A stretch of 63,537 nucleotides of DNA, counting the filler, from Folioceros fuciformis (lineage: Eukaryota): the NCBI GenBank assembly GCA_049999805.1. It is 9 parts of 9 records of this genome, joined end to end, with 100 filler letters (N's around TTAATTAATTAA, not from the genome) between each part and the next. Parts side by side here need not be neighbours in the genome. Positions count along the whole stretch, not along the records: positions 7,836 to 16,708 come from JBNGIO010001600.1; 8 more parts are not named here. One strand, 5' to 3'. Position numbers and translations under genes: made by a program. Shown piece after piece: positions 1 through 63,537 of the stretch (positions within the stretch are counted from its first letter, which is position 1; every line of letters starts with the position of its first letter). The notes beneath the pieces are model-generated. The model was not told where the DNA came from and made no database searches. It saw only the letters and a program-made list of their open reading frames with translations.

Positions 1-292
1 CCTCTGTATCCCCGCAACGGCCGCATTTGTCATGGGCTGGCGGAAGGGGCGGAGGAGACGCGCCACGAAGCCCGCCCAGAGCGGCCCCGATCTGGCCACC
101 TAGGTCTCCAGGCCCCCGTCCCTGTTAGCGCCCGGGATGGACTCGCTGGTTCCGCCGCTGCCGCCTGGACCGCGCCTCCCCCTGCCGGGGACCGGATTCT
201 TTAGGGGAACGAGCGGGGAACACAGGGACCGCGCCGGGGAGATCTTGCACCTGCGCCTGCGCTTGCTCTTCCACGCCACTAGGTGACAGCAC

Positions 293-2211
293 ATGAGTAA
301 GCGGTACGCCATGGCGGACATGAAGGTGGCCATGGGGATTCTCCTGGCCTTAGGACTCCTAGTGCTTCTTCTCAACATGGCCAGCAACGTCTCGTTCGGC
401 CATCTCGCCTATCAGAAGCCCGAGGTCAGCCCCACTGCATCTTTCTCTTTCCCGCCTTCCCGCCTTCCGGCCCCCGGCCTCCACGCGCCTTCCACCTCTG
501 CCTCATTCCACCGCCTGCGGTTTTTGTAGATCATGGACAGACTCGGGGCCGCGGCCTATTGGTGGAACTCGCGGGCCGAAGACCTGGTGGCCGATGTGCC
601 TTCCGCGCGGAGGATAAATATGACCACGCTTTTCTCGGCTGGTCTGGCTCCCGCACTAGAGCCGTGTTGGAGCGACCGGATCCAGCGTAAGTTGTACGAA
701 ACGCTCTCATTTGGAGCTGAGCTGCTCTGCTCTTCGCTGCGCTCCCCTCCCCTCCGCTCCGAGGGTCACGTTCACATCCTGAGTCGCCTTTTGCTCTGAT
801 CCACAGAGAAGGCGAAACCTGCTGGAAACCGGGGTTTTGTGGTTGTCAAGATCTCCAATGGGCCTCACAACCATAAGTTGCAGGTAGCTTGTCACCGTCG
901 CTTCGTTTCTTCTCACGCTTTGCTGTGCCCTTGTGCCACGGCCTGTTTTCGAGGGAAGCATCGGAGTAGTTCTGATGAAAGCCTGCAGGTCGCGGATGCA
1001 GTGGTGGTGGCTGTCCAGCTCAATGCCACCTTGGTGATCCCCATTGTGAAGGAGGGTTTGCAAGAGCCTGGCGGGTACGGGGAGTTTTGGAATGCTTCTT
1101 TCTCTCGGATCAGTCAGCACTGGGTTCAGTTCCGCCAGGCTCAGATATGTTCTCGTGTGTGGCCTGATTGATTTGCAGGAAGTTTGAGGATATTTACAAC
1201 ATCCGACATTTCATTGCTGCTCTGGAGGGTGTGGTCCGGGTGGTTGGCCGCCTTCCCGCCACCCTCAATGTTACTAAGGAAAGCTTTACCAAAGTTCCCG
1301 TAAGGGTGACTTCTGACTACGTCGATGAGAATCTGAGGCCCATGCTGGAGCGGCTCCAGCTCATAGTCATCAGGGGTTTCACCACATCGTTAGGGTTTCA
1401 CGAGGTTGAGGATACCGCTATGCAAGCTGTACGCTGCCTAGTAATGTTTAACTCGTTGCGGTTCTCCTTCCCAGTGCAAAAATTAGGGGAGAGGGTCGTC
1501 AGTCGCATCAAGGAAGCTGGCGCGGAGTTCGGTGGACACTTCGTCGCTGTGGACCTTCGCCTTGATGCACTTCAACGCAGAGAGCGTAACACTACTTTTG
1601 GAGCATCACCTCTTGACTCTCGTGAAGTGAGGAAGAAGAAGTGTCTCTCTCCTGTGGAGGTTGGGCTTCTATTGCAGAACTTGGGGTTCGACAGGAGTAC
1701 TGCAATTTATCTTACCAACTCGCAGTGGAATGACATGCTTGATCCTTTACTGGAGATGTTTCCAAATACGCACACCAAGGTTTGCTCGTCTGTGCCTCTT
1801 TCTGCAAACAGGTCGTTTAGTCCCCCCTTGTATCCCTGATTTCTCATTCTCGGTGTCTTCTCATGCCATCTTTTGCAGGAATACAGTATGCCCTTCAACG
1901 AGGAGAATCAATTTCTGCTCACCGGCAAAACGCAGCTGGAGCTTGCCGTTGATCTGATAGTATGTACAGAAAGTGATGTATTTATCCCAGCTATTCCGGG
2001 CATGATGTATTCAACTGTAGCTGGAGAGCGTATTGCCGTGGGCAGAACAAATATCATCGTGCCCACTATGAAGACGACCATGTCATCGTCGTCCCCAGTG
2101 CTGACAGGTTCAACCTCAAAGTTTGTGTCCAAAAGGGATCATCCTGTCTATTCATGCTTCTGTAGCAGAAGTATACTCAGTGACAGGAACTACAGAACTC
2201 CTACGTCATGA
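293..2211 (+). CDS. O-fucosyltransferase family protein, MANNAN SYNTHESIS-RELATED (MSR)-like; multi-exon
   Basis: N-terminal TM anchor (MADMKVAMGILLALGLLVLLLNM). Exons encode NGPHNHKLQVADAVVVA, KFEDIYNIRHFIAALEGVVRVV, FVAVDLRLD, ESDVFIPAIPGMMYSTVAGERIA and HPVYSCFC. GT-AG introns. Confidence 0.88.
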
Positions 2212-2481
2212 TATGGCGCCTCTTCAGGCACCGATTTTTTATCTCATTATCTGGAATGAGCTGCGAGCTGGTAGGTCTGAGATGCAGTCAAAAGTTCGCC
2301 TACCTACGGTGATCTACAACAACTTCATTGAATGCAGACGTCTATATGCGTGAAGGTTGGGACGACAGGCGCATCCTGGGAGAATTCTTACCAGTGGTCG
2401 AAGACCTTCTCCAACATACTGGAAATGAGGTCCGGTATGAGGTACGGTGCTGCGGCTTTCCAAGAGTGGAGGTTCACATTT

Positions 2482-2541
2482 CGTGAGCTGTCCACATGGT
2501 TCACCACTCGTGAGCCGTCCACATGGTTCACCACTCGTGAA
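2482..2541. repeat. 27-bp tandem repeat, ~2.2 copies
   Basis: gtccacatggttcaccactcgtga occurs twice in tandem between the convergent 3' ends. Confidence 0.8.
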
Positions 2542-2893
2542 CTGTTTGGATCTGTATACATTGCACCAACAGCCGGGCAATAAGAGCAATGATGTCACAA
2601 GGGCTCTCGTGCGAAACTGGTTGAGGTGATTCTTGAGTGAAAAGTTGTGTTTGCGTGCGGGTTCCACGATGTGTGCGGCTTTTGTCCTCGTCGACCCTGT
2701 GGGAACACATACTCATGTTTCTCGGCGATAAATGATAATTTATCTGTAGCACTGTGGAGTTTGCATTTTATATGCTTCAATTGTGCACCTTTGTGCAGCC
2801 AGACTGCGAAGCGAGTCGAGAGATTCTCATGGTAACGAAAGTGCACCCGAAAAACAATTCAACATCAATGACCTTGTGAAACCACGTGCAGAA

Positions 2894-4339
2894 CTAACAA
2901 GTTACAGTTCCAAAGATGTCGTCAAGTCCAGCGTCAGTCTCATCACTTCTAATCCCCAGGTGTGAGCGTAACAGGAGTCTTCGGGGACGAGCTTCCCACC
3001 GTGTGCCCACAAAAGCTTCTTCTTTCTCATACTTGAACCCTGCTTTCGCGTAAAGATTTTGTGCAGACACGTTGTCAAACACAACATGCACGTATAGGTC
3101 GGTGATACCTACAACATCACAAGAATGTCAAAAGTTTTAGAAGAGCTATCCTAGGTTTTCTAAGACAAACACCAAGGTTTGAGACAATGTGATCGAGGGA
3201 AGATACCCCACTGTCCAGCAATCGTTCGGGCAGATTCTATCAGGCATGTTGCAACACCTTTCCGGCGCACTTCATCTGCTACACAAACGTTGGACAAGTA
3301 GCCTCGCTGAGTTACAGCGCCGGAATCCTGTCAGGAAGGCTGAGTGTTACAGCTGCGCTCAACACGTGGCGATGACTTGCAGGCAATGTTCAGAAAGGCT
3401 AGGTAACTTACAAGAGGATAATCCCCCGTAATTTCACCTGGCAGCCGAATCCCTTGATTCAGATCAAGGCTCCCTACCACTATGCTGTTCGGCCCCACCT
3501 GCATTCATGTCGAAGGACAGACGTTACGAACAATGCCCTGATGAGAAAAAATAGCGCTTACAACGACTGTGAATACAAAGTGCGTGTGTGTCCACAGCGA
3601 AACCTATAAACACAGCCCACCTTACATGACGTTAATAGATCACTTTCATTGTCAAGGTCGAGGTTGGACAGGTGGCACATAGCAATCAGGCAAGCAACCC
3701 GTCCATATGAATCATCAATCCCATTCACCTTAGAGACCAATGCTCGCCAGTCATCTTGGGCCTTCATTTGTCTGTGGGCCTATCCAAAATGTTGTGCAGT
3801 CAATCCAAGCATAAAAGACTGCAAGTATCTTGATATCATCAGCTGCAGGTCCAATCCATCGTCATTGACAGCTCTCTCTAGGCATGCTACTGGAGAGTGC
3901 TGCTGGCAAAAATTACTCCTCCACAGAAACGAAACGCACATACTTTGATGGCATCCGGAGATCTGTCCTGCGGATAAGTGTAGAAAGTTCGTGCTCGCAA
4001 GTACGCGGCTGCCTTTAGCTCCTCCTCCGTGACGGCCTCCAGGATCGTCAGAGGAATGACGCAGTGCGGTGCATCCCACAACACCCTCTGCAAACGCCTT
4101 TCACTGGCTACTTCTGCTGCTATGCCCAGAATGCACAGACTGGCAGCCGCCCATGCCTTTGAGCCATGAAACCGCGAACCCCAATGCTCACACCTTTGGG
4201 CATACAGAGCCGGGTGCCGCACGAGGAGAGAGGGGGACAGCCTGGTTCGGCGGCCATCTGCACCCTTGTGTTGCCAAGTCCTGGAGGATATTGCGGGGAT
4301 AGCAGGCCACTCTGGAGCCATTGCCATGACCCCTTGCAT
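2894..4339 (-). CDS. GCN5-related N-acetyltransferase, plastid GNAT type; multi-exon
   Basis: Exons encode EELKAAAYLRARTF, GRVACLIA, VVGSLDLNQG and HVVFDNVSAQNLYAKAGF...RPRRLLL (GNAT N..A..LY.K.GF motif). N-terminus resembles a transit peptide. Start codon uncertain. Confidence 0.85.
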
Positions 4340-5071
4340 TTTACCAAACCTCTGAGAACAGCGATGCACATCTAAGAAGCCCTTTCAATTTTGCAATAAC
4401 CTTCACCAGTCGGCATAGCTGCGGGGACACTGATTCCTGTTCAGAGTCTGCACTTGGCAGGACACCCCGAGATCCGAAACCGCCGCAGACAGCGCGAGAA
4501 CGTGGAGACTCACCAAGGAAGCCAGGCACAAGGAATACCAGCTATATGTAAGCAAAATGGAAACTTGAAGGTCAGAGTCCACACACAAATGTGCTCATAG
4601 AAACAGTAGAGCACAACCCGGCCAGAAGATGAGCCGCTATTGATCTCCAAGGGATGGACAAGCCACATTACCTGGCCTACACTGACACCGCGACGCCAAG
4701 AAAACGAGCCACAAATCCTCCAGTTATCGCCGCCATGGTAGACTGTGATGCTCGCTTCTTGGCGTCGCCTGTTTTTACCACGGCCATGGGCTGCCATAAT
4801 GTACAAGTTTGTCAATAATTCAATATTGAAATTACAAAAGAGCTTGCTGCACCGGGTGGGTAGGAGGCATCCTTGCCTTGCCTTTTCTCCCTCTTTCCGG
4901 TTATGTTACAAAAATTACAATACGCTACAGGGACCCGTCTAACACCATCAAAGGCTCCAATCATGTAGGTACCTACTTAGGCCCTCTCATAAAGACTTCT
5001 ACTCTTTCCCTCCAATATCCAGATGGCAATTTTTGTTTTTTTTTAATTCTAATTAGTATACATATATGTTA

Positions 5072-7642
5072 TTATCCTAAAATCCCTGAAAGTCTATCAA
5101 TAAAACTTTCAATACAACTGAACAATTTGGCAATGGCCATCTCCAAAGACTGCACAAAAGCTTGTTCCTCTACTTCCGGATGATATAGATCCAGTTCCTC
5201 TTCTTCATAATCCAGCCCTGGGCAATTTCATAGCAGTGCAAGTTAATTACTGAACTTAAGATGAAAGATCACTTATTCGCTCTCAGATTAAATAACTCAA
5301 ATCAATCACTTGCATACCAGCTTCCTGGAAAGTAATAGTGATTCCTTTCTGAAGCTCCTTAATGATAGGTAGTAATTCCTCATCGCTTAAACCACATGAC
5401 GCAATCAAGTTTAAGAGATCCATCATTTCCTGCTCTCCAGGCGTACCAACTAGACCAGCCCGTGCTCTTGCCATTGCTTCAAGCTCAGCTTCTTCCTCTG
5501 CTATGGCCTGCATACGCAACATGAACAACACTTTGAGCTTACACAACACAGAACAAACATAAGCTAGTTTTAGTTTTCACGAAACAAACATGAAGGGCAT
5601 GGCACCTGAGAAAGTTGCAATAGATTAGCATAAAGTTGAGCATTTCTTTCCCGAGCTTGTAAAAGAGCAGGAAGAACGCCTTTAATGCTCCTTACTCGTA
5701 GCAAATGTTGTGTTTTGTGGAAAGCCTTGTATTCAATCAAAAGCCTAAACCTAATAGTAGTGGGTGTTTCATATTGACTAGCCAAGGCTGCTTCATCTTC
5801 AGGATCCTGTAGCATCAAAACATCTCAATTGTTTCATACATGTGTTCATTGGTATTATGCCATGTGCATATCACCTATCGTCCTCTTCCCACCTTACTAC
5901 CCATCTTACCTTTCTACGAATGGTTTCTTGAAGAGGACTTGCATCAGCATGAGACCATCCCCCTGTGTTTTGCCATCGATAATATGCTCGCTCACATTCC
6001 TCCATTTCCAATATCTCTGAACAACCACACTCAAAAAAAACCATGTACCATAAGGTGAAGTTTAACTTCTTCTTTCTTTCTTTCTTTCTTTTTTTTCTTG
6101 ATTTTTTTAAAAGTATATATGGTTAAATATGCATAATTGTTCCAAAGTTTGACTCATGCTAATTATACTCTGTACAAAGTTAGTTAACCTGAAATTATTC
6201 TTTGAATTTCATGCCTTTCTTCGTACATGGCATTGCACCATTCTAAATATTTATTTGTTTCTTTTTTGTTTGACTCCATGTCCCTTTCCATTTTAGCTTG
6301 TATGCTATCATAAATTCCTTGCTCAAAATGCAGCTTTTTCATCTCTTGTTTAAGAGCTTTATTATGCGAATTCACCATATTAAGATCATAATTAGCCTAG
6401 ATGACAAATTAAAAATGAAAATTCCACATGACATAGAGCACTTTGTATAATGTTCGATGTGAATATGTAAGCTTTGACAAGTGCAAGTGCAAGTGCAAGT
6501 GCAAAACCTCAAAAAGGTGGAATTCCAAAGTTGGGATAAAACCTTTAAACCTTTTCAACCCGATTCTCCAATATCTTAATCATAATGCAAGTATGATAAG
6601 CCATATCTCGAGCAGCATATCGGCCTCCCATTGCTGTCATGGCAGCTAACTCTTTGGCAGCGAATTGTTCAATAGTTGATTCCAAGTCGTTCAACTTTTT
6701 TGATTCAACTTCAATCATTTTTGTGAATTTATTTGCTTGTTCTTGCAATCTAGCAATTTCAGGTGCGTAATCCTACAAAACACATTGAACCCTAAACCCA
6801 AAACACATTTTGAATTCAATGTAAAGATAGAGATCCTAATAGGTTACTTGTATTGTGCTCACCACATGCCAGTATTCGTCTAGTTTTTGTTGTACAACTC
6901 TGTTGTCGCCTCTGAGGTTACATAACAGAGCATTTTGAAGCCGCATAATGGCCTCACTGTTTTGATGGAAAGTCCGTTCTCTATCATAGAGATTTCGATA
7001 CTTCTTATGCATGTCTTGCAGCTAAACGTATCACACCACTTTTTTTATTATTGTTCAAGAGTGTGAAAAAATAGTGTTAATCACAACGTGATTGCCCAAA
7101 AACTTACTTCTTTACAAGCTAGTAGATCTTCATCCATGCTTCTACTTGTAAGTGCATCTCCCTCTTGAAATGTTTTTGTCCTACTGATATCCAATGCTTT
7201 CTGAAACCACATTCATATGAGTCGTCTTAATGCAACATACATGTATTACAACGTAAGGAAATTCAACCAAGCACTTTCTTTTGGAAAAAATTCTCACCTG
7301 GGCCGCATTAAGGGCATCCAGCTCCGCCTCAACAATGGCAAGAATGTCGTGTGCTTTATCTGTAATAACTTGCAATGTTTCTTCAATTGGCTGACTTGCA
7401 ACAAGTATGCTTCCTTGTGAATGCCCAGTAGGATCGTAATTAGGATCTCCATCCATTAATTCATTTAAAATTTCCCTCGTGTCCGACACAACTTGGTCGA
7501 GTTGTCCTAATGTCCCAAGTCCAATCACAGCTTGTTCTAGTCCTTGTGCTTCGTCTCCTAATCGCCCATCACCTAAGTCCATGCCAGCAATAGCTTGTGC
7601 TACTGCTCCAACTATTTGGACAGCTCCTGCTGCTTGCTCCAT
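5072..7642 (-). CDS. Outer dynein arm docking complex subunit DC2 (ODA1 / CCDC114 / CCDC63 family) homolog; ~9 exons, intact frame
   Basis: Manual splicing gives an open frame of about 560 aa. Blocks LQDMHKKYRNL..., RLQEQANKFTKMIEVESKK, MGGRYAARD...IKILENRVEKANYDLNMVNSHNKALKQEMKKLHFEQGIYDSIQAKMERDM and YKAFHKTQ...NAQLYANL are collinear with the recalled DC2 pattern (MGG...IKLLENRLEKA...HNKQLRE.I..LRRER..F.SIQ..LEREL). Confidence 0.8.
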
Positions 7643-7735
7643 TTTTTCTTGATATACTTTACTAGTATCAAGACTCTTTTTTTTCTTTTACCCTTATGTT
7701 AGAAGAGACATAATGCAATCTAAGCACTAAAATAT

Positions 7736-7835
7736 NNNNNNNNNNNNNNNNNNNNNNNNNNNNNNNNNNNNNNNNNNNNTTAATTAATTAANNNNNNNNN
7801 NNNNNNNNNNNNNNNNNNNNNNNNNNNNNNNNNNN
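7736..7835. other. Artificial contig linker. Also at 16709-16808, 24166-24265, 25751-25850, 35624-35723, 41388-41487, 60307-60406 and 61881-61980
   Basis: Identical 44N-TTAATTAATTAA-44N spacer with stop codons in all six frames. Confidence 0.98.
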
Positions 7836-9688
7836 CAACAACAGCAACAACACGACTTTGAAACACTACCAATCAGCTTGAAATTTTAGTTTTGCAACTT
7901 TCCAACACGCCTTCAATTCAACATGGATGCAGAAACAAAAGCTCTAACAAATTCATGAACTGAACAATCACATATCACCACTACCAAACCACACTCTCCA
8001 TGTCTCCAAGTACTACAATGGATCTCAATTGATTTCAACATGCAACTCTAACATTTTCTATGTGTGTGAGACACAATTGTAAGAAACCGAAGCACTCTAG
8101 GACATGAAACACAGCTAGATGATCAAATTCACACAAATTGCATCAAATTCATGAACTATCCTACTGCTATGGAGCTCTCATACTTCACATCTTTCGATTA
8201 GAATTCAAAGAGAAGTCCAAAGAGAAGTTCAAATGAGCTCACATCAATTTATTGAAATAAATTTTTAGTACACACCTTGAGGAATTAAATGAAGAAACAT
8301 TTATCGGCACTTATCTCTTAGTAGTCGCATTGATAGTGAAATTGTCGAGACTGGATTCTAGAAACCCAAGTTGTTGATACTCACCTTACATGATTGAATG
8401 ATGTCGTCTCTATATTGCACTTCATGGTCGCAATTGTATAAGTTCTTTCACAAAGAAGTTGATTAATATCACATGACTTATCAATATACAAATAATATTA
8501 CACTAAACTTAACAACATGCCCTCTAGGAAGCAAACAAAATACCTACACTTCTTCTTAAGATCAAAGAAGTATAACTATACTAATGAAAGATTCAAAAGT
8601 TTTGAACATACAACACACTACACCTATACTAACCATTTACAATCATATTATAGAAGGTTCTATTCATAGAAGGTTCTATTTATAGAAGGCATTCGACCCT
8701 AATGACTGAGGTTAAATATGTCAAATATTTTACTAATTTTTTTAAAAATATTAACAAAATGTGCTTTTGTTCACAAAGTAATCAAAGTCTATACTAGTAC
8801 TTGATATATTTTTATAATTAAATTATTCTATAATTTAAAAACATCTATTTATAATAATATAAATATATTTAAAAAGTACCCTATCCTATTCATGATGGAC
8901 GAGTGAAAGCATCGAGCAAGGAAAATATTCACATGAATATATCATAATACATAAATGCTAGTTCATATGTGACTTAATTCCTGATTACCTAAACCACTTG
9001 AATCAATCAAGTCGAAGAAGGAATGAAGGATTACTAGACTTGGATGCAAATATGTGCAGGTAGGTAGCAGCACCTTAAAACTTGAAAGAATGAGTTTGCA
9101 ACAAGATCATTAGAATGAGTTAGCTTATTCACTAGGACAATATTTCAAAATTATTAAAATATTTACACATAATTAGACGAGAGAGGTTATCTTTGAGCCG
9201 CTTGTTACACTAGTTGGGGGTTCAAGACTTCTTGGTTAGTAGTACCCACTTTGATGTAAGGCCAAGATAGGGCAAGGAAAGAAGTGACTGTTCTTCCTAG
9301 AATCCCTCATTCTTGCCTTGCCTATGGTCCAACTATTTATAAATAATCAACTAAACATGACATAAAACCATAACAGAGATCAATTGTCTTGTGCATTAGT
9401 TGGCCAGGCTAGATGGCATACTACCCAACAAGTTTGAGTTAGGGTTTTGGTTGATTTGACTTGAATTGATAGAGATATGTAAACCATAGTTGAAGTTGAC
9501 ACATTGATAAATCAACGTGCTTGAAGGTGTCTTTCACCTCTTGCACCTCTCAAGTGGTCCATAAGGAAGGTTTGCCCAAAGTTTCTTCATTAGTGTTACA
9601 CATTCATTCATGGTTTAAAGAAGACCCATGATAGTCCAATGTATTGTGCTTGAATAGGCTGGTATTGATATCAATCCCTAAATTTGTG

Positions 9689-9976
9689 TCAATCTGTGAT
9701 ATCTCCACCAGCCCCAGCAATTGGGATAGGGGTGCCTCCAATACCGGGTGCACCTCCTCCATTTTGCTCTGCCATAGCAGAATCCCCTCCTGATGCTTGG
9801 CCCCCACCTTTGCTTTTCCAAAACATTGCACCCTTGAAACATGAACTAACTTTTTGTCCTAGATTGAGATTCTTACATTTAGCGGTTGTTTTGTTTATAC
9901 AAAACTTGATTTGTGGGAAGAAGAACCACCCACAACAACATGCAAATGGAAGTCCGAAAGCACAAGGGAGACACAT
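9689..9976 (-). CDS. Putative small protein (95 aa), Cys-rich N-terminus and Gly-rich C-terminus
   Basis: ATG-initiated, locally GC-richer ORF in AT-rich sequence: MCLPCAFGLPFACCCGWFFF...GGGQASGG...GGGAPGIGG. No family recognised. Confidence 0.4.
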   Translation of the reverse strand: MCLPCAFGLPFACCCGWFFFPQIKFCINKTTAKCKNLNLGQKVSSCFKGAMFWKSKGGGQASGGDSAMAEQNGGGAPGIGGTPIPIAGAGGDITD

Positions 9977-10507
9977 TCTTATTCAATGTCTTGCAATTCT
10001 TCATATCAAGGTTGAAACCAAGAAACCTCATTGTGATACATCAAAATGTGCATATTGAATAGAAGTTTTAGAAAATTAAAATCATAATAATACTAAAATT
10101 CAACACTAGTATTCAGATCCCACGTAGGCAGTGGAGAAATGAAACCGGCTTCGCCCATACGGACAGGATTCAAGCATAAAAACATTAAATTACAGAACAG
10201 AAACCCTAAAATAATGTCCATTGGTTATTGAATAGAAACAGATATTTGCTTCTTGGAGTTACAGCAATATTAAATGAAATTTAAAACATAGCCTTTCGGG
10301 TGGTTGGATGTCGAGAGAGCCGTAGTTTGATGGCGAAGCGGGCGATCCATGTACAGAAATTCCTGCGTGTCCTCCATGGATGCCGCCATGCGGACCGATT
10401 AGAATGCAAGCAGATTGCAGCGATGGCAGAACACGGCGGAGAGCAGAAGGCGCTTTGAGCCGCAAACCTGGAATCGTATCTTGATATTGGTTGGAAGTTG
10501 AGTAGTC

Positions 10508-11965
10508 ATGTACAGGCAGACGAAGGAAGAGCTTAAGGTGTTGAGGGAAAGAGCGGATGCGGTAGAGAAAGAAGAACGCAGAAGGCTCATAGATGCTGCA
10601 AAGAAACGTGCTGCAGCTCAGAACGTTGATTATCCTACCTTTGCTGCCATGGTTAGATTTGGTTGTCTGAATGTTCCTGTTCTCCGTGCTGATATCATGC
10701 TTCACTATGGCTCGCCTCTTCGTCTAAATCCGCGGAGTGGGAATTCGTTGCCGGCACTCTTGTAGGTTTCAGTGGCTCACTTGAAGCCTATCCAGAGAAG
10801 GAGAGCGCATGAGGTGAAGCCAGCACGGAGCACATGGACACCTCGGGGATGGTCCTTGGACGAGGCCTTCTGCACGGACGAGGACAGGATGAGTCACAGT
10901 TTAGCTGATGATCCCTTGACTCTGAAAAGATGGCAAGCTTATGAGCGGGAGGCGACCTTGAAGCTCCTGCATACCATGGATAATGTCGCTGGTGATCCCA
11001 AGCCGCAGAAACACGTGCCTTTGACAAGTGATCAATTCATCAAGGAATGGAGAAAGCTTACGGGCAACATCAACGACAGGATGCGCCTGTTAAGAAAGAT
11101 GTCCCCTGATGACATCCCGCGCATTTTTAAGGTTGACCTTCCTTCCAGGATTCTGACAGAGATATTGGAGGCACTGCGGTGCTGGCAATTAAATGGAATG
11201 AGTTGTGCTCCTGTTGATCCAGAGGCGAGGAAAGGGGATGAATTCCAGGATGTGCACAATTCCAGCCTGAACGGCAGCGGGACGACATCCGGAAACATTC
11301 AAGCCGCTACAGACCTTACGAGCAAACAGCTTCCGCACGGAAGTCCATGTCCTCCTGATCTGGTCAAGACGTTGGCCAGCATCAGAATGCTCAGTGGCGG
11401 TTTGTCCTCGGAGGACCTGGCAAGTATGTACACGAGTGGTGAATCCGCGGGAGATCCTAAAGCTCTGCCAGCCTTTGTACATCTGCAAGGCCAGAACCCT
11501 CGAGGGAATAGTGACCTGGAGGCGTCAACAAGGGATGCTGCAGACGAGACTGCGAGCCAAATTGATTGGGTCACAAACGAACTAGCCAGCATTGCTGAAG
11601 GCCATCAGCACTCTGACTCGGAAGGCACACACCAAAGATTCTTACGCCTCATGAGAAATAGGAAGATGTTGTGGTTGCTGAGAATGCTGAACGCTCTCAC
11701 GAAATGTGGGAGATTCGACTTGGCTCTGAAGATGGGAAAGACGGGAAGGGCAACGGCTGCCTCAATTCTGGACCTCCTGGTGGCCGACATGTCCAGTGAC
11801 AGGGGTGAGGAAGGGAAAGAAAGCGACGAGGCTCCAAGTAAAAGAAGCTATTACGAATGTCGACCCAATTACGTGACGCCTGTAGTAGCTTTACCCATGG
11901 ACGATGCAGTCGTGGAATTGGATCTGCAGCAACTGAATTATCTACGGGCCGTTTACCAGCACTGA
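10508..11965 (+). CDS. CCDC103: CCDC103 / PR46b-like dynein attachment factor; exons 10508-10651 and 10766-11965
   Basis: Dynein_attach_N-like motif DAAKKRAAAQNVDYPTFAAM|VSVAHLKPI reconstituted across a GT-AG intron. RPAP3_C-like segments PLTSDQFIKEWRKL...IFKVDLPSRIL and LNALTKCGRFDLALKM. Confidence 0.82.
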
Positions 11966-12945
11966 TCTTCCTACCGGAGCTCTGTTTGAATGTACCTATG
12001 TACTCGCCATGCTGTGACCTGCAGAGACTACATTTTTCGGGATGGGTTTCGTCGGAAAACGTTTTACGATCGTCTTGTCTGGTCCGTATGACGTGACGCT
12101 CTCTTTCCAAACTTGTGAGGTATTTGCTCCAGGGATACAATGGTTCGTCTCGGGAGCTGCGTAGGCGAGAACGTGAGCACCACGCAGGGCGCTACACAGA
12201 GGCAGGCACACGATCGAAAGCGGTTGATGATCCCAATCCTTTGACAGCGACATTTTGGTGCGCTCATTTTCCTTTCAATCGAGTCCGAGGAATCCAGGCC
12301 TCACCAGGTGTTACAACTAAATGAACCTCAGACTTGAGGCATAGAAACTGTCGCAGCTGCGAAGGGTAAGATGGCCGTCAACCAAGGTTGGTATGGCCGA
12401 CAACTTCCCTCGAGCGTGCATGCGGAAGGGACATCTCGATCCGCGGCGGATGCAGCAGAGTTCGCAGCAGACTCAGGATTGAACACACAACACGTAGAGC
12501 CCAAATGAAACGTGACCTCAAAATGATGGACCTGTGGTAACTTGGCCTCTGGACCCAACCATCTGGGACGCCAAACACACAGACATACCACATGCATCAC
12601 GAGCGGAACTAAACATCCCAGACGACACCTGACTGAGATTGTTTGATTTGGTCAACTTTCACAGAACCATGCTTCACAACATGTACGACAATTAGGTGCT
12701 GCAAACCAATCACGCGGTTTACCCAAATTCCATCAGAACTTGAGGTCAGGCGAGTAACCAACCACAGACAAGCCCGGACAAAAGGTGGACTTCCCAACTA
12801 GTGAAAAAAGCAGCCTTCAAGAGTGAGATTGTTACCAGCAGTTATGAGATCAGCCTCAGAGGGAGGGAAAATCACCATTTTAATGATATGCCAGATCAAA
12901 CAGGCATAAGAGTTTGAGTTCTTAAACAATGCAACAACGAGGGCA

Positions 12946-13053
12946 CGGAGCATCAGTGATACCAGATTTCGTGTCAACAGGACCTACCTGAAAATTCAGA
13001 GATCAAGTGTGAAACATCCTCTGCCATCGGCCCTCATCACTATGCAAGTTCCG
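12946..13053 (-). ncRNA. Box C/D sno/scaRNA predicted to guide U2 snRNA 2'-O-methylation at plant C29 (human C28); snoR101-like
   Basis: Box C GTGATGA 13040-13034. 11-nt guide ACACTTGATCT (13010-13000) is the exact complement of U2 AGAUCAAGUGU and directly precedes D' CTGA (12999-12996). C'-like CTGTTGA; D box CTGA 12956-12953; terminal stem CGGA..GCA / TGC-TCCG. Resembles Arabidopsis snoR101 as recalled. Confidence 0.8.
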
Positions 13054-13698
13054 GAGTCATGGAAGATCAGACCACCAGGAAACCACTAATGCGGACCGTA
13101 AGACCCACCAGCGTAAACAGGATCAAGAAAGAAGAGATGCAGTGTCTACACGACAGTCAGCGAACAAGATTTGCAGAGAAATGAAAATGTTGTGACCAGA
13201 AACTTCCCCAACCTCAGGAGATGGCTTGTTCGACTAACCCAATTAGGTCCTTTGTAAGCTTACTTTCCAACATTACGGACATACCTTTGAGCTTCCACCA
13301 CAGCAGAATCCAGCAACAGTACATGGTGGAATACAGACTACTGCCCGAGATGCAGACCTAATGCGTGATACCCACCATAGCTTCCACAAACAATCTAAGA
13401 TAGGTTGGTTGCAGAAGACAATGTGAGGAACAATCTTATATACTCACTTTCTACTACCTGTCACCTCCCAGAAGAAGATCCAGGCCCAAGAGTCTCCCTC
13501 TGACTTACTCTTGAACCAGGTTGCTGGAAACCTGATCCTTAATTAGCATGTAGTACCGTTGTCCTCGTCAGATATGCATGGGCTCTGGAGCGATCCAGAA
13601 GGGAGAAGCCCCTGCAAAATCAAACCCTTCTGACAACATGCTAGGTGCAGAAGTGAGAAACTACAGGGCCTGATTGCTTACAGCTGTTCAAACCTCTC

Positions 13699-15519
13699 TC
13701 AGGTTCTGAATGAACCAGGAGCTCCAGGAGGAGAGGGGCCATAAGAATTGCTTGCAGTTTGTGCTGGTCGTGGCAAGGCCCCAGGAGGCTGGCTGTAGTT
13801 ATAGCTGTTCTGCACAGAAACGCCTGGAGGTGGACCCCTTGGTTGTTGAGGGGAGTTGTAATTGCCGCTTTGTCCTGACGGTGGTGCTGACTGTGGACCC
13901 GCTGGAGGTCCACCTGGAGGAGGTCCTCCAGGTGGCCCTGGTGCACCCTGGCGCTGCTGGCCATACGCACCAGAGGACGCAGGCGGGCCATAGTTGTAGC
14001 CATAACCAGTTGCTGCAGGTGGCCCAGGAGGCCTTTGTTGTGGCGGAGGCTGAGGCTGTGGCTGGGGCTGCTGCTGCTGCTGCTGCTGCTGTGGTGGCGG
14101 CTGAGGTTGGGGCATCTGCTGATATGCACCAGGAGGGCCAGCAGAGGGGCCTCCGGGGGGGCCTGCAGGTTGGCCAGCAACAAGGCCATTAACAGATGAA
14201 GGCGTAGAAGCAAGTGACCTTACCCCTGGAACACCTGGCGGGGATAAAGTTGGTGGCCTCCCAATACCATTCACCTGTGCCATGCCCCCACTCGTGGGTA
14301 GAGCAGCAACAGGTGGTCTGAACGTTGGTGGCGGCCCATACCCTCCTACACATGGACAACACACCCGTCAGTCATGCAACAACGACTAATTCCCACCGTA
14401 CCTGATGAGCCACACCACAAGACACGACACTACCTAGACGGCCAGTAGACAGCTCAGCACTCCACCATGAGTTAATATTCACATGTTCACCTGGATTTCC
14501 TGTTGGAGGAGGCAAAACTGGAGGTCGGATAGTAGGCAGAAGAGGTGGCTGAGAGGAACCTGGGGGGCCGCCTGGCACTGGTAGACTCGGGGGCGGTAAA
14601 ACCGGCACAGAATGCTTGTAGCCTAGTGTGTAATGCTGGTGAATTGCAGCACCTACTTGATGAAACACAGCAGCTGTCTGTCCCAAGTGCTCCTTCACTT
14701 TCTGGTCAATCAGACTTTGCGTCTGCTGCTCTTCAAACTGCTGGTAGTAAGCCCTAACATTCGCCTGCATAGATAGAAAGCACGCCACAAGACACAAGGG
14801 ATGCCACAGGCCGATCAGCAACAGTTACACAGTCAAAGGCGGTCGCGCTCTTCCTGCAAACCAGTGCTACTTACTGGACCAGTACCTTATGCTTGTACCC
14901 TGCATTATGCTGCTTCCGGACTGAGGGCTGCCACGACACACAACAGGAGCCATTGTCAATACCGGAAGGCAAGCAAGAAAGGAACAAGACCACCAAAGGG
15001 TCAGGCCTTCACCGAGTCATGCGTCAAATAGGTGTCGCAGTAGTCACAGTAATATCTGCACATACCCACAACACGAAAGATGAAGGAAAAATCATCCCAA
15101 TTCCATGCAACATTCAATCCCAGAACATCCCGCAAAATCACCACCAGATTCAGAAACCCATTCCAACTGCACTCCGACCGCCATCCCAGCCCTACAGACA
15201 GAGCAGCCAACAAAAGACACCAGCCCCGGAATCATCTATCCACCCATTCCCGACACTTTCCCCCAACCAAAACCCTAAAACCTCCTCCAGGGCCCGCTCC
15301 CGGAGAGCCCAACAAAGACGGCACAACAGCAGCCGTCATGGAGCGGGGGGAACAGGCGGACACGCAACATTAACGCCCCCGCATTAACACCACACCCACA
15401 AGGGTGCCGGCACGTCTGCAAGCTTCCTTCCGGCATTGCTTCCAAGACCCCCAAATCCCCCAACACCCAGCAAGCCTGTCACACTCCGTGAGCCGAGCAC
15501 TGCAGACATACCTAGGCAT
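13699..15519 (-). CDS. U1C: U1 small nuclear ribonucleoprotein C
   Basis: 8-nt first coding exon ATGCCTAG (15519-15512) splices to give MPRYYCDYCDTYLTHDS|PSVRKQHNAGYKHK|ANVRAYYQQFEEQQTQSLIDQ. Pro/Gly/Gln-rich tail with a CAG tract. Confidence 0.95.
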
Positions 15520-16808
15520 GGTGCGCGACAAGGGCGGCCCAGCAGTGAGATTCAGGTGGCAGGATCGCAGCTGGACGCAAATCTCCTCTGGGCGCCGTGT
15601 CGCTGCTACGGGAGGCGGGAGCCTGGCGCGAGAGGCGTGGCCCTAACCGGACCTTAACCCGCTCCTGGTTAGCTCACCCGCTCGGTCCCACTCTGCAGGA
15701 TGGGATGTCATAACGGTCGCTGGAATCCAGTCCCACGAAAGTTAAAAAGAGCTGGAATTTTAGCCATGCACATGGCACGATCTCACCACTGTTGCTCCTC
15801 TCCCTTGCTCGCCTGCCCGTCCATTTTCTACCACGTCAAACAACGATTTCAACCAACTCCTCCCCGCACCTTTGCCTTATATAGGCCAGCTGCCTCGCCG
15901 TTGGTGCTCTTGGGTCTACACCGCCTCCGAACTCCAGCTTGTAGACAGCTATGCCTAGGCCAAACAGGTTTGCTTTTGGGAGCCAAGAAGAGGCATTTTG
16001 TACGGGTAGCGGTAGCCTTTAGCAGGGAAAAGGGAGAAAAAAAAACCGTGGGGGTGGGTTTGTTTGCACTGCCTGCAGATCTGAGTTCTCTCCTGCAACA
16101 AACCCTACCAACTCCATGGAAGGGAGTTTGTGTGTATCAATCAATCAAGTTGGACAGAAAAAACCCCACCCAAAAAAAGAGGAAAATGAAAAGGTGAAGT
16201 AAAGTAGGTAGCAGAGGAGGATGAGAGGCGCGATGGAGGAGATGCGAGCCAGACCTGGGTGAACAGAACATGGAACACGCATCCTGACTATTGTACAAGA
16301 AGAAATGCTGGTGTGCGGGAGTCGCGGGAGCGTCGATAAATATCTAAACAAGGAATGCTGCATGTCTGTTTGACGGCAAGACAGGGGATGGGCGGGGACC
16401 TAACCGTGGTTAGGGTGGGACCCAGCGGGAGGGAGGCAGGACAGGGAGCGAGGGAGAGACAGGGCCAGGGAGCGAGCAAAACGCGCGAGCGGGGGAAGGC
16501 AGACACAGAGAAAGAGAGCAAGAGCAGGCACAAAGTTGCCTCTTCCTCACCCACACTCCCGGCACGCACCATCGTCACCCGCCAGCCACAGGCGGCACGC
16601 TACAGCCATCTCCGCCACCGCTGCACGGGAGGGGCCGGGGGAGCGTGTGGCAGGAGGGAAGGAGACGCAAGCGAGGAAAGGGAAGGAAGGAGGTAGGCAG
16701 GGCAAGGGNNNNNNNNNNNNNNNNNNNNNNNNNNNNNNNNNNNNNNNNNNNNTTAATTAATTAANNNNNNNNNNNNNNNNNNNNNNNNNNNNNNNNNNNN
16801 NNNNNNNN

Positions 16809-16903
16809 AGATAGACTCTATTTTTAGAACAACAACAAGCACAGGTCAAGGTGCCCAAGGAAGATAGACTCTATTTTTAGAACAACAACAAGCACAGGTC
16901 AAG
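16809..16903. repeat. 42-bp direct duplication at contig start
   Basis: agatagactctatttttagaacaacaacaagcacaggtcaag at 16809-16850 and 16862-16903. Confidence 0.85.
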
Positions 16904-17384
16904 CGTCTTCTTCGACAATGATGGCATGTAACTTTTTGTTATTCCATGACATTTTGAGAGCAATAATAATTGTTGAGAATTATATAGAAAGGAACTAGTG
17001 CCCTTTTGGCCCTACTCGAAAGTAATATATTTATGTCATATCTATTATTATCTCATATCATATTGAACCATGGAGCTCTAATATAATATTGAATACATGA
17101 AAAAAAAAACCTTATCAAACTCGCAAGCAATGTATTATGTGGGAAGCTTGTGGATGCTATGATTGAGCTTTAGAATAGCTGAGTAGTAGTATGCTCTTGA
17201 CCGCTATCTTCTTCCGATAGGAATGCTCGTTAAGCTTGAGAGACAACCGTGAGCTGCTGTGGAGCTGGGCTTATTGGTATATGTTATGTAGGTACGTTTC
17301 GGTCTGTCCAGTCCAAAACCGTATCGACGGAGCGTGAGGGAGCAGGCAGACGTGCAGGGTTTGCTCGGGCGAGAGCCGTCAGCC

Positions 17385-19044
17385 ATGGTTGGGATTGCGG
17401 ATGAGGCAGAGCTGAATAGACTAGAGCAGCAGGTGGAAGGAGGTGGTGGAAACATTGCGGAATATCTAGCCCTGTTGCGCAAGCTCAAGGTCCGCCGATC
17501 GGACAAGGTTGCGCAGCATGGCCTCAAGCTGCTCAACAGCGCATCCGCCAGGTCCAAGCTCGGAAACGATGGTGAGATTTTCTCACTTGTGGCTTTGTGT
17601 GGAATCCAGATGGAGTGTGGAAGGGGCGGAGCAGCCAATTCAGCAGCCAGTAGCGCTTTAATCTAGGCTTTTGTGCCCCGGGGTTGGAGTATTGATGGCT
17701 CTTTTTCGACTGGACTGCAGTGTGGACCGTCTATGAGCAGGTCGCGGTAGCTGCGATGGACTGCGGGAATCTCGAAGTGGCGAAGGTGAGTTGATGTATT
17801 GTGTCCGTCTGTGTGGCCGGTCTTGAGGTCGTGCTAACGGGGTTTCTCGGTTTGCGAGGCAGCAAAGCATCGGAGTGCTGCGCAAGAAGTTTCCCGACAG
17901 TGTTAGAGTTGGTAAGTTATGTGGTTTCTCGTTTCTCTGTTGCTTTTGCAAGTTTAGGGATGTCGACTATCACACCTCAGCTCGTTCGGGTGTCCTGATC
18001 TAGGTCGGTTGCGGGGAATGTTGTTTGAGGCAAGCGGAGCCTGGCAGCAAGCAGACAAGCTGTACGCGGATTATCTGGAGGACCAAGGTGCTGATGTTGT
18101 GAGTCCCGTCCCTACTGGTGGCACAGACAGGTGTCCAGATCTGCAGCTGATTGTACGCAGTGGTTGGAGCTGCGTTGTTGATTTGTCTTGTATTTCTCTG
18201 TGCAGTTCTTTCATAAAAGAAGAGTAGCAATAGCTAAGGCACAGGGGAAGTGGGCTGAAGCTGTGGACTTACTCAACAAGTACCTTGAGACGTATGTTAG
18301 ACTAATCTGCTCTTCAGTTGAGAAACATGGCGCTGTTGCCAGCACGTGTGGCTGCGTGACAAGGATTAGCCTAACTGTGGCTGGTTATGCTGTGGATTAG
18401 GTACATGGCAGACTATGACGCATGGAGGGAGCTGGGGGAAATCTACCTCTCTCTTCAGATGTAAGCTCAGGCGTTTGAAGGAAAGGGCTTGTTGGATGCA
18501 CCCCCCGCCCGGAGTCTTACTGTGTTTCTGTGACCTTTGTAGGTATAAGCAGGCACTTTTTTGTTTTGAAGAGCTACTCTTGTCCCAGCCAGCAAATCTT
18601 TTGTATCATCTGCGCTATGCTGAGGTACGTTTGCATGCTCAGGGGATGGATCTACGTGCAGTTTTCCCATGAAGCTGATTAGGCCATGTTCTGGATCACA
18701 GTTGCTCTACACAATAGGAGGTTTGGATAACTTTCGAGCTGCTAGAAAATATTACGCGGCAGCCATCGAGCTCAGCAACGGCAAGAATGTCCGAGCTCTG
18801 TACGGTGTCGTGTTGGTAGGTGCCCTCTGGATTGTCGGTTGCTTCCTTGAAGGTGTCACTCGACTAATCCTGAATTTTACTTACACAGTGTGGAGCTGCG
18901 ATAAACCAAACGAAGGGCCGCAGTAAAGAAGAGGACAGTTCTGATGTTGTGGCTTTGGCGTCTGCATCGTTGATTAGGGAATACAAACTGAAAGCTCCAA
19001 AGAAAGTCCCACTTTTGTCCAGTGTTTTAGACAAGCAAAAATGA
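17385..19044 (+). CDS. EMC2: ER membrane protein complex subunit 2 (TPR protein); multi-exon
   Basis: LNRLEQQVEGGGGNIAEYLALLRKLKVRRSDKV, WTVYEQVAVAAMDC, LNKYLETYMADYDAWRELG, YKQALFCFEELLLSQP, AARKYYAAAIELSNGKNVRALYG. Confidence 0.93.
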
Positions 19045-19397
19045 CCTCATTGAATATCCGTGATGAAAGAAAACTTTTTGACTCTATTTTTATTTCTTTT
19101 CCTCAATTAAAAATGAGTTTCGCAGTAAGCGATGTATGTATGTACATGTTCTTTTGCAAATCTAGACCGATTTCCTTAATCCGAAAGAAGACAAAGCGAG
19201 GAGGTACTCCATTTCCAAAGGAAGAACCGACATCGCACACTCAAGAAGCGAGGTCGGTCCAAAGAGGAGCTCGATGCGGCTGAGCACTGGTGGTTGAGAC
19301 ATGTCAGAATCTCCGGGTTCGGAAAACCGACTGAGCTCGACTTAGGTCTTCCACTACCAGGGATCAAGCTGCGACGCCAGAGCATATGCTATCAAGG

Positions 19398-20142
19398 ATG
19401 GCGCTGAGGCGAGTGGTTGTTTGGATCATCGCCTTGATGTCATTGCGCTGTGTGTGGGAACCAAATTGAGCAAAGTCTGAGTGGTATCTGATTCGCCTGT
19501 CTACCCGTGACAGGGAGAATCGTGGAAGCCGCGCTCTCCTCTTCGATGGTTTGGAGGAAGGTGGTGTGAGAGCTTCATCGTTTTACACATCCAACGAGCT
19601 TGCTGAGCAGGAAAATGAGCGATCTATGGAGGGCCTTCAAGATAGGGTCAGCGTATTGAAGAGAGTATGTCTTATTCAGTGCGTTGCTGGTTGTGATTGC
19701 ACCTCCCGCTAAGCTTTTCTCCTTCCACGCCCCTAACCTAAGATGTGGGCATCAGTTGACAGCAGACATTCACGAGGAAGTTGATGCTCACAATCGACTG
19801 CTGGATCGCATGGTACGCGATCCAATGTCTGTGCCAAGTGTTTCTGATTATGTCTGCTCGCCGTGGGAAATCTGAACTGACTTGTTACTCCAGGGAAACG
19901 ACATGGATTCATCCAAAGGGCTCATGTCTGGAGTCATGGATCGATTCACTGTTGTACGTTTTCTATCCACGCGCCAGGAGACTGTCCTTGATTTTTGCGG
20001 CAATCGCCTCGTTCTCATCGTCACCTGTTTTTCCTTGGCTGCTTTTCAGGTTTTCAACGACAAGTCGAACCGAACGATGGCCACCATCGTGTCAGGCTGT
20101 GTGGCCCTATTTCTTGTTATCTACTATTTGAGAAACTGGTGA
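19398..20142 (+). CDS. BET1: Bet1-like Qc-SNARE (BET11/BET12 type); multi-exon
   Basis: RALLFDGLEEGG...ENERSMEGLQDRVSVLKRLTADIHEEVDAHNRLLDRMGNDMDSSKGLMSGVMDRF, C-terminal TM VALFLVIYYLR. An in-frame ATG also lies at 19386. Confidence 0.92.
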
Positions 20143-20609
20143 ATCATCACCGTCTCCTGGCTGTCAGGTGAGTTGAACCCTGCTTGAAATGCAGAATATC
20201 CTCAAGTGAGCAGTGTGGTTTTCTGAAAAGCTTTGCTCTCCCGTGCAATTGCCAATTTCCAGGCTGCTACGAGGTGCCTCCCTCACTTCTTGATTCGGCC
20301 CTTCATCTGGTCGGAGTTCCCTGCCAACCGGAACATTCCCCGTTCGCATTTCCATGCTTCTCAACGCTTCAGTTCCAGTCACCAACAAAAGTACTCGGGT
20401 TGCTAGCTGAGCTCGAACTTTTCCATATGACAGCAAATCTGTTATCCTTGCTGCTGACAATCAATCAAGACGAGTTGATCCCCCACAGAAAATATCGTAA
20501 TCGCGCTATTTTGATAGCCAACAGGCCATGTTTATGACCGAAAGTATTTGACGTTTGGACCCTTTCGGGAAGGAGTAGGTTACTTCATGACACATCGACA
20601 GCGGAAGTC

Positions 20610-22150
20610 ATGAGCTCGATGGATTGTGCACAGGCTATGGTTGGCGCCATCGTCAGCACGCAGTCCCTGCCTCTCCATCTAGGCACCAGCAAGTCATCAG
20701 GAATGCTGAAATGCAGGGGAAGCTACCGCAGCTGGTGCGCGCCTTTTCCCCGCTTGTCGGGGTCGAATTCGAGATCAGAGACACAGCAATCTGCCCGTCT
20801 GACCGGTTTCGTTCATCACGGAAGCCACACTGATCTGACATGGATGCCTCGGCTGCGGAGCTTTGAGCAAGTGCTGCGAAAGCCGGCTTCCGGCAACTTT
20901 GCCAACCCGAGAGCCAGGGAACACTCGTTTATGGTCTGGGCGAGGAAGAGCCTGCTGAACGAGCTGCAAAGCATAAGGGAGGAAGCAGAGCCTGGTATGA
21001 CTAATCTCCTCCTCGCCTTTGCAGTCCTGATCATGCACATCTGTTGTTCCAGGTCTGCAAGGAGTTTGTTGTTCAATACCGGAGTTTCTGTGCAAGCTGA
21101 TAATGCAAGCGACGCTAGGGTTTGACGTGTGTGGCAGATGTTGTTCTGGAATATGAGCAGCCGCTTCAAATAGTGCTGTACCCGGACCCAAGGCTCCGAG
21201 CCAAAAACAGGAGGATCTCATCTTTCGATGACAAACTGCAACAGCTGGTTGAAGAAATGTTTGATGTCATGTACAAGTAAGTTCAACATAAAAGAGTGTG
21301 AAACCTTGTGGTGTTTCCTTTATTCCAAACAGTGTAAGAGCGCAGTCATACATGAGTGCTGTAGAGTGCACCAGCTGCCTTGTGTGGTAGTGTGGAAAGT
21401 GGATTTGTATGACGAACAGTCGTTTGAGCTACTGATATCATCCTTCTTCCCATGTTGATCAATTATCAGGACCGACGGTGTTGGTCTATCTGCACCACAA
21501 GTAGGGGTGAATGTGCAAGTAATGGTGTACAATCCAGAAGGAGAGAGGGGTAGAGGTCAAGAATATGTTTTGGTGAATCCTAAGATTGTCAAGTACGGCA
21601 AGAAGACTGAGGACTTTGTGGAGGGCTGCTTGTCTTTCCCATCTATCAATGCGCCCATTGAGGTAGTGCTATTCTCATCCCAGACTGCTGATGTAGAAAA
21701 GGCCAGAGAAGAACTGAGTACCTGGCTTTGTGCAGCGGCCTATTACAGTGAGAATAGATGCACAGGATATACGAGGGAAGAAGTTCAGCATAAACTTGAA
21801 AGATTTCCAGGCACGCGTTTTCCAACACGAGTACGACCATCTCGAGGTACAGAACCACGCCTTTCGCACGTCTTTGCAAAATCGTGTGTTTTAGTAGCAT
21901 TCTGAAATGGGCACGGCATGTCCTGCATGTATGGCCGCAGGGCATCCTATACTTTGAGCGAATGAGTCCAGATGTACTGGATTCGGTGCGCATGGATTTA
22001 ACGGTGAGCTGCAACTAGGTTGCCAAACAAGTTTCAGACTTGCGGTTCTTCAAGCTAACTAGGCTGTGTGCTCTTGTGCAGCGGTTGGAAGAGGCCTATG
22101 AAAAGAGAACAGGTTCTCCTGCACCCGAGAGAATTAGCGACAGAAAATAG
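20610..22150 (+). CDS. PDF1B: Peptide deformylase 1B, organellar; multi-exon
   Basis: PDF motifs GVGLSAPQVG, EGCLS and QHEYDHLEG; transit-peptide-like N-terminus; ends YEKRTGSPAPERISDRK*. Confidence 0.95.
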
Positions 22151-22399
22151 AGAAACTCGCAACTCGCATCGACCTTTGGGGAACCCACTGTCTGCTACAC
22201 GTCTCGTCTGAACAATTTGTAACATCTTGACGATCGGGCGCTCCGCGACTTCATAGCCTATACTCCATAGGCGCGCTCCCGAGGGGTATGTTGTTGGTTT
22301 TGGATCCCTTGTCGAAACTTCACCAAGTGTCCTCCCCTATTCAGGCAAATTTCGATTTACGACTGCATGGGCAGAAAGCCATCATCTTTCGTACTTATT

Positions 22400-23170
22400 C
22401 AACATCACCCCAGGGCGCCGGGACCCCCATCGAGCTGGACCACAGTGTTGTACAAAGCTCGTTCATTGCTTGCTTTATGGCAGCTGTATGGACAGGCAAC
22501 ATGTGTTGTGGCAGCCGACGGTGTATATAATGTTGGGTACCATTATGCAAATTTGGCCCCGTGTGTGGCAGTTGTGTGGATTCATGACGTTGTAGCGGTG
22601 GAGTGCAATGCCCACAGGATGCACAAAGAGAGAGCATGGAGCATCAAGGTACGCGTCCCATGCTGAAATTAGGTGCACAAATGAACGACTTGATTGGATC
22701 AGGCGAATAAGCATCTTCTGTGGTTGGAAAAGTTTCGGGGTCCCCACATTTCCTTCCTTCATCTTTCCTGAATCAGATTCTTTGTGCACACTGTGGGGTG
22801 ATCGCACACCGCATTCCGCAATTGGAGCTGCAGTTTTGTACCATCTGTATCTTATCCATGACTCCGTCAATTTCATGGCAGAGGATGTTGCACAGTCTGG
22901 GTCCTGTTGACTCCAAGTTCCGTCGGTTTCATTCTATCACCAAGTTACTCCGGAATGTCTGTCGAGAGACGAGGAAATGGTGACTTGCTGTTTATCCCAA
23001 GGTGATCCCATACCCGATGTCCGGTGGTGATAAGCTCGCCGCTTGGCAAGACTGTGCATCTCTCTCGCAACTTGGCCAGCGGTACCTTGCCTTTCACGTG
23101 AAGTTGTGACGCGAATTGGGTGAAATTGATTCGCAGCGGCATGCTGTGGAGCAAGTCTTACGAATGAACA
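22400..23170 (+). pseudogene. Decayed inverted duplicate of the U1-C 3' region and snoRNA locus
   Basis: Collinear exact anchors to the minus strand of ~13440-12650: TCCATGACTCCG (22855-22866 vs 13063-13052), ATGGCAGAGGATGTT (22875-22889 vs 13027-13013) and GGTCCTGTTGAC (22900-22911 vs 12984-12973). Weaker matches flank both sides; boundaries approximate. Confidence 0.75.
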
Positions 23171-24265
23171 AGGTACTCACTCGCTCCCTCACTCACCTAG
23201 CGGCAGACCAGGGAACGCGCATTGTTAGCTAGTGATGGACCCGTCTGTGATGTCGAGATCTTGCATCTGGTGTTGGTGGTGTGGTCGGCCTACTACACAC
23301 ATAGATGGCTGGCTGGCCTTACAGACCAGATCCCCTCCCCACAGCTACATGGTGAGAAAGGGACGTTGTGGGTCACCTTTTAGCGTGTTGAATCTGGAGT
23401 GAGTTGTGACATCCAGCCCAGCCCAGACTGATGAGAGACATGCTGAACATACCGATTCCCCATCCGCGACTGACGAGGGTACGGCTCACGGAAGGGATGC
23501 CCGCCCATTTCTCCCTTGCGCAGCTGCAGCAGGAGTGGTGCGTGAGAATGGAAGGGCGAGGCGACCTGGCAAGTACAGCGACTCCATCCCCCCGCAGCAG
23601 AAGGTTCGGAGTAAGCGCACCCGACGCACCTGCTGCTGATGGTGGGGGGAGCAGAAGGACGGGCGCTGAGGAGACAAGAAGATGAGAACACTGGAAGACT
23701 GCTGTTGGTTAAGCGTATCACGTCAGGTAGAAAGTCGGTCAGAGGTGGAACTGGAGTCAGAAAAGCATCGCTGGGAGATTCAGCCATGGCGTGCTCCCAG
23801 GAGTCCAAGTTAGTGGACTGGACGAGCCGGCGGGAAAACATGAATCGGGAATCAAGATTATGTGTTCCTGAGGCGTCGCTGAGGACGGGGAGGGCGGGGG
23901 GTGTGGGACCAGGCCGGTGGTGGTCCGGGAAGCCCGAGTTCCCAGCCAGTGGTTTTTCCCCCCCGCGGGCCGTTGGGAACGGCCAGGTGGCCGTCCCTTG
24001 CCCCCGGATATTCAATGCTGGCAGGCGGAGTCAACTTGGCGAGCCCGTAAGTTGCTCCGAACATTCGCGCGATGCTTCTTCCCGGCCCGGCTACATCCAG
24101 TTCCACGGAAACGGGGGTGACCGGTCCACCGGCTGATGCAGGTGCAGGAGGAGACGGTTATACAGNNNNNNNNNNNNNNNNNNNNNNNNNNNNNNNNNNN
24201 NNNNNNNNNTTAATTAATTAANNNNNNNNNNNNNNNNNNNNNNNNNNNNNNNNNNNNNNNNNNNN

Positions 24266-25220
24266 GCTGAGCATCAACTTCACTCAGAATACTGCAGACA
24301 CCAACATGTACAGGCTGGCAGCAAGATCCTCCGTTGTACTCCTCGCCCTGTACGTGGACGACCTGATACTTGCCACAAACCACCACAACCTGTTAGCAAA
24401 AGTGAAGACACAGCTGCACAAGAGGTTCGACATGAAGGACATCGAAGAACTGAAATATTGCCTAGGCATCCAACTCCTACACGTACGAGATGCTGGGATC
24501 ATGTACATCCATTAAAGCAAGTACATCAACGAGATCCTACTGAAGTTTCATCTTGATCAGGCCAGACCCACCACTACTCCATATGCGGTGGGCACCAAGC
24601 TGACCCGGCAACAGAGCCCTCAGACACCTGGTGAGCTGAAAGACATGGAAGGCGTACCTTATAGGCACACTGTCGGCAGCCTGATCTTCGTCGCCAATTG
24701 GACCAGGCATGATATACAGTACTCAGGTAGTACTGTATCACAGTTCCTAGACAGCCCTGGGAGAGCGCACTGGACAGCAATGAAACGGATTTTCCGCTAC
24801 CTTAAGGGCAGAGCACACTACGGCCTAATGCATCAGAGAAGCGGAAAACAACAGCTCAACTTATCAGGCTATTCAGACGCGGACTGGGCATTTGACTCCG
24901 ACTCCAGACACAACATCTCATCCTACTACTTCCTGCTTGCATCCACAGCAGTCACCTGGAGCAGCAAGAAACAGGTCACCATCGCTCTCAGCTCCATTGA
25001 AGCTGAATACAAGTCACTAACGGAAGCAGCTAAAGAGGTAGAATGGGAGAGAGGGTTTCTTTCTGACCTTGGCCACCCGTAGATCGACCCGACTCCCATC
25101 CTATGCGACAACACCTCAGCCCTAGAGCTAGTAGTGAGGCTGACTTTCCACGCCAGAACAAAACACATAGACATACAACACCACTACATACAAGATATGG
25201 TGTCCATCACCAAGGTATCA
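24266..25220 (+). mobile_element. Ty1/copia RT-RNase H remnant with internal stops
   Basis: LYVDDLIL, PYRHTVGSL, GYSDADWA, WSSKKQVTIALSSIEAEY, CDNTSA, FHARTKHIDI; in-frame stops near 24515 and 25082. Confidence 0.95.
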
Positions 25221-25600
25221 TGACCTTGATAACCACAGCTCTTGGCTAGCCTCTCGGCTACTTATCAAACCTTTGTCTCGTCCCAGAATCGGACGGTGAG
25301 AAATGCTCACCAAGCTGTTAGATCGGGCCAAGTCCCGAATATAACTGTGTCAGAGATTGCTGGAGCTCTCCTGCAAGAGGAGGCTGCTAGGTTCAATGTT
25401 GGTACATCTCAATAGGGGGGAGAAAGGATTATGTTCGTGACCAAGGGAAGGTCACAACAGAATAAGAAAAGGAGCTCTCAGGGATCTTTAGGTTCTTCCA
25501 AGTCTCCTAAGCAAGAGGGGACATGTCATTGGTGCCAAATACCTGGCCATTGGGAGAGAGAGTGTCGGAAGAAACAGGCTGGTGACGCGCTAGGAGCCAA
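25221..25600 (+). mobile_element. Retrotransposon gag fragment with CCHC zinc knuckle
   Basis: ALLQEEAAR... followed by CHWCQIPGHWEREC (CX2CX4HX4C). Confidence 0.75.
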
Positions 25601-26024
25601 GGATGGAGAATGCTGCCGTCGTCTCCAAGGCCAAGACCCAGTACCTCGATCAACCCGACCTTGTGCTCTAACTGTGTGTTTGGTGGTTTCTATCTACAGG
25701 ATCTGTGGCTAATTGCTTTTGCGGCGTTAGTGCACAACTGTAGCCATAGANNNNNNNNNNNNNNNNNNNNNNNNNNNNNNNNNNNNNNNNNNNNTTAATT
25801 AATTAANNNNNNNNNNNNNNNNNNNNNNNNNNNNNNNNNNNNNNNNNNNNGGGTGAGGCACTCGGGGAGCAGGAATGGGGGAGCTACTGACGTCCCACAG
25901 CCGGTTGGAACCGCCCACCCAGTTGGTGAGTTGGAATTTTGGTGGGTTTGTCTTGCCGTGCCATGGCATGGTATGGCGCATTCTGGTATGCTTGGGGTGG
26001 GTGTTCTGATGTATTCGTGTCCAG

Positions 26025-29000
26025 TAGAGGAGTCATGTTTGGAGAACGCAGATTTTGAACAGAATGTGGCTAAGGCAAGGGGCGATGGAACAGGGTATCT
26101 CCAGCTCCAAGCAGTTCCTCGGGAGGAGGGGGATTGGACTGCTGCCAAGCAATGCGATGCACCTCCAGTTGACAGGGCCGGATTCGCTTCCCCTAGAGTG
26201 CTTGTTCCTGCAGAAGCGATCAACGCAAGAGGTGATTGTTTGAGGTATTCCAAAGCAGCAAGTATGGCCATGTATGGAGGAAGAATCTCACGTCCTTCTT
26301 CACTGGCCGTAACAGGTCCGAATGTTGCACATGATCTGCTCAATGTGGCTTCAACGGAGAAGGATCCCAAGGATTTCACAGTTTCGAACGTTATGCCGCC
26401 TCCTTTAGCCGAAGAAGATCATCAAGCGAGACAGGACTCAACTGCAGCGGAGAGAAGGAAACGACCCAGATATTCTCCTGAGATGGTGCGGTGTGCCCAA
26501 TACCAGCATTTACTTGTAGTGAAGTTGGCAGCTGATGCCTCTGGCTGATGCGAGCTATGTTCCTTGATGTGGTTGGAATCTGTGGCAGGTAATCACGCAG
26601 AGTCAAGACGACGGAGGAGAAGAAGTAGTGTGGAGGGCGTCTCCAACATCAGATCGACTGCTTGCAGCAGCCGCAAACCAACCCTCTGCTTTGTTGGGAG
26701 GTGAAAGGCCTGCTCTGCGGCGCTGCAATAATGCTGGAAACACGGGGGCCCTCCAGGAATTCCTTATCAAAGCCACCTCCATTGCAGCCAGAGCGGGTGC
26801 GTCTCCCAAGAAGGTGCGTTTCGTGTGTTGGCCTCATAAGCTTTGAAGGCAAGGCAATGTCAGTTGGGTGCAGGCTTTGAGGTTGAGGTTGCTTGTGTGG
26901 GAGCCTTGGCGCGCAGAAGTCCCCGGGCATAGCAGGCAAGCTGGAAACTTGGCTGTCGTCATCAAAACCTGCTGATGACGGTGCACCTGCAGCATCCAAG
27001 TTCTCACTCGCTGGGAATAAGGAGAATATCCCCAGTGCGTGCCCTGCTGAAGGTGTGGAGAAGGACCTCAAGGAGTCCATCGCAAAGGAGGTTCGTCGAG
27101 CTCGCCGCCGTTCTTCCTTTGTAAGTGGGCAATGCAAACTAGTTTCTCTGTGCACAGGCTCAGGAAATTCCCTTCATTTTTGGGCATGAACCATTCATGT
27201 ATCAAATTTTCAGGTGTCTTTGGATCGTCCGTTCAAGGCAGGGACGAAGAAACAGGCACAATCCGGGCATAGGCGAAAGGTGCTTTCGTCCCTCCAAATT
27301 CTTGCTGAGGATGCAAGTGCTGATGTTGTAGCACAAATCAGGACAGATTTGTGGGCTTGATTATAGTTGCTGATTGTTCACCAGTAGCGGACACTGGTTG
27401 GCGGAGGTTTTTGGCCGAAGGTAGCTGGCATCGGATGCAGTGATTGACAGGCATCATCTTCATGTACCAGGCACTGCTGGATCTATTAGAACAGGTAAAG
27501 GATGCGATAGTCGTGGAGGAAAGGCTACCGGAATGCACTCCAGGACATGATTCTGGGAAAACCTCTGTGGCCTTAAAGGCAACTTCAGAGCAGAAAAGGC
27601 CCACGACCGCAGATTGTTGTGAACAATTGGAAGAAGTTGTAACAAGCCATGGCCCAACGCCGTGTGACGGAGTGCATGTTGACACCGGAGATGGCCCTGG
27701 AGTTTCGAAAGGATCTGGGGGTCAAGATCACGTGGTACTTGGCGTGGAAGAATTTCTACCGTTAGCTGACGTTGAGTGCTTGGCCACAGATTGTTCCACA
27801 ATCTGCCTTTCAATTGATAAGCCCAGGCGACCACTGGATGAGACCAGAAGGGACGAGGTTTTTCCCTCCACCACTGGGGCACGGAGCAGGCAGTGCATTG
27901 ATGCCACTGATCACAAAGCCAAAAGTACTTACCGGGACCGTCAATTGGTTGAGGTCTCTGATACCGTTGTGCATGATTTGCAAGCAAGCATACACTTTAT
28001 TGTTCTGGAGGTGAACCTCAAAACAGGCCCAATCCTGTCTATCTGCTTCAAGTTTTCTTTCAAGCCAGGCATTGTCCATGCAAGAAGAACTCGCTCTGAC
28101 GCTTTTAACATTTTCAAAGGTTGCCGAAGGCGAGTTCCAACAAGAGGGGCGTCAAGGATTGAACGACCAGCAGAAGGTTCTGCTGCGCTGCTGTGGGCTC
28201 TGTTTGAGTAGCAAATTGAAGGAACATGAGCTCCTGAAGTTCATCTGTTTACATAACATGGTTTAGTGCTCGTGCCTGACCAGGTCTTAAGACTGCTGCA
28301 AGAAGGGAGTGGGATAGAGCGTGTCGTGTATCTTCGGGATGCCTGGTGAGGTGAAAGCTTTCAGGAAACCCCATGGAGATCAAAACCACTGCACTTTGTG
28401 GTCACAGCAAGTGGTCTCAAGGGATCAAAGAGCCTGAATGATCAGGATTAGTCTTCCAGTGTCACTAATTTTGAGCGTGGGCAGGTTCTACTTGACGGTG
28501 AAACCAGGGGATACTGTGAATGTCATTGGAGATTTTCAGGAGGATGGCAGTTGTGTGATTGATGCAATGAACAACCTTATCGTTGTCCATCCCGACATTC
28601 TCGTATCTGGTTCTAGAGTGAGTCCGGACCACCGCATGTCTCTGGATTCCATTACCATGATGCGCGTCATAGGTGGAGTCAATCCTGTAGCTGAAGTTTG
28701 CCTCCACCTCGGCAGGTGGGATCAAGCTTCAACTGTCCACGACGAACTGTGCTAGATGAGCGTATCAAGTCCACTGATGTGTCAATTGCGGCTCTCATGG
28801 GTACAATGCTGCATCAGCTGTTTCAGGTATCCCCTTTTCACCGTTCAAGGACCTGACCTGATTGATCTGGGAGGCGGTCAATACAGTCATTCGTCGGGGA
28901 TTATGGCAACGTATACAGGCTTGAGCGTCTGATTCGTGAGAAATCGCAGGTGGCTTTGCTTTCTCGAACTCCTTCTAGAGATTTGCTGGAATCTGAAGCT

Positions 29001-32000
29001 CAAACAATTGTGCTGCGTCACATAGATGGCTTGTATGCAGCAAATGGTAAGTTCCAATTTCCTCCATATGCCAAATCGTATAGCTACCCCTCTCCCTGTC
29101 GGTAGTTGGTTCTGTAACTGTTGCTGCATGCTCCAAATGAATGAATAAAACTGAACACATCCGTACGCAGGTAGTCAACAAGAGGCCTACTTGCAGCTCA
29201 AGGACGCAATCCCAGTCATACTGGGCTGGGTGCGTGGTCATATTGTACAAAACGTACGTGTTCTTGCTGTACTTGGGACCAGGAAATCATGCAGTTTCAG
29301 CCCCAGACATCCCAACATATAATCTGGGTCCTGTAATGTGTGGCTTCAGGCTTCAGGGGACTTGAATGTTGACAAAGGCCAGGACAAGGCACCATGCGTC
29401 GACGAGGTCAGCAAGCACTTATGACTGACGATGATATAACAGAGGGTAGCAGCTAGTGGAGGCAAAGTACAAGTTTCGAGCTCAATTTGAGCACGAATCT
29501 TGTCTTCTGCTGAACGGTGCTCGCTAAATGGAATTGTGTTACACTTGCGCAGGTGGTAGACATCGAAGAGACAATCTGGTCCCCTATGTATGGCCTGAAA
29601 GGCATGATAGATGCTTCTTTAAAGGTGCGCGGCAGAGCTATTGCTGGTTCACAAGCCCGTGTTCTACCGTGGGAGCTGAAGACTGGAAAAGGGACCACCG
29701 GCATGGTAGGGACAGAATTAAATAATGGCTGCTCAAGACTGAATTTTGCAAGTGGATCAGTGGATCATTAGCATCCCCTTTTGTCCTTGGAAAGGACAAT
29801 CTTAGCAAACGGAGAACTGGTTGTGGCAGGCTGCCATGGAGCATCGTGCACAAGTTATTTTATACTCCCTGCTTATGTCGGACAGGTTACTTGTCTGATC
29901 ATACTCCTTTGATCACCAATGCTTCAAGCACGTTGTCAGTCATAAGCTTGTACCGCCAGTATGTGGTTGTGCAGTAGGAAGCACATTGAATGTCCTCTTG
30001 AGGTTTGCAGATACAAGGAGGACGTGAAAGACGGGATGCTTTATTATATGAACACTCATGAAACCCAGGTACAGATTTCCACATCCTAGTAGCAGGTCCT
30101 GGGCTTCCAGCTTACCTCTCTATTCATCTTATTGGTTGCTAATGTTGTTTACTACTCGGAAAGTAGGAGGTTCAAGTGCAACGTGCAGACATTGTGGGTC
30201 TGATGATGCGTCGCAATGAGCATGCAATCAGCTTACTGTCTGCATCCACCACCCAGCTTCTTCCACCTATGCTTAAGGTAGTGCAGTCTCTTGTCTATGA
30301 ATCTTGACCTGTTCTTCCCAGCCAACAGAAACATGGTCGAGGGCGATCAATATTGATGTTGGACCCATACTGTGTGCTTGTAGAGCGCTCACATGTGCCG
30401 AGGCTGTCGTCACCTCGATGTTTGCAACGTGTACCACAGAGTATTCTTGCTCAACCCTTCCTGTCTCTTCTTGTGCATCTAACTCTATCTAGTTTGCTTC
30501 TAAGCATTGATTCTAGTGTGACTCTATGCCTTGTCTCTCTCGCTGTGATTAATAATCCATCCGCTCCGCAGGTGAATGAAGGAGGCTCACCTGAGAGCAG
30601 TGGCCTTGGGGACTTATTTCGTAACCTCACTGACCATCTCAGTACCAGCCACGCAGAGTTTCTTCAGCAATGGGATCGTCTGATAGATCTTGAAGCTCAG
30701 GACATGCAGGTTTTGTGGCTTGAAATGGTTTGAGGGTTTCCCACCAGCCACAGCGCTGCACTGCTGATGGGTCCTACCGCCGTGTTGGATTCTTCTGGCA
30801 GGTGTCTCACAGGGAGATTTGGAGAATGAGTAGCAAGAAAAGAGAGCTACATGGCCGCTGTCTTTCATCCTTGACGATTGATATGACATCTGGGCATCCG
30901 GAAATACAGCATGCTAAGAGTGACAAGCACACGTATTGCTTTCGACGGACAAATTGGCCTGACAGCCAGGGTGCAGGTCTCAACACTACAAGCAGCTTCC
31001 TAGGCCGTCCATTCTCTTCTGGAGACTCTGTGGTAACGTCTCATCATTTGTATAGTAGCTTGTGGACCTTTCAAATGTGTGGCTACAGGAGTTGTGGACC
31101 TCCCATGGTGTTAATCCACCACATGTTTGCTCATCAGATTTTAAGTACAGAAAGTGGTCACGTCGCTGTTGCAGCAGGAGTCATTACCAGCATCACTATA
31201 GACTCTATACAAGTAAGTTCCTGGTTTCTGTTGATTGTAATGTCTTTCTCTGACGGATACATTCTGCTATGATGGACCGCAATCCTAACGCATGCATCCT
31301 CAACTATTCCAGTTATCTTTATCGCGCCGATTACGGTTGCCAAGCAGGCCTGGGATTTTAGATGCCGACAGGCTAAGTCAGGAAGTATGGCGTGTCGACA
31401 AGGATGAAGCAGCCTCCTCGGTAGCACTCATGAGGTGTTTAGCTCAATACCTTGCATCGACTTGGGTGGTTGCCTGAGGACAAGCACCTTTCCGAGGACT
31501 GCATGCTGACCATGCAAGGACTGGACTGTACACAAATCGCAGAGCATGTGATTACAATGGTGTGTCATGGTCTATCTAAGCTGAGAAGTCCTTTTGTCAG
31601 GTATAATCTGCTGCAGCTATTCATCAAGCAGTCTGGAAATGAGAAGCACAGGCAACTGATTGTCGACTTGGAGGTATGCCTTGGTTGAAATGCCGGCGAT
31701 GCTGGTTTCCATGTGTCGTCACACTTTGCTTTCAGATCAAAGTTTGAGTTATCAAGTGGGTAAGTGTCTTAACAGGCGCCGAGGTTCGAATCAGGAGCAC
31801 TCAGCAGTCAGGACCCTGCAAGTCTGTATGTGAGATGTGCTCCAGGTTTGAATGAGGATCAGAGGAAAGCTATTCACAAGGTTCGTTGGTGTTGGGGCCC
31901 CAGATTCCGTCAGACAATCCGTGGTGTAGCTCACGCGTAACTGCTGATTATTGTCCTGCTCTTTACAGATCTTGGCTGCCAGGGACTATGCCCTGGTACT

Positions 32001-34341
32001 AGGAATGCCCGGAACAGGGAAGACGTCGCTGATTGTTCATGCAGTCAAAGCCCTTCTCACCAGTGGATGCTCCATCTTGCTAACTTCATACACGAACTCA
32101 GCAGTGGACAACATCCTGTTGAAGTTGAAGGCGGAGGTCTCTGTTCCTACCTGTACCCAAGGTTCCAACGGCCTTCGGACGAATCGTGTCTGCTTATCTG
32201 GACATGACGACGTGTTTGAGGATGGTATCCAACTGAACCGCCTTCGTGTGTCACTCGCAGGGGGTGGATTTCGTCCGTGTTGGACGCAACGAAGCCATTC
32301 ATCCCGACTTGCGGAAGCACGCCTTAAGTGGGGCAGGTCTGATTTTGTGCCGTCAGCATCTTTGAAATGTCTGTCACGACACTCTTGTTTCCTCAAGTGG
32401 TTTCTGTTGGAAACAGATGGTCATGTGACATCTGTGGAAGAGCTACATGCTAAGGTTCAGCAAGCTCAAGTTGTTGGGGTTACCTGCCTTGGCATTACTC
32501 ATGCTTTGTTTTCAAAGCGGAAGTTTGATGTTTGTATCGTCGATGAGGCTGGGCAAATCACACTTCCTGTACGTACAAGAGGTCTCCTTTCTTTGTGGTA
32601 TTTGCAATTGGTGTGTCATGATATGGATGTCTGATCTCTGTGGCAACAGGTGTGCCTTGGACCTCTGCGTTGTGCTAGCAAGTTTGTGCTTGTCGGTGAT
32701 CATTATCAGCTGCCTCCTTTAGTTCGGGTACCTTTCACTGCTTGACTGCATGTCCTTTCGTTGCCCTTGAGTTTCAGCAGCTTGCAAGCTTTGTCAGCCT
32801 GCTTGTACTGGTCTTGCTCAATGAAGCACATTTGACAGAACTCGGAGGCTCGGGAAAAGGGCATGGCTATCAGCCTGTTTCGAAGGCTCTCTGAAGCCCA
32901 ACCTCAGTCTGTGTACGCTCTTCAAAGCCAGGTGAGAGTGGTTGATTTCGAGTATTGAAGCAACAAAGATGCGTCTAGTGGGTACTCTTCCTTCATACCC
33001 TTTCACTCAACAAGTACATCCGCAAAACAGGCAGACATGCTGATGAGAAAGCATGGGCATTTGCAGTATCGCATGTGTGCAGACATCATGGCCCTGTGCA
33101 ATGCTTTAATTTATGGAAACAGGTTGAGATGCGGATCATCTGAAGTGGCGGGTGGCCAGCTCAAGCTGCAGAAAAACTACGCGGATAACTGCCACCCATG
33201 GCTAGCTGAGGTGCAGTTTGTGGTGCCATTGTCAAGTTTCCCTGAGGAGATTGCGCTGCTTTCTGCTTGGACATGGATAGATTGCGCGCCTAAAAAGAAA
33301 GGTGGTGGTTTCAGGTGCTGGATCCTGTGCGCCGAGTTCTCTTTCTAGACACAGGTAGGAAGAGAAACGTCCAGCTCAGTGATGGATTTTTGTCTTCTCC
33401 AGCAGGATCTTGAATGCACGCATGTCAGTAATAATGATTCCCGAAAGAGCAAACCTGCACGAAATTTAATACAAGGGTTTGAAGCGCTGGTGGTGTTTTT
33501 GCAGACGCTCTGGCTGCGGAGGAAACACGAATGCGAAAGGCGGTTCACAATGTGGGTGAATCGGCACTGGTATTGAAGGTGAGTTTCGAGAGCAGGAAAA
33601 GCGAAAAGGCGTTAGCAGGGAAAGTCACAAAGCTGACGTGTGATCCAACTGTCGACAGGTTACCAAAGGCCTGATTACGGCTGGCATTGCCATACAAGAC
33701 ATCGGTGTGATAAGCCCATACAATGCTCAAGTGGATACCATCCGTCGCATGGCATCCGAAGCAGGTCTTCCTTCCCTGGAAGTGAACACCGTGGACAAAT
33801 ACCAGGTGGGTGGTGGCAGAAGGCGGGGACAGTAGTCTGCCTGGATGGTGTGTGGGCGGAGGAAGTAAAGGCTGAGCAGGGCCAGTGGTGGGTGTGGCAG
33901 GGGCGAGACAAGGAGTGCATCGTTGTGTCTTTTGTCAGATCGCAGGCCTCCTGTGGCGGAGCAAATCCCGGCTCCCTGCTCGCAGATTGGCACCGCATTA
34001 ATGTGGCCATCACGAGGGCCAAGGTAGCGAGCGATGCAGCAAATGTCTCATGTTTTGCGATCATGTTGCTTTTGCTCTTAATCCCCTCCTGACGTGGAAG
34101 CTTTCTCCTTTCTCTTCATGTCTCCCTTGCCCTGGAGCAGAAAAAGCTGATCATGCTGGGGTCTCAAAGGACGCTGTCATCCACACCCTTGTTGAGTCTT
34201 CTCATCCGCCAGGTGAGCAGGTCGGCTTAGGCCGGGTCATGTGCCGCTGCTGGCGCTTGTGGGTAAAACGTCTGAACGGATTGAACTTTGCAGGTGAGGC
34301 ATCTCGGAGGGCTGGTGGAACTCTGTCCCGACATCCCTTGA
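26025..34341 (+). CDS. DNA2: DNA2 helicase/nuclease (JHS1 ortholog); 5' end lost in gap; many exons
   Basis: Nuclease motifs [18 protein letters not shown] and ELKTGK; Fe-S cysteines CPRR and [12 protein letters not shown]1 helicase motifs [58 protein letters not shown]. Confidence 0.95.
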
Positions 34342-35723
34342 AACGCCGGGTGGATTTGGGTGAGGTGTGGATAGAAGTGTCGGCTTCCCAGTCCGCGGTA
34401 TGTAGCCATGTGTGGAGCTGTACGGTCTGGTGGCGGTAGGCAGAGCAGCACTTTGCAAGGCTGGCTGGAAGAACGGTCTGTGGTGTCTGGGGATGATGCA
34501 CATGATGGTAATGTGACGGAGAGGAAAGACGGCACGAATTCTGTCCTGCCACCGTAATGTCTAGTTTACTGGAGCTAGCCACATGGAGCACAAGGAGCAG
34601 TGCAAATGGCGGTGCGGCAAGTGTGCGTCTTGTTGTCTGTGGGGCTTGCCCTCGCATCGGGAGTCTGGCCTGGCCGCCATCGACTGTCCGCTTCCGTGTG
34701 GGCCAGTCACCAGTAAGGAACGCCAGCTCCTCTCTCTAAAGCCCGTATGCTAGAGGGAGGGGAAATCAATTTGCTGCCTCCATGGCCTCCTTTCTGACGC
34801 GAGCCACGGGCTGCGCTCGATGGCGTTGTTCCGTGCGGCCATGCACACTGCCTGCCTGCCTGCGGCGCAGCGGCAGCCACTCGCTCAGCTCGCTGCCTTG
34901 GCGCTCCTGTCGTGACTGTCGAGAGTGATGTCGAGCGAGCTCGAGTTCTCTTGTATACGGCACAGCGCAGGCGCAAATGGCTTCGTCTCCGTCTGACACC
35001 CCGCTGTGCACATTGTCAGTGGACGAGGAGGACGAGGTGCGTGAGTTTTAGGGCAGAAGGTCACATTCCGCAGTGCGCACGTCCCGACTGACTGGCACGC
35101 CCGCAAAGAAAAAAGCACATACAGATAAAAACACACGCAGGTGCCCGCTCAGCGTCCCGGCCTGTTCCTGCCCCTGCTAGCTAGTACCATGCAGATACGA
35201 GCGGCAGGGGGGGACAAGCATGCGATTGCCGCTGCCGCTGCCTCTACCGCTGCCGCTGCCGAGTCGTGGATTCCTGATACGCCTGCGACTCCCTGTCGCG
35301 CGGCGAGACACGAGACACGAGACACGAGACGCGAGATGCGAGATGCGAGACGCGTTCCGTTACCTGCAGCCGAGCTGAGTGGCCGAGTGGAGCTGCATCC
35401 AATACACAGTCCTGTGACCGAGACCGATGAGATGAAGTCCGGCAGTCGCGACAGCCCCGAGTCGCGTCGAGGAGTCGGGAGAGCGGCGGGGCCGTGACTG
35501 GCTGCCGCAGAGGTTGCGTTTCTCTGGAACCGGCGCGCGGGCTGCAGAGAGCGCCAATACGGGGATGGCGAGAAGTAAAGCGAACCAAATCGGCGCAAGG
35601 CAGGCAGGCAGGGAGGAAGGGGCNNNNNNNNNNNNNNNNNNNNNNNNNNNNNNNNNNNNNNNNNNNNTTAATTAATTAANNNNNNNNNNNNNNNNNNNNN
35701 NNNNNNNNNNNNNNNNNNNNNNN

Positions 35724-36006
35724 GACTTGCACGTTTTGCTTCCCTCGGAGGACTGGACCGTGCAAAGCTGGGCCTCGAGGTCGTCGCTCTCGAAGTGCTA
35801 GGCCTCCCCGAGGCGGCCAAATCTGGCACTCCTTGTAAATCGGCTCTCGGTGCGCTCCTGCGAGGTTTCATTAGACTTAACCGCCGATGCCACGCAGAGG
35901 TGTGCGCGCACGCACTGGGCGTCGCTCCTCGCACGTTCATGGCTTTTTGCTTAGAACACGAAGCCTGCACGGGCGCGGTCCCTAGAAAGCTACTCACTTG
36001 AGCCAT
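35724..36006 (-). CDS. 5' fragment of a probable plastid-targeted protein, truncated by gap
   Basis: MAQVSSFLGTAPVQASCSKQK... is Ser/Ala/Arg-rich and acid-poor, like a transit peptide. It runs open into the gap. Confidence 0.45.
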
Positions 36007-37074
36007 AGCGGCCAGAGGTAAATTCCACATCGTGTGAGATTCTGTTTGCCAGCCCGCACCACATCAACCTCCAAGAAGTTCGGAATCAACGACAGCTGCT
36101 CCATGACACTGCGCAACCCGCAATGCCAATGCGCAACCCTCAGCACACCTGAACCCGGACCCGAACCAAAGCCCAAACCCACCTCGAATTCCCCCACAAC
36201 GCAACAACCCAAAACAAAATCCAAGCTCAGCTCCCGCACTCACCCACCCGCACAACGCCACCGCCCCGTCCGCCCGGCACTCCACAACCCACTACGCCAG
36301 CCATGTCTGGCAACCCGAGTACCGCAGCCTGTAAACAGAACGAACCACGCACTCCGTCAAACAACTTCCACAAAAAACCTCCCGCGCGGGGAAGCCCTGT
36401 CAAAAAACCCAGCAAGAATTCCACAACCCAACAAAACCCAACAAAAACGCAGCTGGACGCACCGTGCTGGAAGCGGGGCCAGGAGCGGGAGGCAGGCAAG
36501 AGCAGAGAAGAAGGCACTGTGCAGGAAGGGGGGTGTAGGAGGCCGGGAAATCCGGCGCCTACCTGCTGAAGAAAGGCGAGGCCGAGCGACACGGCCGTCG
36601 CAGCGCCATGTCCGGCGGCCACACCGAACCCACCAGATCTCTCCCTTCACCTCGCCTCACCTCACCTCACCTCAGGAACATGCAGAGGACACAGTGATCG
36701 TGACGAGATGCACGCGGCGACGGTGAGGGTCGTGAGTTTCCAATTTCTCCCATTCCGGGCATCTTGTGGCCCGAGTTGGTCCAGCCTTGGGGGCCACGTG
36801 GGACCGCCCACACGACACTCGCGCAACCACGCTCCAACACACCTTTCTCATTCATTCCCATGCTAAAAAAACCACACCCAACATCCCATCCCTGTGAGAA
36901 TAAAACCATCCCAAATGGTTCGCATTTTCTTCCAACGAGGCTCGCCAAGGCATCCCGCACCCCAGGGTGGAATAGTCGTCCACCTTCCTCCCCGCCTACC
37001 ACCCATCTATATACTTACTTTACAGAGAGCAATAAAGCGCAGATTATCTCTCTACACTTCCCTCTCGTACCAAG

Positions 37075-37536
37075 ATGAAAGCAGTGAACTCACATACAAC
37101 TCTGTACGCATTCTTGATGCACTTTCTCCTCGTCACCGCAGAACTGGAGATGACTCCCGTGGAAAAGGAGTGCGGCATCGTTGTCTTTCCAACCGACCCT
37201 TTGGGCATATTCATAGGCAACGCGGTGCAAGCACTTATCAACCACGGACTGGCTCGTTTCGAATCCGGGAAACTTCCATATGAGGCACAGTACACCACAG
37301 CTAGAGGAATCACAGGCCCTAATCTATGGGGACTGGTTAACTGTGCTGCAGGCGACAAAAAAACTAAACAATGGTGTGCCTACTGTCTCGATGAAGTCCG
37401 AAAAGCACTTCTCTATGGCATATGTGGAGGTGTACCCATCAGTGGAACTCTTGTGGTACAAGACTGTTCTTTGAAATACTCCACCATAAAACCCCTTGAC
37501 TTTTGCTTACCTCCAGACACACCCTTCCCCCTCTAA
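37075..37536 (+). CDS. Secreted single-domain DUF26/Gnk2 (ginkbilobin-2-like) cysteine-rich protein; intronless
   Basis: Signal-peptide-like start. LWGLVNC-AAGDKKTKQW-CAYCLD...ICGG...GTLVVQDCSLKYS matches the Gnk2 pattern YGLAQC..D.....C..CL...C.....G......C.LRY. Confidence 0.75.
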   Translation: MKAVNSHTTLYAFLMHFLLVTAELEMTPVEKECGIVVFPTDPLGIFIGNAVQALINHGLARFESGKLPYEAQYTTARGITGPNLWGLVNCAAGDKKTKQWCAYCLDEVRKALLYGICGGVPISGTLVVQDCSLKYSTIKPLDFCLPPDTPFPL

Positions 37537-39714
37537 GTAAACATGCACAAACTAGCATGTGACAACTCCCCATTCTTCTCCAGATTGTATGAAGTGAAGT
37601 ATTAGCATGTGCTGATTCGACTTTGTCAAACTCTTCAAATTTTGGTATGCTGTTAGCCAATTGTATTCAACCATGAGAAAAATGCTCATCAAATTTCCAT
37701 GGATGCCATCTTTCATTCAAGTATATGTTCATATATATCTTTTCCAACAAAGTTTTTCTTTCTTTTAAATACTCCTCTGTGTGTGGATTTTATAAATTCA
37801 TATATATATACATGTGCCCTGCATTCTACTTTTAATTTTCAAGAAAGGCTTCAAATGATTTGAGAAATGTATTTGACATAGGTCTTGTTATAACCTCAAA
37901 TGTGTATGATCCATTGTCTCTCATATATTTCTTTTATAACTATTTATAGTTTTATATAGTCATAATATGATTGAATTCAAAGCTAAATTTAGGCACCTCT
38001 TGTAAGAAATATAATATTAATATAATATTAATATCCAGATCTGAAATATAATCAGGTGAATATGAATGAGTCAGCCGTAAAAGGAAGATCACTCCTTAAA
38101 TATATAGACAGATATTTTAAGATGTACAAAGAGCTTATTTATAGGTAGACGGTAAATAAGCGGCGACTCAAACGTCAGTTAGGCTCGTCTACTTGCGCCC
38201 TGGTAGGATATTCCACACGTTTGGCTGGGTACGTTGATGCCCAGTTGCGCCGGGATGCTTGCAGGGCGTTGATCATCGGTTCTGCCTTGTTGGTTTGCCA
38301 AGGGTTGATGGACCCAAGGGTTCTCGTGCTGGAAAAGGCTGTTGTGATCTCTGAGAAGGGATTTTCTTGACGAGCGATTTGTGGCAGCTGAATTTAGTCC
38401 GCAACAGTGCGAGGACTAGAGCTTATGTAGCGTGCAAGTTCTACGGATTGCAAGCTTCTCATCCAGGCGGTGGCCACGTTGAGACTCACATCAGCATGGG
38501 ATGCTCCTTCCCAGCGGACCAGAGGCTTTTCAATTCCATGAACCCGGCTAACAAAAGGTGGTGCTGCAGCTGGTACACGTTTCTGTGTCGTCAACCCTAA
38601 GAAGGCTGCGGGCACAGCCAGCCACCGCTCTACGAAGAGCGTTCAAATGGTCGTAGAACAATGGTCGAAGCTATACTTGGAAAGCTGGTTGCAGCAGCTG
38701 GATTGTGGAGGATGGCGGGGAGGACGCATTTCTCATACCTCACCACCAACGTAATGGAGCAAAGCTTGAGAATCTGCCTGGACTAGGGCTCTCCCAGTGA
38801 GCTCTGTTCTAGAGGAATAGCAGAAGCTCAAGAAGTGTGAAGTACTGTACCATTCAGCACCTGCACGATTCATCCATCGCAGCGTTGTCGTGATGACTGC
38901 GTGAGAGAGCAACGGGGGCCTCTCGTACAGCAGAGCGCTTCGCAGCAGCAACCAACAGGCACTGTTTGAGCACATCATTGCGTGCCTACATCACGAGCAA
39001 TACCGGAGTGAGAGGGCTGAGGCTATGCAGCAGCGATGGAGAAAACACCGTCTACATGTCCCAAGGCTGACAAGTCTGCATCAGCTGCCTTCGCCACGGG
39101 AACTGCAAACATGAGCCTACCCTCAACAGTTACCCTCTTGTCATTCCCAAGTACTTTTGATGCTTGTCCACCGTTGCACGCATGTCACTTGTGGGCCTGG
39201 CATAGTTCTGCCTCTCTTTTGCACAGAGTCTACTGTCAGGTCAGAAAAGAAGGCTCTGGTTTGCCCTTGCAGACATTGCCAGCTGCTTCACCCATGGCCA
39301 CCTCCTGCCTCGTCACGCATCGACTGGGAAAGGCCTTCGTCACTTAGCTTGTAGAGTCACGTACATATTTCCAAAACTCAGTTCTCGTGCTGTCCCAAGC
39401 ACAAGAACGTCCAAAGGCTTTGGGCTCACTACCATGTTGCTCTGACTACCACAGGGTCTGTTGATCAGACACGAAACAAGAGAACTGCAAACATCGAAGG
39501 CCATTATGAGTCAGACACACTAGGTTCACACTCTTGTCATGAGACAGGAACGTAAGGTGAGTGATTCCCATTCGTTTTACACTGTAGTATCTAATCCTAT
39601 AAATATTAGCGGTGGTTCGTTTCTCTTTGTGAATGACATGTCTACCAACACGTCCCACCCGACCTTTATTCCTGGCCGAGCTGGGCTGTCGGTGTTTTGT
39701 CAAACAAACAAGCA

Positions 39715-40368
39715 GGGTACACGGATACGGATGCGGGGGCAAAACAGGCTAACGCACTGAGACGCAGCCCGCTGGACACTGAGCGAAGCTGCCTTGTTTC
39801 ATGGCTTGCCAAGGAAATTCATCAGTCCAAAGATCATGCAGTACTAGCCTCGCTCCGATTGTGGGCATTGCAGAAGGTTCTGGCAAGAGGTTCTGTGAGT
39901 CCAAAGAGAGGGAATCTTGATCACTTCTCTTCAGCTGGATGACGAGGAGAGCAGGGCCCACGTTTGAGCAGGAAGCCAGCAGTGCAGCCAAATAAGGAAG
40001 GCAGGAGACGGAGGAAATTCCTTTCGGTTGGAAATGGTATTGCAATGGTTACCGTTGAGTAGGATGGAAGACAACTCAAAGAAGCTGGATACAGTAATCC
40101 CATTCCTTGGGACCGCAAGAACCTGGATGTTATGCTAGCCAGGTTCAAATAGAGCAGGGCTGCTGGGCTTTGCAATGCCCAGGAGGCAGCACATGGTGAA
40201 GGTGAGAAAACTGTGCCGGTTACAAATTGTTGTAAGCATCGAGATGAACCTAGACATATGGGGGAGGCCAGCAGGCATGCGGTGTAGCACCATTTGTCGC
40301 GGTTTGACCAGGCTGGAAGTGGAATCCTGTCGTACTGCAAAGCATACAGTGTGGTAAAAATACAGTAC
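39715..40368 (+). pseudogene. Decayed coding exon of unknown origin
   Basis: One frame runs ~217 codons between an AG acceptor and a GTATGT donor, interrupted only by TGA 39940 and TAG 40060, 40150, 40285. Confidence 0.4.
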
Positions 40369-41487
40369 GTATGTAGGTGAGGTGGGCGGTGGATCGTACA
40401 CCAGATTACCAGAACAGGGCGGCCAGGAATGGCAAGTCGGGGCGTGACGGCTTCCCCGGGAAGTACAGTCTCACATGCAAGCTGGTCTAGTACAGCCAGG
40501 CTAATGAGAACCAATTTTAGGGCGGCCCGGCTGGGTTGGAGCCTGGGCCGTTTTAGGTCTGGGGCCTTGCGTGTAGGAGAAGGGAAAAAGCGTTGGCAGC
40601 TTGTGACTCGTTGCAACCAACTGAACAGGTAGTTGATGCCATCTCCATGCTGCAGAGAGCTCTCTGCTCTACGAAGCGTGGGGGGTAGGTTGTATGATTG
40701 CAGCACTATTGGGCCGGGCAGGGCAGTCGCTAGAGCCGGGTACTGTAAAGCATGCAGCTGTATGATTGATTGCCCACAGTTGCAGGTATCGACTTAGGAC
40801 AACCGCCTGGCGTAAAATCTTGGGCAAGTCGCGGTCACAGTAGTTTCACTGTTTCCATCACTGGCAACTCCTGCAAAGAAACGAGGGAGGGCCAATCAAG
40901 GAAGGCTTTATGATTGAGGCTTTGGCAAGGCAAGAGAGGGCCGGGCCGGGCAGGGCAATGCAAGGTTTCTGTAACCTACAGACACGCATAGGTACATACA
41001 TAGTTCTGTTTCTTATCATTTGGTTGGTACACATGTCCGGCACGGGACAATCCTATCCTGCATAAACACAAACCTCATCACCCCATGCTCCATCGGCGAC
41101 TGGTATGCTGCGATCACAAGCAAGCAAAGCAAGTTGTAACCCTAACCCCCGGAAGAGAGCGAATCAGAGGAAGTCCCTTGTCCTTGTGAAGGAAGGAAAG
41201 GCAACTGGGGAGCCTGCACACCTAGTCTGGAATCTTGGCAGGCATGCCTGCCCCGTGAATCACGCCATTCTTTTGTGTAACGAAAAAGGGCAGCAGAAAG
41301 GCAAGGCTCTCATGAAAAGGTGATGATTCAATCACAGAATGAGGGCAGGCTGTGGAAGCCATCACGGACATTGCAATAGGCGAAAGGNNNNNNNNNNNNN
41401 NNNNNNNNNNNNNNNNNNNNNNNNNNNNNNNTTAATTAATTAANNNNNNNNNNNNNNNNNNNNNNNNNNNNNNNNNNNNNNNNNNNN

Positions 41488-41687
41488 GCTGTGGACTGGT
41501 TCCTCACCACCGATGCAGGAGCGAAGAAATTTGGCTGCTTTCGCAGATTCGGAGGCGCCATCTTCGTGCTCGCAGACCAGGTCGCCGACGCATTGTTGAA
41601 CAGCCCGCTCCCAGCCTTCCCTGCGCCATCTTCCTCCTGCAGCGTCTTAGCCGAAGGAGGAGGCAGATCCCCATACAATCCTCCCAT
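41488..41687 (-). CDS. DRT111: DRT111/RSN2 (SPF45-like splicing factor), 5' fragment truncated by gap
   Basis: MGGLYGDLPPPS...WSASTKMAPPNLRK is the conserved N-terminus of plant SPF45/DRT111. Confidence 0.85.
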
Positions 41688-42487
41688 CCTCGCTACTGTC
41701 CCCTAAACAAAACAAATCCGATCACATTGCCGCCTTCCCGCCTCCCCTGCTGGATCCTGCTCCTTCCTGCCTTGCTTCCCCTTCTCCCAGCATAAGCCTG
41801 CTTTTCTTGCCCCAAGAACCTGCCGGCCATGTAACAAAATCCCTGGCATAACCTGCCCAAAAACCTTCACTGCTTCACGACCTGACCAACAAAATACAGC
41901 TACACCATGGCCGATCTCCTCTCCAAAGCAGCACCTCCTGCCACAGAAGCAAGGATGCTCGCGTCTCGCACGAATTTTTCGCCTTGGAGTCGATTCCTAG
42001 GGTTTGCTTGTGCTCGTATGCACATAGAGTTACGGTCTCACTGGAGCGACCCCTCCATCCGCCTAGCTGCTCTAATGGAAGAAGAAGAACAACTCTATTA
42101 GAGTAATAGTCTTGTGTCTACTGTCGTGGGTCAAAATGGACACGGATAAATTATATGCATAGGAACCTACCTGTTAATCATCCGTGCTCCCCTGGATGCT
42201 TTAGATGGAGTCTTAGCGGATGCCTTCGGTGGTTACTACTTACAGTGCATGCAACCATGCACAGGGTTTTAAAGTATTATAATAAAATTGAGTTAGCGTA
42301 GTAAGTTACTAAGCTAGCAAAGTTCAATGAGTTAACCAAGTTATCTACGCGGAGCCCCACGGCCGTGCTGCGTCCGGTACTCTGTCGGCAAGGTCGATTT
42401 GGTCTCCGAATGGGACTAGTCTCCGGGCTCAAGCATCAATGTGTTGCTATAGGATTGAAAATCAGTTAACTGCTTTGGTCGGCAAAC

Positions 42488-43583
42488 ATGACTTCCACCT
42501 TCGGAGCACGGATGCAGGAATTGGTGGAGAGGCGGCAACAGCAGCTCCATCAGCTCAAGGTGCCGAGTGCGAAATTTTGTCCTTCGAAAACCGTTGCCAA
42601 TTCGGAGAAAGTTCTGATCTCTGTTCAAGCAACAGGCAGAGAAGGAACTGCAGGGGCGCAAAATGGTTGAGCTCAAGCAAACAGTTAAGAGAGTGCGAGA
42701 CTTGCGATACGAGTGTCTTCTTCTGAAACAGGACATTGCATCGGTCAACAGCAAGACACTGGCTACTGAGCGTGAGATCAAAGAAGCGAGAGCGAGACTT
42801 GACTTAACTCTGGAACAAGAGCGGTACCCGGCCCTCCCTATGCATGGCGTTTATCCGCGATTCGGACTGAATTCCGAGGTGGACATCATAGAGAGAATTG
42901 TTTGCTTGCAGGGATTTGGACATTGAGATAGAAAGACTGGAGGTGATCAGAGCAGAAAACGTGGCTGTTTACAAGGCTAAACGGACAGAGATGGCAGAGT
43001 ACCACAAGAGAGTCCTCGCTCACTTTTCTGATGAGAAGCAAGAGATTGAAGATCTCAAGGCACAGATTGCGACGGTAATTGATGAGGTGCTGTGGAAGTG
43101 AGCAGTGTCATGAGCCTTACCAGTGCCTCCAGGTTAACGTGAAATGTAATTTGCAGTGGGAGACGCGACGGCAGGATGCAAGGGAGATGAACGAGACAGC
43201 TCGTCTGAGACAAGAAGAGAAAGCAGCAGTGTACAGGGCCAATGAAGAAGAAAAGGAGAGGCTAAAAGTACTCCTGCAGCAGAAAAGGGAGGAAACAGAG
43301 GCCCTCAGTAAGGAGTGTAAAGCCTTAGAGCTGCAAGTCTTTGAAGCCATCAGCCGCAAGAGGTAAGCATACCTTCCTGCAAGTGAACGCCGATGGTTTG
43401 CATGATTTGTCCAGTGTTTCAACCTTCCCTTGACCTCCAAAATCTAATGGCCTCCTCAGAGACAAGGAAAAGCCTGCGAGCCTTCTGTCAAGCAGTGACA
43501 AGATCTCCGGGGAATCACTGGAGGGACATCCATCGTTCTTCGTATCAGAGACCTTGTCAGCACATAATGAGGTCCCCTCGTGA
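42488..43583 (+). CDS. Uncharacterised coiled-coil protein; 5 exons
   Basis: Glu/Lys/Arg/Gln-rich heptad exons joined in frame by GT-AG introns (MTSTFGARMQELVERR...ELQVFEAISRKR...EVPS*). Confidence 0.7.
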
Positions 43584-44633
43584 ACACGAAGTGCATGTTT
43601 GCTGACATGCAAGCCCAAGGATAAAATTTACGACGGTGCCAAATCTTGTCGCATCCTGGAGCATGTGCTGAAGCCGTGACCGGCTACTCCTATACTGCCG
43701 CGTACTCCCGGTGGTCCCCATCCCCACAGGTCAGGACCGAACCCTAGGTCGTAAAAAAGCTGACTTCCACTAACTCCCTGCTCGTTCTGTCCTCTTGGTC
43801 GGTCGAGATGTCTTGGGCTAAGCGTCGTAAAGGTTTCAGGCCCACCACGGCGATGAGACATATGCACAGAATTCGCGTCGGAAATGGTACATCTCTGAAT
43901 GGCCCCCCGCCAAGGGCACAGGAACAAGGAGATTCCAGTTCAGGCGTGACTTCCCGGCTGGACAGAAATATTGCTACTGGAGTCGCGGCAAGTCGTCTCA
44001 CGGCTTCATTGATTGTACTTTACCTCCCTGCCCTTGAGCTGTGTGTCATATTAATGGAAACTTGATGGCCACATAATCCGTGACCCGTGCACTGTAATAG
44101 CACTGCAGACAAAATCCGGAAGGCGAAGAAGGCTGGAGAGGCAGAAGGCACGAGACAGCCTGCAGTGGGGCCATATGAGACAACGCTTTCTTCCTGGCTA
44201 AAAGGAGCTCTGCCTGCCCTGCCCCCATTTCCTCCACAAACAAATGCATTGTGGGATCCGTGGCCACGGTACTTACCACGCTAACATTCCCTGACCTGCG
44301 GCAGCAACTCCTTTCCTCAAGCCCCAGGCCGAAGCACACAGAGACAGGTATGTATAGTGGTCTCGTCCCACCTCCGCCACCGTATTGGTCGCTCAGAATC
44401 ACGGGCTTTTCCTCCCATCCACTGTCCGTCTCTTTAACGACCAGGTGCGACAAGCAGTTCACACAAACACAGTCTGTGTTGCTTGGGTATACTTAGATCT
44501 TCAGGTGCATGCCCTTGAGTCTTCCAGCTGTTGGCGGAAGCCAATCCTGCTCCAACTCCGTGAGTTTGAACATCTCTCTCTGCCCTACTCGGGCCCTGCG
44601 ATCAATGGACTGTAAGGAGAAGGCTGCTGCTAT

Positions 44634-46586
44634 ATGTGCCGCATGACGGAGGCTGGAGGAAGGGCAGGCGACAAACAAACAGTGCAAGCGGCTATGGCAA
44701 CGAAGACGGAACAGCAGGCGATCCCGGCAGTGCAGCGAGGCGGCATCAAGGGGGCCCCGTCCCTCGCCATCCTCCCGGGCTCCACTATCCTGGCCATCAT
44801 CTCCCTGATCCAGTCCCCCTCCGACAGGAACCGAGTCTCCCAGGTGTGCCGCGCCTTTCGTGTCTGCGAGAGGCAGAGCCGCACCACCCTCTGCCTTCGA
44901 GCGATCCGCAGCGACATCTGGTTCCTCCCGCTTTGCTTCTCCAACGTCACAGACCTGGACCTGACCGCCATCATCCTGCTCCCAAGCCAGGCCCCGTTCC
45001 ACCTCCACACCGCCGAGCTCCACCGCCTCAGCTGCGCCTTCCCCAACCTCACCAGCCTCCGCGTCCCCGCCGCGAGCGACGCCTGCACCCGAGCCATAGC
45101 CTCCCAGTGGCCCGCTCTCCGCAAGCTCGCCTTCTCCCGCAACCCGCTCCCCCCGGCCCTGCTCCCCCGCCTCCGCACCGTGTTGCGTCACTTCCGTCGC
45201 CTCCAGGTCCTGTCCTCCGACAACCTCCTGATCCCGTCCCTTGCCCAGGGATTCCCTCACCGTGGCTGCCCCGCCCTACGCGCCCTCAACCTCTCTTCCT
45301 TCCTGCTCACCCTGGACCAGGAACTCGCCTTCCTGGCTCTCAAGTGCCCCAACCTCGAGAGCCTCTGCCTCACCCTCCACCCCGGCCGCCTCACGGGCGC
45401 CGGCATCCTGGCCCTGGCCCGCGCCTGCCCCACCCTCGCCACCCTTTCCGTCTGCATCGTCCCCGGCACGGACAACCATGCCGCCATCCTCTCCGCGCTC
45501 GCCGCGGCCTGCGGCGAGCTCCCCTCCCTCTCCCTCGACCTCTCCATGGACCAGGTTCCCGCGCTCGCGTCCGGCCCCAGGATGGAGCGCGTGCAGGACA
45601 TGGCCATCGGACTCCGCTCCCTCGTCGTCCTCTCCACCGACGCGGGCATGGCCGGGGTGGCCGCCTGCCCTAACCTCGCAGAGCTCACCTTCGGGTCGTG
45701 CGAGGGGCTCCGCGACGACCACCTGGTCGCCATAGCCCGCTCCTGCAAGTCCCTCTGCACTCTCCGCATCCTTCACTGCCTGGGGATCACGGACCGGGGC
45801 CTGGCGCGGATGTCTCGGCTCTCCACGTCCCTCACATCCCTCTCCCTGTGCTACCTCCGGCCCCGGGTGAGTGCCATCCTCGCCGCCGTCCGCCCTCTAA
45901 GCTCCACTGTGACAGCGCTCCGGGTGATGGGAGACAGCGGGGTGGACAGCCTCGCGGGGCTGACCTCCTGGCCGGTGCTCGCGCGACTGGAGATAACCAT
46001 GGCGAAGGAGCTCCCGGCCGTGGTTCTCCTGCAGGAACCGTGGCTCGTTGGGTGTCCCAAGCTGCAGCACCTGGCGCTCATGTTCCAAAACTGGTGCCCG
46101 TCGTCGCTGCACTTCCTGCGAAACTGTCCCTCGCTCACCTCGATTGCGCTCTCTTTCTCCGAGAGCCGGAGCCGGCAGACGACGCTGGAGCATTTGCGGG
46201 ACATCGCGCTGCTGCCCAGGCTGCTGGCGCTGTCCGTACATGTGTGTTCACAGGAGTGGCTGTCGAGGGAGGCGGGGAGGTGGCTGGCCAGGTGCCCGCA
46301 ACTGAAGGCGCTGGACATGTATTGGGCGCCCCGGGATGATGCGGCGTTCAAGGGGCCCAAGGCTGGCTTGCAACCTTTCCTGTTGGAGCTCTTATCTCTC
46401 AAGACGTTACGGCATGTCCAGATCCCGTGTGCGACCAGCGACGAGGACGATGTCAAGGCTTTCTACAAGAGCATCAGGTTGCACACCGTGAGCTCTTTGC
46501 TAAAATGCGCGTATAATTTGAAGCTGCAGGCGCCCAGAGGGAAGAGCTCCAAACTCACGCTCGTAAGTTCCAGAATATTGCGGTGA
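44634..46586 (+). CDS. Intronless F-box/LRR protein, divergent MAX2-like
   Basis: 650-aa GC-rich ORF. F-box LPGSTILAIISLI..SDRNRVSQVCRAF, then ERQSRTTLCLR..SDIWFLPLCFSNVTDLDL, RLSCAFPNLTSL and QWPALR, collinear with recalled MAX2 (ERSTRSHLTIR..RDLSLVPDCFRSISHLDL; RLKFCFP; QWPRIR). Cys-containing LRRs. Confidence 0.8.
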   Translation: MCRMTEAGGRAGDKQTVQAAMATKTEQQAIPAVQRGGIKGAPSLAILPGSTILAIISLIQSPSDRNRVSQVCRAFRVCERQSRTTLCLRAIRSDIWFLPLCFSNVTDLDLTAIILLPSQAPFHLHTAELHRLSCAFPNLTSLRVPAASDACTRAIASQWPALRKLAFSRNPLPPALLPRLRTVLRHFRRLQVLSSDNLLIPSLAQGFPHRGCPALRALNLSSFLLTLDQELAFLALKCPNLESLCLTLHPGRLTGAGILALARACPTLATLSVCIVPGTDNHAAILSALAAACGELPSLSLDLSMDQVPALASGPRMERVQDMAIGLRSLVVLSTDAGMAGVAACPNLAELTFGSCEGLRDDHLVAIARSCKSLCTLRILHCLGITDRGLARMSRLSTSLTSLSLCYLRPRVSAILAAVRPLSSTVTALRVMGDSGVDSLAGLTSWPVLARLEITMAKELPAVVLLQEPWLVGCPKLQHLALMFQNWCPSSLHFLRNCPSLTSIALSFSESRSRQTTLEHLRDIALLPRLLALSVHVCSQEWLSREAGRWLARCPQLKALDMYWAPRDDAAFKGPKAGLQPFLLELLSLKTLRHVQIPCATSDEDDVKAFYKSIRLHTVSSLLKCAYNLKLQAPRGKSSKLTLVSSRILR

Positions 46587-46938
46587 ACAATCATGCGCTC
46601 TGCTTCGGCACATCACCAGTTCCTCTCCACTGCTCTCATCAACTGCCAGACAACAGGCATTCAAGACATTCTTTCTCCAAAATCCAGCCGTCCCAGTTCT
46701 TGGGCGAGTTCGGCAGGCGACGCTGATTCTTCCTTTTCCCTATGGCGGGGAGAGACGGTGCTCCTCCTTCGAGAAAACGAGAAACCGTTCGGCGGCCCGA
46801 CCAAAAAGATGGCATCCAAATGCGCTGCACCCAGTGGCAGCGTTTGAGGGTGCAGTTCCTTTCATCCCTCACGCAACCCAGCCCGGAGCAGCAGTTTGGA
46901 TGGCTCCTGCTGCAAGGTATCATTGTAGGAAGCAGCAC

Positions 46939-49592
46939 TTAGCTCTTGTTGTGCAGCATAGCGCGCACGCGGATCGGAAGCCCGTAAAGGCGAATGAAGC
47001 CCGCCGCATCAGCCTGGTTGTAGATCCCACTTCCTTCCTCGAATGAGGAGATGTCCTGGCTGTAGAGGCTGTAGGGACTCTCTCTGGTAGCCACTGAAGC
47101 TGAGCCTTTGTAGAGCTTCAGCTTGACGCTGCCTGTGGTTGTCTTCGTGATGTTCTCCATGAATGCATCGAGTGATTCTCTAAGAGGGTCGAACCATCTG
47201 CCTGCGTACACCAGCTCCGCGTACTTGATGGCCAGAGTGTCTTTTAGCTGCACCGTCTCCCTGTCCAGAGTCAGGGTTTCCAGTTCCCGGGCTGCCAGGG
47301 TGAGAATTGTGCCCCCTGGAGTCTCGTACACCCCCCGACTCTTCATGCCCACCAGCCTGTTTTCCACCATGTCTATGCGGCCGATTCCATGTCGCCCTCC
47401 GATTTCGTTAGCCTTGGCAAGGAGCTTGGCAGGGGACAGGTGTTCTCCGTTGATGGAGACTGGAACGCCTGCCTCAAGTCCGATCTCCACATATCTGATG
47501 GGAAGGGAAGGAAAGGGACACAAACCTTTTCAGCAAACATTCTGAGATAGAAGTGAGCGCAAGCAGATATGTCGAAGTCCGCAAACGCGCAACTGTTGAG
47601 CTTGCTTACTCTGGCTCATTAGGAGCGTCCTCCGGATCAACAGTCAGCACGTACATATCCTTATGGGGTTCGTTTGCAGGATCCTCCAGAATGTCACCCT
47701 ACGAAACTAGCAAACGTTACTGCCCAGAATCCGGAAGTTTCATTCAACTTGGAGCCAATGCAAGCAAACACCCGGCCATCAATTACCTCATGACTGATGT
47801 GCCACAAGTTTCGGTCCCTGCTGTAGATGGACTTCTTGGTTACTGGCACAGGCACGTTGAACTTCTTGGCATACTCGATGGCATCTTCCCTTCCTTTGAT
47901 GTCCCATTCCCGCCATGGAGCAACCACGTGCAGCTTCGGGTTCAGGGCGAAGAAGGTGAGCTCAAACCGCACCTAGCCGCACAAGGAGATAAACCCGATA
48001 GGAGAAGAGCGTTAAGGATGCAAAGGTCCATATATAAAGTTGACTATGCTAACAGGATTTGGGGTATTCACCAACCTGGTCATTCCCTTTCCCTGTACAT
48101 CCATGGGCAACAGCATCAGCCCCAACCTCCCTTGCTACATCCACCATAGCCTGCATGCAGACGAGATCACATCAACGTTATTCTTCAAGAATCCACCTTG
48201 TCAGCTCACCATGAACCATCACACTAACATTACATCGACAATGTAGACGATTACACCTTTGCAATGATAGGCCGGGCCATAGAAGTGCCAAGAAGGTACT
48301 TCCTCTCGTATACCGCTCCAGCTCGCAAGCAAGGGTAAATGTAGTCTTTGACAAATTCCTCCTGCAGATCATGAATCACCAGCTGGCTTGCGCCACTCGC
48401 TTTCGCTTTCGCTTCCAGACCATCTGTCTCCCCAACACCCTGTATTCGAGACATTCTCAGGGCGTAAGAAGTCCATGCAAACATTTCACAAGGCAGCAGC
48501 TCTATGCACAAATCCTGTAAATGTCACTGCAACCAAGTAAGCATAGAACGCCATGTAAGTATCTAGAAATGCACCCACGAACACACTTACTTGACCCACA
48601 TCAGCTGTAAAGCAAACCACCTCACAGCCATAGTTTTCCCTGATTAAGATTGCCATTGCTGTCAGAGAGCTTGTTGACAAATCGATCCTCGCAAAAAATA
48701 CACAGTAACTGACACAACAATGACAAGTACACGGGCTTAATCAGCCTCACCTCAGCCAAGGCACAATAACCGAAGTGTCCAGGCCACCACTGTACGCAAG
48801 AACAACTTTATTAAGCTTCCCTCGAATCCCTGCTGCTGCCTTGCTTGATGTCTGTTTCACATCGCCATCGGCAGCCAGCACTGCCCTAGTGCCTGGGAGA
48901 AGCGTAAAACCCACGGTTACATTAAGTCCATGATACGAAGTTAGCAAGCTGTCCATCCCAAAGTGTCAGGTCTGATGTCATATACTTTCTATATGTAAAC
49001 TCCAAAGTCCAAGTAGTCACCATATCCAGGAAACAAGGTACTCTATTTGTAAAACCCCGAAGTCCAAGGTCTTAAGAACTCATAAATATCTGAGCTATGG
49101 CGAACCCTATTGCACAAAGGCAAGTTCTCGAGTCTGTTTCCCGAGCTTCTTTCTACTCGCAAGGAAATATGAAACTCTGAAACTGCCCCACATATGCATG
49201 ATCCCGGAGGAGGAAAGACATACAAATACCTTGCACGGCAGTCTGCATCGCTTGCTTCGTTCCCCAGAGAGGCCAAACTTCGAGAGACTGGCCCCAGAAC
49301 TGCCCGAAAACAAAGCTCTGCTGGGTGGGCACAGGTACGTATACAATTAGCTCAGAATTGCAAGACTTTTAAGCATCGTATGCAGCCGACGCATTGACAG
49401 GCAATGAAACCAATCACGCATGCAACAGGCTTGGGAAAGCGGTAGCACAAGCGAGGCTGAGCGAGCGCGAAATTGGGTGGTAGGGAATACGAGTGAGTGA
49501 CGCCGAGAGGTAAAGCAGAGGGGGCCCCGAACATTGGCCTTCGCTCCAGCAAGGCCAGCATTGGCTCCCACACTGCCAGACAGAGCAGCCAT
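46939..49592 (-). CDS. ASS: Argininosuccinate synthase, plastidic; multi-exon
   Basis: [75 protein letters not shown]; transit-peptide first exon. Confidence 0.97.
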
Positions 49593-49975
49593 CTCGGCGG
49601 AGGCCTCGGGCAATCTGGAAGCGGACTTCACACTGTAGAGAGCGCAGCACAGATTGGGCGGGAGGGAAATGGAGTGTGCCAACGCGGCGTCGCTGCCGGG
49701 CAGTGCGGCGATTGATGACAAGCAAGCCCACGGACAGAGAACTAGAAATGTGGGTATTCCGACACTTATATAATCTCCCTGGTATCAGAACAGCACAAAG
49801 TGTTATCTCTTAAACCCAACAAAATCTCATCTCGTCTAGGGAAGCGGGGTAGATTCGTGCCACTCTCTCTTTCGTCACGGCTCGCCAGGCTTGGACCTGG
49901 CGCCTTTAAGGGCAGCGCTGCGTTACCCTGTTGTATTGCCGCCTCCTTATGCTCTAGGATGTGAGTGTTTCCGGC
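49593..49975. promoter_or_regulatory. Compact divergent promoter region between ASS and the next gene
   Basis: The two ATGs are ~380 bp apart head-to-head, with a TTATATAA palindrome near 49766-49773. Confidence 0.5.
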
Positions 49976-50928
49976 ATGGTGGGTCATTGCGGGCATTGCC
50001 CCACTGCTCCCTCCCCTCCTTATCTCATTTGGGTGCTCGCAGTCGTAGCTTCCGATGCCGCGGCAGGGTTTGGTGCCATGGACTTGGGAATACTATGTGC
50101 TTGTCATTTTCTTGGTTTCTTATGCTGTGTTATATTCTGTTTGTCATGTCGTGTGCTTGCGTTCTAATGTGTTGATCTCTTGGCTTCTTGACAACGTAAT
50201 GTGTCCGGAGTGACTCATGGTTGGTGTTGCTGTTTTCAATGGTGCGCAGGCTGAGTCGTCTAATGGAACCAAAGCGGTTTTGAAGAGAAAGGTGGTGACT
50301 GTCACCAAGGCCAATGGGGTGAAGGAGAAGAAGGAGAGGGAGAAGAAGGTCTTCAGCCTTCCAGGTCAAAGATATGACGCTCCTGAGGAGGTATGTGGGA
50401 TTGTGTGTCCTTGCTCGATGTACGTGTGGATTGTGTGTGTTTCTGACAGGCAGGTTGCTTTGTTTGCAGAGGGATCCTTTGAGAATCTTTTATGAAAGTC
50501 TGTATGAGCAAATTCCTACTAGCGAGATGGCTGAGATCTGGTATGTCATTTGGTTGGGCGGTGGTTGCTGGATCTCTGCTTTCTGAAGCTTGTATTTAGA
50601 ATGTCTCTGTGGTATCGTATCTCATTTGGTTCATGGCAGGTTGATGGAGCATGGTCTGCTGTCTACCAAGGATGCCCAAAAGGCTTTGGAGAAGAAACAA
50701 GGACGCCCCAAACAGGGAACTCCGGTGAAAGCTTCTGCGTCGTCCAGGGGTAACAACAGGGGGAAAGCTGATGCTGATTCTGATTTTGAGGCGAAACCCA
50801 GGGCTACATCTGTGGCCAATGGAGGTAAGGCTAAAGCTGTAGTAGCTCAGGGCAAGAGGAAAAAGAATGCGTCTGACAGTGATGACGACTTCATTGCCAC
50901 CAAGAAAAGTAAGAGAAGGAGCGATTAA
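49976..50928 (+). CDS. Conserved small Lys-rich plant protein of unknown function; ATG-only first coding exon
   Basis: REKKVFSLPGQRYDAPEE|RDPLRIFYESLYEQIPTSEMAEIW|LMEHGLLS conserved block; ATG|gtgggt at 49976-49978. Confidence 0.8.
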
Positions 50929-52379
50929 CGGGGCCCATGAAAAGGACTTCGTAGACTGAAAGAGATCTGAAACCTTGATTGAAGCTTCTTCAACGGGTGA
51001 TTCCGTGGGTAGTCCTCAAGACGCAGCCCTTTCTTTATGCTGTCGTTCATGGCCGAACAACTACCTTTGATGTGAAGGTCTGAAAGTTTTCCCCAGATGT
51101 TGTCTGTGCCTGTCCTGACACATTCCAGCAACCCTGGAGCATTCAAGGTTGATCCCTCTTTTGTATTTGATCCTCATACAGTTGTGATGCTGAGATTGTT
51201 TGCTACTTCACCAAAGAGCCTGAAGTAGCATACAAAGTAGTACAGCCCATTTGTCGCCAACAGCATTAGTGTAACGAAACACAGACTCAAATTAATGTTA
51301 GCGAAACACTGGATAACGAGAAAGTAATGAAACACGTTACAAACTCATCTTTGTTGAGATTCGTCTCTGATGATTTTGTCGGATCACCACTTACCCTCAT
51401 GTGCTAACGTATATCGTCCTTTCCTAGACTCTGACGCTTCCAGATTTCTCAGGGCGGTCGTCTGTCGTTGCCTTGGGTTGTCTGCGATGAGGAGTGTTGT
51501 CGGTGTAAGGGTGGGAACTGTGGTGTTGGAGACCACAAGGGTCGCAGGGTCATGATCTCAGCGTAGCACAGAATACTTGATGCAATCTGTTCTCGGAAAC
51601 GAATTGTTGTGCACTGTGTCAACAGGTGCAGACATTGAGCTTCCTGATCTGTGATGCGACTAAGAATCATACCTGGAACCTGATAAAGAAGCCCGGTGTG
51701 AGTTATGTCTTGTTGAACAATGCCTACATTGCGTCACTAGACGTCCCTGACTCCGGGCTTCTGTATCTCATTCCGGGAATGAACTGCCGGCTAATGTGGG
51801 TGCTGAAGTGAAGTGCGCAAATGTGTGCCCCTGTAGGAGCATACTTTTGGAAGTGGCGGAAGTTCAGAGCCACCAGAGGCATGACTCAACTGCCTTGCAT
51901 CTCCTTTGCTTCATCTGGTAGAAGATCTTGGCGATTTTTCCGCCACGCCAGCAGTAGACCTAGAATTTCCTCATTCCACGGCAGGGCTAGCTTGGTCCTG
52001 TTTAGCTTCTAAGGCCAGTGATTCTTAACTTGGAGTTTGGTTTTCCGCCGTTGTTGTGCTCCATGCCAGTACTGTGGCAAGGGAGTTCACATGGTTTTCT
52101 CATCTGTATCAACTTTTACTGGATCCGCCATTTTCACTTGATTGATTGTTTGCTCTCTACAGCGTTTGCATTTCTCCGTCTTGTCACAACTGTCATCATT
52201 CGAGAGGACATGCTATCAGTAGGCACAGGGTCCAAGCATTACCGTACAACTGGCCAGTGAGGAATGTAGGCTAGCTGGTGGGATTTGGCTTCCCAGGCGA
52301 ATTTTTTCTTTCCAGCGGAAGAAGCTTGTTCTTAGCATGGGTTGAAGTTGCTGCATGGCTTGCTGTGGGATCTTGGAGC

Positions 52380-53790
52380 ATGGAGAGACTGCTGAACTGC
52401 GTAGCTTCCAGTGAATTTGGAGCAAACGGTGTGGTATGTAATCTCAATCGGGCCTCGTGTCCTGAGGCCGGCTGTAAAGGCAAGTTTGTTCTGCTTGAAA
52501 CGTCCAACCCTCTTTCCACAAAGCGCCTCAGGGCAGCAACAACGACAGGCAGTCCTGGCAGCGCAGCATACCTGCCGACCCACACCCTGCCTCCCAAGCG
52601 CGGTGGGTTGAAGGCGTTCGACGCATCACATGAGGCGGAGGGAGTGATTTTTGAAGTCACAGCGGACGGGCACCTGATTCCTTGCTCGGCCCATGTCCAA
52701 GAACCTGAAGATGATTGGGACCAGTTGACAGGTCTCGGAGTTTTGCTCTCGTCTGGAGATATAGCAATGCTTGCGGAGTCTGATGATGCGGAAGAGATGA
52801 GCACCAAGTCTGTGTGGGCCAAACTAGGCCAGAGGCTGAACCTATCTGGAATTGCCTTTGCATCCAGAATAGTGTTGAGTGAGCGGCGTTTGGCCATCCC
52901 GCATGTGAGCGTGCAGGATATCAGTTGGATCGACTGGCCTGCTCTGCGCAAGCACGGATTTCAAGGCATTGTGTTCGATAAGGACAACACCTTGACAGCA
53001 CCATACAAGCTGGACGTGTGGCCTACTCTAATCGCTTCCCTGGAAGAGTGCAAATCTGTATTTGAAGGCCGTGTTGCCCTACTCAGCAATTCCGCAGGTA
53101 AGCTTCCATGAGCTGCAAATGTGCTGCTGTCATCGGTGCTGGCTTTCTTTTCTGACCAACAGGCAAAAGCAGGTCTGAATCAGTATGATCCGGATGGCTC
53201 CGAAGCAAGAAAGCTGGAGACTTCCTTGAACGTAGCGGTGATACGGCATGGTGATTCTCCTTATCCTCACGTCGCTGTGAATCGGCATCCAGTGGTTTCA
53301 GATAGCTCACCCGGAACATGTGGATGCAGATGCCAAAAAACCTGCAGGCAGTGCTGACGAACTTGGCAAGCATTTCGGATGTGAGCCATCCCTTCTTGTT
53401 ATGGCAAGTAACTATCCTGCTCATTTCGCAGCAGAGCTTATCTGCTGTAAAGAAGACATAAGACAGGATTCGTGCTGTGCAGGTGGGTGACAGATATTTC
53501 ACCGATGTGGTGTACGGAAACCGGAATGGATTGCTCACAATCCGTCCTGCTCCTCTGACTTGGGTAGGAGAGCCGTTCATAGTGCAACAGGTGCGTTGCA
53601 ATTCTGAATCGTAAGTACGTTTCCTATGCTCTTTGTCAGGCTAGCTGGGTTGAAGCTCTGGCTGCATTTCCAGGTGAGGAAGCTGGAAGATTTTCTTGTC
53701 CGACGATGGGAACAAAGTGGAGTATTGCCGACCACCCATAAGCTGTTCGCCGATGCTAGCAATTTCGTGAAGGATCGTGCTACCTGCTGA
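52380..53790 (+). CDS. PGPP1: Phosphatidylglycerophosphate phosphatase 1 (HAD IIIA, YqeG/GEP4-like)
   Basis: GIVFDKDNTLTAPY, LLSNSAG, KKPAG, M|VGDRYFTDVVYGNRNG. Confidence 0.92.
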
Positions 53791-54299
53791 AGACACTTGA
53801 AATTTAGGGTTTAGAAGAGAACATGCAGAAGGGTGAACATATTCCTGCTGTGTACATAGATATGCATGTGAGATTCTCGCCTCGGACCATAACTGGACGA
53901 CTTTCTGTGACTATGGCAAGCAAATATAACAACATCAGTCGGAATGAGGCCATCCCTGTCCCGTTTGTCCATACACAAGACACGGCCGAAGGCCGAGTCC
54001 TTGCTGCGCAACTTCATCCTTGGCTGTGGCCACATTATATGAGAATATAATAGGTATTTATATGGTATGATACTTTTGAGATGTAGGAAAATACGCGTAC
54101 GTCTCTCATGTCTCGACGTGGTATAATGCGTGACAAATCGGAGCCCACGAGACTCGACGGAGATCTTCACGGCAGGCTTGCAGCAGCTAGAGACTGCACA
54201 TGCTGCCTTCAGATGATTGGAATTGTGACGTCGAGGAATTTTGCGGGACAGTCCGATAGGGTCATCCAACGGGGCGTTTCATGAGGCTTTGTGATCACC

Positions 54300-57200
54300 A
54301 TGCGGGTTCTTTGCGCGGCTTTGGGGCTGCTGCTCCTGGCCGCAGGCGTGTTGGGCAACGAGGGGCTCTCGGAGGCAGGTGGTGCATGCACGAGCATCAG
54401 CCCGCTGGTTGGTTTCACTGCTGATCTCAGTATGGTTCAGCACCAGCTGCGCGGATCCGTTCAGATCCTGGACGATTGTACATTCCAGGTGGGTTGGGAT
54501 TTCGGGTTGTGGGAAATGCCTGATCTGCGCCTGGGTGATCAACCCTAAGGATGTGGTGATTCTTATAGGCAGGGGTCGTGTTGCAGGTAACCAAGTTCGA
54601 CATGCTTGCAGGTATTCAAGTTTATTGGTGGGGAGCTTTGGGAGAGGATTTTCAGAACATGACGGTTGGGCGTCCTGTGTCTGAGCAAATGCTGAATCAA
54701 ACTTACAGCAACCACACTCTCCATGTCCGTCTCTATCCTCCTGGTTGATTTCGTCGAAAGTTTCAGCTCGTTTGAGGCTGAGGGCTTGTCTCGTACCCTT
54801 TTGAGGGCGGAGGTAATGTAGTGTATCGGGTGATCGGTGCGGTGCAGGTGACTCTGAGTAATTGGAAATGGGACCAGTTTAGAGTGCTTGGTATTTGGGA
54901 CGTAGCTACTGCCTCCGATTTTGGTCACATCCTACTTGAACCTTTGGTAATCCCAGACTCTGGGATTGGCGCTGGAATTCCTGGAGTCGGATCTGCCTTC
55001 AATTCTTCACCCTCGCCTTCGCCATTACCGGGTGATTTACCAGCACCAAATCCGGCACCTGTCCCTAGTGAAGGTCATGACGCGTTGATCACTCATGGGC
55101 TGCGCCAGCCAACTATGTTTGACAATTGCATACAGCTAAATGCCGAATTCAGAGTTCGATGGACTGTGAAATGGGGAAAGGGGTCAGTAGATATTGGACT
55201 GGAAACTGTTCTGGCAAAATCTGAGTACGTGGCTTTTGGATGGGCTCCTATCGTGGGCCAGGGACATTATATGATCAATTCTGACGTGGTGGTCGCTGGA
55301 TTTGATGAGCAGGTAATGATCTCCTTCCAATTGATTAGTTATCATATTGCTTCTTTGTCTCAGGCACGGTGTTCCATGTTGCTGCCCCGTCTCCTATTGT
55401 GAAACGAAAGATTGAGGAGGACTTATTTGTGCAGGAGATGCCGTATGCTGAGGACTACTTTATTTCTGCATACTTGCCATGCAACTGGGATTCTCGAAAT
55501 CCTAACGGGGTGTGTCCTGACGAGTTTTTTGCTCAAGACAGTGACATGCACGTAAATGACAGCACGCTCGTGTATGGGCAACAAGTTGATGGTATGGAAT
55601 GCAGACCCTGCAGGTTTCTAGTCATCGTGCAAGAAAGTCCATCTTTGACCTTGCTAAAGGCAAGCACTGCTTTTTGTTTTGCAGGTGTTTCACTGATCCG
55701 TTACAGCAGACCTCTAGAACCAAAAGACAGCGATTATGACATACCCATTGACGTCAAAGCCAACATGAGGGTGATCTGGGCTCGTGGTGTCATGAAACCG
55801 CCTGACAGCTTGGTGCCGAACTACACTCCTCAGAACCATAACAATCCCTGGGGGACGACATATGGATGGAGGAACATTACTCTGGGTGACCCTGTGGATG
55901 AATGCGTGGGTCCTTTGGCCGCCTCTGAAGTTTACCAAGGGGATATCGTTGTGGCTGACCGAGGCGTATCTTTAGTTATTGGGACCGTGGAATCTAAACA
56001 CTATCCAAACCCCCCAAGTCCCAAGAAAGTCCTTTCTATCAACCAGAAGGAGGCTCCTCTTTTGAAGGTTGAAAGAGGAGTTCCAGTAAAGATCTCTGTC
56101 CAAGCAGGTTACGATGTCCCATTCTACATAACTTCAGATGCCATTGGAGGTAGGACAAATGGAAATGAGACCATCTATGCTGGTGGTCCCGAAACATTTG
56201 GGGTGCCTGTTTTGCCACACCTTCTCACATGGCTTCCAAACAGCAGTACCCCAGATCACGTGTTTTATCAGGTATATCCATGGTGGCGTTGTTTAAATAG
56301 AAACGTAGCCCCTTTAGTCATGTTGCTGACGTTTTCTGCAGTCAATACTCCAGCTTTGAGGGTACGTGCAGTGGAAGATGCCTGACTTTAGTGCGGTCTG
56401 CAGTCATTCTCTCAACCGAAGATGGGCTGGAAAGTGCAAGTAGTTGATGGTGGACTTTCAGACATGTATAACTCAAGTGCTCTTCTGGACCTTGAGCAGG
56501 TACGCTTCCTTGCATTGTGTTCTGCCATTACAGCAAATTGTCCTGTCAGGTCGATTTCTCTTATGATTTTGGTAAATTGGTGGCTGTATTCAGGTTACAC
56601 TGTTCTGGACCCTCTCCAGTGATGAAATATCATTTGCCGTGCGTGGGGAAAAGAAGAGCGGGTATTTGGCTATTGCCTTTGGGAGGTATGTAATGTGTCG
56701 TACTTCTTATGATTGTTAAGATGTGCTGGTTGTTTGACAATGGTCCTAACTGCTGAACTCCCACTGATGCAGTGGCATGGTGAATTCTTTCGCCTATGTT
56801 GGCTGGATTGATGAAAATGGAGTTGGAAAGGTCAGCACTTACTGGATTGATGGGAAGGAGCCATCAAAAGTCCATGCCACCTCAGAGTCGCTGTCTGGAG
56901 TAAAGTGCACTTTACAGGACGGTCGAATAACATTTGAGTTTACCCGGCCACTAATGCCAGGTTGTGTCAAAGGCGCGGAGTGCAAGAACGTGATTGAGAC
57001 CTCTGATGTTCTAAAGGTTGTTTGGGCGATGGGTGCTTTCTGGAGCAAAGGTAAACTACTTCATTGAAGCGTTGGTGGATTCTAAGCAGGTCAAGAAGGT
57101 CATGAGGCTCCACGGTCTTGTTCTGTTCAGTTCTTATACAAGTTTAGTTCTGGTCAGGACATTCGGGCCCCCCCTTCTGAAATTAGGGAGACATTTCTAC

Positions 57201-58585
57201 TGACGTACAGATTCCTTGACGACTGAGAACATGCATTCTTCAACAAGCAGTAAGCCACTGCTCATTCATTTGACTACTGGAGAAGCAAAGACTGAAGACC
57301 TTGTACCCGTTTTCGCGGTAAGGGCCTCTCCTTACTCCAGCCAACACTGTCAGTTCACGCGTTGTACTTGAGGCTCTGTTTTGCATTTTGACTGGTTGTT
57401 TTAACTCCATGATGCTTGGGATTTGCAGGTCCATGGGTTTATGATGTTTCTGGCATGGGGATTGCTGTTTCCAGGTGGAGTTTTGGCAGCGCGATATTTA
57501 AAACATTTGGAGCATCAGATCTGGTTTCAGTAAGTAGACTGCATGGCCATGGGACTGATCAAGTTTTCCATTTTGGGTAGCACATATTGTGCCATCCTCC
57601 TACTGGCTTTTTGGTCAACGCTGTGAGCTCAGTTCATGCTTCCTGACAGTTGCTTTGCTTTGCAGGGTGCACATGTTCTCTCAGTATTCAGGATTAGTTG
57701 TCATGTTACTCGGACTTCTGTTTGCTGTCGCAGAACTTGGAGGGTGAGTTTTCCCGTCTAACACAGTGGTGCTGGAAATAGTGTGCTCTGTTTTGCTTCT
57801 GCCTAGGACAGGATTGGTTGGCATGACACTGGGGTGGCTTAAAGAGTGACAGTTGGTCTTACAGGTTCTACATGAGGAATGCTCATATGAAAGTTGGAAT
57901 GGCCAGTATCGTGCTTGCTTGCTGGCAACCCATCAATGCGTATTTTCGACCTCCAAAACCTCCGTTTGGAGAATCTCGGAGTCTTCAACGTGCTGTTTGG
58001 GAGTTCGTCCACATGTGAGTCCCAAATAACTCGTGGTGCTACCTCTCAAAACGTTGCATTCCCTCCCAGCTCCCCTCTTTTCTGATCCCATGAATGTCGT
58101 GATGCATTTCACTTTCAGATACACTGGCCGTGTTGCTGTGGTTCTAGGAGCACTTGCCCTTGTCACAGGCATCTCACAATTAAGTGAGACAGACAACCTG
58201 ATAAACATTGGAGGGTATCGCTGGGCGCTTGTAGCATGGATTGTTACTGTGGGTGGTATCGTTGCATATTTAGAGACTAAGAAGTACACAGCACGGTCAG
58301 ATTCCTCCATCCATCTCTACGGCGTTAAAATTCTGTGTGATCTTGTTTTGACCCAATCCCTTGCACCTTGTCCTCTGGTAGAGCAGCAGTGCAGTTGACA
58401 CTACTTTGTTCTCTTACATGTCCAGGAAGCAAGAGCAAGGGGGTATGGTCTACAATTCATGGACTACCACTGAAACAGATGAGATTGAAGAAGAAGATAC
58501 GAGAAACTTGTTACAGTCTGGTGCACAAACAAAAGAGGTGCAACTCTTCCCGTTGAGGGCTGAGTCACCACCAGACCAATTTTGA
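54300..58585 (+). CDS. Cytochrome b561, DM13 and DOMON domain-containing protein; multi-exon
   Basis: Signal peptide; DM13 block MVQHQLRG..ILDDCTF and GIWDVATASDFGH; DOMON blocks MFDNCIQL...FRVRW and MVNSFAYVGW; b561 block VHGFMMFLAWGLLFPGGVLAARYLKH. Confidence 0.93.
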
Positions 58586-60103
58586 CACACACTTAGGGCG
58601 TAACCTGTGCTAGCCTGGTTATGCGGTATGTACTCCTCAAATATTTCTAACAAGATCCTTTCACGGTCTCAACCAGGTGTACATATGATGGTAAACTTTT
58701 ACACACCTAATGAATCGTTTGAAACACTTCAATAGGAATGAACAATCTGATATAGGGAACCCACCTCTCAGTACATCTATTACAAAGCTCAGAATTGTCT
58801 CTAAATTTCTCGCTTGTCAAGATAGCTAATCCTCAAGCAAACGCGCCTTTCAAGATGGCTCCCCTAGTCTTACTTTGACCGGTGAGTAGATGCATCCTTC
58901 ATGCCTGGATCACTCCCCGTTCGGATCACACAGTTCCGGAACCGCGCGGAATGCAGCACAATGAGAGCGCGGGCTTGCGAAGTTGGAGCTTGATGCCGTG
59001 TGACGTAAACACGGTTATGCATGTGTCGAAGCCGCCTGGCTTTCCCTCTGATTTTGTTATTGCGCTCCATCAGTGATTGGAAATACCGGGTTGAGCAGTT
59101 TCGCTCAAAACTATCTATCGCACGTACCAGCTTTGGATTCCCCCTCCCATTCTAAGTACCAGATCTGAGAGCCACGGATCGTCGGAAGTCTTGAGACTGC
59201 TTGACTGTCGAAGTCCTGTACTCAGAACTGTTACTAGCTTCTGGCAAATTGCCCGTTGATTTCAGGGAAGCTCCGCAATCCTGTCCAGGAATGAGTGAAC
59301 AAATTCTGGCTGAGGAAGCGCACGGCAAAGAGTCATTCTCAAAGAAACCAGCGGCAATCGGTGTTTCGTGTGAGGAGGATGGCACTAGTCTAAGCCACCC
59401 GCAACATCATGAAGCCAAGCCAATGGAAAAAATCGCAGTGCACACGCACGATTCAAGCTCGGTTTTGTGTATTCTGCTCGATTCCGCAACAGTGTATTGT
59501 TGAATGGGGAGCGATGCGGGCGTGACTAGGCTCGATGCATGCATATGCTGCCCGTCACGGATGCATGGTATGTGGGTAAGTGCATTCGGATCTCGTCCCC
59601 TGTGCTTCCGTGGGATTGCTGTTTGCCAAAAGGCTGAATGGAACAAAGTTGAGCACGGTCAGGGACTACCGATCACAGGGAGATGCACCAATCGCCTTTC
59701 CCAAATGCCGAGATAGGTAGCACCGGCCACAGACACGATTTGCGAAGCCGAAACTCAGCGAACTTATTTCATTTGCGAATGCAGGCTCGACAGCAGGAAC
59801 ATGTTCGAGAATCAGGACAGAACACCTCTCGATTCTTGCACCTTGGCCCACACCAGATTTCACCTTGCTAGAACTCGTTCGACTGCATGATCAGGCTGTT
59901 GACAAATCTCTTCCACATGGGGAAAATGCCCGGGAATCAGAAGTAATTCTTGTCGATTCCTGCACACTGGAAGAGGCATGAATTCCCGAGTGACGTTGTC
60001 CCGACGTCCAGATCTCGGGACGGGGGCCGGAGCCGCTATAAACGGGACGGGGGCCGGTCTCACCAATCTCACATTCCACAAATTTTGCAGGCCTTCTTCA
60101 GCG

Positions 60104-60306
60104 ATGGCGACTTCCAATGCCCGGGTCTCGGCTCTCCTCCTCACCTTGGCCGTTGCGATCATCGGCGCGGCGTGCTCGTCGCACCACACCGTGGAGCTCA
60201 CCTCATGGACCGATCAGCTTCCGGAGTTGAGCGAGTTCGATAAGCTCACTGTACTGTCGCAGGAGAACGTGGTTTCGGACGCGGAGCTAAGCAGCCACCT
60301 CCCGCA
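60104..60306 (+). CDS. 5' fragment of a secreted protein, possibly fasciclin-like AGP; truncated by gap
   Basis: TATAAA ~65 bp upstream; signal peptide MATSNARVSALLLTLAVAIIGAACSS; PELSEFDKL-TVLSQEN resembles the start of FLA FAS1 (PEFSTFN..TVLAVDN). Confidence 0.45.
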
Positions 60307-61980
60307 NNNNNNNNNNNNNNNNNNNNNNNNNNNNNNNNNNNNNNNNNNNNTTAATTAATTAANNNNNNNNNNNNNNNNNNNNNNNNNNNNNNNNNNNNNN
60401 NNNNNNAGCCGGAGGAGGCAACAGCTAGGCAGGCAGAGAACCTTCAGGTACCCCAGCAGGAGGGGGAGCAGGCAACCCGAGGTAGCCCAAGGGAGGACGG
60501 GGTAAGCACCTCTGTTATGACAGAAGGTCGGATTGTGCTGTAGTATGAGGAGGAGGCCTCCTATGTGCCAAGCCTGTATGTAGAAGGGGCCAGGGTTTTG
60601 AAGCTGTTTCTGTATGTACGTATGGGCACAAGAGGGACGCGGGGCTACGGCCTATAGTTGAGGATGCGCCTGGGACTCTACCACTACAGCTGGTGGGTGA
60701 CAGGACTGCCCCACTGCTATGTGGAGGCAGTTCTGGAGGAACTGACGGAAGAGGAGGCCCAGCGCTGGGTAGAACGGGGGCCTGTGGCTGTCCTCAGCAA
60801 CCAGAGAAAGAGGAGGAGTAGTGGACCACAGCGGTGGGACCCACCTGCGCCGCCAGCCAGGTCCAGCAGTAGCAGCAGTGATGTGGAGATCCTCTAGGAG
60901 GATCTGCCGGACCAACGGAGGGGCAGAAGAGCGAGAGGAGGAGCAGCAAGGGGTGACGTGCGAAGGCCAGGAGGAAGCCGCCAGCAGCGTGGGAAAGAGC
61001 GATAGTAAATGCAGGCTAGAATAGAATTTTTTTAGCGTGCTTTATTTGGACCTAAGTCGCTCAGAATTTAAGAGCGCAGCTCCCCTGCCTGACAGACATT
61101 ATGGTGGAAAAACCGCCATCACCGTGTACAAGAGGCCACTTTGAAGGCCTAAGGAATCAGCAAGAACCAGCCGAACAATCGACCTTGTAGGGACCTAGCG
61201 ATGGCCGTTGCTGGACAGGAGGTCCAGGCAAGCGAGCGCACGTAGCAACCTGGGGTGGGGGTGTAGGTGGTGGGCGCTTCGTGATCAAGCCCGGGGACGA
61301 ATCGGGAGGAGGAGCCTCGCCGAGTGGGATAGAAGCTCCCCAACTATCCTCGAGGTGGTCACATGGACTGGTGCGGGTGTCGGAGCCGAATCCGCGAGTT
61401 CGGAGTGGAAGGGACTCCTCTTCCCTTAGCCTCGGTACCTCACCATTCCTCAACGTTAATAGGAGGCCAGAAGGGGGCATCGCTGAGAAAGAAGACTGAA
61501 GAACCGAAGAAAGGAGAGCGCGGGAGTGCGCGTGTGTGAGAAGGAGGAGGAGCGAGTGGCCGAGTAGTGGGTAAGAGCGAATGCGAAAAGGAAGCCAAAA
61601 AGAATGGAGCAGGAAGTGAAGCGGAGTGGAAGTGATTCGACGACTATTAAGACGGGCAGAATGTATACAGAGAACTGGTGAGTGGGGTAAGAGAGAACAA
61701 AGCCGGGGAAACCCCGGAGGCGAGGTGGGTAATGTGTGTGGGGTGCAACGAGACGTGGTGTGTATGTGTGACTGGTCGCGATGAGACTGGAGAGGCTGTG
61801 AAGAAGCTGAATTGAGACCGCAGGGGGTGTATCTAAGGTGTGAGATCACACAGGTGGAAGGCGTCCAACAAATTGCTGCTNNNNNNNNNNNNNNNNNNNN
61901 NNNNNNNNNNNNNNNNNNNNNNNNTTAATTAATTAANNNNNNNNNNNNNNNNNNNNNNNNNNNNNNNNNNNNNNNNNNNN

Positions 61981-62810
61981 GTTCTATGGATAACCAACTG
62001 AAACTCCTATGCAGATAGGAACTTGCCTTAGCAAGACTATGTGTCTGTAGACACCACAATGAACAAGAGGCAATGAAATCTATTCCATATGCTGGGTCAG
62101 TTGGCAGCCTTCTGCACCAGATACGGAATACATGGCTGGATATAGCTCTTCCAACCTCAATTCGTCTCCAATGCTGGCCAAGCCCATTGGGTCACCATAA
62201 ACGTATTCTTAGACACTTGCAAGGTACCAAGAGCAAGGGAATTAGATATCAAGGTGGGCATGGAGCCCAATCCAAACTTACAGGTTGGAGATGCTAACTA
62301 TGGTGGGGATCTAGACTCACGGAAGTCAACTAGTGGCTACGTTTTCCTATTGCCAAGGAGTGCTATTAGCTGGAAAGCCAAGAAACAGACCTCTACAACT
62401 CAAAGCTTTGCAGAATCGGAGTACATTGCAGCAGCTGCTGCCAAGGAAGGCCTCTGGTTGGTTCAGCTATTGAAGAATCTTGGCTGCAGCAGCTGCTGCC
62501 AAGGAAGGCCTCTGGTTGGTTCAGCTATTGAAGAATCTTGGCTACCCACATAACGGACCCATTGAAATCCGTTGCGATAATCAGGCAGCCGTTCTGCTCT
62601 CTAATGATCTTCGTTTCCACGAACGATCTAAGCACCTTGAAATTCGTTATCACTTCTTCCGCACGAAGGTTGGGAGTGGAGAATTGTACTCACCTATGTG
62701 TCCATAGAGGACTAGATAGCAGACATATTTACCAAGCCTCTGGCCAAGATCAAGCCAAGATCAAGCACTCGCACTTCACCCGAGCATTAGGACTCATAGA
62801 TCATTCATGA
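61981..62810 (+). mobile_element. Ty1/copia RT-RNase H remnant, frameshifted
   Basis: PYAGSVGSL, DANYGGDLDSRKSTSGYVF, SWKAKKQT, AESEYIAA, IRCDNQAA, FHERSKHLEIRYHF, ADIFTKPL. Confidence 0.95.
62427..62542. repeat. Exact 58-bp tandem duplication within copia RNase H
   Basis: tgcagcagctgctgccaaggaaggcctctggttggttcagctattgaagaatcttggc at 62427-62484 and 62485-62542. Confidence 0.92.
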
Positions 62811-62944
62811 TGTCCCAATCTCCCTATTTGCGCTTAAGGCGGATGACCTACGTGGCCTGCTCGTCATCAGTCGTTTCAAAATATCTCCAATCCAGCCATG
62901 AACAGCGTGGGGATCTCGACCCGGAAGGGTCTCCAACATTTGCT

Positions 62945-63125
62945 AAGGGGGTGTGTGAGCATGTAGGAAAACATACCGTGGAATTAGGACTTCAGTATAT
63001 GCTCGTTCATGATGAACAGTCGTGACTCTTTTGTGACTCATCTCTGATATGCTCTCTGAGCATTTCCTTGTACAGTTCTCATATTCACAATACACAGGAT
63101 CGATTTACAGTCTCACCATTCTCAA
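62945..63125 (+). mobile_element. Putative polypurine tract and short 3' LTR of the copia element
   Basis: AAGGGGG directly followed by TGTG..., ~140 bp after the RNase H end. The right boundary (..TCTCA) is uncertain. Confidence 0.5.
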
Positions 63126-63537
63126 TTTGAGACACCAAGCCCCCGAAACACCCCCGAAACAGCGCTTCCCAATCCGCCACGCGTGGCAGGGGGATTGATT
63201 GGAACTACACTTTCCGAACGCATCAAAAGACGAAACCGCACCCCAAGGACGGCTCCAAAACACCTAACATCAGCATCCTACATTGGCTTGAACTGAAGCT
63301 GCGTCTGAGGTGAAGACGTATTTCCAATCCACGTGCTCACCTTCCACATCTAACACTTCCCGTCCAAATCCCTCAGTCCGCCCAACACGCCTCTCCGTGC
63401 TGGAAACTTATATTCTGATGCAAGGAGCATGCGTTCTTGCTGAATGCCACAGCAGCGGTGCGGGAGTTGGAGCGAGACCGGATCTTCCTCTCGGGGCGGG
63501 TTGCTTCACTGTTTCCCCAGTGCAAACTGATAAAGCC

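What the first reader, a model, noticed from the sequence alone, without database searches (positions are those of the whole stretch)
5072..7642. Intact outer-dynein-arm docking-complex (DC2/ODA1-like) gene in a land plant
Seen: ~9 exons with canonical splice sites join into an uninterrupted ~560-aa coiled-coil protein, which the ORF track shows only as fragments. Known: the MGG...IKILENRVEKA...HNKALK...YDSIQAKMERD block is characteristic of Chlamydomonas DC2 and human CCDC114/CCDC63, which dock outer-arm dynein. Land-plant sperm axonemes are reported to lack outer arms and their heavy-chain genes. Inference: a retained, diverged docking subunit with an unrecognised ~115-aa acidic N-terminal exon and remodelled C-terminus may have an outer-arm-independent role in the axoneme or spermatid. 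I cannot tell whether this retention is already documented.
Basis: partly seen in the sequence, partly recalled or inferred. Interest (0 to 1): 0.75.

Follow-up and report, generated by a model that had tools for sequence, protein, structure and literature searches.

The report
Docking-complex gene kept without outer dynein
A plant with swimming sperm keeps an intact gene related to the protein that normally anchors outer dynein arms to flagella, although land plants are reported to lack those arms; only its microtubule-binding half still resembles the standard protein.

Summary
On the minus strand, 7642..5072, nine GT-AG exons join into a 556-aa frame with no internal stop.

- **Family:** exon 5 alone passes Pfam ODAD1_CC (37.3 bits, cut-off 27). 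Exons 4 and 5 align in order to solved Chlamydomonas DC2.
- **Relatives:** full-length relatives exist in Selaginella (automatically named). Related genomic contigs also exist in metagenomes. They carry plant-like neighbour genes, and exons 3-5 have identical lengths.
- **Selection:** two of those contigs give dN/dS 0.18.
- **What is conserved:** residues 146-345 match 57 of 57 family loci. Residues 346-556 match only the 3 plant-type loci, and residues 1-145 match none.
- **Reading:** in Chlamydomonas the N-terminal half of DC2 lies in a microtubule cleft and the C-terminal half holds the dynein (PMC7817835). So the plant protein keeps the microtubule half and has replaced the dynein half.

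Limits: the organism is inferred to be a non-seed land plant. Its genome is not held, so the absence of outer-arm genes rests on literature. No expression data were found. The acidic first exon has no support from relatives. This is a new variant of a known family, of moderate interest.

The parts
7298..7642 (-). Exon 1 (115 codons, ATG at 7642-7640). An acidic, Gly-rich N-terminal extension found in no relative.
   Evidence: Open frame of 168 codons and a GT donor. 0 of 57 loci and no Pfam family. Shuffle test.
7108..7200 (-). Exon 2 (31 codons), part of the unsupported N-terminal extension.
   Evidence: AG/GT sites, phase 0. No significant relative.
6863..7021 (-). Exon 3 (53 codons). Conserved similarity starts here, and canonical DC2-type proteins begin about here.
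   Evidence: 22 of 53 residues identical to Selaginella. L008 has an exon of the same 159 nt. Canonical matches start at residues 144-147.
6551..6772 (-). Exon 4 (74 codons), a coiled-coil segment.
   Evidence: Aligns to Chlamydomonas DC2 residues 73-141. 29 of 74 identical to Selaginella. L008 exon has the same 222 nt.
6189..6396 (-). Exon 5 (69 codons + 1 nt), the start of the ODAD1_CC domain.
   Evidence: Pfam PF21773, 37.3 bits against a cut-off of 27, profile positions 19-79 of 287. PDB DC2-type chains. P0001 is 93% identical. L008 exon has the same 208 nt.
5910..6016 (-). Exon 6 (2 nt + 35 codons). The plant-specific C-terminal half starts here.
   Evidence: 12 of 35 identical to Selaginella. 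Collinear match in L008.
5606..5806 (-). Exon 7 (67 codons), plant-specific.
   Evidence: Matches only L003/L008/L010 (44% over 54 aa). No canonical locus matches.
5318..5507 (-). Exon 8 (63 codons + 1 nt). Ends in an F-x-E-A-G motif shared by all three plant-type lineages.
   Evidence: Three-way alignment. The intron sits in the same codon phase in L008.
5072..5217 (-). Exon 9 (2 nt + 47 codons + TAA at 5074-5072).
7736..7835 (.). Artificial contig linker (N44 + TTAATTAATTAA + N44), 93 nt upstream of the ATG.
   Evidence: One of 8 identical linkers in the window.

Best explanation
This is a real, selectively maintained gene of a non-seed land plant. [quoted passage not shown]

Shown: only the part that corresponds to roughly the first 210 residues of canonical DC2 is still recognisably conserved. 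The C-terminal half has been replaced by a sequence shared only among plant-type relatives.

[quoted passage not shown] I therefore infer that the plant protein still binds lengthwise along the A-tubule of the sperm axoneme. It would no longer hold an outer dynein arm, and its new C-terminal half would carry a plant-specific function there. The 146-residue N-terminal extension is peculiar to this lineage, if it is real.
For: Gene model
- 9 GT-AG exons give 556 aa with no internal stop.

Family
- Exon 5 alone reaches ODAD1_CC at 37.3 bits, above the cut-off of 27.
- Exons 4 and 5 align in order to Chlamydomonas DC2 residues 73-141 and 147-204, and to the Tetrahymena docking protein 7moq_Z.
- The Selaginella orthologue P0010 hits 3 DC2-type chains (7moq_Z 3.1e-12, DC2 1.3e-4, 'distal DC2' 1e-3). 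It hits no DC1-type chain at E<=1.
- 26 of 30 nearest Atlas clusters are ODAD1_CC.

Orthologues
- Selaginella: 29.5% identity over 440 columns, covering exons 3-9.
- L003/L008/L010 have all of exons 3-9 in order. L008 gives a 431-aa GT-AG model.
- L008 is flanked by a GARS gene with an N-terminal extension and by a Myb_DNA-bind_4 gene.

Selection
- L008 against L003: 17 synonymous and 13 non-synonymous changes over 1239 nt, dN/dS 0.18, Fisher p 6e-6.
- Exon divergence is 2.4% and intron divergence 3.7%.
- P0001 is 93% identical across exon 5, with unalignable flanks.

Division of the protein
- Residues 146-345 hit 57 of 57 loci.
- Residues 346-556 hit only the 3 plant-type loci. The best canonical score, 23 bits, lies inside the 0-27 bit range of 20 shuffles.
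- Pfam matches only profile positions 3-86 of 287 in P0010. In 8 of 8 canonical ORFs it scores 183-281 bits, and the best stretch covers nearly the whole profile in 6 of the 8.

Structural meaning
- PMC7817835 (passages): the N-terminal half of DC1/DC2 occupies the A07/A08 cleft. The C-terminal halves contact the beta and gamma heavy-chain tails and reach the intermediate chains.

Premise
- No outer-arm heavy chains were found in any land plant (PMC9237703). PMC11032487 says the same (passage).
Against: - No transcript evidence. No RNA run was listed, and the one run laid gave no cover.
- The organism's genome is not held, so the absence of outer-arm genes here is assumed from literature on other land plants.
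- The taxon is inferred from one conserved exon. Best hits are Ceratopteris 84% and Diphasiastrum 82%, and none of the 120 listed hits exceeds 84%.
- No localisation or binding data exist. Microtubule binding is inferred from homology at about 30% identity.
- A DC1-like partner, which canonical DC2 needs, could not be looked for.
- The plant-type rows sit on very long branches (1.3-1.4 changes per column) with deviant composition. Their grouping in the tree (100/100) could owe something to long-branch attraction.
- A preprint on Physcomitrella (10.1101/728691, passages) describes 'clear outer dynein arms' in electron micrographs. This conflicts with the premise.
- The AlphaFold model of the Selaginella orthologue is poor in the C-terminal half (pLDDT mostly under 50).
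Confidence: 0.6

Rival explanations
1. The protein has left the axoneme. Its microtubule-binding coiled coil is used elsewhere in the spermatid, for example on the spline or multilayered-structure microtubules or at the basal bodies.
For: The dynein-contacting half is gone. A plant-specific C-terminal half is conserved: 25 of 211 positions are invariant in three lineages. Nothing here shows where the protein sits.
Against: The conserved part is the part that fits the doublet A07/A08 cleft in Chlamydomonas. All named or inferred holders are plants with flagellate sperm, but the survey is small.
Confidence: 0.2
2. It is an ordinary docking subunit. This organism, or land plants more widely, still has some form of outer arm that genome surveys have missed.
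For: The Physcomitrella preprint labels outer dynein arms in micrographs. This genome could not be searched.
Against: No outer-arm heavy chains were found in any land plant surveyed. The half of DC2 that touches the heavy-chain tails has no counterpart here, in 0 of 54 canonical loci. ODA8 and ODA10 orthologues are reported absent from Physcomitrella (PMC4361367, PMC3842995).
Confidence: 0.08
3. It is a relic drifting towards loss after the outer arms disappeared, still intact by chance.
For: Long branches and weak Pfam scores: 37-47 bits, against 95-111 bits for canonical fragments over the same positions.
Against: Frames are intact in the window, Selaginella, L008 and L003. dN/dS is 0.18. 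The plant-specific C-terminal half is conserved between lineages, 39% between the window and L008. Intron positions are kept.
Confidence: 0.04
4. The contig is not from the plant but from an alga or protist contaminating a fragmentary assembly.
For: The window is a chain of short contigs. The gene's GC3 is 0.30, unlike other ORFs in the window at 0.39-0.85.
Against: The same contig carries an O-fucosyltransferase gene. The best full-length relative is Selaginella's, and the C-terminal half matches only plant-type loci.
Confidence: 0.03

Closest known systems
[quoted passage not shown]
   Same: Similarity runs in order over DC2 residues ~31-204. This falls in the half reported to lie in the A07/A08 cleft. 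Both have long helices interrupted at a conserved Gly-Gly.
   Different: There is no detectable similarity after about residue 210, the half that contacts the dynein tails. The window adds a 146-aa N-terminal extension. No outer arm is reported in land plants.
Animal ODAD1 (CCDC114) and CCDC63
   Same: Same Pfam family, ODAD1_CC. Exon 5 aligns to CCDC63 residues 172-226 at E 0.26. A profile that includes canonical fragments reaches ODAD1 and CCDC63.
   Different: Much weaker similarity than to protist or algal members. Animal proteins match the whole 287-position domain and work with ODAD2-5.
Selaginella moellendorffii EFJ22880.1 / EFJ30763.1 (UniProt D8RYC7 / D8RBA4), automatically named 'ODAD1 central coiled coil region domain-containing protein'
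   Same: Full-length orthologue of exons 3-9, including the plant-specific C-terminal half.
   Different: Only 25-37% identical. Its annotated form lacks the window's exons 1-2. I found no study of it.
Chlamydomonas ODA5 and ODA10 / CCDC151 (ODAD3), DC1
   Same: Related coiled-coil proteins of outer-arm assembly. PMC3842995 calls ODA5 a chlorophyte duplicate of ODA1.
   Different: P0010 finds no DC1-type chain at E<=1. ODA10 orthologues are reported absent from Physcomitrella. ODA5 could not be compared, because no reference sequence was at hand.

Membership tests
ODAD1/DC2 family (Pfam PF21773 ODAD1_CC) | Sequence match to the family profile above Pfam's gathering score | tested here: met
   Exon 5 alone scores 37.3 bits against a cut-off of 27. 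Orthologues: P0010 47.1 bits, L008 exon 5 38.9 bits.
ODAD1/DC2 family (Pfam PF21773 ODAD1_CC) | Match along the whole central coiled coil (profile 1-287), as in canonical members | tested here: not met
   Only profile positions 19-79 (window exon 5) or 3-86 (P0010) match. Exons 6-9 give no hit at E<=1. All 8 canonical ORFs tested score 183-281 bits, and the best stretch covers nearly the whole profile in 6 of them.
ODAD1/DC2 family (Pfam PF21773 ODAD1_CC) | N-terminal ~200 residues align in order with solved DC2-type rather than DC1/ODAD3-type chains | tested here: met
   DC2-type chains only at E<=1.
Outer-dynein-arm docking complex (functional) | C-terminal half that contacts the outer-arm heavy-chain tails and intermediate chains | tested here: not met
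   Residues 346-556 match 0 of 54 canonical loci (best 23 bits, within shuffle range) and only the 3 plant-type loci.
Outer-dynein-arm docking complex (functional) | Heterodimer with a DC1/ODAD3 partner | not testable with these tools
   No genome is held for this window.
Outer-dynein-arm docking complex (functional) | Sits on doublet protofilaments A07/A08 with 24-nm spacing | not testable with these tools
   Needs localisation or cryo-ET. Inferred only from homology to the region described in PMC7817835.
Outer-dynein-arm docking complex (functional) | Occurs together with outer-arm heavy and intermediate chain genes | not testable with these tools
   Genome not held. Literature reports none in land plants.
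ODA5 (Chlamydomonas accessory protein) | Groups with ODA5 rather than ODA1 in a tree with named references | not tested
   No named reference sequences could be fetched. PMC3842995 reports no clear ODA5 orthologue beyond Volvox.

The most novel reading that the evidence does not exclude
Land-plant sperm axonemes keep the outer-arm docking site occupied. A plant-type DC2 still lines the A07/A08 cleft, and its new C-terminal half builds or recruits a non-dynein projection where the outer arm used to sit. That could explain two things. Some micrographs of moss sperm are read as showing outer arms although no outer-arm heavy-chain genes exist. An old experiment also reports binding of Tetrahymena dynein to Marsilea axonemes that lack outer arms; I saw only that paper's title.
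Probability: 0.2. Interest if true: 0.7.

Novelty: new variant of a known kind. Interest (0 to 1): 0.5.

Why it matters
Land plants are the standard natural example of a motile axoneme without outer dynein arms. A docking subunit that survives the loss of its cargo would show that the docking complex has a role of its own on the doublet microtubule. Here the microtubule-binding half is kept under purifying selection and the dynein-binding half is exchanged.

It also gives a direct handle for asking what occupies the outer-arm site in plant sperm: a gene that can be knocked out or tagged in Physcomitrium or Marchantia. The split between the conserved and the replaced half is a natural dissection of DC2 into its two functions.

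Tried and rejected
- **Word-indexed protein searches.** The search with exon 5 against longer proteins found nothing. With alignment A2 it returned only P0005 and P0001 among 8000 candidates scored. No named canonical sequences were obtained, so the DC2 / ODA5 / ODA10 question could not be settled by a tree.
- **Representative search.** It gave 7 hits at E<=0.001. One, P0002, is a TPR repeat protein and probably spurious.
- **Own genome.** Not held.
- **Expression.** No RNA holder was listed. The single run of the same species label gave no cover.
- **Complex prediction.** Two copies of residues 37-240 of the Selaginella orthologue: no support, score 0.03 against a mark of 0.32. No conclusion drawn.
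- **AlphaFold.** The model of the Selaginella orthologue has mean pLDDT 58 and pTM 0.23. It was too poor for a fold search, so none was run.
- **Heptad count.** My own crude count was uninformative.
- **Plus strand.** The 5 longest plus-strand ORFs under the gene have no Pfam family.
- **Earlier findings of this scan.** Nothing by place, words or sequence.
- **Papers not held.** Hodges et al. 2012, Hyams 1985 and the id I recalled for Merchant et al. 2007. They may bear on whether the retention is documented.
- **Literature searches.** Ten word searches were run. One search was badly designed and uninformative. Of those aimed at docking complex plus land plants, none led to a discussion of docking-complex retention in the listings and passages I read.
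Full report
**The observation**

The finding's coordinates are the two ends of a minus-strand gene. Reading the sequence and the stop-to-stop frames, I placed nine exons: 7642-7298, 7200-7108, 7021-6863, 6772-6551, 6396-6189, 6016-5910, 5806-5606, 5507-5318 and 5217-5072. Each has an AG acceptor and a GT donor. Joined, they give 1671 nt, that is 556 codons and a TAA, with no internal stop. The eight introns are 86-172 nt.

Two qualifications apply.
- The window is not one stretch of chromosome. It is nine contigs joined by identical 100-nt linkers (N44, TTAATTAATTAA, N44). The gene's ATG lies 93 nt from the end of the first contig, so further 5' exons cannot be excluded.
- Exons 1 and 2 (146 residues; exon 1 has 20 acidic and 3 basic residues) have no relative anywhere I could look. 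Their support is limited to three things. The frame is open for 168 codons, which 8 of 1000 shuffles of the 2.7-kb region reach and 0 of 1000 local shuffles reach. The splicing is frame-consistent. GC3 is 0.30, like the rest of the gene.

**What family it is**

- Of nine exon-bearing frames scanned against Pfam, only exon 5 gave a hit above threshold: ODAD1_CC (PF21773), 37.3 bits against a cut-off of 27, profile positions 19-79 of 287.
- Against solved structures, exon 5 finds the Tetrahymena docking-complex protein 7moq_Z (E 3.1e-4), Chlamydomonas DC2 residues 147-204 (E 3.8e-3) and mouse CCDC63 (E 0.26). Exon 4 finds DC2 residues 73-141 (E 0.02). The two exons therefore align to DC2 in order.
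- An exhaustive phmmer search with exon 5 over 1.84 billion representatives gave 7 hits at E<=0.001.
- Among those hits is a 96-aa fragment, P0001, that is 93% identical. Its flanks do not align with the window's introns.
- The same search also found Selaginella moellendorffii EFJ22880.1 (P0005). Its allelic or duplicate form is EFJ30763.1 (P0010). UniProt names both 'ODAD1 central coiled coil region domain-containing protein'.

**Relatives of the whole protein**

In a local BLAST the spliced model aligns to the Selaginella protein over residues 140-551 (29.5% of 440 columns). Identity by exon is 22/53, 29/74, 21/70, 12/35, 16/56, 18/59 and 10/40 for exons 3 to 9, and nothing for exons 1-2.

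A pattern scan of metagenome contigs gave 57 loci that encode relatives. Three of them are genomic contigs with the plant-type gene: L003, L008 and L010. L008 and L010 are 99.98% identical, and L003 is 94.7% identical to L008.
- Exons 3, 4 and 5 have exactly the window's lengths (159, 222, 208 nt).
- All of exons 3-9 are present in order.
- L008 gives a 431-aa model with AG/GT at every junction.
- L008 is flanked by a phosphoribosylglycinamide synthetase gene with an N-terminal extension and by a Myb_DNA-bind_4 gene. I take this as plant-like gene content.

**Selection**

Over 1239 nt of confidently placed exon sequence, L008 and L003 differ by 17 synonymous and 13 non-synonymous changes. That gives dS 0.073, dN 0.013 and dN/dS 0.18, with Fisher p 6e-6. 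Exons differ at 2.4% of sites and introns at 3.7%, plus gaps. Neither copy has a stop. The gene is therefore under purifying selection in at least that lineage.

**Which part is conserved**

I split the model into three parts and searched each against the 57 loci.

| Part of the model | Exons | Loci matched at E<=1e-3 |
|---|---|---|
| Residues 146-345 | 3-5 | 57 of 57 |
| Residues 346-556 | 6-9 | 3 of 57 (the plant-type loci only) |
| Residues 1-145 | 1-2 | 0 of 57 |

- For residues 346-556 the best canonical score is 23 bits. That lies inside the 0-27 bit range of 20 shuffled queries.
- Pfam agrees. The Selaginella orthologue matches only profile positions 3-86 of 287, at 47 bits.
- By contrast, 8 of 8 canonical open reading frames taken from the loci score 183-281 bits. 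The best stretch covers nearly the whole profile in 6 of them, and two match in two stretches.
- Within the plant-type proteins the C-terminal half is conserved. Window to L008 is 70 of 180 aligned positions, window to Selaginella 48 of 191, and 25 of 211 positions are invariant in all three. These include an A-Y-x-x-W stretch and an F-x-E-A-G motif at the end of exon 8.
- In a tree of the conserved part, the four plant-type rows form one side of a branch with 100/100 support.
- The tree has 30 rows. They comprise 26 canonical rows and the 4 plant-type rows.
- Of the 54 canonical loci, 30 covered at least 150 residues and 24 shorter ones were dropped. Four identical rows were then removed. L010 and P0005 were left out as near-copies.
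- The plant-type branches are very long (1.3-1.4 changes per column). The tool warns of long-branch and composition effects.

**How it most likely works**

Walton et al. 2021 (PMC7817835; passages read) report two things about Chlamydomonas.
- The C-terminal halves rise from the surface, pass between the tails of the beta and gamma heavy chains, and reach the intermediate chains.

The stretch conserved in the plant proteins aligns to DC2 residues ~31-204 of 552, which is inside the microtubule-bound half. The replaced stretch corresponds to the dynein-contacting half. The AlphaFold model of the Selaginella orthologue shows two long helices, 30-136 and 141-237 (pLDDT mostly 60-89), broken at the conserved Gly-Gly. 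It is followed by a poorly predicted, interrupted helical C-terminal half.

- **Shown:** homology, the split in conservation, and purifying selection.
- **Inferred:** the protein still lies along the A-tubule of the sperm axoneme and uses its new half for something other than holding an outer arm.
- **Unknown:** whether it pairs with itself or with a DC1-like partner.

**The premise**

- Lucas & Geisler 2022 (PMC9237703; part 1 of 2 of the text read) found no outer-arm heavy chains in any land plant. They did find beta- and gamma-like sequences in Chara and Klebsormidium.
- A 2024 Marchantia paper repeats that outer arms and their sequences are absent (PMC11032487, passage).
- ODA10 and ODA8 orthologues are reported absent from Physcomitrella (PMC3842995, PMC4361367; passages).
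- Against this, the preprint 10.1101/728691 describes 'clear outer dynein arms' in Physcomitrella micrographs (passages). I cannot resolve this conflict.
- For the organism of this window nothing could be tested, because no genome is held.

**The organism**

- The argininosuccinate synthase exon at 46942-47529 has its best matches in ferns and lycophytes: Ceratopteris 84%, Diphasiastrum 82%, Adiantum 80-82%.
- None of the 120 hits listed, out of 7996 scored, exceeds 84%, although seed plants are densely represented.
- A plant snoRNA family (snoR101) is present.
- The gene's C-terminal half is closer to L008's (39%) than to Selaginella's (25%).
- I infer a non-seed land plant, lineage unresolved.

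**Is it known?**

The gene is on record but, as far as I could see, not discussed.
- The Selaginella proteins carry an automatic ODAD1_CC name.
- Supplemental Table 1 of Desai et al. 2015 lists the top BLASTp hit to Chlamydomonas DC2 as 2E-04 in Selaginella and 5E-10 in Physcomitrella. The main text says only that DC2 does not follow the ODA8/ODA16 pattern. The colour coding that marks orthologue calls is lost in the text copy.
- Seven of my ten word searches of the held library were aimed at docking complex plus land plants. None led to a discussion of docking-complex retention in the listings and passages I read. In one search neither of the two papers returned holds 'docking complex'.
- Hodges et al. 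[quoted passage not shown] Either may bear on the point.

**Verdict**

This is a real gene and a diverged member of the ODAD1/DC2 sequence family. It is not a canonical docking subunit, because the dynein-contacting half is not met. I rate it a new variant of a known kind, of moderate interest. Identification of the gene and its family is about 0.9 likely. The proposed arm-independent role on the A-tubule is about 0.5 to 0.6.

Noticed in passing
window 7736-7835, 16709-16808, 24166-24265, 25751-25850, 35624-35723, 41388-41487, 60307-60406, 61881-61980: Eight identical 100-nt linkers (N44 + TTAATTAATTAA + N44) join nine contigs of 1.5-18.8 kb. Neighbourhood across a linker is therefore not evidence of linkage.
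   Followed up: yes
window 10502-11965 (+), second contig: A CCDC103 / dynein-attachment-factor-like gene. The upstream ORF gives Dynein_attach_N at 20.4 bits, below the cut-off of 27. The main ORF gives RPAP3_C at 50.8 bits for profile positions 2-55 and a weak 14.4 bits for 66-86, so about 190 residues are inserted inside the domain. The nearest Atlas clusters are CCDC103-like (score 0.92). It is a second axonemal-dynein-related gene in the same window.
   Followed up: partly
window 5072-7642 compared with other ORFs: The gene is AT-rich at third codon positions (GC3 0.19-0.43 per exon, about 0.30 overall). Other ORFs in the window have GC3 of 0.39-0.85, including 0.57 for the O-FucT gene on the same contig. 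GC drops from about 0.5 to about 0.38 at ~5000. Unexplained; it may reflect narrow expression.
   Followed up: partly
window 6478-6505, intron 4: A short hexanucleotide microsatellite, (GCAAGT) repeated about four times, seen in the sequence.
   Followed up: no
window 12949-13015 (-): snoR101 C/D-box snoRNA, 46.1 bits against a gathering score of 40.
   Followed up: no
window 1168-2208 (+): GDP-fucose protein O-fucosyltransferase gene (PF10250, 90.8 bits) on the same contig as the finding.
   Followed up: no
window 44616-46583 (+): A 656-aa single-exon ORF with a weak F-box_5 hit (25.6 bits, cut-off 25.5) and very high GC3 of 0.85.
   Followed up: no
window 24516-25079 (+): By eye this ORF looks like a Ty1/copia-type polyprotein fragment, but Pfam gave no family at E<=0.001. 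The label is my recollection only.
   Followed up: partly
L008 6481-7155: In the plant-type metagenome orthologue, exon 6 is longer (164 nt against 107) and exon 7 longer (231 against 201) than in the window. This adds about 30 residues between the conserved halves.
   Followed up: partly
P0004 / P0009: Two short database proteins are gene calls that read from exon 5 of the L008-type gene into its flanking introns. P0009 is named 'hypothetical protein' and P0004 carries no name. Prokaryote-style gene calling on eukaryotic contigs hides this family in protein databases.
   Followed up: partly

Follow-up and report, generated by a model that had tools for sequence, protein, structure and literature searches.

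A predicted U2 methylation guide RNA, snoR101, within the exonic 3'UTR of the U1-C gene of Folioceros fuciformis

Results

The U1-C gene and its 3'UTR

The locus lies on the minus strand of a 63,537-nucleotide stretch of Folioceros fuciformis DNA, hereafter the window, and consists of the U1-C gene with a box C/D RNA, snoR101, inside its 3'UTR (Table 1). The gene encodes an N-terminal U1 zinc finger (PF06220) followed by a Pro/Gly-rich tail. A query with U1-C exon sequence (14492-14764) matched 330 proteins, the best 120 of which nearly all carry PF06220 and are named U1-C where they are named. In the U1-C tree, the window protein belongs to a nine-row set of non-seed plants (99/96); a liverwort protein stands next to it, a position that has no starred support and allows no finer placement. 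One copy each of U1-C and snoR101 was found in the assembly.

Table 1 Features of the U1-C and snoR101 locus, in window coordinates.
Feature	Position	Strand	Basis
U1-C gene, 337 aa	13699..15519	-	GT..AG joints of contigs; start 15519, MPRYYC
U1-C coding exons	15519-15512, 15055-15013, 14927-14886, 14764-14491, 14345-13699	-	Contig splice joints
U1-C exonic 3'UTR, ~1.46 kb, snoRNA inside	12240..13698	-	Contigs without inner splice joint
Second conserved 3'UTR element GGUUAGUCGAACAA, opening with weak-donor-like G/GUUAGU	13226..13239	-	14/14 identical in L013/L029
Perfect RUGAUGA (GTGATGA)	13034..13040	-	Upstream of orthologous box; absent in 18/18 complete homologues
75-nt probable mature core of the snoR101 orthologue, GCA...UGC	12950..13024	-	Rfam match; ends by homology
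Terminal stem GCA / UGC	13024-13022 / 12952-12950	-	k-turn register with orthologous box C 13014-13020
Orthologous box C AGGAUGU	13014..13020	-	Layout common to complete homologues; AGGAUGG in the equivalent position of L013/L029
Antisense element to U2 nt 25-35, ACACTTGATCT	13000..13010	-	Pairing with own-genome U2
Box D' CUGA	12996..12999	-	Read from sequence
5'-splice-site mimic CAG/GUAGGU	12982..12990	-	Complements U1 nt 3-11, one G.U pair
Degenerate C'-like segment UGUUGA (putative)	12973..12979	-	Position and partial conservation in alignment
Box D CUGA	12953..12956	-	Homologue alignment

The exon structure was derived from contigs of four runs (X1, X2, X3 and X6, of 22 listed) aligned to positions 10000-16500. 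These contigs represent assembled long RNA, showing neither strand nor ends and dropping rare isoforms, and the RNA nature of the four runs is itself a guess resting on their splice joints alone. The preliminary description had put the snoRNA past U1-C on the same strand, and the U1-C stop codon (13701-13699) is indeed found on the minus strand, 646 nt from position 13053. It had also expected an intronic location, which the contigs do not bear out: no splice joint was present within 12240-14344 in any of the four runs, and because all of them read through the snoRNA unspliced, it lies in the exonic 3'UTR of the main isoform and not in an intron. The contigs end in the 3'UTR at positions 12240 (X1), 12233 (X3), 12256 (X6) and 12421 (X2), and those of X3 and X6 show one segment, 12647-12718, that is replaced, not excised.

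In X1 and X3, a single contig links the spliced coding exons with the snoRNA. The contigs of X2 and X6 are broken at a CAG repeat, yet span the coding sequence of the last exon, the snoRNA and the UTR. Since single spliced contigs join both genes, and since each gene was found once, the earlier proposal that one transcript carries U1-C together with the snoRNA is supported. The relatives represented by X3 and X6 differ from the window at 6.5-7.2% of positions over the proximal UTR and the last-exon coding sequence (12718-14344), at 14% in the distal UTR and at ~9.5% in the coding sequence of the neighbouring gene; when all substitutions are charged to the UTR, the proximal-distal contrast is weaker (p 0.08 for X3, 0.02 for X6). 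No further snoRNA scored above the Rfam cut-off in the UTR of the window or of two related loci described below (L013 and L029). In X1, an extra 94-nt intron is seen upstream of the start codon (window 15693-16022, minus strand), and a separate contig keeps part of U1-C intron 1 (15028-15494).

Identity and boxes of snoR101

Positions 12949-13015 of the minus strand match the Rfam family RF01155 (snoR101) with 46.1 bits (E 1.3e-5), above the gathering cut-off of 40, so that the covariance model confirms the identity first proposed from resemblance. This is the sole Rfam match above gathering score in the whole window. A search of the whole assembly with the family returned one place only, the same locus, scoring there 32.3 bits (below the cut-off of 40), and a DNA search with snoR101 likewise gave a single occurrence. 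The GTGATGA box, guide, D', D and terminal stem reported earlier were all found on the minus strand, the stem also in the minimum free energy (MFE) fold of 12946-13053; the part that did not stand is the choice of box C.

All 18 complete distinct homologues (see below) share one layout: GCA, one base, R(U/G)GAUG(U/G), 3-4 bases and the guide, with (C/U)UGA-UGC at the end. The window displays the same arrangement, GCA-G-AGGAUGU ... CUGA-UGC, in k-turn register and with the terminal stem, its homologue-type box C region occupying 13024-13014. As all 18 homologues set box C 3-4 nt before the guide, the orthologous box of the window is AGGAUGU (13020-13014), which is degenerate in having a G at a U position. 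It is not the "perfect box C" of the preliminary description, which has no counterpart in the homologues: in none of the 18 did the ~25 nt before the homologue box contain a perfect box C. The Rfam model begins downstream of box C and is therefore unable to decide between the two boxes. Among the internal boxes, D' is perfect, and the putative C' is a degenerate segment.

From this comparison we are fairly confident that AGGAUGU at 13020-13014 is the working box C, and the mature RNA is probably ~75 nt long, vs 70-73 nt in the 18 complete homologues. Because the orthologous box is the proximal one, the 5' boundary and the 90-105-nt size given earlier are probably wrong. An RNA of 95-108 nt that uses the upstream box (13040-13034) appears unlikely. 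This box fits the consensus perfectly, has GCA just before it and is enclosed by CGGA/UCCG, which closes the MFE fold, and its proximal competitor carries the G at a U position; however, it would form a 4-nt bulge and not the 3-nt bulge of a k-turn (PMC6770171), and it is absent from all 18 complete homologues, including two that share the AGGAUG box of the window. The upstream RUGAUGA is possibly an alternative box C and probably incidental. At window position 12991, one T of the run following D' is missing in all three relatives, which gives the spacer length of most homologues.

Pairing with U2

The guide (13010-13000) is an 11-nt match to nucleotides 25-35 of the genome's own U2, AGAUCAAGUGU, a target present in seven of the eight U2-like loci fetched from the genome. 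G13004, the fifth base before D', pairs with U2 C29, in agreement with the earlier assignment by the D+5 rule (C28 in human, C29 in plant numbering). An 11-nt U2 antisense element abuts only one of the 556 CTGA sites of the window (~0.05 expected). That the site is modified in plants, also part of the preliminary description, agrees with the detection of Arabidopsis U2 Cm29 by RiboMeth-seq and its assignment to SnoR101 (PMC8053127, Table 3). Drosophila U2 is methylated at the corresponding cytidine, C28, which is unmodified in vertebrates (PMC6770171). The window RNA is thus predicted from its pairing to be a U2 C29 methylation guide. No conserved D-box guide was found in the homologue alignment, as the sequence before box D is unconserved. 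On the basis of their targets, snoR101-104 were termed the first plant scaRNAs (PMC2875012).

Three divergent U2 copies were seen in the genome: C5512:14417-14611 (L007), C6328:359856-360050 (L008) and C668:1-193 (L009), which are variants or pseudogenes. In L007 and L009, the branch-recognition region reads GUGGUA, not GUAGUA, and the snoR101 guide pairs with these two copies over 13-14 nt. On each of two contigs of the genome (C7230 and C6268), U1 and U2 genes lie ~2.4 kb apart on the same strand, and a CCCATAT/C motif occupies the expected position of the plant USE upstream of five snRNA genes.

A U1-complementary site after box D'

Directly after D', each of the 20 distinct homologues has CAGGUAAGU, a perfect match in antisense to nucleotides 3-11 of the genome's own U1; the variant of the window, CAGGUAGGU (12990-12982), retains a G.U pair. 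Neither this site nor the second conserved 3'UTR element (13226-13239) figured in the preliminary description. The CAGG of this motif was imposed by the search pattern, leaving TAAGT alone free, and Rfam's own snoR101 consensus shows the motif independently, in upper case. By a simple pairing score, the window site reaches 21/22, above the five real donors of U1-C, which score 12-18. No contig is spliced at this donor-like site (12982-12990). Between the stop codon and box D there are four strong donor-like sites where 1.2 would be expected (threshold 17, p 0.03; threshold 18, p 0.10).

Homologues and their hosts

A pattern scan of metagenome contigs yielded 37 matches at 32 loci, 21 of them distinct. 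Of 19 loci checked with Rfam, 18 scored above the cut-off, all but L021; this locus has no box C, no Rfam match and prokaryote-like dense ORFs, and was removed as a chance match, leaving 31 plant loci with 20 distinct plant copies, 18 of them complete. Scanning prokaryote and viral collections by pattern gave no matches. The terms "grass-type" and "eudicot-type" used for the loci are inferences of the analysis and not the output of a tool.

At 13 loci, snoR101 lies within a gene for a SWAP splicing factor (DRY_EERY and Surp domains), and in six of these it is intronic, given the coding exons on both sides. At ten loci it lies near a PPR gene, either up- or downstream. The hosts of six of the 29 angiosperm-type loci carry no assignment. 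A tblastn search with the N-terminal 62 aa of U1-C located the zinc finger at none of the 32 loci, many of which are shorter than 2.5 kb (two matches at E 2.8 only). The linkage to U1-C that the preliminary description anticipated across plants is not borne out: it holds for 2 of 31 loci, both from one non-seed-type lineage, whereas the 29 angiosperm-type loci, some of which are short, all lack it.

These two loci, L013 and L029, are 84% alike. In both, the snoRNA starts ~225 nt after the stop codon of a Pro/Gly-rich exon, which opens behind an AG at a GY boundary in the same phase as the last exon of the window. The 110-aa ORF aligns end to end with residues 120-260 of a 260-aa U1-C protein (P0105) at 80.5 bits, compared with maxima of 51.2 for 200 shuffles and 40.8 for reversed U1-C decoys, a test run against U1-C proteins only. 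The ORF has no Pfam match, the contigs comprising the tail without the zinc-finger exons, and two unbiased searches with it (P0001) returned nothing or only itself.

A second element is common to the three 3'UTRs. BLAST of the last exon and UTR of the window against L013 and L029 recovered only the snoRNA and GGTTAGTCGAACAA, which lies upstream of the snoRNA in both. The 14-mer (L029 494-507, L013 521-534) is identical to the window at 14/14 positions, and a shared word of at least 14 nt arose in 4 of 5000 shuffles, which lends independent support to the U1-C identity suggested for L013 and L029. Taken at sequence level, the gene upstream of snoR101 at these loci is very probably the last exon of U1-C. 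The placement of snoR101 in U1-C is apparently old, recurring in a second, distant non-seed-type lineage.

In the window, 13169-13155 can pair with the 14-mer in a stem of 13-14 bp; L013 and L029 have no such partner, and the assembly contains no perfect complement elsewhere. Against U2, the 14-mer gave no more than a 9-pair match with two wobbles (nt 17-25), which lacks an adjoining D box. Near the angiosperm-type copies, the 14-mer is absent at up to 2 mismatches, except for distant matches in L016 and L017.

Tandem or nearby second copies of snoR101 were noticed at the eudicot-type loci L016, L018, L024, L025, L040 and L041, one of which is degenerate (L016 7055-7119, 45.8 bits). All eight SWAP-gene loci looked at (L010, L012, L020, L028, L031, L033, L034 and L037) have a pyrimidine tract and AAG directly 5' of the 5' stem of the snoRNA. 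Together with an internal CAG/GTAAGT, these outline a frame-shifting cassette exon of 37 nt that coincides with the 5' half of the snoRNA; no spliced form of it was seen in the SWAP-gene loci.

Discussion

Probable release of snoR101 from the U1-C transcript

We infer that the snoR101 guide, borne in the U1-C 3'UTR, is likely released from the U1-C transcript. At contig level, snoR101 is transcribed within the ~1.46-kb 3'UTR of the last exon; core proteins would assemble on the proximal C/D k-turn, the snoRNA being freed from a minority of U1-C transcripts. Two routes of release may be envisaged. The first is splicing-independent cutting followed by exonucleolytic trimming, as for plant polycistronic snoRNAs; it is plausible because in plants most snoRNAs are excised from precursors that carry several of them (PMC2875012, PMC5122169). 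In the second, a rare 3'UTR intron would be excised and the spliced mRNA removed by nonsense-mediated decay (NMD), since plant NMD is triggered by introns more than 50-55 nt past the stop, as well as by UTRs longer than 300-350 nt (PMC4417159). The freed snoRNP would then pair with U2 nt 25-35 and methylate C29. A single transcript would become a lasting mRNA or a snoRNA and never both, each release costing one U1-C message. That the shared transcript couples the biogenesis of two snRNPs, as the preliminary description proposed, is a hypothesis. In Arabidopsis, snoR101 was measured in the RNA fraction of up to 200 nt (PMC4065543).

Alternatively, the snoRNA could be driven by its own promoter within the U1-C 3'UTR, the mRNA merely overlapping it. 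Most plant snoRNAs are transcription units of their own (PMC11028025, PMC2875012), and several eudicot-type copies have telo-box or site-II motifs upstream. The UTR of the window contains two site-II-like motifs and one TATA-like motif (13584, 13488, 13442), which leave room for an internal promoter. However, motifs this short are common, two also occurring in the U1-C coding exon; neither a telo-box nor a USE-like motif was found between the U1-C stop and the snoRNA, the ~225 nt between stop and snoRNA in L029 contain none of these motifs, and the contigs are uniform. We regard an independent promoter as improbable.

A trapped, non-expressed copy in the UTR seems more improbable by far. Few snoRNAs are exonic, and some of those are artefacts of annotation (PMC11028025); moreover, the score of the window is in the lowest class of the scanned matches (46 vs 46-85 bits). 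Against this, the searches of the assembly turned up no other copy, its guide, D', D and stem are all intact, and a distant lineage shows the same context.

A possible U1-sensing switch

To the preferred reading, release from the U1-C transcript, a feedback module may be added, in which the strong donor-like site of the snoRNA and the weak donor-like 14-mer bind U1 snRNP. High U1 snRNP or U1-C activity would lead to 3'UTR splicing and NMD, or to altered 3'-end formation, and hence to less U1-C, with snoRNP assembly and U1 competing for the same RNA. The U1 site is kept in 20/20 distinct homologues, the single change in the window preserving a G.U pair, and is the strongest donor-like site of the U1-C gene. 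Donor-like sites exceed expectation between the stop and box D (4 vs 1.2), in a post hoc count that includes the snoRNA site itself. Plant NMD responds to 3'UTR introns from 50-55 nt past the stop (PMC4417159), a distance that both donor-like sites exceed by far, and both assignable hosts of snoR101 are splicing factors. Human U1C/U1-70K feedback operates through clustered cryptic donors and NMD (PMC3798272), and Arabidopsis U1 influences the choice of poly(A) site in 3'UTRs (PMC11489095).

Several observations weigh against such a module. Neither donor is used in any contig, and with CAGG part of the search pattern only the conservation of TAAGT counts freely, in 20 copies that represent perhaps five or six related groups. 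Copies in hosts other than U1-C keep the U1 motif just as well, and it may therefore serve the mature RNA: an internal stem can form between its AAGU and the ACUU after D', and UCAGGUA can, by eye, form 7 pairs with U2 nt 59-65. By analogy with known systems, a U1-sensing switch in the U1-C 3'UTR is plausible; we hold it to be doubtful for this locus. Its broader form, in which the U1-C 3'UTR of non-seed land plants is an ancient two-part switch made of a weak donor-like element and a snoRNA bearing a near-perfect U1 site, is slightly more doubtful still. If it were true, U1 snRNP and the C/D snoRNP would compete for the snoRNA site, and U1 levels would set both the survival of U1-C mRNA and the supply of a guide that methylates U2 beside its branch-recognition region. 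In grass-type plants, a comparable switch would have arisen anew in a SWAP intron, with the 5' half of the snoRNA resembling a 37-nt poison exon.

Relation to known systems

Human SNORD86, in NOP56, is an intronic, cis-acting snoRNA that senses the C/D core proteins and steers its host to a non-productive isoform. The snoRNA of the window contains a strong, conserved donor-like site, which no contig uses. In human U1C/U1-70K, clustered 5' splice sites lead to a non-productive isoform with no snoRNA involved (PMC3798272). In contrast to both, the donor-like site of the window lies inside the snoRNA and in a 3'UTR, and is a candidate read from sequence.

Arabidopsis snoR101 (RF01155), a common qPCR control, shares with the window RNA the guide, D', the internal CAGGUA(A/G)GU, the D box, the GCA/UGC stem and the U2 C29 target. 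The window differs in its AGGAUGU box C, the extra upstream perfect box and its exonic location in the U1-C 3'UTR, whereas the angiosperm-type copies fetched lie in the SWAP gene or near a PPR gene. Other plant sno/scaRNAs are annotated in 3'UTRs, as here: snoR164 in that of At2g37250 and snoR102-2 in that of At4g30993 (PMC2875012). snoR164, however, is an orphan H/ACA RNA and snoR102 has its own capped precursor, and the passages on them describe neither an snRNP-subunit host nor conservation of host position (PMC2875012). Drosophila scaRNA:MeU2-C28 is likewise a C/D guide for the equivalent U2 cytidine; it has a CAB box, and the likeness noted is one of target (PMC6770171).

A comparative screen of plant non-coding regions does not mention snoR101 or U1C in its main text (PMC12218528), and the top-ranked literature matches contained no published report of a U1-C linkage or a U1 site of snoR101. 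The locus thus combines a known guide RNA with an apparently ancient host arrangement that those matches do not describe. The snoRNA itself is ordinary. Its setting is unusual, as the sole copy found resides in a UTR whose spliced transcripts are abundant, and the same host has apparently been retained in two distant lineages although exonic snoRNAs are described as rare and often artefactual. The locus thereby offers a clean system in which to study how a snoRNA leaves the tail of an mRNA, and a small candidate for a connection, in plants, of U1 snRNP homeostasis with the modification of U2.

Other genes of the window

A convergent neighbour gene at 10330-11965 (plus strand) encodes an RPAP3_C domain. 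It has one GT..AG intron near 10651-10765, at low contig depth, and a homologue search with its long exon gave none. RPAP3 is part of the R2TP chaperone for snoRNP assembly, so its adjacency to the snoR101 locus may merit attention. Further along the window, at 44616-46586 (plus strand), an intronless ORF of 656 codons resembles, by eye, an F-box/leucine-rich-repeat protein.
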